Positions 1 to 44,973 of a stretch of DNA of 44,973 bases are shown here, one piece after another; the first letter of the stretch is position 1, and the number at the start of each line of letters is the position of its first letter. Where the stretch lies: positions 1 through 44,973 of the forward strand of contig CAZQBY010000010.1 of assembly GCA_964592405.1 (NCBI GenBank), given 5' to 3'. The DNA is from an uncultured archaeon (GTDB lineage Archaea > Altiarchaeota > Altiarchaeia > JAFGQM01). A program made the position numbers and the translations under genes. A model generated the notes under the pieces. That model saw only the letters and a list, made by a program, of their open reading frames with translations. It was not told where the DNA came from and ran no database searches.

Positions 1-1353
1 TTTCTCATACTTGTCACTGGGCTCGGCAATCTGCCGCCACGCCTGATAAAATCCCTGGATGAAAAGCGGTTGACTGCCATGACCGGACCCTCTCCAAGAA
101 GGCCTCCAAACTTCACCCAGTCGCCCGGCTGCGCGCCCGGAACCGGGATTATCCTGACACCTGTTGTTTTATTGTTCACCACTCCTATTGCCAGTTCGTC
201 GGCAATGATGGCAGATATTGTCTCAGCAGGGGTGTCTCCCGGAACGACAAACATGTCCAGCCCCACAGAGCAGACAGCGGTCAGCGCCTCTAGTTTGTCC
301 AGTGAGAGCGCGCCCTCCTTGACAGCTTGGGCCATACCTGCATCCTCAGTTACGGGTATGAATGTTCCACTCAGGCCACCCACATTTCCAGAGGCCATCG
401 CCCCGCCCTTCTTGACTGCATCAATGAGAAGTGCAAGGGCTGCGGTTGAGCCGTGTGCACCCACCCTTTCAACCCCCATGGCCTCTATGATGCGCGCCAC
501 GGAATCACCAACCTCGGTTGTGGAAGCCAGAGAGATATCAACTATCCCAAACGGAACACCAATACTCTTCGCCAGCTCTCTGCCTATGAGCTCCCCTGCG
601 CGTGTAATCTTGAAGGTTGTTCGCTTTATTATCTCGGACAGTTGTGTCAGGTCGCAGTCTTGGTTCTTTTCCACCACGGAGCGCACGACTCCCGGACCAC
701 TTATGCCTATGTTGAGGGAAAAATCCGGTTCGCCTACTCCATGGAATGCCCCTGCCATGAACGGATTGTCTTCCGGCGCGTTGGCAAAGACAACCAGCCG
801 CGCGCAGCCCAGACCCTTGGTTTTTTTGGAAATCTGTTTTATAACCTCGCCTATCTTGATGACTGCATCCATGTTCATGCCGGCGGTGTTGGATGCTAGG
901 TTCACGAAGCAGCATACCCGTTCTGTCTTGGAGAGAACATCCGGCATAGATTCTATTATGCGCACATCACTCTTTGTCATTCCCTTTTGAACCAGCGCGC
1001 CGTAACCCCCGATAAAGTCTATACCTGCGTCTCTGGCTGCCTCATCAAGGGTGAGGGCCAGCTCGATCACTCCGTCTTTGTCCAAGGTCTCCGCTATGAG
1101 GCTGATGGGCGTGACAGAGATGCGCTTGTTGGTTATTGGGATGCCATACTTCTTCTCCAGCATTTCGGCTTTGGAGATGAGCAGCCTGCCGTATTTTGCT
1201 ATCCTCTCACTGACATTCTCCCTAAATCTCTCCAGATTTGAATCCACACAGTCCTTGAGGTTGATGCCGAGGGTGACTGCCCTAATATCAAAGTTATAAT
1301 AGAGCGTCATCTTCACTGTTTCAAATATTTCCTCTATGCTGTAAGCCATCATC
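1..1353 (-). CDS. UPF0210 (DUF711) family protein, partial: a few C-terminal residues lie beyond the left edge. It is missing from the ORF track because it runs off the window.
   Basis: My own translation of the minus strand from ATG at 1353 gives [35 protein letters not shown]...[33 protein letters not shown]. That is 451 uninterrupted codons reaching position 1, and it is typical of the UPF0210 family that pairs with ACT-domain UPF0237 proteins. The plus-strand ORF 70..990 is its low-complexity shadow. Confidence 0.8.
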
Positions 1354-1368
1354 AGCTATACTGCAAAA

Positions 1369-1647
1369 TCAGACCCTGTGCATGGATTTAAACACTTCCT
1401 CGTGCTGCAGCTGGATCTTCAGGTTCATCTCCTTTTCTACCTTCTCCATCTGCGCGCGCAGCTCATCCATGCCGGCCTTGGACTCGGAGACGTCCACAAA
1501 CATGCTCATGACAAAATAGCCCTCCATGACCTTCATTTCCACATCCTCAATGTTGATGTTGTTCTCATAGAGGACATTGGATATACGCGCAATTATGCCC
1601 TTGCGGTCTTTCCCAACAACTGTCAGAAAGCAGAGCTCCTTGACCAT
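1369..1647 (-). CDS. ACT-domain protein, UPF0237 family
   Basis: A 92-aa ORF, MVKELCFLTVVGKDRKGIIARISNVLYENNINIEDVEMKV..., with a classic ACT fold signature. It sits immediately upstream and on the same strand as the UPF0210 gene, which is the conserved pair. Confidence 0.8.
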   Translation of the reverse strand: MVKELCFLTVVGKDRKGIIARISNVLYENNINIEDVEMKVMEGYFVMSMFVDVSESKAGMDELRAQMEKVEKEMNLKIQLQHEEVFKSMHRV

Positions 1648-1696
1648 TTTTTGTTGTGATTTTTTGCCTTTGATAATAGTTAAACCTTGATAATAG

Positions 1697-2749
1697 TTAA
1701 ATCTTATACCTCAGCAGTGCGGCCACTCCTCCCAACCCCTCCAGCCTCTGCCCCGGCTCATGCTCTGAGTTGAGTATATGGAAGTCCGAGCCCGCCTGTT
1801 TGGCTTTTGATATGAGATCCTCAGTCGCCGGTCCTGAGTTATCTCTCAGTCTTTTGTCCAGAACCAGCAGGACCTCAACAGCACCCATCTCAACAGCCCT
1901 TTTGACTTCGTCTTCTCCGTAAGTTGCCAGTCTGTCCTTGGATATCTCCTCCAGAAGGCGGTCCATGAATCTGGCTTCGCGCGCTATGCGCGCGTCACTC
2001 AGCACCTTCTCCAGCTTGCTCCCCTTGAGGATTTCATTGATCCCGGGTCTCCCCTCATTGCCTGTATCTACGACCTGAAAAGCAAGTCTGCTCTTGTCTC
2101 TGGCATAATCAAAGAAATTTCTCTTCTCAAAACCCGGACCACCAAGTATGACCGTCTGGATGCCCTCTCTTCCCGCTTCCTCCTCCAAAAGATTTAGGAG
2201 TTTGGAATAGAATTGCATCTTGCGTTCATCCCTTCCGGATACATACTTGCCACCCAGGTTCTCTCTTGTATCTACATAACGTAATCCCCTGTCGCGGACC
2301 AGTGCCACTGTAGCTTCTCCATCACCGATTACACAGAGCATAACACGCGCCCTTCTGGCAGCCCTTTCCGCATCCTGCAGGTATTTGAGTTCATGGGCTG
2401 CCCACCGTTCCTTGAAAATCTCTATCCGGCTGTGTTCGCCCAGTTCAATTGTGTGGTGCGAGCCGAGGCTTATCAGGTCCTCCGGCCCCGCTTGGATGGT
2501 CCCCAGAATCCGCAGCCGGTTGGCATTCTGGTCGAACTCCGCCTTCTCCACCCTGATTGACAGCGTCATGGCCTCCTTCCGGCCCTTGTCTGCGCGCACC
2601 TTGTCGTCCTTGCTCTTGACAAGCCTCGTAGTCCTGGCCTTGACCAGGTCGCCCTCGCCTATCACCTGGCTGAGATACCAAAGGTCATCAAGGTTCTCGG
2701 CCTGAGCAACCAGGAGGCCGGTCTTCAAATCCCGCTTTATGATTTTCAT
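1697..2749 (-). CDS. pelA: Protein pelota (Dom34 homolog), mRNA surveillance and ribosome rescue
   Basis: 350 aa. The N-terminus MKIIKRDLKTG...ENLDDLWYLSQVIGEGDLV matches pelota domain 1, and the C-terminal eRF1-like domain is present. Confidence 0.85.
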   Translation of the reverse strand: MKIIKRDLKTGLLVAQAENLDDLWYLSQVIGEGDLVKARTTRLVKSKDDKVRADKGRKEAMTLSIRVEKAEFDQNANRLRILGTIQAGPEDLISLGSHHTIELGEHSRIEIFKERWAAHELKYLQDAERAARRARVMLCVIGDGEATVALVRDRGLRYVDTRENLGGKYVSGRDERKMQFYSKLLNLLEEEAGREGIQTVILGGPGFEKRNFFDYARDKSRLAFQVVDTGNEGRPGINEILKGSKLEKVLSDARIAREARFMDRLLEEISKDRLATYGEDEVKRAVEMGAVEVLLVLDKRLRDNSGPATEDLISKAKQAGSDFHILNSEHEPGQRLEGLGGVAALLRYKI

Positions 2750-2789
2750 CGCCTATGTTTTTTTGTCTTCCGGCTTTTAAATAAGGGAT

Positions 2790-3488
2790 ATGACCAAGAA
2801 GCCAGCCAATAAGCCTAAGAGAAAGCCGAGCCTTCCGCTCGGCAGAGAGTTCAGATTGATTGCCGAGGCGAGGAAAAGAGCGGCATCCGTGCTGCTAAAC
2901 CCCATTGGAAAGCGCCCTAAGGAGCCTGTCGACCCCAAGAAGGCGATAGTGAGCCACAGGGGCGATATAATACGGTCGCCGACCTTGGACGACCTGAACC
3001 AAGCCGATGCCCGCACATCTGTAATTGAGCCGGTTCCTGTAAGGCCTGGGACGCTGTGGGAGATGAGCCACCTCTTTCCAAGGAAGGAGGGCCAAACTAT
3101 CCAGTCCCACGTCCAGACCCCGCGGGAGCTGCGCCTGCATGCGCAGTTTGTGCTGCCAAGAGGGGCGAAGACCCCCGTGCTTCACCACCTCCACCTCTCC
3201 CGCGCTGGCACCAAGCCCGAGACTCATGTGGAGAGATTTGTCCTCGGCGCGGAGCGCCAGATAGGCAAGGCCCCGTGGGTCCAGGCCCATCCCATGGTTA
3301 TAACCCCTCAGGGCAAGCTGGAGGTTGACACCCACAACTTCGTCCTGATACGGGGAAAGCGCAGGGAGCTGGAGCGCCAGCTTCTGCAGGCCCTGCCCAA
3401 GGAGCCTTCCAAGCCAACTCTCATGCAGCTCTTCAGGGCCAAGGCGTACAGAGTGCTGGGCCTCAAGCCGCCTAAGAAATCTCGTTGA
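2790..3488 (+). CDS. Uncharacterised basic protein, tandem paralog 1 (K/R-rich N-terminus, conserved C-terminal domain)
   Basis: A 232-aa ORF. It shares an extended motif with the next gene: W.E..H.FPR...Q.I.SH..TPR..RLHAQFV.PR.....LHHLHLSRAGTKPETH..RFVLG...VLIRG.RR.L.R.L. Nucleotide differences between the two copies fall at synonymous third positions, including CGC versus AGG for Arg, so it is protein-coding and not an RNA. Confidence 0.6.
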   Translation: MTKKPANKPKRKPSLPLGREFRLIAEARKRAASVLLNPIGKRPKEPVDPKKAIVSHRGDIIRSPTLDDLNQADARTSVIEPVPVRPGTLWEMSHLFPRKEGQTIQSHVQTPRELRLHAQFVLPRGAKTPVLHHLHLSRAGTKPETHVERFVLGAERQIGKAPWVQAHPMVITPQGKLEVDTHNFVLIRGKRRELERQLLQALPKEPSKPTLMQLFRAKAYRVLGLKPPKKSR

Positions 3489-3552
3489 GGACCCTCTCAG
3501 CGACCTTCTCGCCAAGCAGCTCCTTCAGCCTCTTCATAGGTGTTTTTGTCTG

Positions 3553-4263
3553 TTGAGCCTTAAACAATGTCCAAAAATAGGAGCAATGTCAAAAATGGGT
3601 AAAGCCGGAAGAGGACGCAAACGTCCGCCAATGAAGAACATTTCCCTTCTCATAGACCCGGGGACCATCCGGAGGAAAAAAGATATTATCATTACCCCTT
3701 TGGGAGGAATTCCGGGGAGGGTACCAGATATAAGAAAGGCTGTGATAGACCGGAGGGGGCGTGTTGTTCCAAAAGCGACCAAGAGACTGCTTAATGAGGC
3801 CGACAGACACACGGCCGTTATGGATTATGTAGAAGCCCTCCCGGGCAACATGTGGTATGAGCTGGAGCACATCTTTCCAAGGGATAAGGAACAGTCCATA
3901 AGAAGCCACATACGCACCCCGCGCATGGTTCGGCTTCATGCTCAGTTTGTCCGTCCGCGGTTTCTTGGTGAGGAAGTTCTGCACCACCTCCATCTATCTA
4001 GGGCGGGGACCAAACCGGAAACCCATCTTGACAGGTTTGTGTTGGGGGGACAAAAGCGTATGTTTGGTAGGACCTTTACAAAAGCACATCCACTGGATAT
4101 ACAGCCAGACGGGACGCTCAGGGTGAGGACTGACCGTTATGTTCTCATCAGAGGCTCGAGAAGGTATCTAAAGAGACGGCTGGTCTCCACTCTGCCGGAG
4201 AAGAAAGGCCCGCTCCAGATTTTCAGAAAGGCAGTTTCCAGATTTCTTGGGATAAAGGATTAG
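3553..4263 (+). CDS. Uncharacterised basic protein, tandem paralog 2
   Basis: A 236-aa ORF, paralogous to 2790..3488 with an identical 15-aa core HHLHLSRAGTKPETH. Its 3' end overlaps the stop of the convergent Hel308 gene by 4 nt. Confidence 0.6.
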   Translation: MSLKQCPKIGAMSKMGKAGRGRKRPPMKNISLLIDPGTIRRKKDIIITPLGGIPGRVPDIRKAVIDRRGRVVPKATKRLLNEADRHTAVMDYVEALPGNMWYELEHIFPRDKEQSIRSHIRTPRMVRLHAQFVRPRFLGEEVLHHLHLSRAGTKPETHLDRFVLGGQKRMFGRTFTKAHPLDIQPDGTLRVRTDRYVLIRGSRRYLKRRLVSTLPEKKGPLQIFRKAVSRFLGIKD

Positions 4264-7200
4264 TCAAGTTCTCTGAGTATCCTTTCTGCAGTCTTCTCGC
4301 CCAGCAGCTCCTTCAGCTTTTCCGCCGGTATTCTCTTTATCCCCGCCTTGCCCCTGATACCCGCATTGAACAGTTTCCTCGCCCTCACGCGCCCGATGCC
4401 CTTTATCGACGCCAGCGGGATGAGCTCCTCCTTTATGCCGTGCTTCAGCCGCATCTCCAGCTTCTGCAGCTCCCTGCGCAAAGATTTGTCTGTTTTGATA
4501 TAGAGAACCAGCTCGGAGAAGGAATAGGCCAGCCAGCGGGCCGTGTCCAGCTTTATGCGCAGCAATCCGGGGGCCATGCCATAGTTCTCCAGCACCCAGT
4601 CTTCGGTCCTCTCCTCTATCCAGTCGTTCAGCATGAGCGCGGTCTTGAAGCGGTCGAGGTAGTCGGAGTCGCTCGTGTCCGTCAGGAGCTTGTCCTCCTG
4701 CTCGTAATAGAGCCCCCATATCTCGTCCTCCTCCTTCTTCCTCACGCGCAGCAGGGGGCGCAGCTCCGTCGTGGAGCACATGAAGTCCAGCAGGCCGAAG
4801 GTGTTCACCCGCTTCATCTTGTTTGGGTCTTCAAACACCTGGACGAATTCGTGGGCGGTCTCCGGGTCTATGTAGAGTTCCGAGACGCGACTCCCGAGGG
4901 GTGTGGCCACCAGCCTTTCATCCCCCGAATCCGGCTTGCCGATGTCCGAGGCGGAGACGAACAGGTCATCATCACTCGCGCCACCTTTTGACCTGATGAA
5001 GTCCCACTTCTCCAGCTGGCGCAGCACGCGGTCCACCTTCTTTTTGAACTCCCCGCCAACGCCATACTCGTAGGCGAAGAAGGTCGCCCCAAAGAAGTCC
5101 ATGAGGCTCTTCTTGTCGCGGGTGAAGCCGGAGGCTATCGACGCCAGGACATGCATGCGCAGGACCGGCTCCACGCCCAGCTGTGAGTGGATGTTCTCCG
5201 GCTGGCCGTTGATGTAGTTCTCCTCCAGGAACTGCTTCTCATACTCGTTGGCAGCCAGCAGGACCGACTCCCCCTCCCTGTCGTACTTGGGGCGGCCGGC
5301 GCGGCCGCAATTGTGGACTAAAAAACCGGACGCAATATAGTTCTCATTCCCCTCCACACCAATGTTATACACCTTGATGCCCCCCAAGAAAGCAATATTC
5401 CTCTTTCCGACAATTCTCAATTTAACCTGCTGTCCCCTATTGCGATAATATTTATCAAGATTGTGGTAGCTTTTGTATTGCGCCCCAATCTTGCATTTGA
5501 CAGGCTTTGCATATCTTGCGAAAGTCTTGATGTAATCCTTTCTGTTGAAAGAAATCAAGTAATGGGACTTCTTGAACTCTGCGCTCTTTCCCCGAATCTC
5601 AACCCTAAGGCGCCTCCTTTTGCCTTCTAACTTAGCAACAATCCCCAGTTTTAGGAGCAACTCCTGTATGCCCACGGCAAATTTCTTACTGGAAGAAACA
5701 AACAGTATCCTCTGATTGTCTGTAGTCGGAAAACGCTTGTTCTTGGTCACAGTGTATGAACCGTCACCGTCGAATACCCCCCCCAGGTATGCCCCGACCA
5801 ACTCCTTCGGGGCATTCAGAAGAAAGGGTGGCACACTAACCTTTTCACTTTTGTTCCCGAATGGGATTCCGAAATGCTCGTTCAAGACCCTGCCCAGAAG
5901 CGTATTGCCTATTTCGCATCGGCCCCCATCCCCCTTATATGACACATAAACCTTTCCCGAGACCAACCTCTCCATCACCCGCTTGCTCTTTTCGATGATA
6001 CCCCTATCGTTATTGAAGACTCGTATCTTTATGTACTCGCTTCTTGTCCTTTTGTCAACCGTTCTCTGGATGTTGCCATCAGTGGCGATTATCCCGGCCA
6101 GCCACAGGATATCCTCATCAATCCTGTCCGGGATCTTCAGGAACGAACCATAGCCCGTCTTCACACTCTTAATGTGTGCCTTTCTCTCAAGTTTTAGCAT
6201 ATCCAATAGCCTGATCGCACAGGACAGCGGCATGTTCTTAACATCCTTCTTGTAGTGGTAGATTGACTTTGGGTCGATTTCCAGCTCCTTGCCAAGCTCC
6301 TTGTCAGTTTTTCCAGTCTCTTCCTTTGCCCTCTCCAGCAGATACCCAAGCCCGCTGACAAACAACCTCCCCTTGGGAAGCAAATCTAAAAAGTCAGGAA
6401 TGTATGAATATCCTGATACATACGGATTGAAAACCACCACATCCCCGATTTTTACCTCTTCGGCGGCCCTCCAACCCCTACCGGTTCTTATGGGGTGCTC
6501 TTTGGTCAGCCTTAGCTTGTAACCTTTGTCGGTCGTCAACTCTATCAGCTCATTAGCCTTCCGCTTGAAATAATCCCGGATGGGCTTGAACTCGAGCTCT
6601 CCCATACGCACATTAAAAGATAGGACACTGCAAGCAATCCTCTCTTCGACGACTTTTCCGATGGGCAGAATTCCCTTGTCTGTGACTATCCTCTCCTCAT
6701 ACGGAAGGCACATCTGGAGGTATTCCAAGACCGGGATGTAGTCCAGCCCGAAGCCGCTGTACCGCTTGATGTCGCGTATTATCACCTTGCGCGCGGGCAT
6801 GTTCAGCCCGGCTGCCAGCGTGGGGGTTGCGGCTATGACCTTTATCCTGCCAGCCCTGAATGCCTCCTCTACCAGCGCGCGCTGCTTGTTGACCAGCCCG
6901 GCGTGGTGGAAGGCCGCGCCCCCCTTCACGGCCCGGGCCAGCCTCCTGCACTGCGCGGTGGGAGTGCTGAGCGCTTCAAGGATCTCCTGCGAGGTTTCCT
7001 CCAGCGCCTTTTTCATCCCCTTATCCAGAAGATTTTCAAACATCTCGGCGAACTTCTCGGCTACCGCCTCCGCAGACCTGCGCGAATTGACAAAGACCAG
7101 GGACTGCGCGCCCTCATCAAGAGTCTTCTTTGCCTCGGAGAACATGATGGTGGCCTTGCCTTGGACTATGCGCTGTGTCAGCTTCACAGGCCTCCAGTCG

Positions 7201-7793
7201 GAGCTGATGACCTTCGCCCCCAGCCAGTCGCCCAGCTCCTTCGCATTCCCGATTGTTGCGGACAGCCCAAGGATTTGAATATCCTGAAACATCTTTTTGA
7301 ACTTGGCTATCAGTATCTCGTAGGTAGGGCCCCTGTCTGTGGTTATGAGGTGTATCTCGTCTATGACCAATAACCGCACGTCACGGAACCAGTTGGGGCG
7401 CGAGCGCAGGATGGAGTCGCACTTCTCCGCTGTGGCTATGACAATATCAGCAGTGTTCCTCTGGGGGAGAAATTTGGAGTCCAGGTCTCCCATCTGGAGA
7501 TCCACGCGAAAGCCAAGCTTTTCCCATTTCTTAAAATCCTCATACTTCTCACTCGCCAGCGCGCGCAGCGGTACTATGTAAACCACCTGCCCGCCCTGTC
7601 TCATGGCGCTGAGCGCGGCCAGTTCGGCGATGACTGTCTTGCCGGATGCCGTCGGCGTGGAAACCACGAGTGACTCCCCATCCATGACTCCTGCCTTGAC
7701 GGCCTGCTCCTGCGGCGGGAAGAGTATTTCAATACCCTCACTCCTGAAAATCTCTTCTGCTTTCCTGTTCAGCCCCAAATCCGAAATCTTCAC
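4260..7793 (-). CDS. hel308: Hel308 (Hjm/Ski2-like) DNA helicase carrying one intein
   Basis: 1177 aa. The N-terminus LFPPQEQAVKAGVMDGESLVVSTPTASGKTVIAELA is the Hel308 Q-motif plus Walker A, and DEIH is present. Motif VI is split as ...IPVLEYLQM / intein / CGRAGRPKYDREGE, followed by the winged-helix and HhH C-terminal domains. The start appears to be GTG. Confidence 0.9.
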   Translation of the reverse strand: MKISDLGLNRKAEEIFRSEGIEILFPPQEQAVKAGVMDGESLVVSTPTASGKTVIAELAALSAMRQGGQVVYIVPLRALASEKYEDFKKWEKLGFRVDLQMGDLDSKFLPQRNTADIVIATAEKCDSILRSRPNWFRDVRLLVIDEIHLITTDRGPTYEILIAKFKKMFQDIQILGLSATIGNAKELGDWLGAKVISSDWRPVKLTQRIVQGKATIMFSEAKKTLDEGAQSLVFVNSRRSAEAVAEKFAEMFENLLDKGMKKALEETSQEILEALSTPTAQCRRLARAVKGGAAFHHAGLVNKQRALVEEAFRAGRIKVIAATPTLAAGLNMPARKVIIRDIKRYSGFGLDYIPVLEYLQMCLPYEERIVTDKGILPIGKVVEERIACSVLSFNVRMGELEFKPIRDYFKRKANELIELTTDKGYKLRLTKEHPIRTGRGWRAAEEVKIGDVVVFNPYVSGYSYIPDFLDLLPKGRLFVSGLGYLLERAKEETGKTDKELGKELEIDPKSIYHYKKDVKNMPLSCAIRLLDMLKLERKAHIKSVKTGYGSFLKIPDRIDEDILWLAGIIATDGNIQRTVDKRTRSEYIKIRVFNNDRGIIEKSKRVMERLVSGKVYVSYKGDGGRCEIGNTLLGRVLNEHFGIPFGNKSEKVSVPPFLLNAPKELVGAYLGGVFDGDGSYTVTKNKRFPTTDNQRILFVSSSKKFAVGIQELLLKLGIVAKLEGKRRRLRVEIRGKSAEFKKSHYLISFNRKDYIKTFARYAKPVKCKIGAQYKSYHNLDKYYRNRGQQVKLRIVGKRNIAFLGGIKVYNIGVEGNENYIASGFLVHNCGRAGRPKYDREGESVLLAANEYEKQFLEENYINGQPENIHSQLGVEPVLRMHVLASIASGFTRDKKSLMDFFGATFFAYEYGVGGEFKKKVDRVLRQLEKWDFIRSKGGASDDDLFVSASDIGKPDSGDERLVATPLGSRVSELYIDPETAHEFVQVFEDPNKMKRVNTFGLLDFMCSTTELRPLLRVRKKEEDEIWGLYYEQEDKLLTDTSDSDYLDRFKTALMLNDWIEERTEDWVLENYGMAPGLLRIKLDTARWLAYSFSELVLYIKTDKSLRRELQKLEMRLKHGIKEELIPLASIKGIGRVRARKLFNAGIRGKAGIKRIPAEKLKELLGEKTAERILRELD
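5310..6710 (-). mobile_element. Intein with LAGLIDADG homing-endonuclease domain inserted in Hel308 motif VI (about 467 aa; boundaries +/-3 nt)
   Basis: It begins with Cys (CLPYEERIVTDKGILPIG, block A) and ends GFLVHN, immediately followed by Cys of the C-extein (CGRAGRP). Two LAGLIDADG motifs are present, LWLAGIIATDGNI and LVGAYLGGVFDGDGSY. The flanking exteins rejoin into the canonical Hel308 QM-GRAGRP sequence. Confidence 0.8.
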
Positions 7794-7828
7794 AGCTTTT
7801 ATTTATCTCACCTACAATTAAAGCCACA

Positions 7829-8503
7829 ATGAGAACTCCTGCCATAATCCTAAACTTCAAGACGTATAAAGAAGCCACTGGCAAGGCAGCTATCAGATTG
7901 GCAAAGATGTGCGATGAGGTCGCGAAAGAGAAGGGTGCTGAGATTGTCGTCTGCCCGCAGCTGGCCGACTGCCAGAAGATTGCTGAGTCCGTGGATATCC
8001 CGGTGTTTGCTCAGCATCTTGATGACATCGACCCGGGCAGCCACACGGGTTGGGTGCTGATAGACTCGCTGGTTGAGATAGGCCTGGCGGGCTCGCTGGT
8101 CAACCACTCCGAGCACCGGATAGGAAGAGAAAAGATAGCAGGAGCCGTCAAGCGCCTCAGAAAGGCAAAAATGACCAGTGTCGTCTGCACGCGCGATGTC
8201 CAAGAAACAGCGGAGTTATCAGACCTCAAGCCAGATTTCCTCGCTATCGAACCACCGGAGCTTATAGGATCTGGAATCTCGGTATCGACTGCCCGGCCGG
8301 AGGTTGTTACAGGCGCTGTGAGCGCTGCCAGGAAAAATGTGCCTGTCCTCTGCGGAGCCGGAATCACAAAGGGAGTTGATGTCAAAAAGGCCCTAGAACT
8401 GGGTGCGAAGGGCGTCCTGCTGGCTTCGGGAGTAATCAAGGCTGAAGATCCAAAAAAGGTCCTGAGCGAACTGGCAAGTTATATGTTGGCATCACAGGTC
8501 TGA
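7829..8503 (+). CDS. tpiA: Triosephosphate isomerase (archaeal short type)
   Basis: 224 aa with IILNFKTYKEATG, NHSEHR and EPPELIGSG motifs. Confidence 0.9.
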   Translation: MRTPAIILNFKTYKEATGKAAIRLAKMCDEVAKEKGAEIVVCPQLADCQKIAESVDIPVFAQHLDDIDPGSHTGWVLIDSLVEIGLAGSLVNHSEHRIGREKIAGAVKRLRKAKMTSVVCTRDVQETAELSDLKPDFLAIEPPELIGSGISVSTARPEVVTGAVSAARKNVPVLCGAGITKGVDVKKALELGAKGVLLASGVIKAEDPKKVLSELASYMLASQV

Positions 8504-8505
8504 AC

Positions 8506-9897
8506 TTACTGCTCTTTGACCACCAGTATATTCCCTTTGAGGTGCATTTCTCTGGCAGGGTAGTATTTCCTCTTGATATTAATGCCCTTCAGTTCATTGC
8601 CGCGCATGATAATTTTTGTTACCCTGCCAAGTTTTTTACCCTTGGTTGAGACAACCTCCCTGCCCAGATACCTGTCCTCCAGTTGCTTCTTGCGTTCCAC
8701 ATAGTCAAAGAAGACTATCTTCAGCAGGTAGTGGCTCACGAGCAGGACAACAAAGGCTATGAGAAGGTTTATGAGCAGGTTCTGCATTGGATTAAAGCCC
8801 TTATTAATAGGTATGGTCGTGGAGTCAGAGCTTATTGAGATTATAAACCAGTAGAGACTTGCTGAAATATACTTTATCAGAACGCCGAGGATTATGATAT
8901 TGATATAGCGCTTTATCCTGAGATAGTTCTTTAGAAGGAAATTGTGAATGATAAAGCCCACTGCTATCATCGACACGGCTACTATCAGGAGGTCTATTGC
9001 AGCGAAATCCGCCCCCGTGCTTGAGAAGAGGAAGAAGTTCAGTGCCAGGATCGGCTGGCTACCAAAGGCATCGCCGACGCTTTTGGGATTGGCTACGGTG
9101 TTTGGCCGGTATATGGCATCAAGATTTCTCTGGACCTGGAGATATCCAGTCACCAACGACAACATCAACACAACCACCGCCAGCAGGTTGAACACCTTGT
9201 AGATGTTACCCTTCAGAAGGGAATCCCTCACCTCACTCAGTCCAGAGAATAACTGCTCATCATAGCCGAACCCCTTGGCTATTAGGTAAATACCAATTAT
9301 GGCGAGTATGGCCTCAACAATGGGTATGCCAAAGTAGGACAGTATAACAATCAGGAATATCAGAATACCAGGCAGTCCAAATATCGTCTTGGCCTGTGCA
9401 GGATTCTCACCTACCTTACGGAAGAAGTCCTGTATCTTGAAATAGGCGCTCTCCAGCGGACGTGCGAGCTTTACTGTAACTGTTTTGATGGAGAGTATCT
9501 TGGTTTCACTCTGGATGAGGGGTATGATCTCTTCATCTTCTGCTCCATCAGTAACGAGTACTACGCCTCTCGGCTTGAACATTTCTAGGACCCTGACAAG
9601 CTGGTTGCCTATCTTCTGGTCACTCTTGACACCCACCTGCTTATCCCCCGTCAGCGTCACTACCTCTACCCCGCCATGGTAGATGTGTTCGCTTTCCCTC
9701 TTGGTCTTAATGGCGGCGAATATGGCATTTACGTCAGAATCCTCCGGGTCGGCCATGGCCAAGGCATTGGCCGCCTTGAAATTCTCTGCCTCGCCGATTA
9801 TTGGGCCACGGATGGCTGCCTTGCTGCCCAAGTCATTGTCCCTGTCTATGCAGAGGACTAGGACCTCCACCCTTTTCAGCGCTCTTTCTGTGGGCAT
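8506..9897 (-). CDS. Polytopic membrane protein, DUF373-like N-terminal domain with a C-terminal PRC-barrel-like segment
   Basis: 463 aa. The N-terminus VLVLCIDRDNDLG resembles the archaeal DUF373 signature. Multiple TM helices follow, and the C-terminus LGREVVSTKGKKLGRVTKII looks like a PRC barrel. Confidence 0.6.
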   Translation of the reverse strand: MPTERALKRVEVLVLCIDRDNDLGSKAAIRGPIIGEAENFKAANALAMADPEDSDVNAIFAAIKTKRESEHIYHGGVEVVTLTGDKQVGVKSDQKIGNQLVRVLEMFKPRGVVLVTDGAEDEEIIPLIQSETKILSIKTVTVKLARPLESAYFKIQDFFRKVGENPAQAKTIFGLPGILIFLIVILSYFGIPIVEAILAIIGIYLIAKGFGYDEQLFSGLSEVRDSLLKGNIYKVFNLLAVVVLMLSLVTGYLQVQRNLDAIYRPNTVANPKSVGDAFGSQPILALNFFLFSSTGADFAAIDLLIVAVSMIAVGFIIHNFLLKNYLRIKRYINIIILGVLIKYISASLYWFIISISSDSTTIPINKGFNPMQNLLINLLIAFVVLLVSHYLLKIVFFDYVERKKQLEDRYLGREVVSTKGKKLGRVTKIIMRGNELKGINIKRKYYPAREMHLKGNILVVKEQ

Positions 9898-9969
9898 GAT
9901 GTCTGCATTAGTTTTGGCGCTCAGTCAATAAAAAACATCTATTTTTAAGGCTTCATGTCTTAATTTACC

Positions 9970-10977
9970 ATGGCCAAGAGGAGATCCGGATATGTAAAAA
10001 TAAAACCCCCAACTGAACCACTCCCAAAATCAAAAAAGGAGAGCCGGATAATCATAGAGGGCCAGAGGAAGCCGCTCACCATGTCACAGACACTCATTGC
10101 CTTCCTCATAGCGGTGATAATCTTCCTCTTTTTCAAGAGCATGGGTTTTGCACAGGAGGTTTACCTACTTCTGGCCGGAATATTCTTTATTTTGAGTATT
10201 TTCCTGTTTGGATCTATTGTGTTTTTGGAGACATACGAACGGGCAGTTGTGCAGAGATACGGACGATTCAACAGGGTTGCAGGGCCGGGCTGGGCAATCA
10301 TACTCCCGGTTATTGAAACCTACAACATAGTTGACATGCGTATCAAGACGCTGGATCTCTTGGGTTATGAGGCCATCACCAAGGACAACATCCGCCTCTA
10401 TCTGGACATTGTTGTCTATGCTAAGATAATTGATCCCTACAAGGCGGTGCTTGAAGTAAAGGATGTCAATACAGCCATTCTCACCTTTCTGAAATCCATC
10501 ACTAGGGAGACTGTGGGTAACCTAACTGCGGAGGAGGTTATATCCAATATTGCCAAGGTCAACGAGCTGTTGACTGGTGAGCGAGAGAGACTGAAAGAGG
10601 AATGGGGAGTTGACCTTATCTCGGTGGAGATACAGGAAATCACGCTTCCGGGAAGAGTCCAGGAGAGTATGCATGACCTCAGGTCAGCTGAGTATCAGCG
10701 GCAGGTCATTGAACAGAGGGCCTTTGCCCGTGAGGCCCTCATTAATGCGATACAGAGGGCGGCCAGTAAACTGGACAATCCCACACTGTCATATATGTAT
10801 CTTGAAGCGTTGAAGAAGGTCGCGGACGGAAAGGCTACCAAGCTTATATTCCCAATGGAGCTGACCCGGTTGGCTGAGTCGGTATCCAAGAACTTCGGCG
10901 CCGACAAGGACAAATTCCTGCAGGATATCATCAAAGCCTACCAGGAAACAGTGGCCAAGGATATCCCCAAGAAATGA
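9970..10977 (+). CDS. SPFH/band-7 (stomatin/prohibitin-like) membrane protein
   Basis: 335 aa. There is an N-terminal TM segment, then ETYERAVVQRYGRFNRVAGPGWAIILPVIE and an SPFH core followed by a coiled-coil tail. Confidence 0.85.
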   Translation: MAKRRSGYVKIKPPTEPLPKSKKESRIIIEGQRKPLTMSQTLIAFLIAVIIFLFFKSMGFAQEVYLLLAGIFFILSIFLFGSIVFLETYERAVVQRYGRFNRVAGPGWAIILPVIETYNIVDMRIKTLDLLGYEAITKDNIRLYLDIVVYAKIIDPYKAVLEVKDVNTAILTFLKSITRETVGNLTAEEVISNIAKVNELLTGERERLKEEWGVDLISVEIQEITLPGRVQESMHDLRSAEYQRQVIEQRAFAREALINAIQRAASKLDNPTLSYMYLEALKKVADGKATKLIFPMELTRLAESVSKNFGADKDKFLQDIIKAYQETVAKDIPKK

Positions 10978-10987
10978 TTTCTTCAAG

Positions 10988-11554
10988 ATGGCCAAGCCAA
11001 GTTACCCAATGATAGTGCCATTGCCAAAGCTTTTGATGGCTGTTTTCGGAATTCCGGAGGAGCGGGCCAATATCCTGATGAAACGCCATGGTTCTTATGC
11101 CCTCCGGATGCTGGCAATAAACGATTTTTGGCTGTGGCCACGGCCGGGAGGGTTTTCATACCTCTGCTTGGAACCTTGGCAGAGACACAGCACTGAAACA
11201 ATAGTGGCAGCCTATCTCAACAAGCCAGGCAGGGTCCGAAGCTTTGCCAATAAAGCAGCCAAACTCCTTCACAGCGCCAAGGAGGAACTTCCCGGAGGAG
11301 AAAACAGGCGTATGTATTCCCAATGGATGCGCGCCCATCGCCATATTGCCAAGAGACCGAAAAAGCTAATCCGGGCTATGGAGGAGCTGAGAGCCGAAGT
11401 AAATAACACACCAATTGAACATAGGGAGGCTAACAGCAGGATGGCCCGACAGTGGTTGCATCAGGTTGGCAGGACGGAATTGCTCCTGAGAATAGAACGT
11501 ATGCACGGGGGGCGAGGGAGCGGCGGACATGGAAAAAGGAAACCCGAGAAATGA
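10988..11554 (+). CDS. Hypothetical protein (uncertain; R/W/H-rich)
   Basis: This is the only long ORF in the 620-nt gap between the SPFH gene and trpB. Its composition is atypical, with no recognisable motif and no NfeD-like features. Confidence 0.3.
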   Translation: MAKPSYPMIVPLPKLLMAVFGIPEERANILMKRHGSYALRMLAINDFWLWPRPGGFSYLCLEPWQRHSTETIVAAYLNKPGRVRSFANKAAKLLHSAKEELPGGENRRMYSQWMRAHRHIAKRPKKLIRAMEELRAEVNNTPIEHREANSRMARQWLHQVGRTELLLRIERMHGGRGSGGHGKRKPEK

Positions 11555-11604
11555 AAAACTCCGGATATCTTCTTTTATATCAAAGCATCGTCTAACATTA
11601 ACTC

Positions 11605-12792
11605 ATGACTTATCCTGATTGCAAGGGAAAATTTGAAGACTACGGCGGCCAGTTTGTGCCGGAGGTCCTCATGGGTGCGGTGCATGAGCTGGCAGAGGCT
11701 TATGGGAAGTACAAGGATGACTCAAAATTCAAAAGGGAGCTGGATAGTCTTCTCACCCAATATGCCGGCCGGCCAACTGCGCTCACCTTCTGCGAGCGGC
11801 TGACGGAAGAGTATGGCCCGAAGATATATCTAAAACGCGAGGATTTGGCACATACGGGCGCCCACAAGATAAACAACGCGCTGGGGCAGGCCCTGCTGGC
11901 GAAGTATATGGGCAAGACGCGTCTTATAGCGGAGACTGGGGCCGGCCAGCACGGCGTGGCTACTGCGACCGCTGGCGCAAAACTGGGGCTCAAGACGGAT
12001 ATCTACATGGGGACTGTGGATATGAAGCGCCAAGAGCTCAATGTCTTCCGCATGAGGCTTATGGGTGCGCGCGTCATACCGGTAGAATCCGGCTCCAAGA
12101 CGCTCAAGGATGCCATCAACGAGGCCATGCGCGACTGGGTGGCCAGTTTCCCCACCACCCATTATCTCCTTGGCTCAGTTCTGGGACCACACCCATATCC
12201 AATGATGGTGCGTAACTTCCAGTCTGTGATAGGAAAAGAGCTCAAAAAGCAGATTATGGAGCGCGAAGGCCGGCTGCCCTCTGCGATAGTCGCCTGTGTG
12301 GGTGGCGGGAGCAATGCCATAGGCGCTTGGTATGAGTTTCTCGATGATAAGGACGTCGAACTCATAGGTGTTGAGGCTGGTGGAAAAGGCATCAGGGGAG
12401 GTGAGCATGCCGCGCGCTTCGCTGATGTCAAAAGGGGCAGGAGGGGCGTCCTCCATGGAACACACACATTCATCCTTCAGGATAAATACGGTCAGATAGC
12501 AACAACCCACTCTATATCTGCTGGCCTTGACTACTCTGCAGTGGGACCGGAGCACTCTATGCTCCACGACTTCAAGCGGGCGAAGTACACCTATGCCACA
12601 GATGATGAGGCATTAGAAGCTGTTAGGATTCTCTGTGAAAAAGAAGGTATTCTGCCTGCATTGGAAAGCGCACATGCGGTTGCACATGCATTGAAGATTG
12701 CATCTCATTATGACAGAAATGATATCATAGTCATAAACCTGTCGGGCAGGGGAGATAAAGACATTGACACCATAATAAAAAACCTGAGATGA
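11605..12792 (+). CDS. trpB: Tryptophan synthase beta chain
   Basis: 395 aa with [34 protein letters not shown] and GGGSNAIG motifs. Confidence 0.95.
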
Positions 12793-13583
12793 GAATATCA
12801 GAGAAGTTTGGAGAGCTTAAAAGAAGAGGTGAGAAGGCACTTATACTCTATATTACCTGTGGTGATCCATCCGCAGAGGAAACCATAAAAATTGCGCGCA
12901 GGATAATCGATGCAGGCTGTGATATTTTGGAGCTGGGCCTTCCCTTCTCGGATCCCTTGGCTGACGGCCCTACAATCGAGGCGGCCAGCCAGAGGGCCAT
13001 AGCCGCAGGCATGACTACTGACCTCTACTTCAGAACCTGCGCAAAAATCGCTGGTGTGCCCAAGGTTTGCATGACCTATTACAATCTGATATATCAGTAT
13101 GGGTTAGAGCGCTTCGCCAAGGCATGTCATAATTCTGGCATAACGGGGCTGATAGTGCCGGATCTTCCACCAGAGGAGTCCGGACCGCTTAAAAAAGCAT
13201 GTGATGAGAACGGCGTGGATCTGGTTTTCATAGTATCACCGCAGACGTCGGAGGAGAGGCTTGCCATAATCAAAAAAGCAATCTCTTCTGGTAAATCTCG
13301 TATAACCGAGTGTTATGGCGGTTTTATCTACCTCCAATCAGTCTTGGGAATCACCGGTGCAAGAGACGATTTAAAACTCCGGCTTGCTGCCAGCATAAGA
13401 GAGCTTAAAAAATTTGGTCTTCCCGTAGCTGTGGGCTTTGGCATATCCAGACCAGACCAGATAAGGGAGAGCATACAACAGGGTGCAGATGGCGTCATTA
13501 TCGGCAGTGCCCTCATCGAGAGGATAAATGAGGGGAAGGACATAGCATCCTTTGTTCGCTCACTAAAGGAGGCAACGATTTAA
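12789..13583 (+). CDS. trpA: Tryptophan synthase alpha chain
   Basis: 264 aa with ILYITCGDP and [19 protein letters not shown]. There is an ATGA start/stop overlap with trpB. Confidence 0.9.
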
Positions 13584-13616
13584 TATTTTTCTTTTTCACC
13601 CGGCAAACTCTAAAAA

Positions 13617-14117
13617 ATGGTGAATGAACATACTCTTGTACTGATAAAACCGGATGGGCTGGTGAAATCCCTAACCGGAAACATAATCTCAAAACTCTCT
13701 GAAACAGAACTCAGGATACTTGGAGCGAAGATAGTGAGGGTGGACAGGAAACTGGCTGAAGAGCATTACAAGCATCTCAAGGACAAGCCGTTCTTTGAGG
13801 AGCTGCTGAAATATATTCAGGGGTACTACCACACCCGCCGCGTCCTTGCGATGGTTTATGGGGGAGAGAATGCTATAGAAAAGGTCAGGCGGATAGCTGG
13901 TGCGACCAACCCCGAGGAAGCCGATCCCATATCCATAAGGGGCAAATATGGGCGGATTACAACATCCGGGGTCTATGAGAATGTCATTCATGCCTCCGAG
14001 AATGTCAAAGAGGCTGAACGGGAAATCAAGCTGTGGTTCAAACCGGATGAAATTGTTGACCCCATATATCCGGTCAAGAAGGTGAAGAAGGAGGTTGAGG
14101 TGCTTGAGTGGGCATAG
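13617..14117 (+). CDS. ndk: Nucleoside diphosphate kinase
   Basis: TLVLIKPDG, GATNPEEADPISIRGKYG and NVIHASENVKEAEREIKLWF closely match archaeal NDK, including the catalytic His in NVIHAS. Confidence 0.9.
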   Translation: MVNEHTLVLIKPDGLVKSLTGNIISKLSETELRILGAKIVRVDRKLAEEHYKHLKDKPFFEELLKYIQGYYHTRRVLAMVYGGENAIEKVRRIAGATNPEEADPISIRGKYGRITTSGVYENVIHASENVKEAEREIKLWFKPDEIVDPIYPVKKVKKEVEVLEWA

Positions 14118-14173
14118 AACGTTGCTGATCTGCAAATAGCCAGAGAGCTGCGGAGGCAAACCACCGAAAAGCT

Positions 14174-14185
14174 TTTTAATAAAAC
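14174..14185 (+). promoter_or_regulatory. Candidate BRE/TATA element (gaaaagc TTTTTAATAAAA) upstream of the rpoH-rpoB-rpoA operon
   Basis: An AT-rich TATA-like octamer preceded by a purine-rich BRE-like stretch, about 85 nt upstream of the rpoH ATG. Confidence 0.35.
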
Positions 14186-14266
14186 CCTTCTAAAATAAGG
14201 CACTTTTCCCGTTGTCGGGTTTCATGTTTCATCAGCTATTTGGTTCCATGCACTCTGAGGTGAAAA

Positions 14267-14497
14267 TTGTCGGTTAACATCCAATCTCACGTTCTTGTCC
14301 CCCAGCATGAGATACTTGATGAAGCCAGTGCCAAGAAGGTTCTGATGAAGTATGGTGTAGACCGTTCTAAGCTCCCCAAGATAAAAAAGAGCGACGCTGC
14401 CCTGCCCGAGGGTGCGAAAATCGGGGATATAATCCAAATCACCAGAAAATCGCCGACTGCAGGTGTTTCTCTCTACTATAGGGTTGTTGTGGAATGA
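14267..14497 (+). CDS. rpoH: DNA-directed RNA polymerase subunit H (Rpb5 homolog)
   Basis: 76 aa: HVLVPQHEILDEASAKKVLMKYGVDRSKLPKI...GDIIQITRKSPTAGVSLYYRVVV. Confidence 0.9.
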   Translation: MSVNIQSHVLVPQHEILDEASAKKVLMKYGVDRSKLPKIKKSDAALPEGAKIGDIIQITRKSPTAGVSLYYRVVVE

Positions 14498-14534
14498 CCC
14501 TTCCCACTATTCACTATAAAACCAAGACATCAAA

Positions 14535-17500
14535 ATGCAGATAACACGAGACGACCTCATAAAACACCAGCTGAACTCCTATAATGATTTTGTCAACAAT
14601 GTCATGCAGGAGATAGTCGATGAGACGGGCATTATCGATACAAGAATACCAAACTTCCAGATAAAGTTCGGAAAGATATCCCTAAAAAAGCCCGACACAA
14701 AGGAGATGGACTCTACGGTCCACCGCATAACGCCAAATGATGCCCGTCTGAGGAATATGACCTATTCGGGTAAACTGGTTCTGGAAATTATAGGGGTGCA
14801 GGACGGAATTGAAAAAACACCCATAAATGCAGTCATAGGCGAATTCCCGATAATGGTCAAGAGCGACTACTGCTGGCTCACTGGTCTAAATGAAAAGGAG
14901 TTAGCTGAGCTGGGCGAGGACCCAAAGGACTTTGGGGGATACTTCATAATCAACGGAAGGGAGCGGGTGGTAATCATACTGGAGGACTTGGCCCCCAATA
15001 CCATCATTACCAGTCTTGATGAGGTAGCCGGCAAGGATAACATCACGGTCAAGGTCTTCTCCACCCGCCAGGGTTTCAGGAGCAGGATTGCTGTCACAAG
15101 GAAAGAAATGAGAACAGGTGAAACCCTCTATGTCTCTTTCCCCGGTCTGCCACGCATACTTCCGTTGTCTGTTGTCCTTCGTGCGCTGGGTCTCAAAGAC
15201 GACCAGATACTTGAGCTTTTCGAGGACGAGGAAAAGCCGGAGATGAAGGTCAATCTGGAGCTGTGTAAGGTCAAAAATCAGCGGGAGGCACTCGAATATA
15301 TAGGTGTCCGTGTTGCTGTGGGCCAGAGGAAGGAGATACAGGTCACTCGTGCGCAGCAGGTCCTTGACCTGTTCCTGCTGCCACATATAGGGAACGAGCC
15401 AGAACTAAGGCAGAGGAAGGCAATCTTCCTGACCCGCATGGCGAAGAGAGCCATCGAGATTGATCTTGGAACAAGAGATGTGGATGACAAGGACCATTAT
15501 ATGAACAAGCGACTGAAGATAGCTGGTGACATGATGGAAGAACTCTTCAGAACCGCATTTGGCGCACTTGTAAAGGACATCAAATATCAGACCGAAAAGA
15601 ACTATGCCCGGAGAAAGCGCATTGATCTGAGGCGTGCCGTCCGTCCGGAGGTCTTCACAAAGAGGGTTATGTATTCACTCGCCACCGGGAACTGGCCCGG
15701 CGGGAGGACCGGTATTTCACAGATACTGGATCGCACTAATTATATAGCAGTTTTGGCCCATCTCAGAAGGGTTACATCCACCCTTTCACGCACTCATCCG
15801 CATTTTGAGGCCAGGGACCTCCATGGTACCCATTGGGGCAGGTTCTGCCCCTGTGAAACTCCTGAAGGACAGAACTGTGGCTTGGTCAAGAATCTGGCCC
15901 TGTCTGCGCACATAACCCGGGAACAGGACCCGCGGGTAGTCGAGCAGATGCTAAAGGAGTTCAATGTTGAGAGCGGAAAATACGTCATTGAGGTTAATGG
16001 CAGGATAATTGGTTTTACAAACAACCCAAAAAGTGTTACAAACAAGATAAAAACCCTGAGAAGACAGGGCAAGCTCTCAAATGACATCAATATAGGGGTG
16101 TTTGAGGATAACAAGGAGATACAGATATTTTGTGACAAGGGCCGTGTGCAAAGACCGCTGGCAATAGTGGAGAACGGAAAGCCACTAATCTCAAGGGCTG
16201 AGCTAGAAGGCATTCTAAGAGGTGAGATAAACATTGATAAGCTTATTAAAGAAGGCAAGGTGGAGTATCTTGATTCTCTAGAAGAGGAAAACGCCTATAC
16301 AGCTATTGACATCAAAGAGCTCACTCCCCAACACACTCACCTAGAGCTGGACCCCTCGCTAATAGTAGGTGTTGGAGCATCGATAATACCCTATTCGGAA
16401 TATAACTCCTCACCTAGGATCACTATGGGGGCAGCCATGAGCAAGCAGTCCCTTGGCTATTATGCCACCAATTTTGTATCCAGAACAGATACCCGGGCGA
16501 ATCTGCTGCATTATGTCCAGAAGCCCATAGTCACAACACATGGTATGAAAATATCAGGCTATGAAGAACTCCCGAGTGGACAAAACTTCATTGTCGCTAT
16601 CATGAGCTATGAGGGCTACAACCTTGAAGATGCCTTGATATTCAATCAGTCCTCTGTAGAGAGGGGTTTGGGGATCTCCACTTTTTTTAGGACCTATGAA
16701 ATAGAAGAGAAGCGATATCCCGGTGGCCAGAAGGACAAGTTCCAGCTGGTTGGAGAGGACGTTGAGGGATACAGGGGAGCGGAAGCATATCGCTTCCTGG
16801 ATGAAACTGGTGTTATTGATCCGGGCATAGAGGTTGGCCCATCTGATGTTCTTGTGGGTAAATCCTCACCCCCGCGATTCCTGGAGGAGATAGGTGAGTT
16901 TGGGCTTCTGGGAGACAAGAGAAGAGAGTCTTCTCTTTGTGTCAGACCTAGGGAATCCGGTATTGTTGATCAGGTTATCATGACCCTTCTTGATAACGGC
17001 AACCGCTTGGTCAAGGTTCGTGTAAGAAAGGGGCGCTATCCGGAACTTGGGGACAAATTTGCTTCAAGGCATGGCCAGAAAGGCGTTATCGGCCTGCTTG
17101 TACGCCATGAGGATATGCCCTTTACTGGAAGCGGCATAGTTCCAGATCTGATTATAAATCCACATGCCATCCCGTCAAGAATGACTGTTGGTCATCTGCT
17201 TGAGATGATTGGTGCAAAGGTTGGGGCCATGGAAGGGAGGCAGGTAGATGGCACAGTATTCAAGGGAGAGAAGGAAAAAGACTTGCGTGAAGCTCTCAAG
17301 AAAGCAGGCTTTAAAGCTAGTGGTAAAGAGGTTATGTATGACGGTAAGACCGGCAGGAAGTTCGATTGTGAGATATACATAGCTCCCATATACTATCAAA
17401 AACTCCATCACATGGCCTCGGGCAAGATGCATGCGCGCTCTAGAGGGCCGGTTACGCTTCTTACTCACCAGCCTACAGAGGGCCGGGCCAATGAAGGGGG

Positions 17501-17785
17501 GCTGAGGTTCGGAGAGATGGAAAGAGATTGTCTTATAGGCCACGGGGCATCCCTCCTCCTCAGTGAACGACTGGTTGAGGAATCTGATCCATCTGAGATA
17601 CTTGTCTGTCCGGAGTGTGGAGAAGAGGCTGTAAGTGATGTTTCATCCGGCAAGTTTACATGTCCGGTATGTGGTGAAATAAGCCCTGTCTTGGTGAGGG
17701 TTCCACATGCGTTCAAACTCCTCTTGGATGAAATCAAGTCGATGTGTATCTCTACTGCCATCCTGACCGAGGAAAAGACGAAAAA

Positions 17786-17789
<4 letters not shown>
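14535..17789 (+). CDS. rpoB: DNA-directed RNA polymerase subunit B, unsplit (no B'/B'' division)
   Basis: 1084 aa with GGYFIINGRERVVI, the C-terminal zinc motif CPECGEE...CPVCGE, and the rest of the Rpb2 hallmarks. Confidence 0.95.
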
Positions 17790-21648
<3,859 letters not shown>

Positions 21649-21680
21649 TCAAATCAATCCACATACAAGAACAGACATAC

Positions 21681-21733
21681 AAGAACAGAAAATAACAGAA
21701 AATAACAGAAAATAACAGAAAATAACAGAAAAC
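21681..21733. repeat. Tandem 10-bp repeat (AATAACAGAA) x4 perfect, plus degenerate flanking copies
   Basis: Positions 21691-21730 are four perfect copies. The degenerate copies are acatacaaga, acagacatac and aagaacagaa. The array sits in the rpoA''-pgi intergenic spacer. Confidence 0.85.
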
Positions 21734-21767
21734 TGGCACTTTTTAAAATACTCTCCAAAATTAGGTT

Positions 21768-22286
21768 ATGGATCTTGATTTGAGAAATTTCAGCCTCCAT
21801 CTAGATGAGAACCAGAGGACTGTAAGGAGGCTCAGTGACATGAAGGGATTCTATGCTGATCAAGAGGCAGTTGCACAAATCCTAAAGGAATCTGACCCTG
21901 TGATATATGAGGTATATGCCTGCGAGTCCGAAGAAGAGGGTCCCGGAAATCTCTCATATGCCCTCACAGTCATCAATCCGGGTGATGTAGGGGGGGAATA
22001 TTACATGACAAAGGGGCACTTTCACCACAAGCCATCTGCTGAGCTCTATCTGGGTCTGGAGGGAGAAGGCATTCTTCTTTTACAGGATAGGGAAGGAAAT
22101 ACGAGGAGGATACCTCTTCTGCCGGGGAGGGTGTCATATGTCCCAGCAAACTATGCCCACAGATCGATTAACACAGGCCGTTCACAACTAAGATTTCTTG
22201 CCATATACCAGAGCGACTCTGGTCATGATTACGGCACAATAGAAAAAGAGGGCTTCAGGGAGAGAATTCTGGTCCAGAAAAATTAG
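21768..22286 (+). CDS. pgiA: Cupin-type glucose-6-phosphate isomerase (cPGI)
   Basis: VRRLSDMKGFY, DPVIYEVYA, TKGHFHHKPSAELYLGLEGEG, YVPANYAHRSINTG and FLAIYQSDSGHDYGTIEKEGF are near-identical to signature blocks of the Pyrococcus furiosus cupin PGI. Confidence 0.85.
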   Translation: MDLDLRNFSLHLDENQRTVRRLSDMKGFYADQEAVAQILKESDPVIYEVYACESEEEGPGNLSYALTVINPGDVGGEYYMTKGHFHHKPSAELYLGLEGEGILLLQDREGNTRRIPLLPGRVSYVPANYAHRSINTGRSQLRFLAIYQSDSGHDYGTIEKEGFRERILVQKN

Positions 22287-22488
22287 TGAAAAAACAGAGA
22301 CTGGCGGGATCAGCCACATGCCGACCAGCCGCATGATCTGCATAATTTACACCCTTCTACAAACTCCAGTGAACCTCCGCATTCAGGACATGTGGTCATG
22401 TGGAGTTAATGTCTTCAAGTATAAAAGTATTAAAACCCGCTCAGAATTTCATATATTTTTATTGTCTTGAAACCAATATGTTTTGAAT

Positions 22489-23985
22489 CTATGGCGGGCA
22501 ACTCAGGAGTGGCCTGACTTCAAATTCCCTTCCCCTCCCCCCAATATAGAGTTTTGCTTTTCTTGGACCGATTACATGAAAGCGGTGTATGACCCTGCTT
22601 TCTAGGGGCATCGGTAGCTCATCTTCATTCACAAAGATCGCCCCCGGGTGGTTGGTTATCAGCTTGTTTATTATCTCAGCCTGCATTATTCCATTTCCAA
22701 ACCATTCCATGTTTATGATTATGGGCAGTATATGCTCCATTCTCTTCTCTTCTATCTCAGAAAGCGATCCTGAGATCCTGAGCTCCTCTATAGCGTCCAG
22801 CAAATATAGCATGAAGGCAAGCCGCTTTCTCTTGTCCAGCTTCAGCATTGATATGTAAACGGTTTTGTTATCCTTGACCCAATTGTATATCATATCTCTG
22901 GTATTGGCTGTTTTTGTAAATATATCCCCATAGACCTTCTTTACAGTCCGCAGAATCCTAAGGGCTCGTGCCTTTGTCCGCTTGGTACCCTCCTCACCGG
23001 ATTTTATATCATCAATAATGCTCTCCACATTTTCAAGAGCCGCGGACTTCTGCAGTTTGTTCACGGATTGAAGTATCATTGTTGAGGCATCATCTGTTCC
23101 CAGCCCAAATAGCCTCCAGATGAATTGGGGGCTGGCCTGATTCAGGTTTATCCTAAACTTGGACTCCGGTTCTGATGGATCATATCTCTCCAGAGTGAAG
23201 CCCACATTATGGCTCTCAAGACCATATTTGCTGTAGTCATATGGATATGGGTTTGCCTGATCCAGCTTTAATGGGCACTTGCTGGAATCCAATATGAGCG
23301 GTATGGGCGACGCATCTATTATGGCATACTCGGCAAGCATCTGGGCTAGGTAGTTCCTTTCCTCCTCCGTTCCTTTTTTAATCGAGGTAAAACTCTCAAA
23401 TATGGTTTCTTCAACATTTACTATTCCATCCTTCGACTCTCCAATTGCAAAAACATCCAGCCTTTCCTTTTTGGGTTCCTCTCCCTGAGGAGCTATGCTC
23501 AGAAGGCTCAGGAGTATGGTCGGATTGCCCAAGATACTTGCAGAGTCCTGATAGGATGCATCCTTCAGGTCTATGACCTCCACCTTGTTTCTTTTGGCAA
23601 CCCTCTTTATTTCCTCTACCTTTTCGTTCAGACTCATAACCTTCTGAAAGACCACAGAGCCTATCTCCCTGCTTCCAAAGTCTACAGTGGTCGGTGGATT
23701 CAGAAGTATAAGGTAGGTTACATTTCTTCCCGGTATATACTGCTTTAGAATATTGATGTTCATGTCTCTGAGCTGCCCCTCTATCCTCTCTATACCCTTC
23801 GGGACAAGAAGGATCTTGTCCACTCTGATCATTATCCAGCTAACCTCACCAAATTTGGGGAAGATGGTTGTAAGCAGGACTTTGTCCTCGTTCTCATATA
23901 CTGCTACATTGAACTGGTTCCACACACCTCCAAACAGCCGCTCCCACGGCCCTCCGGGAAGGTTCCAGACGCTCTTGGATACCAT
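22489..23985 (-). CDS. Uncharacterised protein of about 499 aa (the ORF track extends it by 6 codons to 24003)
   Basis: A long uninterrupted ORF with no recognisable catalytic motif and no Walker A. The likely start is MVSKSVWNLPGG at 23985. The spacer to the divergently oriented gene is 42 nt and contains TTTAATAAAA. Confidence 0.6.
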   Translation of the reverse strand: MVSKSVWNLPGGPWERLFGGVWNQFNVAVYENEDKVLLTTIFPKFGEVSWIMIRVDKILLVPKGIERIEGQLRDMNINILKQYIPGRNVTYLILLNPPTTVDFGSREIGSVVFQKVMSLNEKVEEIKRVAKRNKVEVIDLKDASYQDSASILGNPTILLSLLSIAPQGEEPKKERLDVFAIGESKDGIVNVEETIFESFTSIKKGTEEERNYLAQMLAEYAIIDASPIPLILDSSKCPLKLDQANPYPYDYSKYGLESHNVGFTLERYDPSEPESKFRINLNQASPQFIWRLFGLGTDDASTMILQSVNKLQKSAALENVESIIDDIKSGEEGTKRTKARALRILRTVKKVYGDIFTKTANTRDMIYNWVKDNKTVYISMLKLDKRKRLAFMLYLLDAIEELRISGSLSEIEEKRMEHILPIIINMEWFGNGIMQAEIINKLITNHPGAIFVNEDELPMPLESRVIHRFHVIGPRKAKLYIGGRGREFEVRPLLSCPP

Positions 23986-24027
23986 TTTAATAAAACAATG
24001 CATAATTATAGTTGTTTGACTAAAAAG

Positions 24028-24954
24028 ATGAGTGGCTCCAAACCTGAAGAACTAGTTGCTAAGCTCTATGAGGATGGTATGAGTGATGACGAGGTAAGGG
24101 AGCAGCTGACGGATTTCGGCCTGTCGGGCAGGGAGATACGTCACCTCATAAAGAAGGCAAAAAAATTGATTAAGGAAGGCAAGACCCGGGCGAAAGGGCC
24201 GGCCGGGGGGCCTGATGAGGAACCCAAATCACCAGTTCCCGCGGAGCCTGATCCCATGATACAACAACTTATGAAGGAGGCTAGAGAATCATCGGCCACC
24301 AGTGAGTCCGGCCCAGCCGAGTTAGAGCCTTTTGAACCTGAAACCCAGGCAGTTCCCGGGGAGGAAACCGGCGGCTTTGAGGAGTCCAAGGAAGTAGAAG
24401 AAGGGGTCAAAAAACCAGTAGAAAAAGAAGAAAAACCCAAGAAGGGCGGCTTTCTCTCAGGACTCTTCAAAGAAAGAAAAAAAGAGAGCACTGAGAAGGA
24501 GGAGAGGATTTCAAGGGCGGAGCGCCGTTCTTCCAGAAGGGCTCACGATGCTGAATATATGGCCAAGATGAAACGCCTGAGCATGATAAAGGAGGCCATA
24601 TCCAAACCTGTTGCCATGCCCAAGGAACCGGAAGCAGCTCCGGCGGAGAAGACAGAAGAAGGGATTGAGAAAGTGCCCGAGATGGAAGTGCCTTTGGAGG
24701 GCGCTACTGCAAAAGAAGGTGTGGAAGAAAGGAGCGAGGATGTGGAAGAAAGGGGCGATGTAAAGGAAACATCTGAAAAGGTCACAACTAAGGCTCTAAC
24801 TACAGAAGAAGAGAAAAAAATGGACGAAGAAACTGCAAAAAAGCTGATGGATGGAATGGACAAGCTAGAGACTGAAATGGGCGAGATCAAGCAGTTGCTT
24901 GATACCCTGCGCGAGCTGAATATTAAGCTGATTGAGCTCATGGAGAAAAAGTAG
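24028..24954 (+). CDS. Acidic E/K/P-rich protein: small N-terminal domain, long disordered linker, C-terminal coiled coil
   Basis: MSGSKPEELVAKLYEDGMSDDEVREQLTDFGLSGREIRHLIKK, then a low-complexity acidic region, ending DKLETEMGEIKQLLDTLRELNIKLIELMEKK. It is divergent from the 499-aa gene. Confidence 0.55.
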   Translation: MSGSKPEELVAKLYEDGMSDDEVREQLTDFGLSGREIRHLIKKAKKLIKEGKTRAKGPAGGPDEEPKSPVPAEPDPMIQQLMKEARESSATSESGPAELEPFEPETQAVPGEETGGFEESKEVEEGVKKPVEKEEKPKKGGFLSGLFKERKKESTEKEERISRAERRSSRRAHDAEYMAKMKRLSMIKEAISKPVAMPKEPEAAPAEKTEEGIEKVPEMEVPLEGATAKEGVEERSEDVEERGDVKETSEKVTTKALTTEEEKKMDEETAKKLMDGMDKLETEMGEIKQLLDTLRELNIKLIELMEKK

Positions 24955-24985
24955 GGTTTATAAAGCCCCAAACCGAATTTATAGT

Positions 24986-25642
24986 ATGGCCATAAAGACC
25001 TCCCACCTGCTGGGCCTCCTGACACTGGGATTCATAATACTCCTGATAGGCTGGCCCTGGTGGCTTGGTATAGGAATAATCCTCCTGTCAATGGCTGTAG
25101 CAGTTAGTGGTGAGAGCGAGGAGCCGGCACCCATGCCCGTGCCTGTGGAGAGGGCTGGTCAGGCTGCAGTGGCCGGAGTGGCGCAACCCGGTTCACAGCA
25201 GGCCGCACAGGCCGAGCCAAAGTACTTCGACGATTGGGGTGAAGACCAGCCAAACTGGACATTTCCGGACATAAGCAAGGACCTGAAGTTCAAGATATCT
25301 ACACCCTCGGATGCCATAGGTGATATGAAGACTATGAAGGACCCATATCATGATGGTGTGGATCACATAGGCGCGGTTGGTGCCAGAACCGGTACATTTA
25401 CCCTCGACCCGAATAATATAATCAGGTTCAAGGACGATTTTAGGATAAAGATAGATCAGATGAGTAAGGAATCAGGTGTTAGTGATGAGGGCCAGATGGG
25501 ATGGGAAAAGGGTGCATATACCTTCAGACTCTACTACAGAACCTCCCCAAAGAGGGCTTGGCCGCGCAGGACAGCTCTTCAATGGAAAGCTCCCCCACCA
25601 GGATACAAGCCAAAGCGCGTTGAATATGCATCATATGATTGA
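24986..25642 (+). CDS. Membrane protein (2 N-terminal TM helices plus a soluble domain of about 150 aa)
   Basis: The likely start is MAIKTSHLLGLLTLGFIILLIGWPWWLGIGIILL. The ORF-track start at 24932 overlaps the upstream gene. It is followed by genes coupled through an ATGA overlap. Confidence 0.5.
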   Translation: MAIKTSHLLGLLTLGFIILLIGWPWWLGIGIILLSMAVAVSGESEEPAPMPVPVERAGQAAVAGVAQPGSQQAAQAEPKYFDDWGEDQPNWTFPDISKDLKFKISTPSDAIGDMKTMKDPYHDGVDHIGAVGARTGTFTLDPNNIIRFKDDFRIKIDQMSKESGVSDEGQMGWEKGAYTFRLYYRTSPKRAWPRRTALQWKAPPPGYKPKRVEYASYD

Positions 25643-26082
25643 TGATGAACCTGTCGATAATCGTTGTCATTGCCGGAGTATTCTTCCTGCTTATGCCGCA
25701 GACTATGTGGATTGGGTTGGCGTTCTTGGCCCTGGGGACAATCACCTATCTAGTATTTCAGAAGAAGCCGGCAGGTATGCCTGTTGGCCGTCCGAGATAT
25801 CTTTCAGCTTGGCCGCAGATTGCTCCACAGCAGCAAGCGGGTGTTGGCTGGTCCATCAAGAGACCGCTGGGCGGGGAAAGGAACCCTGTAGCCCTAGCCC
25901 GGAACCCGTTGGAGCAGCCAGAAAGTGGTCCCAAGCTGGAAAATGGTGTGTTTAGCCTTCCACTCCCAATGAACAACGAGGTGGCCCAGTTCGTGAACTT
26001 GAAGTATAAAGTGCCAACCAAGGCCAAGGGTTTCACCGAGGAGGCTGAGAAACCCTCTCACCCACTAATACCAGGGTTTTAA
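25639..26082 (+). CDS. Small membrane protein (2 TM) with a Pro/Gln-rich tail
   Basis: MMMNLSIIVVIAGVFFLLMPQTMWIGLAFLALGTITYLVF... There is a 4-nt overlap with the upstream gene. Confidence 0.5.
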   Translation: MMMNLSIIVVIAGVFFLLMPQTMWIGLAFLALGTITYLVFQKKPAGMPVGRPRYLSAWPQIAPQQQAGVGWSIKRPLGGERNPVALARNPLEQPESGPKLENGVFSLPLPMNNEVAQFVNLKYKVPTKAKGFTEEAEKPSHPLIPGF

Positions 26083-26117
26083 CATTTATTAAGCTTTTGC
26101 CATTAACTTAAAACAAG

Positions 26118-26417
26118 ATGAACACAGTCCTGGTATTGGTCATGCTCATACTGCTTATCTTTGCCCTGAAGGAGGGTATGGTGTGGGTTGCTCTTGGCGT
26201 GGGTCTGATTATGGTCCTCGTTGCGACGAGTGATGAGGCCGGCAAGAAGAGAGACCGGTTTGTATATCCAAGCGATCAACTGCCGACCATTGAATCTCCT
26301 AAGGAACAGATGCTGAGGGTTAAATACCAGCCTAAGTGGGACGGTAATAACTGGTGGGAAGAGATAGCAGACCACTGGGGCACATCCATAGGCAGAACTA
26401 TAGGCCTGCTGCGATAG
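26118..26417 (+). CDS. Small membrane protein (2 TM)
   Basis: MNTVLVLVMLILLIFALKEGMVWVALGVGLIMVLVAT... It lies on the same strand, 36 nt after the previous gene. Confidence 0.45.
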   Translation: MNTVLVLVMLILLIFALKEGMVWVALGVGLIMVLVATSDEAGKKRDRFVYPSDQLPTIESPKEQMLRVKYQPKWDGNNWWEEIADHWGTSIGRTIGLLR

Positions 26418-26447
26418 CCTCTGTTGAATCCAGTCCAAATATTCAAA

Positions 26448-27707
26448 TCATCCAAAGATAGCGTCTATACGGTCTATGGCCTCTGATACCAGAGTTTTCC
26501 TGACCAAGGAGTTCAGGAACGGGGTGTCCATGTTTGAAATTGCCAGCCTGACATCACTCTGCTCTACGGTATCATGTCCGTAAATGGCTGCTATCAATCT
26601 TGAGAGTGGGTCCAGGTATACAATCATACCATTGGAGAGCAACAGGGTTTCTATGGCATAATCAACAATCAGGACGCCCTTGTAATCCAATAAGTATTCC
26701 GCGAGGTAGGCCACACTCATCTGGAAGCCAACACGCCTTACCAGAAGCTTCATGTAATCTGCCAGCTCCTCAAGTGCTCCTTCCGAATAGCAAAGGCTCT
26801 CAAATGTGTTCCACCTGTATGAGTTTCTGCCAGCCCTGACTGACCACCAGCCGGCCCTGACGGGTAACCGCATAACCTTTTTGCCCTTGGGCAGAAAGAT
26901 TATATTATCAAGATCCCTGAAAACGTTCCTCCAGCGGTCTTTTGATGGCGAATAATCCAGAATACCTGTGATATTGGGAATCCTCTTCAATATCCTCTTA
27001 TCCTGCATTGTGGCATCAGCCGTGTCATAGGGTTCGCCTGTTATGACGCCATGGCTCGCCAGCGTGACTTGATCCGACCATGCTCTGATGGTTTCTATCA
27101 TATTCCCGGGTTCTTTCACCCTCCCTAGGAGATCTACGGCCTTGTCCATGAATCTGAGCTTCCTGTGCCTCTCCATAAACGCAGGAGGATATGTTGCCCT
27201 GATATGCTCGGCCAGGGTTTTCCTTCTCTTCAGGGCCATGAGCGTAGCCTTTCCATTCTCTGTGTGCATGGCAATGCTCCTTTCTATGTCACGCCTTTTA
27301 ATCCTCGGCTGTGATGGGGAGCCAACCTGGGGACATTTGAGACTTATGTCCACAACCAAATTGTTGTCAAATCCCGGAGTCACCATTAGGGGATAAGAAC
27401 GGCATACCGTCGGCCGGTTCTCATACATGTGGCACAAACCATCTCTCCCCAGTTTCTCACAAAAACCATCGGGTCCAAGCCTCAGGATGGGCCGGGTTGT
27501 ATATCCCCCCAGAGCAGGATAGGCTATCTGTCCATCCAGGCCTGCCTTTTCAAGCCTTTCTATGTCCAGATGAGACAATTCGACCGTGATGCAACATATA
27601 CCACACTTCTCGCAGTTATGTGTTATACCAATTGGAAAGACCGACTCCCATGGAATCTCCCTTCTGCCTATCTTGGTTTTTCCATGGAAATACCTAACCC
27701 CGGTCAT
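26448..27707 (-). CDS. CxxCxxCC (YkgJ/UPF0153-like) putative Fe-S or Zn-binding domain protein with a C-terminal extension of about 300 aa
   Basis: The N-terminal HNCEKCGICCITVE...GFCEKL..GLCHMYENRPTVCRSYP matches the CxxCxxCC putative metal-chelating domain. The remainder has no recognisable domain. Confidence 0.65.
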   Translation of the reverse strand: MTGVRYFHGKTKIGRREIPWESVFPIGITHNCEKCGICCITVELSHLDIERLEKAGLDGQIAYPALGGYTTRPILRLGPDGFCEKLGRDGLCHMYENRPTVCRSYPLMVTPGFDNNLVVDISLKCPQVGSPSQPRIKRRDIERSIAMHTENGKATLMALKRRKTLAEHIRATYPPAFMERHRKLRFMDKAVDLLGRVKEPGNMIETIRAWSDQVTLASHGVITGEPYDTADATMQDKRILKRIPNITGILDYSPSKDRWRNVFRDLDNIIFLPKGKKVMRLPVRAGWWSVRAGRNSYRWNTFESLCYSEGALEELADYMKLLVRRVGFQMSVAYLAEYLLDYKGVLIVDYAIETLLLSNGMIVYLDPLSRLIAAIYGHDTVEQSDVRLAISNMDTPFLNSLVRKTLVSEAIDRIDAIFG

Positions 27708-27754
27708 AATGTATGATTAGGAAGTCCTCTATAAAAAGATTTGAATGAGTTAGG

Positions 27755-28105
27755 TTAATAGCCCATCGGCAGCCCCAGGCCCCCCATGTCAACGCCCCCC
27801 ATTCCATAGGCGTCCATGCCGCCTGCCTGAGATTCCTCCTTGCCGTGAAGAACGAATATTATAAACAACCCACCAGCGATGAGGAGGGCATAAAGCATAT
27901 AATCTGTGCTGCCGGACTTGGAGGCCTCATAGCCGACGTATAAAACCCCCAACGCGATTATGGCGACTATTATATGGTGGGCCCCACCCATCATTATCAG
28001 GAAGATGGCACCAACCCCAATCCCCATATACATCAACGTCTGGTTACCAGAAGTAAGGGCCAGGCCCATGAGGATAAGGAAAAGCAAAAAGGTGGAGGAG
28101 TCCAT
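27755..28105 (-). CDS. Small membrane protein (3 TM) with a Gly/Met-rich C-terminal tail
   Basis: ...GGMDAYGMGGVDMGGLGLPMGY. It is the third gene of the minus-strand operon. Confidence 0.5.
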   Translation of the reverse strand: MDSSTFLLFLILMGLALTSGNQTLMYMGIGVGAIFLIMMGGAHHIIVAIIALGVLYVGYEASKSGSTDYMLYALLIAGGLFIIFVLHGKEESQAGGMDAYGMGGVDMGGLGLPMGY

Positions 28106-28112
28106 CTTCTAC

Positions 28113-28454
28113 TCATTTTTTGCCCGGATAATTGATCCAGCTGCCTGTCCCACCAGTGGGTATCGGCGCAGGATACATCATTCCTTGGGGCGGATTCCTC
28201 AAGAAGCCCATATAAGCCCTGGTCATCTGGCCCTCCACTACCCCTGCTGTAAACCCTCCTATAAACAAATAGCCAAACATCACGAAGAAGAACAGAAACG
28301 CTATCCAAACATGTTGAAAGAATATAAAAAAGACTATAAACGCGGATATTGTTATGCCCAGCACTCTTGACTGGGTAGATTCCCTGACCTTGCGGAAAAG
28401 GTATATCAGGGCTATGATACATATCAGTAGGTGGAGGTCTTCAAAGAGGCCCAT
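28113..28454 (-). CDS. Small membrane protein (3-4 TM) with a Pro/Gly-rich tail
   Basis: MGLFEDLHLLICIIALIYLF...NPPQGMMYPAPIPTGGTGSWINYPGKK. It lies 7 nt upstream of the next gene. Confidence 0.5.
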   Translation of the reverse strand: MGLFEDLHLLICIIALIYLFRKVRESTQSRVLGITISAFIVFFIFFQHVWIAFLFFFVMFGYLFIGGFTAGVVEGQMTRAYMGFLRNPPQGMMYPAPIPTGGTGSWINYPGKK

Positions 28455-28545
28455 ATTATCTTTATTGCAGGTTGTTTAAAAATCAGGCTTCTCAATCAGT
28501 CTGTGGCTGGGTTCTTGATATAGAGACTGGAGGCATGAAAGCGCA

Positions 28546-29784
28546 TCACATCCTGTATCCGCATCTCGCACAAAACATATAGTCCGGCTCAACAGCGGCC
28601 CCACATTTTGGACACACACTAACTCCCTCTGCCCGTTTCTCTCCAGCACTTTTCTTGGATGGTACCTCCTTAGACTTCTCGCCTCTCAGGATAATAATCA
28701 TAGTGACAATCACCACCAAGGCGATGGTGATGACAATAATGGCAATAATGGGCAATGTATTATCCCCAGTTTGTGTTGTTTGTACCCTCCATGGGGGTGT
28801 ACAGTCTTGTGGACAGTTGCAGTAATTCTCCCCCTTGCCACACTCATTGTTACCGCATCTGGCGCAAACAGGGCTTCCATTACATGGTTCATCCGGACAC
28901 CTGCCATCATCCTGTGGCACCTCACAGCCTATCTGTTCAAGCCCCTCGCAGCAACCGAGAGCTACAGGATATGTAGTGATGCTCTGGCCCTCGGCTACAC
29001 ATTCTGGTATGAGGCCGAGATTTGGACAGTCCTCAGGACAAACGGTTCTGTTTTCTCCCTCTCCGCACACACCATCACCACAGACCACTTTCTCTTCTGG
29101 GCTTTCTTCACAGTCTTCGGGACATGTTCCTTCATCTTCTCCGAGAGAGGTATCACATATGCCGTCACCACACTCAAAGAACTTGCCTGATTCATCACCA
29201 ACAATGAACGTTACATATCTGTTTAAGAGCCGGAGGGCATATCTCCCCGGCTTCTCCGGTGTATAGGTGAGGATGCCCTGCCTGTCGGTGTGTGTTGATT
29301 CTATCAAAACACCATCCCTATATGTGGAGCTCACGAAGTCTGTTACCACTGTGATGCTTCCTCCCCAGTGTGTAGCCCCTCTAAGCTGTTCGGATTCCAT
29401 TCTCCCCCCATAATATATCTCCACATCACAGACTATCGGCTTGCCGTTTCGTGTATCGGTCACACTGAGCACAAATGGTTCCCCCACTCTCTTGTCTTTG
29501 GGCATCACGGTAAAAGTGGATGGCCAGTCTTCCTTGACACTCTTGGTTTTTATCGGCCGGCATTCCACCTGACATATCCTCTCATTAATGCACAACACAC
29601 TTTTGACTTCCCCCTCGCCGCAATACTCCTCGCCCGGTTTCATACATGCGGCGTTGCTGCCACAGCTGTATTCAAAGATTACACTGTCCTGTGTGGAGGT
29701 TATGATGTTAAACGAATAGGCTGATGCTAGGACTGTAGACACCATTAAAAACGCTACCAAATGTGATAAAATGCGCACGTCCAC
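28546..29784 (-). CDS. Type-I membrane/surface protein: signal peptide, beta-rich ectodomain, three Cys-rich repeats (CGDGxC...CPxDC), TM helix, cytoplasmic zinc ribbon
   Basis: There is a signal peptide MDVRILSHLVAFLMVSTVLASAYS. The repeats are CGDGICDTSLGEDEGTCPEDC, CGDGVCGEGENRTVCPEDC and CGNNECGKGENYCNCPQDC. The TM helix is LPIIAIIVITIALVVIVTMIIIL and the C-terminal zinc ribbon is CPKCGAAVEPDYMFCARCG. Confidence 0.65.
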   Translation of the reverse strand: MDVRILSHLVAFLMVSTVLASAYSFNIITSTQDSVIFEYSCGSNAACMKPGEEYCGEGEVKSVLCINERICQVECRPIKTKSVKEDWPSTFTVMPKDKRVGEPFVLSVTDTRNGKPIVCDVEIYYGGRMESEQLRGATHWGGSITVVTDFVSSTYRDGVLIESTHTDRQGILTYTPEKPGRYALRLLNRYVTFIVGDESGKFFECGDGICDTSLGEDEGTCPEDCEESPEEKVVCGDGVCGEGENRTVCPEDCPNLGLIPECVAEGQSITTYPVALGCCEGLEQIGCEVPQDDGRCPDEPCNGSPVCARCGNNECGKGENYCNCPQDCTPPWRVQTTQTGDNTLPIIAIIVITIALVVIVTMIIILRGEKSKEVPSKKSAGEKRAEGVSVCPKCGAAVEPDYMFCARCGYRM

Positions 29785-29946
29785 TCTGTCCCTTTTTTTG
29801 GATTTTTGGATTTATTATTGGACCTGCAATTAAAATGGCTCGGCAACCCCAAATCAATCTTTTTATATATTCCATCTCTAAATAGAGGCTTCTGACTAGC
29901 CGAATAAACAAGATGGGGGCCAACCCCCTTTAATGTCAAAACGCCG

Positions 29947-30034
29947 AAAGTCAGCAGCAGAAAGTCAGCAGCAGAAAAACTCAAAAAGATTCAAACGATT
30001 CAGACGATTCAAAAATTCAAAAGATTCAAAATAG
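29947..30034. repeat. Direct-repeat array in the ppdK upstream region: 14-bp AAAGTCAGCAGCAG x2, then about five copies of a 9-bp GATTCA(A/G)A(A/C) unit
   Basis: 29947-29960 and 29961-29974 are identical. 29986-30034 reads gattcaaac gattcagac gattcaaaa attcaaaa gattcaaaa, ending 23 nt before the ppdK ATG. AAAAACTCAA also occurs twice. Confidence 0.7.
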
Positions 30035-30056
30035 AAAAACTCAAGAGAGACCGAAA

Positions 30057-32678
30057 ATGGAAACAGGGAAATACATATATGCTTTTGAAGAGGGCAATAA
30101 GGATATGAAGGACCTGCTGGGCGGCAAGGGGGCCAATCTGGCGGAAATGACTGCTTTGGGCATACCCGTACCTCCCGGTTTTACAATTACTACCGAGGTC
30201 TGTCAGCTCTACTATAACAATGAAAGAAAATACCCCCCGGGCTTCAATGCACAGATGAAAGAGGCGGTTGAGGCCCTTGAGAGCAAGGTTGGCAGAAGAC
30301 TTGGAGACCCAAAGAATCCTCTCCTGGTATCTGTGAGATCAGGAGCCGCAATTTCAATGCCCGGCATGATGGATACCGTGTTAAATCTCGGGCTTAATGA
30401 TGAGACAGCCGAAGGTCTCATCAAGCAGACGAACAATGAGCGGTTTGTCATGGACGCTTACAGGAGGTTCATCCAGATGTTTGGCGACGTTGTTATGGGT
30501 GTTGAACACGATAAGTTCGAGAAAATCCTCCAAGATGTCAAGGACGTGAAGGGGGTCAAACTTGATACAGAACTGGATGCTGCTGATCTGAGAGAGGTGA
30601 TCAAGAGATACAAGGAACTGATCAAGAGGGAAACAGGTGAGGGCTTCCCACAGGATCCGATGAAACAGTTGCAAATGGCGGTTGATGCTGTCTTTGGTTC
30701 ATGGAACAACCCCCGCGCTATAAGATACAGAGAGATACACAATATCCGCGGACTGAAAGGAACTGCAGTAAATGTTCAGACCATGGTTTTTGGCAACATG
30801 GGCAACAATTCCGGAAGTGGTGTCTGTTTTACCAGAAATCCGTCCACGGGTGAGAAGGTTTTCTACGGTGAATATCTCATGAATGCCCAAGGAGAGGATG
30901 TGGTGGCCGGCATAAGAACACCCAAGCATCTAGACGATCTCAAGAAAGAGATGCCGCAGGTGTACAAGGAGCTGACCGATATAATGACCCGTGTGGAACA
31001 GCACTACAGGGATATGCAGGACATGGAATTCACAATACAGGAGGGAAAGCTCTACATACTCCAAACCAGAACCGGAAAGAGGACTGCTGCGGCAGCGGTT
31101 AAGATAGCCGTTGATATGGTAGAGGAGGGGCTGATTGACAGGGAGACCGCCATTCTCAGGGTGGATCCAACATCCCTGAACCAGCTTCTCCACAAGCAGA
31201 TTGATACAAAAGCAAAGCTTGAGGTCATAGCAAAGGGACTTCCTGCATCACCAGGCGCGGCTGTCGGCAGGGTTGTTTTTACTGCAGATGAGGCCGAGGA
31301 GTGGGTTGACGATAGAGGAGAGAAGGTTATACTTGTCAGAAATGAGACCTCACCGGAGGATATTCATGGTATGGCAGTGGCTCAGGGAATACTCACGGCT
31401 AAGGGTGGAATGACTTCCCATGCTGCAGTTGTAGCTAGGGGTATGGGCAAGTGTTGCGTGGCTGGTGCAGAGGACATACGGATAAATTATGACAAGAGAG
31501 AACTCAGGGTTGGTAGTTATGTAATCAAGGAAGGTGATTGGATTTCCCTTAATGGAAATACTGGTGAGGTCATACTTGGTCAAGCACCGGTTATAGATCC
31601 GGAGATGAAGGGAGAGTTTGGAATCCTTATGGAGTGGGCCGATAACCTGAGAAAGCTTGGCGTGAGGGCGAATGCCGAAACGCCAAAAGATGCCAAGGTT
31701 GCCCGAGAGTTTGGTGCGGAGGGCATTGGTCTGGCACGGACCGAGCATATGTTCTTCGAGGGTGACAGGATTGTTGCTGTCAGGGAAATGATACTGGCTG
31801 AAGATGAGAAGGGCCGGCGCAAGGCACTTGACAAACTCCTGCCACTGCAGAGGGGAGACTTTGAGGAGCTTTTCAGAATAATGGACGGCTTGGATGTTAC
31901 AATACGCCTCCTGGATCCCCCGTTACACGAATTTATGCCCCAGACCAAGGATGGCATGAAAGAGGTTGCCAAGCAGATGGGGGTTTCTATAGAAGTAATA
32001 GAAGAAAAGGTAAAGAGCCTGCATGAGATAAACCCAATGCTGGGCTTCCGGGGATGCAGACTGGCCATTGTGTATCCTGAAATTGCTGAGATGCAGACCC
32101 GGGCGATATTTGAGGCGGCCTCTAGGGTCTCTGAACAGGGCGTGAAAGCAAAACCAGAGGTTATGATACCTGTTGTATCAAGTGCGAAGGAGATGCAAAT
32201 CCTGAGGGAGGTTGTTGAGAAAACTGCACGCGCTGTGCTTAAGGAAACAGGTGCGGACATTCAGATAAAGATAGGAACGATGATAGAGCTTCCGAGAGCG
32301 GCCCTCACTGCTGACAAGGTTGCAGAATATGCAGAGTTTTTCTCGTTTGGGACAAATGACCTGACCCAGACGACCTTCGGCTTTTCGAGGGATGACTCCG
32401 GCAAGTTTATACCCATCTACAAAGAGAAGGGCATCTTGGAACAGGATCCCTTTGCTGTTGTAGATCAGGAGGGTGTTGGTGAGCTGATCAAGATTGCTGT
32501 TGAGAAGGGAAGAAAAACACGCCCTGACCTCAAGGTTGGCATCTGTGGTGAACAGGGTGGCGAACCGAGTTCGGTTGAGTTTTGTCACAAAGTGGGTCTA
32601 ACCTATGTCTCCTGCTCACCATACAGGGTACCGATTGCGCGCTTGGCAGCAGCCCAGGCCGCTGTCAGGAGCAAGTGA
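30057..32678 (+). CDS. ppdK: Pyruvate, phosphate dikinase
   Basis: 873 aa: [32 protein letters not shown] (phospho-His) and the C-terminal PEP-utilising domain. Confidence 0.95.
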
Positions 32679-33326
32679 GGGGCTGGCCCCTTTTTCTTCC
32701 TTGTTTTTCTAAGGTTAGCAATAGCCAAAGATGCCAATGATGCGTCCTGCAACGGCTCTTCTGACACGTAGATATGTCGTTCCCAACCTTAGACCTGATG
32801 CTCCCTATGCCAAGAAAAAGGGCAAGACCAAGGGAAGGGGGGTATTGGGAGGCATACTGGATGCCCTCCTCAAGGGCGGGAGGACCCAAAAAGGCAAAGA
32901 GCGCTCAAGGCAGGCCCACGTGATGCTCCCAAGGCTGAGGAATCCTGTCTTGGTCAGGCCACCTATGAGGTTTGTCCCGAGGGCTGTGACCCCGGATGGC
33001 AGGCCAGTCAGAGTGGCGCCGGGAACTTTAGCGTTAGACCCTTTGACCGGCAGACGCGGCTCCATTGCTGACCTCCAGTGGCAGAGAACCGTCATGAGGA
33101 CGAGAACTCCCAGACCTATTGTCCTGCGTGGACGTCTCCCGCCGGCCGCTTCGAGGGCTTGGAGATACCCCACGCGGCCTGAAAAACCTTCACGTTTGAG
33201 GAGATGGCTAAAGAATGAGGGCCGTATATGGCTAGGAACATGGTATCCAGGCAGTAAAGCGGCCTAAATCCTGTTTTTATACCCTAATCTCTTAATTTAC
33301 AAGCACTTTTCAAAAGGTGGTAAAAA

Positions 33327-33467
33327 ATGACCGAAGCTTACTGTGTGAAATGCAAGGCAAAGCGTGAGATGGTGGACGAGGAGGACATCGTCATGAAGAA
33401 TGGAAAGAAAGCCAAGAAGGGTAAGTGTCCTGTCTGCGGAACAGGGATGTACAAGATTGGCGGCTAG
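33327..33467 (+). CDS. Small zinc-ribbon protein (46 aa), not present in the ORF track
   Basis: MTEAYCVKCKAKREMVDEEDIVMKNGKKAKKGKCPVCGTGMYKIGG has a CxxC...CxxC architecture typical of a family of archaeal mini zinc-ribbon proteins. It is AT-rich coding sequence, unlike the GC-rich region upstream. Confidence 0.55.
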   Translation: MTEAYCVKCKAKREMVDEEDIVMKNGKKAKKGKCPVCGTGMYKIGG

Positions 33468-33560
33468 GACCGCCTTTTCTTCTCACTTTCTTTTCCTCTG
33501 GGAGTCCGGAAATGTTGTCCTTGGGCGCCATTTTAACTTTTTATATCTAATAATGCCAAG

Positions 33561-34133
33561 ATGCCCCGGACCAGACCTGCAGTCAGGATAAGGAAAATCA
33601 GTCCGGATGACCTCCCCAAGGTCAGGAAACTTCTGGAGGAGCATGCTCACCTCTTTGACCCCCGTTTTTCTCCAAAGGCTATAGAAACCGAGATCGAGCA
33701 GCTGCGTAAATATGAGACAGGGCTGGTTGCCGAAAGGGCAGGAGAGGTAGTGGGCTTTGTCCGTTATGGTCACACCCCCCATAGAATAGATGACCTCAGA
33801 AATCTCGGCCTGGCCAAGCCGGGTCAAGAAAGGCATGGTTATATATTCTCACTGCTCGTCCACCCAAAGCATTCCCAGCAGGGTGTAGGAACACGCCTCG
33901 TGGAGGAAGCCATAGACCGCATAAAAAAGATGAAATATCCCGACGGCCGGCCCATCAGGGAGGTGGTCATGACCCACCATGAGGGCAACAAAGGGACGGC
34001 GAGAATAGGCAAGAAGTTGAAGTTCAGAGAAGTCGGCAGGGTTGAAGCCTCAGGTAGGGAAAGACACCGCCTAACTGTCATACTACATAAACCCCTCCGG
34101 CGCGGACGAGGGAGGGCATTCCGCCCCGCATAA
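33561..34133 (+). CDS. GNAT family N-acetyltransferase
   Basis: VVGFVRYGH...LLVHPKHSQQGVGTRLVEEA contains the acetyl-CoA binding motif A (Q/RxxGxG/A). Confidence 0.75.
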   Translation: MPRTRPAVRIRKISPDDLPKVRKLLEEHAHLFDPRFSPKAIETEIEQLRKYETGLVAERAGEVVGFVRYGHTPHRIDDLRNLGLAKPGQERHGYIFSLLVHPKHSQQGVGTRLVEEAIDRIKKMKYPDGRPIREVVMTHHEGNKGTARIGKKLKFREVGRVEASGRERHRLTVILHKPLRRGRGRAFRPA

Positions 34134-34389
34134 GACCGCTGCGGAGGGATTGCCTTTGCATCCAAAGGGCACAGGCGCAAAGAGCTCTGATATCCGACCC
34201 AGCAGGTCAAAAACATTGGACCGCCCCCTATCTGGACCGAAGCGTACGAAAATATGAAATTTTCTTCCTAAGAATCTGCTCTCCTGTCCGCCCTGCACGG
34301 GCAGCCCGGGTTGATACATCATCTGCCGAAAGACTCAGGGCAAATTTTTTGCGGGACTTATTTAAATCCCCCTCACATCAAAATACGCG

Positions 34390-36042
34390 ATGACGGATGT
34401 GCAAGACTTCAAAAGGTTCTCTTTTGTTGGCATCAGAAGCCCAAGTAGGTGGGGGGTTGTAGTGCTCATTATTCTGTTTGGTTTGCTGGCAGGTCTGGGT
34501 TCACAAGAAATCCTTGGACCAAGGATGATGGTGGCGCCTGTCCTCTTTACAGCCGGCTTTATATTGGCAAATCTCCTTTCCGGTTTTGCAGTATACCATC
34601 TGGTTGGAAACTTCAAGGCCAAGTGGTCATATCTCACAAGCCTTATCAACCAACTCTCACTAATGGCAATAGGCTATATATTTCTGTTTTCCACGAGGAT
34701 AACCCTACTGGAATCGCTTGTCTTTTGGAGTGCCATGGCATATACCATATGGCTACTCCTCCTCTCGGGTCTGGGTGCAGTCAGGATAGGTTTCAGAAGC
34801 ATGAGCATCTCGCTCATACAGCCTGCTCTCATATGGCTGCTCATGCTTTCGTCAGTCAGAATTATGGTCCAAGAGATATCTATTCCTCTCATATTCCTCT
34901 TGGGTAGCATACTGTTCTCAACAATAGTCATACTCTTCACAGAGCATGTATTCTCTCTCATCTTTACCGGCATGTCCGGACTAATGGAACTGAGCAAGGT
35001 CCTTAAGGGAATACGCGGTGAACAAGTCTCCCTTGGCATTGGCCATAACATAGACACGCTATTACAGTATCTGGCATTCAGGATGGGGGATACTGAGAGC
35101 ATTCTGGTAGCGCCTTGGCTGCACTCTGGTCCAATAAGGAGTGTTGGCGGAGGTAATCTGAGCACACAGTGCATCAAGAAACTGAATAAAATTTATGGTC
35201 CATCCTACTTCTTTCATGTCCCCAGCAACCATGAATATAATCCCTCAGTGGATGTTTCAACCAAAATAGTAAAGGCCATTAGGATTCCCAGTTACAGGAA
35301 TCTCACAGTGTCAAAACCCGTGAAGGTTGAAGATGGTGGAATAACGGTAATCGGGCAGAAGTTCAATGATGTTTATCTTATCTCTTTGGCAAGTAGGCAT
35401 ATAGATGATTATGATGTGTCTATATTCTCAGCCCTGCGTGACAGATACAAAACAAGAAGGATTGTTTTTGTGGATTCACATCCCAATGTTCCAATGAGTA
35501 ACTGTTACAATGTTGAAGCATTCACCAGAGAAGCAAAGCTTATTGAAGGGTTGATAGATAATGTTATAGAGCGATTGGACAGGAGGAGGCAATACAGAGC
35601 TGAGGTCGGAACCGCTGTCCAGTATTTTGACCAATACAGCGTGTTCGCTATGGTATTAAAGGGCGGGGAGACAAGTCTTTATCTAATAGTAGATACCAAC
35701 GGCTTATCGCCAACAGAGATGAAAAATATTCAGAAGACTGCGGAGAAACATGGTATAAACCATACACTCTTTTTTACAACAGACACGCACTCTCTTACTG
35801 TTAAGGCGCTTATATCGCGGCCAGATATGCCTGAATCAGTCATAGAGGATGTCATAAAGAGGGCTGCCGAAAACCTTGCAAGTGCCAGATTCTCATATGG
35901 AGAGACTTCTCTTGAAAATGTGCGCATACTCGGTAAGACTTACTATGAACTTCTGACTGTTGTCAAGGTAATGTCTAGGGTAATGCCTGTTTTGTTTTTC
36001 CTGTTCTTTTTGTTCCTAGCGGTTTTGTTATGGATGTTCTAG
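34390..36042 (+). CDS. Polytopic membrane protein with a large C-terminal soluble domain (resembles the archaeal DUF2070 family)
   Basis: 550 aa. About 8 TM helices are followed by a soluble domain of about 300 aa, with a terminal TM helix. Confidence 0.55.
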   Translation: MTDVQDFKRFSFVGIRSPSRWGVVVLIILFGLLAGLGSQEILGPRMMVAPVLFTAGFILANLLSGFAVYHLVGNFKAKWSYLTSLINQLSLMAIGYIFLFSTRITLLESLVFWSAMAYTIWLLLLSGLGAVRIGFRSMSISLIQPALIWLLMLSSVRIMVQEISIPLIFLLGSILFSTIVILFTEHVFSLIFTGMSGLMELSKVLKGIRGEQVSLGIGHNIDTLLQYLAFRMGDTESILVAPWLHSGPIRSVGGGNLSTQCIKKLNKIYGPSYFFHVPSNHEYNPSVDVSTKIVKAIRIPSYRNLTVSKPVKVEDGGITVIGQKFNDVYLISLASRHIDDYDVSIFSALRDRYKTRRIVFVDSHPNVPMSNCYNVEAFTREAKLIEGLIDNVIERLDRRRQYRAEVGTAVQYFDQYSVFAMVLKGGETSLYLIVDTNGLSPTEMKNIQKTAEKHGINHTLFFTTDTHSLTVKALISRPDMPESVIEDVIKRAAENLASARFSYGETSLENVRILGKTYYELLTVVKVMSRVMPVLFFLFFLFLAVLLWMF

Positions 36043-37919
36043 AGAAAACACTGTTTCCGTTCTCTCGAATCCGGGAAGAGCAGAGGAGAATGCTTGAGGG
36101 GGTTGTAAAGACTCTTGAGAATGGAGGTTCACTCTTGGCCAATGCTCCCACAGGGATAGGCAAGACTGCCGCGTCCCTGCCACCAGCCTTGGCATATGCT
36201 ATGGAAAACGGAAAAACAGTCTTCTTTTTGACTCCCAAACACAGCCATCACCAGATAGTCATAGAGACACTCAGGAAGATAAGAGATAGACACGGGAAAA
36301 AGATTATCTCAGTTGACATAGTTGGAAAACAGTGGACCTGCCTTTATGAGGGGGTGCAGGATCTGACATCCAAGGAGTTCAACCAGTTCTGTCATGCGCA
36401 CAAACGTAATGAGACCTGTCGCTTCCACAATGAGGTGTATGCTGGCGGTTCCAAGAATCTGTCCAAGAAAACCAAGGAGGTTATAAGGGAGATAAAGGCC
36501 AAAAATCCCATGCATTCTGAAGAAATATCTGCGTTATGTGGAAGATACGGCATTTGTCCATATGAAGCGAGTATCCTTGTCGGGCGTTCGGCGAATGTTG
36601 TAATCTGCGATTATTATCATATCTTCCACCCATCCGTGCGGCAGGCTTTTCTGAGCAAGATGGGCAAGGCATTGGAGGATGTGATACTGATAGTTGATGA
36701 GGCCCACAATCTACCTGAGAGGGTAAGAAAACTGATGAGTTATACCCTCAGCGAATACACCATAAATCAAGCTATAAAAGAAGCGAGGGTTCTGAGGGAG
36801 GAAAATCTGGAAGAAGATCTGGAATCACTTATCAATGTGATGAGGTCATTTGGCAAGAGGCTGAAAGGGGATGGAATGTTCATCAAAAAGGAAGAATTCG
36901 TGAGCAGGATAGAATCATCTACCAACTTGGAGATTGAGGCATTTACAGACAACTTGGAGGCATTCGGCGAAGCAATTTTAGAGCTACCCAACCGCTACAG
37001 GAGCTATTGCATGAATATTGCCAGCTTTTTGAAAGAGTGGATGGACAAGAAAAATGAATCTGCACATGTCCGCCTATTCCAGACATACCTATCCCAGACA
37101 GGTAGGAGGCATCAGGTTTCCCTAAAATGTCTGGATCCGGCTGTCTATACAGAAGAAATATTCTCTTCAGTTCATGCATCTGTTCTGATGTCTGCAACCC
37201 TGTTGCCTCTAGACATGTACAGGACAATTCTGGGCCTCCATAATGCATACATGGAGGAATATCACAATCCATTTCCACCTGAGAACCGTTTGGTGCTCCT
37301 GACACACGGCATAACCACAAAATATACAAAGCGCAGTGCGCACATGTGGGGCAAGATAGCAGGAATCCTGAGCAGGATAATAAACAGTGTTCCAGGCAAT
37401 GTGGCGGCATTCTTCCCTTCCTACCAGATACTAGACATAGTGTCCGGTATGGTTGATGTGGGCAACAAGGAGGCTCTTATGGAAAAACGGGAGATGAAAA
37501 AGCGGCAGCGGCGTGAATTATACAAACAACTGGCGCGCCTGTCGGATGGAAGAGGAGGTGTGTTGTTTGCAGTCCAAGCCGGAAGCTTCAGCGAAGGGAT
37601 GGATTTTCCCGGAAGGATGCTTGACTGTGTTGTGGTTGTGGGTCTCCCACTTGAGAAACCTACCTTGGAGACCGAGGCGCTGATAAACTACTACGACTTC
37701 AAGTTTGGTCGCGGCTGGGACTATGGCTACATCTACCCGGCCATGAACCGCGCGCTGCAGGCAGCTGGCAGGTGCATAAGGAGCGAGACTGACAGAGGGG
37801 TAATTGTGCTTATGGATGACCGCTTTAACTGGAGGAACTACCGCAAATGTTTCCCAAGGGACATGAAATCTATAATAACCGAAAAGCCGGAGATGTATGT
37901 GAAAAAGTTCTTTACATAA
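36030..37919 (+). CDS. xpd: XPD/Rad3-type Fe-S DNA helicase
   Basis: ANAPTGIGKT (Walker A), four Fe-S cysteines (WTCLYEG, FCHAHKRNETCRFH, ALCGRYGICPYE), DEAHNL, and QAAGRCIRSETDRG (motif VI). Confidence 0.9.
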   Translation: MDVLEKTLFPFSRIREEQRRMLEGVVKTLENGGSLLANAPTGIGKTAASLPPALAYAMENGKTVFFLTPKHSHHQIVIETLRKIRDRHGKKIISVDIVGKQWTCLYEGVQDLTSKEFNQFCHAHKRNETCRFHNEVYAGGSKNLSKKTKEVIREIKAKNPMHSEEISALCGRYGICPYEASILVGRSANVVICDYYHIFHPSVRQAFLSKMGKALEDVILIVDEAHNLPERVRKLMSYTLSEYTINQAIKEARVLREENLEEDLESLINVMRSFGKRLKGDGMFIKKEEFVSRIESSTNLEIEAFTDNLEAFGEAILELPNRYRSYCMNIASFLKEWMDKKNESAHVRLFQTYLSQTGRRHQVSLKCLDPAVYTEEIFSSVHASVLMSATLLPLDMYRTILGLHNAYMEEYHNPFPPENRLVLLTHGITTKYTKRSAHMWGKIAGILSRIINSVPGNVAAFFPSYQILDIVSGMVDVGNKEALMEKREMKKRQRRELYKQLARLSDGRGGVLFAVQAGSFSEGMDFPGRMLDCVVVVGLPLEKPTLETEALINYYDFKFGRGWDYGYIYPAMNRALQAAGRCIRSETDRGVIVLMDDRFNWRNYRKCFPRDMKSIITEKPEMYVKKFFT

Positions 37920-38076
37920 TGGGCTCTGAATGAATATTGGGAATTAATTATTGGGAATTAATATTAATTAAAAATAATAAAATAATAACAAAAAATAACA
38001 AATAGATACTTAACAAAATAATAACATCACAAAACAACAAACAACAGCAAAACAACAAACATCACAAAACAACAAA
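37920..38076. repeat. A/C-rich low-complexity spacer (AATAAT..., ACAAAACAACAAA-like units)
   Basis: About 157 nt almost devoid of G/T tracts, with repeated caaaacaacaaa and aataataa units. It sits between the xpd stop and the next ORF. Confidence 0.6.
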
Positions 38077-38670
38077 ATGCCTCCGTCTGCCCATATTGGG
38101 AAGAAGCTCCCTGAAAAACATCTGTTTTTGCGCCGTTTTGTTCTCCCCAATCCAGATCCAGAGTTTATCGGAGATAAGGGAATCAGGAAGCCTCCGGGGA
38201 TGTTCAGGACGGCATGGGTGCTGAATAGACAGCATCCGGATTATCAGCATATCTCAGAGGAGCTTGGTGTGGTGTCATCATATTTCCTCCTACCCGTTAA
38301 AAAGGGGACGATAATGAGGAAGGAGCCTGCTTATCACGTCTTTCATGATGGCAGGGGACTGAAACAGGTGTTTCTTAATAGACAAAGGCATATAGAGAGG
38401 CCAGGTATGAGTCCTGTCGGTGCTCCAATTGTGGGCGAATGGATCATCACACAGGGCGGGGCACATACATATCAGGAGATTAAAGGACCAGATGAGCGTC
38501 GCAACTTCCTAAAAACACATACACAACTTGCTTCACGATTGCTGGATTTTCTTCGCAATCCCCCAGAAGGGGTAAAACTGGATGATAGGGATAAGGAGCT
38601 AATGAGGTGGTTAGAGGATCATGTGGATCAAAGCCGCAGGTGGTTTGCCCAGCATAAAGGACTTTTTTGA
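38077..38670 (+). CDS. Hypothetical protein (197 aa)
   Basis: An uninterrupted ORF convergent on tfb, with no recognisable motif. Confidence 0.4.
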   Translation: MPPSAHIGKKLPEKHLFLRRFVLPNPDPEFIGDKGIRKPPGMFRTAWVLNRQHPDYQHISEELGVVSSYFLLPVKKGTIMRKEPAYHVFHDGRGLKQVFLNRQRHIERPGMSPVGAPIVGEWIITQGGAHTYQEIKGPDERRNFLKTHTQLASRLLDFLRNPPEGVKLDDRDKELMRWLEDHVDQSRRWFAQHKGLF

Positions 38671-39633
38671 CTAGGTCTTTCTGGCTTCTCTTAGGACCTC
38701 CTCCTTATACTTGTAGAGATCCATCTTCTCCTCGAGCTCGCGGTGGCGGTTCCTGACCGTGACTTCTGTTACCCCGGCTGCCTCAGCTATCTCCTTCTGC
38801 GTCTTCTGCATGTTGTATATATCTGCTGCAATATAGAGGACAGCTGCTGCAACTCCTGCAGGTGCCCTCCCGCTTGTAAGTCCAAGTTTCTTGGCGTCAT
38901 TTATTATCTCAGTAGCCTTGTCCATAACATAATTGGGAAGCTTGACCTTATTGGCAAACTTGGGGAGATAATCTGCAGGTGTTGTCGGTGGAACCTTAAG
39001 CTTCAGATGGCGGGCAACGTAGCGGTATGTCTTGCCAACATCCTTTGGGTCTATCCCCGAGACGTCTGATATTTCGCCCAGGGTTCTGGGGATATTTCGT
39101 TCCCTGCAGAGTATGTATGTTATTGCAGCAATTATTGCCTCAATGCTTCTGCCCCTTACCAGCCCTTTGTTGCATATCTTCCTATACATGATAGCTGCAT
39201 CCTCCTTCATGGATATGGGAAGACCCAGTTCCGACAGTTCTCTGGATATCTCGTTTAGAGCAGGTATTATATCCTTTTCAACAGAGGAAGATACATTTAT
39301 CCTCCTCTGCCATTTCCGCATGCGATACATACGCTTGCGTGCCTCTTTTGAGACTGTGCCACCACGTATGTCACGGTCATATTTGTCAATCTCCGTGGTC
39401 AGGCCCTTGTGGGGTTTTGTATATGTCATCGGGCTACCGGTGCGGGTTCTCTTAAGCCATGATTCAGAATCAAAACTGCGCGTTTCTGCGCCCAAGTCAG
39501 CAATACTTTCATCCACTACCAGACCACATCTAGAGCAGATTATCTCTGCATGCTTGTAGTCTCTGACCAGAGTCCCACCACACTCGGGGCATTTGTTGGA
39601 ATTATCAGAACTATCTGTATTTTTATCAACCAT
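38671..39633 (-). CDS. tfb: Transcription initiation factor IIB
   Basis: The N-terminal zinc ribbon is CPECGGT...AEIICSRCGLVV, followed by two cyclin-fold repeats. Confidence 0.95.
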   Translation of the reverse strand: MVDKNTDSSDNSNKCPECGGTLVRDYKHAEIICSRCGLVVDESIADLGAETRSFDSESWLKRTRTGSPMTYTKPHKGLTTEIDKYDRDIRGGTVSKEARKRMYRMRKWQRRINVSSSVEKDIIPALNEISRELSELGLPISMKEDAAIMYRKICNKGLVRGRSIEAIIAAITYILCRERNIPRTLGEISDVSGIDPKDVGKTYRYVARHLKLKVPPTTPADYLPKFANKVKLPNYVMDKATEIINDAKKLGLTSGRAPAGVAAAVLYIAADIYNMQKTQKEIAEAAGVTEVTVRNRHRELEEKMDLYKYKEEVLREARKT

Positions 39634-39762
39634 TTGGAACGGGCCAAATAAGCCAGTGAACTGCCGGCTTATATTTTTTATTAACCCTTAAAAAGCTTTT
39701 CGGTTTTTGATTCCTAGTTAATATGATTTTTTGGATAATTGCCCTTCTGTCTGTCTTCAATC

Positions 39763-40977
39763 CTATTCTTCTGTCCCTTCAATCTTCTTTGACACAAATT
39801 TCATTGCTACAGGGGCTATCAGGATGGTCATCGCTATGAGTATCAAAACAGCTGAGAAGAGGCTCTGAAGTCCTGCAGTGCCCAACACCCCCCCAAACTT
39901 GGCTTCATTGCCGGCAGCCAGATTCAGGAGAGCTGTCATGACTATAAGGGTTACCTCACCATAGGGAAGCATGCCCAGTCCCATCAGAATGGCCTTCCAG
40001 TTGCCATATCTGTAGAGCTTACCCACCAGAAATGCGCACCCTATCTGTAAACTCGTTATAATGGAGAGCATCATTATGGCCAGTCCAACTGACTGGGCCA
40101 GATTGCTCAGGTCTATGCGTGCTCCAGCCATCACAAAGAAGAGGGGTATGAATAGACCATAGGACATTGAGGATATCTTCTGTGAAAATGTCTCTGTTTC
40201 AAGTATTGATGAGCGAGATAATGCTATCCCTGCAAAGAAAGCGCCTATCATAGTGCTTAGACCCAGATTTGATGCCAGAAAGGCTGCTAGGAGGACAACA
40301 ACAAAAACCAGTGTAAACTGGGCCTCTTCCACTCGCAGGCGAACAGCATAGAGTATTATATATGGCATGAGGTATTCAGCTGCTATGAAAACCGCGAAGA
40401 ACGCGCCTATACCCCCCAGGACCAGCAGTATGTCCAATGCCAGATTGCCGGATGTGGAAGCCACAACGCCTATAACTATTGTCATCATGATAAGGCCGGT
40501 GATGTCGTTTATGACCAGCGAGCCGAGAATGGTCCTTCCAGGTTTGGAGTTTATCTGGTTGCAGTCCAGAAGGGACCTGACAGTAATGCCCATTGATGTT
40601 GCTGACAGTGCTATGCCCAGCATAAGGGATGTTTCAATAGGATATCCCATGGATAATCCCCATAAGACAACCCCTGTCATGGGCACGAAAGAGCTGACTG
40701 CGCTCAGGGTTATTGAAACCCTCTTATACTTCAGCAGACTCTTGACATCTACATGTTCAAAGCCCGCGACGAACAGCAACATGATTATTCCTACTTCAGC
40801 AAACAGTACATAGACCTCCTGCGCCGGATTCGCTATAAGTCCGAGGAGCGCGGGGCCAAGAATTATGCCGGTGCTGATCTCCCCCAGTATGCTTGGTATG
40901 CCGATCCTCTCGCACAGTTCGCCCAATATCTTCGCGACTATCAGCACTACTGCTATCACGAGCAGATATTCTATCAT
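39763..40977 (-). CDS. Monovalent cation:proton antiporter, CPA2 (Kef/NapA-type)
   Basis: 404 aa with about 12 TM helices and the conserved LGEISTGIILGPALLG N-terminal region. Confidence 0.85.
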   Translation of the reverse strand: MIEYLLVIAVVLIVAKILGELCERIGIPSILGEISTGIILGPALLGLIANPAQEVYVLFAEVGIIMLLFVAGFEHVDVKSLLKYKRVSITLSAVSSFVPMTGVVLWGLSMGYPIETSLMLGIALSATSMGITVRSLLDCNQINSKPGRTILGSLVINDITGLIMMTIVIGVVASTSGNLALDILLVLGGIGAFFAVFIAAEYLMPYIILYAVRLRVEEAQFTLVFVVVLLAAFLASNLGLSTMIGAFFAGIALSRSSILETETFSQKISSMSYGLFIPLFFVMAGARIDLSNLAQSVGLAIMMLSIITSLQIGCAFLVGKLYRYGNWKAILMGLGMLPYGEVTLIVMTALLNLAAGNEAKFGGVLGTAGLQSLFSAVLILIAMTILIAPVAMKFVSKKIEGTEE

Positions 40978-41471
40978 TTCTCTTCCCCAAGCTTCTTCTT
41001 GAGATATCTGAGTATATCCAGTTCGGAGACAAAGCCTATTGGCCTATTCTTGTCATCAACAACCTCTAGGGTCCGGACTTCAGTTTCTAACATTATCTTG
41101 GCAGCATCTACAATCTTTGTGTCATACTTTATCTTTATATCATTGGTTTTCATGATATCTGCCACAGTCTTACCAGTCCGTTGTATCAGGTCCTTTATGC
41201 CCTCAGGACCTAGGACATGCTCTTCACCCACATATTTGGCAGGCACAGCAAGCTTGAGGAGCTCGTGCTGGTTGACCTCACCTATTATCCTCCCTCTGCC
41301 GTCTATCACAGGAAAGACCATGTCTGGATTCTTGATGAAGATGTCAATGGCTCTGCTTAAGGAGTCTGTTTTTTTCAGAGAGGCAAACCTCTTTCTCATA
41401 ATATCTCTTACAGTGGTTTCCATCTTGGGCTCTCTAATAATTAAAGTTGAGTGAATAAAAAGATTGAGCAC
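40974..41471 (-). CDS. CBS-domain pair protein, probably coupled to the antiporter
   Basis: Two CBS motifs (VRDIMRKRFASL...; VADIMKTNDIKI...). The likely true start is METTVRD, with ATG at about 41421-41423. The stop overlaps the antiporter start by 4 nt. Confidence 0.8.
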   Translation of the reverse strand: MLNLFIHSTLIIREPKMETTVRDIMRKRFASLKKTDSLSRAIDIFIKNPDMVFPVIDGRGRIIGEVNQHELLKLAVPAKYVGEEHVLGPEGIKDLIQRTGKTVADIMKTNDIKIKYDTKIVDAAKIMLETEVRTLEVVDDKNRPIGFVSELDILRYLKKKLGEEK

Positions 41472-41523
41472 AAAATCTGTCTCCTATCATACAGGCAATT
41501 GGGATATATGCATGGCAAGATGA

Positions 41524-41540
41524 GACGCCCCGGCCGGAAT
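41524..41540. repeat. 17-nt direct repeat of the tRNA 3' end (GACGCCCCGGCCGGAAT, identical to 41616-41632)
   Basis: The exact 17-mer includes 2 nt beyond the tRNA discriminator and lies 75 nt from the tRNA 3' end. The intervening sequence forms a long hairpin, CAAGGT...ACCTTG. Confidence 0.65.
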
Positions 41541-41617
41541 GGCAAGGTGGACATGATCTCTAGGCATATGACCTTGGCATAAGGCCGGGTTCCACGGTCA
41601 CGCTAAGACAAGTAGGA

Positions 41618-41736
41618 CGCCCCGGCCGGAATTCGAATCCGGGTCACGGCCTTTTCCTGCAGTCCCTTGGAGGTGAAGCACCTTTTCCAAAGGGGCTCCG
41701 ACAGGGCCGTATGATAGGCCACTACACTACCGGGGC
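41618..41736 (-). tRNA. tRNA gene with a putative intron of about 40 nt (anticodon uncertain: loop region GGCCCTGTCGGAG gives CGG/Pro or UCG/Arg)
   Basis: On the minus strand, the 5' acceptor GCCCCGG is at 41736-41730 and the D-arm is GTGT-AGTGGCCTATC-ATAC. The T-arm is CCGGA-TTCGAAT-TCCGG, the 3' acceptor CCGGGGC is at 41625-41619 with discriminator G, and CCA is not encoded. At 119 nt the gene is too long without an insertion. The insert has an internal hairpin, AGGTG-CTTC-ACCT. Confidence 0.6.
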
Positions 41737-41797
41737 AAGACACTCAAAGGCTTCTGTTTCAAGAAGCTGGGATATTTGCTGTAAGAAATATAAAAAG

Positions 41798-42346
41798 CTA
41801 TTTATTGGCGTACCATTCGCAGAACTTCCTTATCGACTGCGCGCGATGCGATACCTTGGATTTATAATTGAGGTCTTCTCCAAAAGTGAGCTCTCTTCCT
41901 TCAGGTATGAAAATTGGATCATAACCAAATCCGCTTGTCCCTCTGGGACTGTTTGGTATCCTGCCCTTAACCTCTCCAAGAAAGGTCTTGACCTCCTTGC
42001 CATCAGTGTAGGCGACAGCGGATTTCATGGTCGCTGAGCGGTTGGTCTGGCCCTCCATGACCTTCAGCACGCCGTTCACCCCTATGGTGTGAAAGACGAA
42101 GGCGGAGTAGGTTCCCGGAAAACCCCTCAGGGCATCTATGAACAGGCCAGAGTCCTCAACGATGAGTGGTTTTCCAATATTTGCATAGGCATCCTTGGCG
42201 CTCTCTATGGCTATTTCCACTGGGTCGTTTGAGCGTATTTCAACCGCATCATAATCTTTGGCTATGAACTCAATGTTATAGTGTGCAGCAATCTCCTCAG
42301 CCTCTTTCATCTTTCCCTTGTTGGTGGTAACAAAGAAGATTTCCAT
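41798..42346 (-). CDS. Non-canonical purine NTP pyrophosphatase (Ham1/ITPase/RdgB family)
   Basis: MEIFFVTTNKGKMKEAEEI, VEDSGLFIDALRGFPGTYSA and GFGYDPIFIPEG. Confidence 0.9.
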   Translation of the reverse strand: MEIFFVTTNKGKMKEAEEIAAHYNIEFIAKDYDAVEIRSNDPVEIAIESAKDAYANIGKPLIVEDSGLFIDALRGFPGTYSAFVFHTIGVNGVLKVMEGQTNRSATMKSAVAYTDGKEVKTFLGEVKGRIPNSPRGTSGFGYDPIFIPEGRELTFGEDLNYKSKVSHRAQSIRKFCEWYANK

Positions 42347-42432
42347 AGCGCTTGTTATTATGTTGGTCTATAAAAGTCCGAGGCTATAATATCATGTGCG
42401 CAGTATTGTATAGTAAATCGCATATCCGAGAG

Positions 42433-44019
42433 TTACATATATCGACCGCGTTTCTCAGCCTGCTCTAAGCGCCTGAGGACCTCCGACCTGCCATATCCCT
42501 TCAGAACATTTGCCCATAGTTCATGAACCTTGGCCGGATGGTTTGCATTGAGAGCCTTCTTCAGCAGGAGGAGATCTGTGGCTTTGTCCTCAGTTTTCCT
42601 AGATGTTCCGCCAAGCCCGAAGTCTATAAAATACAGCTCACCATCCCTGACGATGATGTTAGATGTGGTCAAGTCGCCATGTATTATATTCTGTTCATGG
42701 AGCTTTCTGACAAACGAACCCACCTTCACAGCCAGTTCGGGATTGGATTCAATCTCCCTGTATAGTGGTCTGCCGTTTATGTATTCCATTACAAATGTAT
42801 AATTTTCCCTTCTCACATCAAAGACCTCCGGTGTTGGGACTCCTGCTGTGCGCGCACTGTTGAGCAGTTTTGGCTCTCTGGCTGTCCGCAATTTACGTAT
42901 CCCAGTATCTATCTCTTTAATCCTGTATGCTTTCTCAATCCTCCTCTTCACCATTCTGCCATCCTCCAAGGTCAACACAGCCTCGGCGCCCTTCCACCTC
43001 CCCGGAGTCTCCGGCCTGGAGCCTTGTCTTGTCTTAGCCCAGCTTATCACCACCTGGTCGGTCCGGAAGTTCTGGTTGGTCCGGGTTTCTTCTATCTTAT
43101 GCCTTACGCCGCTCTTGTACATCACGAGCCCGGTCCACGCTATCATCACGCCGTTGTCGCCGCAGTAGCCCTTTGGCACGGAAAAGGACGCGTCGTTGTC
43201 CTTGGCCATTATATCCAACATCTCCTGGAGCCTCTTGTTGTTGGCGACGCCCCCCGTCAGCAAAAGACAGTCGGACTTGAGGTGGCATAGCGCGCGCTCA
43301 GTGGCCTCGGTCATCATCGCGAAGGAGGTCTCTTGGAGAGAATAGCACACGTCCTCGATGCTGTTGTCCTGCAGCTTCTTCAGTGATTCGGTGTATATCC
43401 CGGAGAAGGACAAGTCGTTGCCCTTGACAACGTATGGCAGCTGGATGTAATTCTCCCCTTTGCGCGCAAGCTCCTCGATTTTCGGGCCGGCCGGATGCGC
43501 AAGCCCCGCCTTTCTGCCAAATTTGTCCAGCATGTTGCCGACGCCGATGTCCAGTGTCTCGCCGAAGACGCGGTAGCGCATGTCCTTGAACATGAGTATC
43601 TGCGTGTTGCCGCCCGACACATAGAGCACGAGCGGCTGGACCCAGCCGGGGTATTCTTTCCTAGCGAGCATGTTGCCTATCTCTATGTGCGCCACACAGT
43701 GGTTCACGCCGATAATAGGCACATCCAAGAAAAGTGCCAGTGCACGTGCACCCACACCAACGTTTGCCAGACATGCTCCCAGTCCCGGACCTTGGGAGAA
43801 AGAAACCAGATTTATATCCTCTCTTTCTATCCCTGCCTCTTTTAGGGCCTCCCTTACAGCCGGGCCAAAATTATCGGCTATGTATCTGGAAGCCTCTCTT
43901 GGGTGGATTCCTCCCTCTCTTGGAGAATAGGTTCTTCTAACATCAGCCAGGATGTTTCCATCATCAACTATACCAATCCCTAGCGTGTGCGCTGTTCCTT
44001 CAATGCCTAGAGAAATCAC
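42433..44019 (-). CDS. kae1-bud32: Kae1-Bud32 fusion protein (tRNA t6A37 threonylcarbamoyltransferase fused to the Bud32 kinase/ATPase)
   Basis: The N-terminus is GIEGTAHTLGIGIV...GVNHCVAHIEIG (Kae1 metal-binding HxxH). The C-terminus is HGDLTTSNIIV...DFGLG (Bud32 catalytic loop and DFG). Confidence 0.9.
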   Translation of the reverse strand: MISLGIEGTAHTLGIGIVDDGNILADVRRTYSPREGGIHPREASRYIADNFGPAVREALKEAGIEREDINLVSFSQGPGLGACLANVGVGARALALFLDVPIIGVNHCVAHIEIGNMLARKEYPGWVQPLVLYVSGGNTQILMFKDMRYRVFGETLDIGVGNMLDKFGRKAGLAHPAGPKIEELARKGENYIQLPYVVKGNDLSFSGIYTESLKKLQDNSIEDVCYSLQETSFAMMTEATERALCHLKSDCLLLTGGVANNKRLQEMLDIMAKDNDASFSVPKGYCGDNGVMIAWTGLVMYKSGVRHKIEETRTNQNFRTDQVVISWAKTRQGSRPETPGRWKGAEAVLTLEDGRMVKRRIEKAYRIKEIDTGIRKLRTAREPKLLNSARTAGVPTPEVFDVRRENYTFVMEYINGRPLYREIESNPELAVKVGSFVRKLHEQNIIHGDLTTSNIIVRDGELYFIDFGLGGTSRKTEDKATDLLLLKKALNANHPAKVHELWANVLKGYGRSEVLRRLEQAEKRGRYM

Positions 44020-44448
44020 GTAACTTTAGACAAATGTCAATATAAAACCTCTTGGTGTAAAATGGGGGCATTCGCCCCCGATAATGCCCAGGTCTGTCTT
44101 CCTCTTTGTTTTCACCCCCCTTTGTTTTTTCCTGACATGGGACTTTGGAGCCGAAAAAGGGCGCACGGGCCTGTGGACCCCCAGCCACAAGCCCCGACCA
44201 GCGCCGCCCAATAACCAACGGAGTCAGGCAAAGCTGAAGGAAGGAACCACCGAGATCTCCGGGGAGACCCCGACGATAACCTCTTCAGATCCCACAACCA
44301 CATTTTCGGATTGGTGCTTATTATTAAAGACTATCACACATCTCGTTATGGTTTCCATGTGGAGTATAGAAAGAGACTATTAAAATGGCTGATGGAGGCA
44401 CATGAGCGGTGAGCAGTGGCGCATAATGCGGGTTTTTAGTGAGCAGTG

Positions 44449-44958
44449 CTACCTTCTCCGCTCTTTTTGATACTCCGAGTAGGAATACCAGACCGTGTAG
44501 GCGCCCGTGAATATTACCGGACCCAGGATGAATAGGGCCATCATGCTGGGTACTACAAGACTGAGAAGTATTATAACAGCCGATATCTTGAACATTTTAC
44601 CAGCCAGCTTGTTGGTCTTGTCCCAGACGGCGTCGCTGCTCATGGTCCAGGGCGTTCTGACCCCTATGAACCAGTTCTTCTCGGCGTGCGCGCACAATAC
44701 CCCCACGTAGTAGAAGAGAACGGCGAAGAGCGGCGGAAGCACGAGTGCAAAACTAACCTTTATCCCGATGTTCCATAGTATCATGACAATCTGGACCGCC
44801 AGCAGGAACAAAAAGAGCAGGATTATGAAGTTGTCGTAGTACGGCCTGAACTTCTCGATGTTCTTCTTGAGAGGGTCTATGTCTGGTATCTTCACAAACA
44901 GGAGGGCGAATAAGGCGAGCAGGGTGGGTATCAGGAACAGCCCCCACTCTTTCGACAT
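44449..44958 (-). CDS. SdpI/YhfL-family membrane protein
   Basis: 4-5 TM helices and the family signature NWFIGVRTPWTMSSDAVWDKTN. Confidence 0.65.
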   Translation of the reverse strand: MSKEWGLFLIPTLLALFALLFVKIPDIDPLKKNIEKFRPYYDNFIILLFLFLLAVQIVMILWNIGIKVSFALVLPPLFAVLFYYVGVLCAHAEKNWFIGVRTPWTMSSDAVWDKTNKLAGKMFKISAVIILLSLVVPSMMALFILGPVIFTGAYTVWYSYSEYQKERRR

Positions 44959-44973
44959 ATAGCCGTCCGGCTC

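Follow-up and report, generated by a model that had tools for sequence, protein, structure and literature searches.

Two adjacent genes at positions 2,790 to 4,263 of the window (the whole stretch of 44,973 nucleotides of DNA analyzed, from an uncultured archaeon) encode highly basic proteins, and raise the question of what these proteins are, how the tandem arose, and whether they are enzymes acting on nucleic acids, as proposed in the first-pass annotation. The genes, denoted g1 and g2, fill a slot bordered by a pelota and a helicase gene:

1697..2749, minus strand: pelota (ribosome-rescue factor), divergent from g1, left border of the slot
2790..3488, plus strand: g1, the pelota-proximal copy, an open reading frame (ORF) of 232 aa with an ATG start, identified as ORF and by its paralogy to g2
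3553..4263, plus strand: g2, the helicase-proximal copy, an ORF of 236 aa counted from TTG 3553
4260..7793, minus strand: Hel308/Ski2-type helicase gene with an intein, convergent and overlapping g2, right border of the slot

The g1 and g2 products share 47% identity and 66% positives over 199 aa (E=5e-61). They are diverged paralogs, and members of one orphan family, termed X. The homology initially described for a C-terminal domain of about 130 aa is real, but is not limited to that domain, since nearly the whole length of the proteins aligns, the first ~30 residues excepted. X proteins have a mass of ~25 kDa. The pI values of g1 and g2 are 11.2 and 11.5; each contains 46-51 Lys plus Arg residues and no Cys, and the description of the locus as a tandem of basic paralogous genes is borne out. 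The other five homologs computed are similarly basic and Cys-free, with pI values ranging across members from 10.4 to 11.8. Nothing significant was found by blastx or tblastn when a third X copy was searched elsewhere in the window. The start position of g2 is uncertain. The start codon of the closest ortholog (L002) corresponds by homology to ATG 3567, but an A-run of the window has gained one A, which throws this ATG out of frame; the true start is likely either ATG 3586 or ATG 3595. ENA lists g2 at 210 aa, NCBI and other databases at 222 aa. The stop of g2 overlaps the helicase stop codon in convergent orientation.

Three further features bear on the coding status of the two ORFs:

3177..3227, plus strand: VLHHLHLSRAGTKPETH codons in g1 (residues 130-146), the family signature strand and loop
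3976..4026, plus strand: VLHHLHLSRAGTKPETH codons in g2, motif identical to that of g1
2895..3515 and 3589..3993, antisense: long ORFs, by-products of plus strand coding

The family is tiny and nameless, the gene is absent from some relatives, and the upstream ATG of g2 is frameshifted, which could be taken to indicate that the ORFs are non-functional, having arisen accidentally in a spacer or being pseudogenes in decay there. This reading is effectively refuted. Differences between g1 and g2 are distributed by codon position as 102/79/157, with an excess at the third position, and the VLHHLHLSRAGTKPETH run is identical at 17 of 17 residues, yet 12 of the 17 codons differ, the codon pairs pointed out earlier (CTC/CTA, TCC/TCT, CGC/AGG, AAG/AAA) among them (the surrounding repeat D1, 3177-3241 vs. 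3976-4040, features 74% nucleotide identity). The codon-position pattern and the retention of VLHHLHLSRAGTKPETH through codon changes establish the plus strand frame as the coding frame, and the same pattern rules out the antisense ORFs as genuine genes. Homologs are moreover still recognizable at 26-37% identity and occupy the same slot, and a confident fold is predicted from only 10 sequences. The strict conservation of the core reported earlier is thus confirmed, and its identity despite codon changes indicates strong purifying selection. The statement that substitutions between the copies are overwhelmingly synonymous, with both proteins under purifying selection, holds for the core motif, and both are real coding genes; it does not hold outside the core, because 56% of the aligned residues differ overall. 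The comparison of the paralogs by dN/dS, proposed as a check, gave a pN of 0.41 against synonymous sites that are saturated (pS 0.81).

X is an undescribed, very small protein family, the novelty being at the protein-family level; of 15 billion proteins, about 11 belong to it. Four proteins, g1 and g2 themselves included, were retrieved from 5.8 billion clusters, and eight from 1.84 billion representatives searched exhaustively with a profile. No further members came from a second profile search, and scans of genome and metagenome contigs re-found only L001 and an identical g2 copy. Every member is annotated in all sources at most as hypothetical protein. No Pfam match was obtained for g1 and g2 at E≤10, nor for any of 10 members at E≤1; g1 and g2 have no match in NCBIfam, and X none among PHROGs (phage protein families), in PADLOC (anti-phage defence), or among PDB sequences, searched both by single sequence and by profile. 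Relatives looked for on IMG/VR viral contigs, in phage records and on plasmids were not found. Homologs reside in about eight other genomes, and the predicted fold is confident; X is therefore neither a peculiarity of this genome nor poorly folded, the combination that would have spoken against a genuine family. X is limited to one rarely sampled archaeal clade, possibly related to Altiarchaeota. Pelota relatives with at least 55% identity form about 23 clusters only, one of which is labelled Candidatus Altiarchaeota (a weak taxonomic hint), and beyond these identity drops to about 40% (Hydrothermarchaeales). Uncultured archaea have many orphan families, and the practical importance of X is moderate.

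The borders of the slot are well defined. The window pelota product has its best PDB match in P. furiosus Pelota (3j15, E=1.6e-70), and the Pfam domains Pelota_N, eRF1_2 and eRF1_3 were found in its L011 counterpart. Helicase orthologs in L010 and L013 contain DEAD, Helicase_dom4_arc, Intein_splicing and LAGLIDADG_3 domains. In eight of nine contexts (window, L001, L002/3, L004/5, L007, L009, L010, L015) X is encoded on the strand opposite to both neighbors, in the interval that separates the Hel308-type helicase stop codon from the pelota promoter; it diverges from pelota and converges with the helicase. The exception is P0007 (L008), located elsewhere and adjoining a PolD small-subunit-like gene. 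The distance between the X and pelota start codons is 31-40 nt in most loci. Where coordinates are reported, the convergent 3' ends of X and helicase share 4-68 nt, L015 featuring instead a 13-nt gap. The intergenic segment of the window is the following:

2750..2789, no strand assigned: g1-pelota divergent spacer, 40 nt between start codons

This spacer hosts a T-rich box, TGTTTTTTTG, and TTTTAAATA, a putative TATA box of pelota when read on the minus strand. Both boxes are invariant across four upstream regions, and the spacer may function as a promoter. X is missing in L013 and L014, whose Pelota proteins are ~70% identical to that of the window. In both, helicase and pelota are co-directional and 31-32 nt apart, and the spacer (TTATTTAAG...ATG) is homologous to the pelota-proximal spacer of the window. 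X thus occupies precisely the stretch bounded by the helicase stop codon and the TATA-like box of pelota. In an approximate neighbor-joining tree of Pelota, drawn without bootstrap, the deepest branch (L007), L010 and the group of window, L001 and L005 have X, L015 probably has it, and only L013 and L014, both nested, lack it. Ancestral presence of X followed by clean losses is the most economical reading of this tree. Since it has been cleanly lost in some relatives, X is dispensable.

The slot in L015 is occupied by a 197 aa protein that is a probable, divergent X member, as judged from its sequence: hmmsearch gave E=5e-4 (single target) and hhalign E=0.0015 with a probability of 17%, the alignment is colinear with X, and HLFG, WHLHL and DRFxV motifs are in common. 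A 314-aa gene upstream in L007 is unproven as a member, sharing only its last 20 residues (hhalign probability 4.5%). Whether X was born antisense to helicase, pelota or TIM sequence was also considered, and nothing significant was detected by blastx or tblastn. Elsewhere the window is normal archaeal chromosome, encoding unsplit RpoB, RpoA'/A'', PPDK and an XPD-like helicase. The window as a whole contains no Rfam RNA family and no tRNA.

Clues to the origin of the tandem are found at the junction between g1 and g2:

3472..3537, minus strand: junction relic, a 21-codon ORF (MKRLKELLGEKVAERVLNEIS plus stop) overlapping the 3' end of g1 by 17 nt
3538..3585, no strand assigned: duplicated pelota/X spacer upstream of g2, GTGTTTTTGT ... 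CCTTAAACA, with both conserved boxes

In the relic, an ATG of the pelota type leads in frame into the final 20 codons and the stop of a Hel308 gene. The actual helicase tail (...KLKELLGEKTAERILRELD plus stop, 4263-4330) is identical to the relic at 36 of 44 nt (82%), relic and tail corresponding to the two arms of a repeat, D2 (3486-3544 vs. 4274-4332). Together, the relic and the adjoining spacer copy define the repeated unit, which runs from the pelota start codon through X to ~60 nt into the helicase gene, and the pair arose either by duplication or by capture of this unit. The same layout is found in L007, where a 113-nt copy of the helicase tail (91% identical) precedes 63 nt copied from the pelota 5' end and spacer (84%); the breakpoints differ from those of the window, which marks the L007 tandem as an independent event.

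Base composition separates the two copies. When compared with 26 other ORFs of the window, g1 has a GC content of 0.602 (z=+3.9) and a GC3 of 0.737 (z=+2.8), and resembles the ortholog from L001, a GC-richer relative. The values of g2 (GC 0.511, z=+0.6; GC3 0.538) are typical of the window. Both genes had been described as richer in GC than their flanks, which was read as a hint of foreign origin; description and hint apply to g1, a compositional outlier, and not to g2.

The X family changes rapidly. Pelota proteins are 80% identical in genomes where X proteins are 44-54% identical, and 62-71% identical where X proteins are 26-37% identical: X evolves two to three times faster than its neighbor genes. 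The closest pair, g2 and P0002 (from L002), features a pS of 0.20, against 0.46 for the pelota segment and 0.42 for the helicase segment of the same two genomes. The core of this pair has a pN/pS of 0.28, and the flanks have 0.19-0.24; the ratio reaches ~1.1 over residues 33-90 and ~1.5 in the C-terminal portion, figures that rest on 10-17 changes only.

An old, neutral duplication in situ fits these data poorly, because the relic is still 82% identical to its source while synonymous sites of g1 and g2 are saturated, because g1 is a compositional outlier similar to the L001 ortholog, and because X is less divergent at synonymous sites than its flanks (0.20 vs. 0.42-0.46) between the window and L002. 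Taken together, relic, g1 composition and X/flank pS values point to an exchange of X alleles among related genomes by recombination at the conserved flanks, and g1 may be an allele captured from a sister species. An old duplication in situ, combined with gene conversion of flanks and relic, is possible. It accounts for the tandem state equally well as capture, and a high GC3 is not peculiar to g1, being shared by the adjoining helicase and ACT-domain genes. Whatever its route, the locus provides a clean natural case of a small gene gained, duplicated, swapped and lost between two conserved genes, with junction relics that are still readable.

The structure of X was predicted with AF2. The g1 model, built on a 10-sequence alignment, has a mean pLDDT of 83.4 (81-83 over five models), core blocks reaching 86-97; the g2 model, built on four sequences, has a mean pLDDT of 74.5 and a pTM of 0.72. 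In the g1 model a basic N-terminus of low confidence is followed by short strands, a helix (66-74), a strand (76-85) and a second helix (104-109). Next come six strands (112-121, 130-138, 149-158, 161-171, 177-180, 185-188), a helix (191-200), a low-confidence linker, and a C-terminal helix (211-223). X proteins are accordingly predicted to consist of a disordered, Lys/Arg-rich tail of ~30 residues and a globular, beta-rich domain of ~170 residues, connected by a flexible linker to a short conserved helix (P...F-R) at the C-terminus. The last seven strands and the capping helix of the domain have a predicted PH/PTB-like topology.

Residue conservation was counted over 11 sequences, using g1 numbering. 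G87, F96 and P209 are conserved in all, H132, H133, H135, V151 and G153 in 10 of 11, and P38, G58, P86, W90, L136, S137, R149, P168, G175, G189 and F215 in nine. Apart from the HHxHxS cluster, conserved columns are chiefly G, P, F, W and V. Columns of conserved Tyr, Asp, Glu or Lys are not found among the 11 sequences, and R149 is the only Arg column reaching 9/11. The sole conserved polar cluster of X is formed by H-H-x-H-x-S on one strand and one Arg on a nearby strand, and H133, H135 and S137 are each substituted in at least one member. The close X subfamily retains in addition H117, H146 and H167.

What X does can be approached from these features. The best explanation, to which a probability of about 40% may be given, is that X is a non-catalytic protein that binds nucleic acids, either RNA or DNA, or serves as an adaptor, and not an enzyme. 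Contacts with the polyanion would be made by the basic tail and sandwich, and a partner would be tethered through the C-terminal helix, which is conserved and carried by a flexible linker. X would probably be expressed from the compact divergent promoter region in common with pelota, and the unit from pelota start to helicase tail would have been duplicated in place or taken over from a related genome when the conserved flanks recombined. The high pI and the disordered basic tail are only suggestive signs of nucleic acid binding. That this function is exerted together with the neighbor genes is an attractive but weakly supported notion, because the entire neighborhood is syntenic in the clade, including TIM, the ACT-domain gene and DUF711/DUF373; X is also located on the other strand, and P0007 resides away from the slot. 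Ski2/ASCC3-type helicases and Dom34, eukaryotic relatives of Hel308-type helicase and Pelota, cooperate in RNA and ribosome quality control. If X were a partner of helicase or Pelota, it could have a role in the rescue of stalled ribosomes or stalled forks in one archaeal clade.

Alternative functions have different weights. X might be an accessory cassette of the conflict type (defence, counter-defence or selfish), the helicase-pelota spacer being a hot spot of integration and exchange, and diversification, copy number change and loss the outcome of an arms race. The pN/pS ratios of ~1.1-1.5 outside the core of the closest pair would fit, as would a synonymous divergence half that of the flanks in the same genomes, which implies recent exchange, the occurrence of two independent tandem events, the absence from the nested lineages L013 and L014, the unusual composition of g1, and the toxin-antitoxin genes found in the same neighborhood of these X-less relatives. 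However, the high ratios derive from small segment counts, X has no match in the defence and phage collections searched, no relative of it occurs on viral contigs, in phage records or on plasmids, it comes as a lone gene without partner genes, and its distribution broadly tracks the pelota tree, suggesting vertical descent; this role is possible, if on balance unlikely. A further proposal, of a new factor with a His-cluster beta-sandwich working with helicase and/or Pelota, or else of a new type of swapped conflict-gene cassette, is quite unlikely; if either were true, both protein family and locus behavior would lack a described counterpart.

X might also be an enzyme built around its His cluster. 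HxH on a beta-strand is a common metal-binding arrangement, and together with His and Arg residues from adjacent strands it could build the active or metal site of an enzyme acting on nucleic acid phosphates, or of a metallo-enzyme, whether Tpt1-like, 2H-like, HUH-like or of a new type. In favor of this are the conservation of the three His residues in 10 of 11 members and of S137 and R149 in nine, the additional His residues kept in the close subfamily, and the 17-residue motif strictly maintained in the face of saturated synonymous change, and the cluster could be a metal or active site. The enzyme proposed in the first-pass annotation is not supported, given that X has no match in Pfam, NCBIfam or PDB, no conserved Tyr, Asp, Glu or Lys, and a single Arg column, and catalysis is quite unlikely. 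Since eukaryotic PH domains bind anionic lipid head groups, X could also be a peripheral membrane protein, contacting lipids through its PH-like domain and polybasic tail. Such a role is very unlikely: the fold match is weak and of topology only (5-13% identity), a lipid-binding signature is not conserved among fold matches, no membrane-related genes were seen in the context, and a disordered K/R tail together with a pI of 11 is more commonly seen in nucleic acid binders. Functions outside those listed take up the remaining probability. Should X have a real role, it would be a new domain type, restricted to a poorly sampled archaeal clade.

Comparison with known systems sets X apart from the enzymes it recalls. 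The likeness to Tpt1/KptA (Pfam PF01885, PTS_2-RNA) is confined to a short string, HLHLS in X vs. HVHLS in Tpt1. Tpt1 proteins have a two-lobed fold and a catalytic set Arg-His-Arg-Arg that includes an N-terminal LRH block. In contrast, X is predicted to be mostly a beta-sandwich, lacks the LRH block, and has only R149 as Arg column; no member matches PF01885, and no Tpt1 structure is among the fold matches, so that the earlier caution in leaving the family unassigned was right, and the faint resemblance then noted to Tpt1 is not substantiated. Similarly, 2H phosphoesterases of the LigT/CPDase type have two H-x-T/S motifs on adjacent strands, whereas X has a single H-L-S on a beta-strand (H135-L-S137). 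The second candidate, H117-A-Q, fails because H117 is replaced by D, S, R or N in several members, and X has neither a Pfam match nor a 2H structure among its fold matches. Tpt1/KptA and 2H identities thus both failed on profile, fold and motif counts. HUH endonucleases (IS200/IS605 TnpA, Rep, relaxases) were considered because of the H-hydrophobic-H on a central beta-strand (H133-L-H135, within predicted strand 130-138), a string that alone is not diagnostic, and because patchy presence and tandem copies of X hint at mobility. An HUH transposase or Rep identity was rejected, X having no conserved Tyr nucleophile (the best column, at g1 position 184, is F/Y/S/H/T), no Pfam or PHROG match (Y1_Tnp, Rep, relaxase) and no HUH fold among its matches. 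No terminal hairpins or element ends were identified at X, and duplication of host flanks accounts for the tandem junction. The possible similarity to the PH/PTB superfold (eukaryotic PH and PTB, bacterial PHb, Pfam PF08000) does not extend to profiles, no member matching PH or PHb in Pfam. Small basic archaeal proteins, either nucleic acid-binding or lineage-specific ribosomal, are a further term of comparison. X has no sequence or fold match to them, is larger, evolves fast, is dispensable and varies in copy number; yet it is similar to these proteins in its pI of ~11, the lack of Cys, the restriction to one clade, and the predicted combination of a disordered, K/R-rich extension with a compact, beta-rich domain.

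Between g1 and g2, the tandem genes for very basic proteins of the orphan X family, lies a reading frame assembled from copies of the sequences flanking the helicase-pelota slot, the interval in which the family usually resides:

Window 3472-3537, minus strand: mini-ORF of 21 codons, intact in the sequence (MKRLKELLGEKVAERVLNEIS*)

The mini-ORF is composed of a copy of the helicase C-terminus joined to an ATG of the pelota type, has a duplicate of the pelota promoter spacer upstream of it, and is 82% identical at the nucleotide level to the real helicase tail. Judged by sequence comparison, this conservation is far above what would be expected for neutral DNA as old as the split of g1 and g2. 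A tandem layout like that of the window, but with different breakpoints, is found in a second lineage (L007 6868-8784), where both repeat copies are situated between P0006, an X family member, and a gene encoding 314 aa:

Within L007 6868-8784: helicase-tail copy, 113 nt, 91% identical
Within L007 6868-8784: pelota-5'/spacer copy, 63 nt, 84% identical

The last 20 residues are common to the 314-aa protein and P0006; no homology between the body of the former and P0006 was detectable by hhalign (probability 4.5%).

Synonymous divergence (pS) between g2 (window 3586-4260) and its closest ortholog (L002 322-1020) is 0.20, about half of that measured in the same two genomes for the adjacent pelota (0.46) and helicase (0.42) segments, so the common history of the X genes is more recent than that of their flanks. 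A run of A residues within window 3567-3586 is one A longer than its counterpart within L002 311-345, and the ATG homologous to the start of the L002 ortholog is consequently out of frame with g2; the extra A may reflect either a genuine 5' truncation or a homopolymer error in the assembly. P0007 (L008 1-2353) is the sole family member found away from the slot, and is preceded upstream by a gene resembling the PolD small subunit (DNA_pol_E_B, Metallophos and OB-fold domains) and by a 96-aa ORF.

Relatives differ widely in the length of their Hel308-type helicase gene:

Window 4260-7793, minus strand: 1177 aa
L001 2001-7070: 1689 aa, apparently with two intein/LAGLIDADG insertions
L007 8668-10809: about 710 aa, no intein hits listed
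L015 305-2425: about 710 aa, no intein hits listed

These differences in length and insertions point to intein content being polymorphic within the clade.

Window 1-8500 is GC-richer (0.51-0.62 in most 500-nt bins) than 8500-44973 (about 0.42-0.53). The mean GC3 of the window is 0.56, whereas the genes for the helicase and the ACT-domain protein have values of 0.71-0.74; unusual composition thus extends beyond g1. An RNA polymerase operon, ordinary but helpful in placing the organism, is also present:

Window 14535-21648: genes for an unsplit RpoB of 1084 aa, then RpoA' (911 aa) and RpoA'' (383 aa)

Other small genes reside around the slot in related genomes:

L007 10808-11545: gene of 245 aa, located between those for the helicase and TIM
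L013 1986-2514, L013 8138-8733 and L014 3030-3248: toxin-antitoxin gene regions

The 245-aa gene gives a weak, sub-threshold match to a protein-kinase domain (E=7e-4, 19.5 bits; cut-off 31.7). The toxin-antitoxin genes (PemK, MazE-PIN, HicA) occupy the same neighbourhood in relatives lacking X; the helicase/pelota/TIM region thus gathers small accessory genes.

Follow-up and report, generated by a model that had tools for sequence, protein, structure and literature searches.

Are four co-oriented genes on an archaeal contig a self-contained operon for signalling across the membrane, or do they belong to something larger? The preliminary description of the window, by which we mean the whole 44,973-nucleotide stretch of DNA analysed, had favoured the former, drawing the four as a single operon headed by a possible receptor or adaptor. 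The four minus-strand open reading frames (ORFs) are present as described, with products of 412, 113, 116 and 419 aa (here A, B, C and D), as are all the motifs named for them. They are real genes, since other contigs encode conserved counterparts of all four proteins, and the contig is that of an Altiarchaeota-type archaeon.

28546–29784, minus strand: gene A, an ORF of 412 aa with a GTG start; facultative
28113–28454, minus strand: gene B, 113 aa with about 3 transmembrane (TM) helices; core
27755–28105, minus strand: gene C, 116 aa with 4 TM helices, 7 nt downstream of B; core
26448–27707, minus strand: gene D, 419 aa, a soluble Cys-cluster protein; facultative

We compared 12 related loci, found on metagenome contigs of the Altiarchaeota type. 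The block that they conserve holds nine genes and spans positions 22489–29784 of the window, in the order A, B-C and D, then H-G-F-E convergent with D, then I. The four genes first noted are the edge of this larger locus, not a self-contained operon, and five further genes have to be considered with them.

26118–26417, plus strand: gene E, 99 aa, its N-terminus a hairpin of two TM helices; core
25639–26082, plus strand: gene F, 147 aa; has a TM hairpin, and its C-terminal domain ends in PLIPGF; core
24986–25642, plus strand: gene G, some 218 aa counted from the conserved MAIKTS; has a C-terminal domain as well as a TM hairpin; core
24028–24954, plus strand: gene H, some 308 aa counted from the conserved MSGSKPEEL; a soluble protein; core
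22489–23985, minus strand: gene I, 498 aa counted from the conserved MVSKSVW; core

B, C and all of E to I are invariably present, B being found in every locus that covers its position. A lies upstream of B in 9 of the 12 loci and is missing from the other three (L014, L015 and L017), while D is missing from two of 11 (L009 and L017), which shows both to be facultative members of the locus. The two large proteins of the unit originally drawn are thus its dispensable ones. Identity to the window proteins across loci is 63–76% for B, 68–94% for C, 60–84% for E and 48–80% for I, and lower for A (38–58%), D (29–70%) and F (32–65%). Two loci have an insertion at the A-B junction, a 1044-aa NosD/beta-helix surface protein in L001 and a 228-aa cytoplasmic protein in L008, and A, B, C and D are adjacent in seven of the 12.

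The spacing of the genes and the sequences before them bear on how the locus might be transcribed. The tight spacing claimed for the four genes is correct for the gaps of 7 nt (B-C) and 47 nt (C-D), but the account had left out a gap of 91 nt between A and B. On the other side of the locus, G and F overlap by 4 nt, H and I diverge across 42 nt, and the stop codons of D and E lie 30 nt apart. Three TATA-like boxes were located in the window.

29829–29835, minus strand: TATA-like TTTTAAT box of A, 51 nt upstream of the A start
28476–28482, minus strand: TATA-like TTTTTAA box, the predicted B-C promoter, 28 nt upstream of the B start codon
27731–27737, minus strand: TATA-like TTTTTAT box of D, 30 nt upstream of the D start codon

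Against a background density of 0.0008 TATA-like heptamers per nt, such a heptamer precedes the B start codon by 27–37 nt in 11 of 12 loci, some of them without A, and the D start codon by 27–36 nt in all eight loci having D. No such box precedes C in the seven loci inspected. A box resembling that of A occurs in six of eight loci, at a variable distance, and is weaker than those of B and D. In addition, whichever gene lies upstream of B, its stop codon is in most loci followed by oligo-T runs. A single operon would have one promoter at A, no internal promoters or terminators and a constant co-occurrence of A, B, C and D; these sequence-based predictions instead give B and D boxes of their own, and the losses of A and D and the insertions between A and B break the co-occurrence. 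B-C looks like the sole pair among the four that resembles one transcription unit, and the locus as a whole is predicted to comprise several: A; B-C; D; H-G-F-E; and I.

The case for signalling was built on the topology of A, the features of which are as follows.

29110–29172, minus strand: Cys repeat 1 of A, residues 205–225, CGDGICDTSLGEDEGTCPEDC, found by regular expression
29026–29082, minus strand: Cys repeat 2 of A, residues 235–253, found by regular expression
28801–28857, minus strand: Cys repeat 3 of A, residues 310–328, of the five-Cys subtype CGNNECGKGENYCNCPQDC, found by regular expression
28693–28749, minus strand: TM helix of A, residues 346–364, from a hydropathy scan
28552–28614, minus strand: zinc ribbon of A, cytoplasmic, residues 391–411, CPKCG...CARCG

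The layout is a signal peptide, an N-terminal Cys-rich domain, a beta-sandwich-like domain, the Cys repeats, one TM helix and the zinc ribbon, and A is a type-I membrane surface protein whose zinc ribbon is cytoplasmic. The signal peptide, single TM helix and C-terminal zinc ribbon originally reported all stand. The hydropathy scan places a hydrophobic, signal-like segment at residues 5–23, and the GTG start yields a proper signal peptide that the 399-aa database call (P0001) would truncate. The ribbon scores 28.5 bits against Pfam PF13240 (Zn_Ribbon_1; cut-off 25), its C391, C394, C405 and C408 are invariant in 10 A sequences, and it is C-terminal in all of the roughly 11 full-length homologues. 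For the beta-rich ectodomain that A had been given, what we find is a sub-threshold match of residues 95–187 to the beta-sandwich family DUF4198. The three Cys repeats exist but are not strictly tandem, a Cys-rich insert of 56 residues lying between the second and the third. Repeat 1 is the only one kept in all A homologues, with C205, C210, C221 and C225 invariant in the alignments; repeat 2 is absent from the L001 and L007 homologues, and the five-Cys subtype of repeat 3 also occurs in many unrelated proteins.

A match of the repeat to a known, functionally assigned Pfam repeat would have counted against the preliminary description, but neither Pfam nor NCBIfam has a model for it, the sole match being RET_CRD at 19.6 bits, under the cut-off of 26. 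The repeat does, however, occur in about 40 retrieved and otherwise unrelated secreted proteins, in up to 12 copies each. It is a promiscuous, generic stalk module of surface proteins and, being generic, says nothing specific on signalling. The idea that A senses the outside and that its zinc ribbon signals to B, C and D draws on the closeness and common orientation of the genes, on their adjacency in seven loci and on the ectodomain, single TM helix and cytoplasmic ribbon of A. Set against these are the persistence of B-C where A (three loci) or D (two loci) is absent, the genes inserted between A and B, the independent promoter-like boxes and oligo-T runs, the generic nature of the stalk, and the fact that Pfam, NCBIfam, PHROGs and PADLOC reveal no signalling domain in any of the nine proteins. 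We consider a four-gene signalling or adaptor operon very improbable.

If the four genes do not form a unit by themselves, the question becomes whether the nine do. Neighbourhood conservation had been proposed as the safeguard against chance juxtaposition, and the gene neighbourhood is indeed conserved in other contigs. The housekeeping flanks are equally syntenic in the same loci (PPDK, dCMP deaminase and NurA to one side, cupin GPI and RNA polymerase A'' to the other), which places all the loci in one syntenic clade; neighbourhood conservation alone is therefore no proof of coupling between B-C and E-I, or of A and D to either. Synteny without shared function, with A, B-C, D, H-G-F-E and I as unrelated lineage-specific genes in a collinear region, would also account for the order DUF2070-GNAT-PPDK-dCMP deaminase-NurA ... 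cupin GPI-RpoA''-RpoA' that is kept around the block, for the separate promoter-like boxes of A, B and D, and for the gain and loss of A and D independently of the other genes. It accounts less well for the fact that B-C and E-F-G-H-I are never interrupted, although the proteins have diverged to 48% identity and indels do affect A, D, the A/B junction and both flanks. Seven of the nine products, moreover, are membrane or membrane-tethered proteins, and all families tested have the same narrow distribution, a result that rests on the families of A (about 11 full-length homologues), D (about 17 full-length representatives among 1.84 billion proteins) and I (29 homologues, all at least 43% identical). 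We hold this explanation to be doubtful, if a serious contender.

What is conserved is thus a locus of small integral membrane proteins (B, C, E, F and G) together with the soluble D, H and I, the last of these shaped like HerA/VirB4 but lacking ATPase motifs, and it is found only in Altiarchaeota-type archaea. I has a RecA-like ASCE fold of the HerA/VirB4 type and is structurally closest to HerA and VirB4, which shows it to belong by fold to the HerA/VirB4 branch of the FtsK-HerA ATPases. By sequence it matches nothing in Pfam (DUF87/HerA), NCBIfam, PHROGs or PADLOC, and no PDB chain at E<=10. All of 20 homologues lack a Walker A motif of the form [AG]xxxxGK[ST] at their structural P-loop; the strand-helix junction (strand 199–203, helix 207–223) reads SIKKGTEEERNY, and the P-loop position itself S-I-K-K-G-T-E-E-E-R. 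The Walker B strand, PLILD[SF][SG], has no catalytic Glu in the 20 homologues, and in three it has Asn or Thr instead of the Asp. A chance Walker A match lies elsewhere in the sequence of one homologue.

Among the best structural matches of I are several defence-system HerA proteins (HerA-DUF4297, Sir2-HerA, DptH and TdpA), and the locus might on that account be a mobile element that has integrated, or a system of antiviral defence with a HerA-like protein at its base. The chance of this is close to negligible: PADLOC gave no matches and PHROGs no meaningful ones, there is no integrase, nuclease or effector domain, every locus occupies the same chromosomal position, between RNA polymerase and PPDK, and the ATPase motifs of I are lost.

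A more specific possibility is a working apparatus of the type IV secretion or Ced kind, in which I would be a VirB4-like motor, E, F and G pilins like VirB2 and CedA1, and B and C a split channel. CedA1/CedA2 and VirB2 are small proteins with two hydrophobic helices (PMC9905601), and E, F and G are likewise small with two such helices, the hairpin of F resembling that of G (hhalign probability 73%, E=3e-5). B and C bring a total of seven TM helices, and the structural kinship of I to HerA and VirB4 fits the same scheme. However, Walker A and B are lost in 20/20 homologues of I, and no single protein of the locus has the 6–7 TM helices of VirB6 or CedA. Profiles of B, C and E find nothing among PDB sequences at E<=10, type IV secretion, Ced/Ted and pilin entries included. 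The C-terminal domains of E, F and G beyond the hairpin are sizeable (60–170 aa; that of E is conserved and Trp-rich, LRVKYQPKWDGNNWWEE) and probably cytoplasmic, unlike pilins, and the locus is chromosomal, syntenic and near-universal in its clade, not mobile. A functioning transfer apparatus therefore has a slim chance of being the right description.

The small membrane proteins B and C have the helix numbers first proposed (3–4; about three in B and four in C), and the Gly/Met/Pro-rich tails singled out as unusual are conserved in composition, with end motifs that recur across 10 homologues (B, GGTxSW; C, GGMDxYG...GLPMGY). The residues H8, C12 and Q47-H48 of B and H43-H44 of C are invariant, to which the B-C set adds a near-invariant H87 (Lys in L015), and loop 1 of C holds an NQT sequon. 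D, in turn, carries the CxxCxxCC domain assigned to it, at 37.5 bits against a cut-off of 23.

27384–27617, minus strand: CxxCxxCC (PF03692) domain of D, residues 31–108, Pfam E=4e-9

Its motif cysteines C32, C35, C38 and C39 are invariant in 18 sequences, and its N-terminal domain has eight invariant Cys in all; some 300 aa of helical sequence come after this domain. The structure prediction for D reached a pLDDT of only 47, too low for a usable model. The D profile matches that of a wider family of 330–430-aa CxxCxxCC proteins over its full length (E=2e-41), and by this profile comparison D is a divergent branch of that family. These residues could be taken to mean that B-C-D is a small membrane redox or ion module independent of E-I, the His and Cys of B and C binding metal or haem and D supplying Fe-S, all the more as the Cys domain of D holds a [4Fe-4S] cluster in FliB (PMC8598068) and B weakly matches MrpG (7qru_G, E=0.086). 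The MrpG match is not significant, though, two loci lack D, whose gene is preceded by a separate promoter box, the wider D family occurs in unrelated contexts without B or C, and the locus has no redox-partner genes. We think such a module very improbable.

H remains to be placed. It consists of an N-terminal helical domain, a Lys/Glu/Pro-rich linker with KKGGFLSGLFKERKK, and a C-terminal coiled coil, and the linker motif recalls the C-terminal end of E. coli MinD, EEEKKGFLKRLFGG. It occurs once or twice in eight of 12 H homologues and is absent by a strict pattern in the other four.

Taking these observations together, we tentatively favour, with a probability of about 0.4, a membrane complex that is specific to this lineage and docks onto a HerA-like hub without catalytic activity, A and D being accessory to it. 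I would act as a cytoplasmic ring or hub without ATP hydrolysis, the MinD-like motif of H, amphipathic and basic, would together with its coiled coil tether I to the membrane, and the cytoplasmic tails or domains of B, C, E, F and G would complete the attachment. The complex would have descended from a machine of the HerA/VirB4 type, the class used by type IV secretion and by the archaeal Ced/Ted DNA-import systems. A may be encoded in a variable slot next to the complex, where several surface proteins can stand in for one another; the ectodomain of A would be carried on the Cys-repeat stalk, and its zinc ribbon would be the only part able to touch cytoplasmic components. D, a member of the long YkgJ/CxxCxxCC family and probably a cytoplasmic protein whose Cys cluster holds a metal or Fe-S centre, would most plausibly modify or mature a component at the membrane. 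We count against such a complex that without an ATPase it has no evident energy source, that it includes no VirB6/CedA-like channel protein of 6–7 TM helices, and that the MinD-like motif is short, its strict pattern lacking in 4/12 H homologues.

How, then, does the locus compare with known systems? Relative to HerA and VirB4, including CedB/TedB, I lacks Walker A and the Walker B Glu, and the locus is not adjacent to Mre11/Rad50; NurA is near the locus in some contigs, though not in the window. Relative to type IV secretion and Ced-Ted systems it has no polytopic VirB6/CedA-like protein, its largest membrane proteins by TM count being B (3) and C (4), and E, F and G carry added C-terminal domains beyond an N-terminal two-helix hairpin that might correspond to the pilins VirB2/CedA1. 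H carries a motif like the amphipathic membrane-targeting sequence of E. coli MinD, which ends in KKGFLKRLFGG, but in H this is internal to a disordered linker, not C-terminal, and H has no ATPase domain; the resemblance is one of a short motif, not homology. The characterised relative of D among the YkgJ/UPF0153 CxxCxxCC proteins is FliB, a [4Fe-4S], SAM-dependent flagellin lysine methylase for which eight conserved Cys are reported (PMC8598068). Like FliB, D has an N-terminal Cys cluster with eight invariant Cys and some 300 further residues. However, D has no match to the NCBIfam FliB model NF038110 at E<=0.1, short of its equivalog cut-off of 85 bits, the wider D family reaches at best 27.5 bits in the N-terminal domain only, and no SAM-binding motif was identified in D. 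Unlike the FliB/YkgJ family at large, the D subfamily is confined to the Altiarchaeota-type lineage. Finally, A shares its repeat with the roughly 40 retrieved CGDGxC...CPxDC surface proteins of Altiarchaeota, other uncultured archaea and bacteria, among them Altiarchaeota proteins of about 650 aa with 5–10 copies and a C-terminal TM anchor. A has only 1–3 copies and differs in joining to them an N-terminal Cys domain specific to its family, a beta-sandwich-like domain and the cytoplasmic zinc ribbon, a combination present in all 11 of its homologues.

The four minus-strand genes at window positions 26448-29784 that the preliminary description had taken for an operon (A to D) form one end of a lineage-restricted locus of nine genes at 22489-29784, with an invariant core of seven. 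The genes, and the domains and repeats recognised in them, are as follows.

28546-29784, minus strand: gene A, 412 aa with a GTG start (ORF list)
A residues 205-225, 235-253 and 310-328: three Cys repeats
A residues 391-411, minus strand: zinc ribbon (Zn_Ribbon_1), Pfam 28.5 bits against a cut-off of 25
28113-28454, minus strand: gene B, 113 aa (ORF list)
27755-28105, minus strand: gene C, 116 aa (ORF list)
26448-27707, minus strand: gene D, 419 aa (ORF list)
D residues 31-108, minus strand: CxxCxxCC domain (PF03692), Pfam 37.5 bits against a cut-off of 23
26118-26417, plus strand: gene E
25639-26082, plus strand: gene F
24986-25642, plus strand: gene G
24028-24954, plus strand: gene H
22489-23985, minus strand: gene I

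The start codons of G, H and I were reset according to homologue alignments, their longest ORFs running past the conserved starts by 18, 10 and 6 codons, respectively. We compared 12 distinct related loci, drawn from contigs encoding A homologues and from genome and metagenome scans (the metagenome scan with B gave at least two short extra loci). Mapping by tblastn gave an order common to all of them, with (A)-B-C-(D) on one strand, E-F-G-H on the other and I on the first strand again. B, C, E, F, G, H and I were found in every locus of sufficient length; A is missing from three loci (L014, L015 and L017) and D from two (L009 and L017). Sequence conservation is highest in B, C, E and I and lowest in A, D, F and G, and its level mirrors the split between core and facultative genes. 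Searches of all nine proteins against Pfam, NCBIfam, PHROGs and PADLOC gave only Zn_Ribbon_1 (A) and CxxCxxCC (D) above threshold, and profile searches of PDB sequences with A, B, C, D, E, H and I gave nothing significant. A match of B to MrpG (E=0.086) was dismissed as TM-composition noise. A scan of the window for Rfam families and tRNAs found none.

A box of the form TTTTTA[AT] or TTTTAAA begins 27-37 nt ahead of the ATG of B in 11 of the 12 loci, and the same kind of box lies 27-36 nt upstream of D in 8/8, against a background density of 0.0008 per nt per strand for these heptamers in the window; upstream of C it was found in 0/7 loci. In most loci a T5-T6 run follows the upstream gene's stop codon and precedes the B box. 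Such boxes and runs agree with archaeal TATA boxes and oligo-T terminators. The A-B, B-C and C-D spacings are 91, 7 and 47 nt, F and G overlap by 4 nt, and H and I diverge across 42 nt. From the boxes, T runs and gene spacing we predict the transcription units A; B-C; D; H-G-F-E; and I. The ORF, Pfam, hydropathy and repeat results therefore uphold the preliminary description as an essentially correct account of the sequence, in that the four co-oriented minus-strand ORFs, the named domains, the TM helices and the Cys repeats were all found. The proposed operon is upheld only in part: its genes are real and co-oriented, but the conserved unit is the larger one of nine genes, in which A and D are facultative and the four genes fall into the predicted transcription units A, B-C and D.

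The locus adjoins RNA polymerase genes, and its flanks are ordinary archaeal housekeeping genes (RNA polymerase B/A'/A'', cupin GPI, PPDK, GNAT, DUF2070, XPD, TFB, Kae1-Bud32 and Hel308). These flanks are no less syntenic than the locus itself, so the neighbourhood may be conserved because the loci come from a single collinear clade and not because linkage is selected. That the genes are adjacent through synteny only we consider rather unlikely. Among the flanking genes, the Hel308-type archaeal helicase (1177 aa; DEAD, Helicase_dom4_arc, HHH_5; 4260-7793, minus strand) is split at roughly residues 389-828 by an intein that includes a LAGLIDADG homing-endonuclease domain. The Kae1 (TsaD)-Bud32 (RIO-type kinase) gene (42433-44019, minus strand) encodes a fusion of 528 aa, of a kind that occurs in some Euryarchaeota.

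The left edge of the locus looks like an insertion/deletion hotspot, varying in a Y1 transposase, a NosD protein, a 203/228-aa protein and the presence or absence of dCMP deaminase and NurA. The Y1 (IS200/IS605-type) transposase gene lies between NurA and A on contig L001 (7371-7853, minus strand). Beside B some loci, with or without A, encode in either orientation a conserved cytoplasmic protein that is ~203-228 aa long and matches no family (L008, 5817-6503, plus strand; L015, 4743-5354, minus strand; L017, upstream of B); in L008 the 228-aa form sits between A and B.

Protein I lies at the far end of the locus. Its AlphaFold2 model, built on a 20-homologue alignment (pLDDT 86, pTM 0.81), has structural matches that include further HerA proteins, DptH, the coupling proteins TrwB and DotL, and FtsK and EccC domains, and its fold matches in BFVD are HerA-like phage proteins. 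This HerA/VirB4 kinship is invisible to sequence methods (Pfam, NCBIfam and PDB sequences). At the P-loop junction, where these ATPases have GxxxxGK[ST], 20/20 homologues have S-[IV]-[KR]-[KR]-G-[TS]-x-E-E-R, and D-[SF]-[SG] replaces D-E at the end of the following core strand. On the modelled fold and the missing motifs, I is a HerA/VirB4-fold protein that has very probably lost catalysis. An active T4SS- or Ced-like system, for which the structural closeness of I to HerA and VirB4 might speak, is less likely with those motifs gone. One divergent homologue (P0083, from L015) has at residues 177-184 the sequence GEISLGKT, which fits the Walker A pattern; a beta-hairpin is predicted there, ahead of the structural P-loop position, and at this site the remaining homologues have GxxxxG and then a hydrophobic residue.

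In L001, L005, L008, L009 and L015 a gene for a stand-alone NurA nuclease lies to the left of A or B at a distance of 0-2 genes from the locus; in all, six or seven distinct loci have NurA beyond A. HerA, Mre11 and Rad50 were not found beside it. NurA as a partner of I was set aside and treated as synteny, the gene being missing from the window and from L014. Its nearness to a locus whose far end encodes the HerA-like I could be a coincidence of synteny or a HerA-NurA relic.

Hydropathy gives about three TM helices in B and four in C, and both have Gly/Met-rich tails with conserved ends. E, F and G each have two N-terminal hydrophobic helices, with a short turn between, and then a conserved C-terminal domain. 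Paralogy comparisons left B/C and E/F unsupported, and the weak similarity of the F and G hairpins is suggestive only (probability 73%). Two loci have an additional paralogue of E, placed between E and F (122 aa, with 43% identity to the window's E; L007, 11497-11865, minus strand; L010, 7604-7834), so small hairpin proteins can duplicate inside the locus. H is soluble, with a conserved 45-residue N-terminal helical domain, a Lys/Glu/Pro-rich linker and a C-terminal coiled coil. The linker carries one or two copies of a motif basic-[FL][FL]xG[LIMF]F-basic (KKGGFLSGLFKERKK in the window), comparable with the C-terminus of E. coli MinD, KKGFLKRLFGG, which is the membrane-targeting amphipathic helix of that protein.

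By hydropathy, the N-terminus of A resembles a signal sequence, and a single TM helix spans residues 346-364. All 11 full-length homologues share the signal peptide, a six-Cys N-terminal domain, the first Cys repeat, the TM helix and the zinc ribbon, together with a domain that has a sub-threshold DUF4198 (beta-sandwich) match; repeats 2 and 3 differ among them. The GTG at 29784 suits the homologues better than the start of the public gene call (P0001, 399 aa), which begins at an internal Met and loses most of the signal peptide (29746-29784). The three repeats had been described as tandem; all three are present, but a 56-residue Cys-rich insert parts the third from the second. Operation of the four genes in transmembrane signalling, as the topology of A had suggested, is less likely in a locus from which A can be missing.

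The repeat pattern, C-G-D-G-x-C-(5-16)-C-P-x-[DE]-C, recurs in 1-12 copies in ~40 other retrieved proteins, with FecR, Kazal, RCC1, SH3, LTD or other domains or a C-terminal anchor, several of them named Altiarchaeia or Altiarchaeota. It has no Pfam or NCBIfam model, and scans with sub-sequences of A at E<=10 gave only sub-threshold RET_CRD and DUF4198. In our reading it is a generic module of extracellular stalks. Surface proteins of uncultured archaea and bacteria carry it widely, and with no model in the two curated libraries searched it merits family definition. In L001 a 1044-aa NosD/beta-helix protein (9279-12413, plus strand) is inserted between A and B; it closes with a Cys repeat of degenerate form (CGDNRCNCDETCHTCKEDC), a stalk rich in Pro, a segment resembling a beta-sandwich and a C-terminal TM anchor. 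Unrelated to A, this further surface protein beside the locus shares the stalk-and-anchor design.

D is soluble by hydropathy; its AlphaFold model (pLDDT 47) is unusable. A word-indexed search with D gave 6 relatives and exhaustive HMMER ~17 full-length representatives, with a further ~1,500 proteins having the N-terminal Cys domain alone. Many proteins of 330-430 aa have a weak collinear second match near the C-terminus, and when the profile of the D family was compared with that of 21 such proteins, positions 5-406 aligned (E=2e-41). This alignment places D as a divergent branch within a broad family of 'long CxxCxxCC' proteins. FliB, the only characterised relative found for that family, is an oligomeric, membrane-associated flagellin lysine methylase that depends on SAM, contains a [4Fe-4S] cluster and has eight conserved Cys (PMC8598068), and D likewise has eight invariant Cys. 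D itself has no match to the NCBIfam FliB model and was rejected as FliB; the wider family matches that model weakly and in its N-terminal part only. These Cys, and the invariant His and Cys within the TM helices of B and C, might suggest a B-C-D redox module, a less likely reading with D facultative. Wider-family members lie beside restriction-modification genes (L018), MoxR/VWA/metallophosphatase genes (L020) or unrelated genes (L021), never near B or C, so the association of D with B-C is lineage-specific. A defence or mobile element, to which structural matches of I such as DptH might point, is also less likely; the locus lies among housekeeping genes and gave nothing in PADLOC.

The locus thus contains a HerA/VirB4-fold protein that lacks the ATPase motifs, a Cys-cluster protein of the long YkgJ type and a facultative surface protein. 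The reading that we prefer, with a probability of roughly 0.4, is that its core forms a membrane complex around I. I would act as the non-catalytic cytoplasmic hub, H as the membrane tether, and B, C, E, F and G as the membrane platform. A would be a surface protein that can be exchanged for others, with the zinc ribbon as its sole part able to reach cytoplasmic components, and D may be a membrane-proximal modifying or maturation factor. Carried further, the nine genes might be a new Altiarchaeota-specific membrane machine, in which a MinD-motif coiled-coil protein, together with five novel small membrane proteins, keeps a dead HerA/VirB4-like ring at the membrane as the hub, with a role in envelope biogenesis or in anchoring surface proteins such as A; we put this forward as a doubtful proposition.

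Altiarchaeota are uncultured, double-membraned archaea, and to our knowledge the construction of their envelope is essentially unknown. The locus is uncharacterised; we infer its function, and its interest comes mainly from the degenerate HerA/VirB4 protein and the lineage restriction. Combining that protein with seven membrane-associated proteins without relatives in Pfam, NCBIfam, PHROGs, PADLOC or PDB, it is, through this composition together with its conservation and lineage restriction, a concrete candidate for lineage-specific envelope biology. If the proposed complex is real, it would be a clear case of a secretion/translocation ATPase recycled as a non-catalytic scaffold; the membrane machine put forward above would, in addition, be a new class of apparatus, derived from such an ATPase yet working differently.
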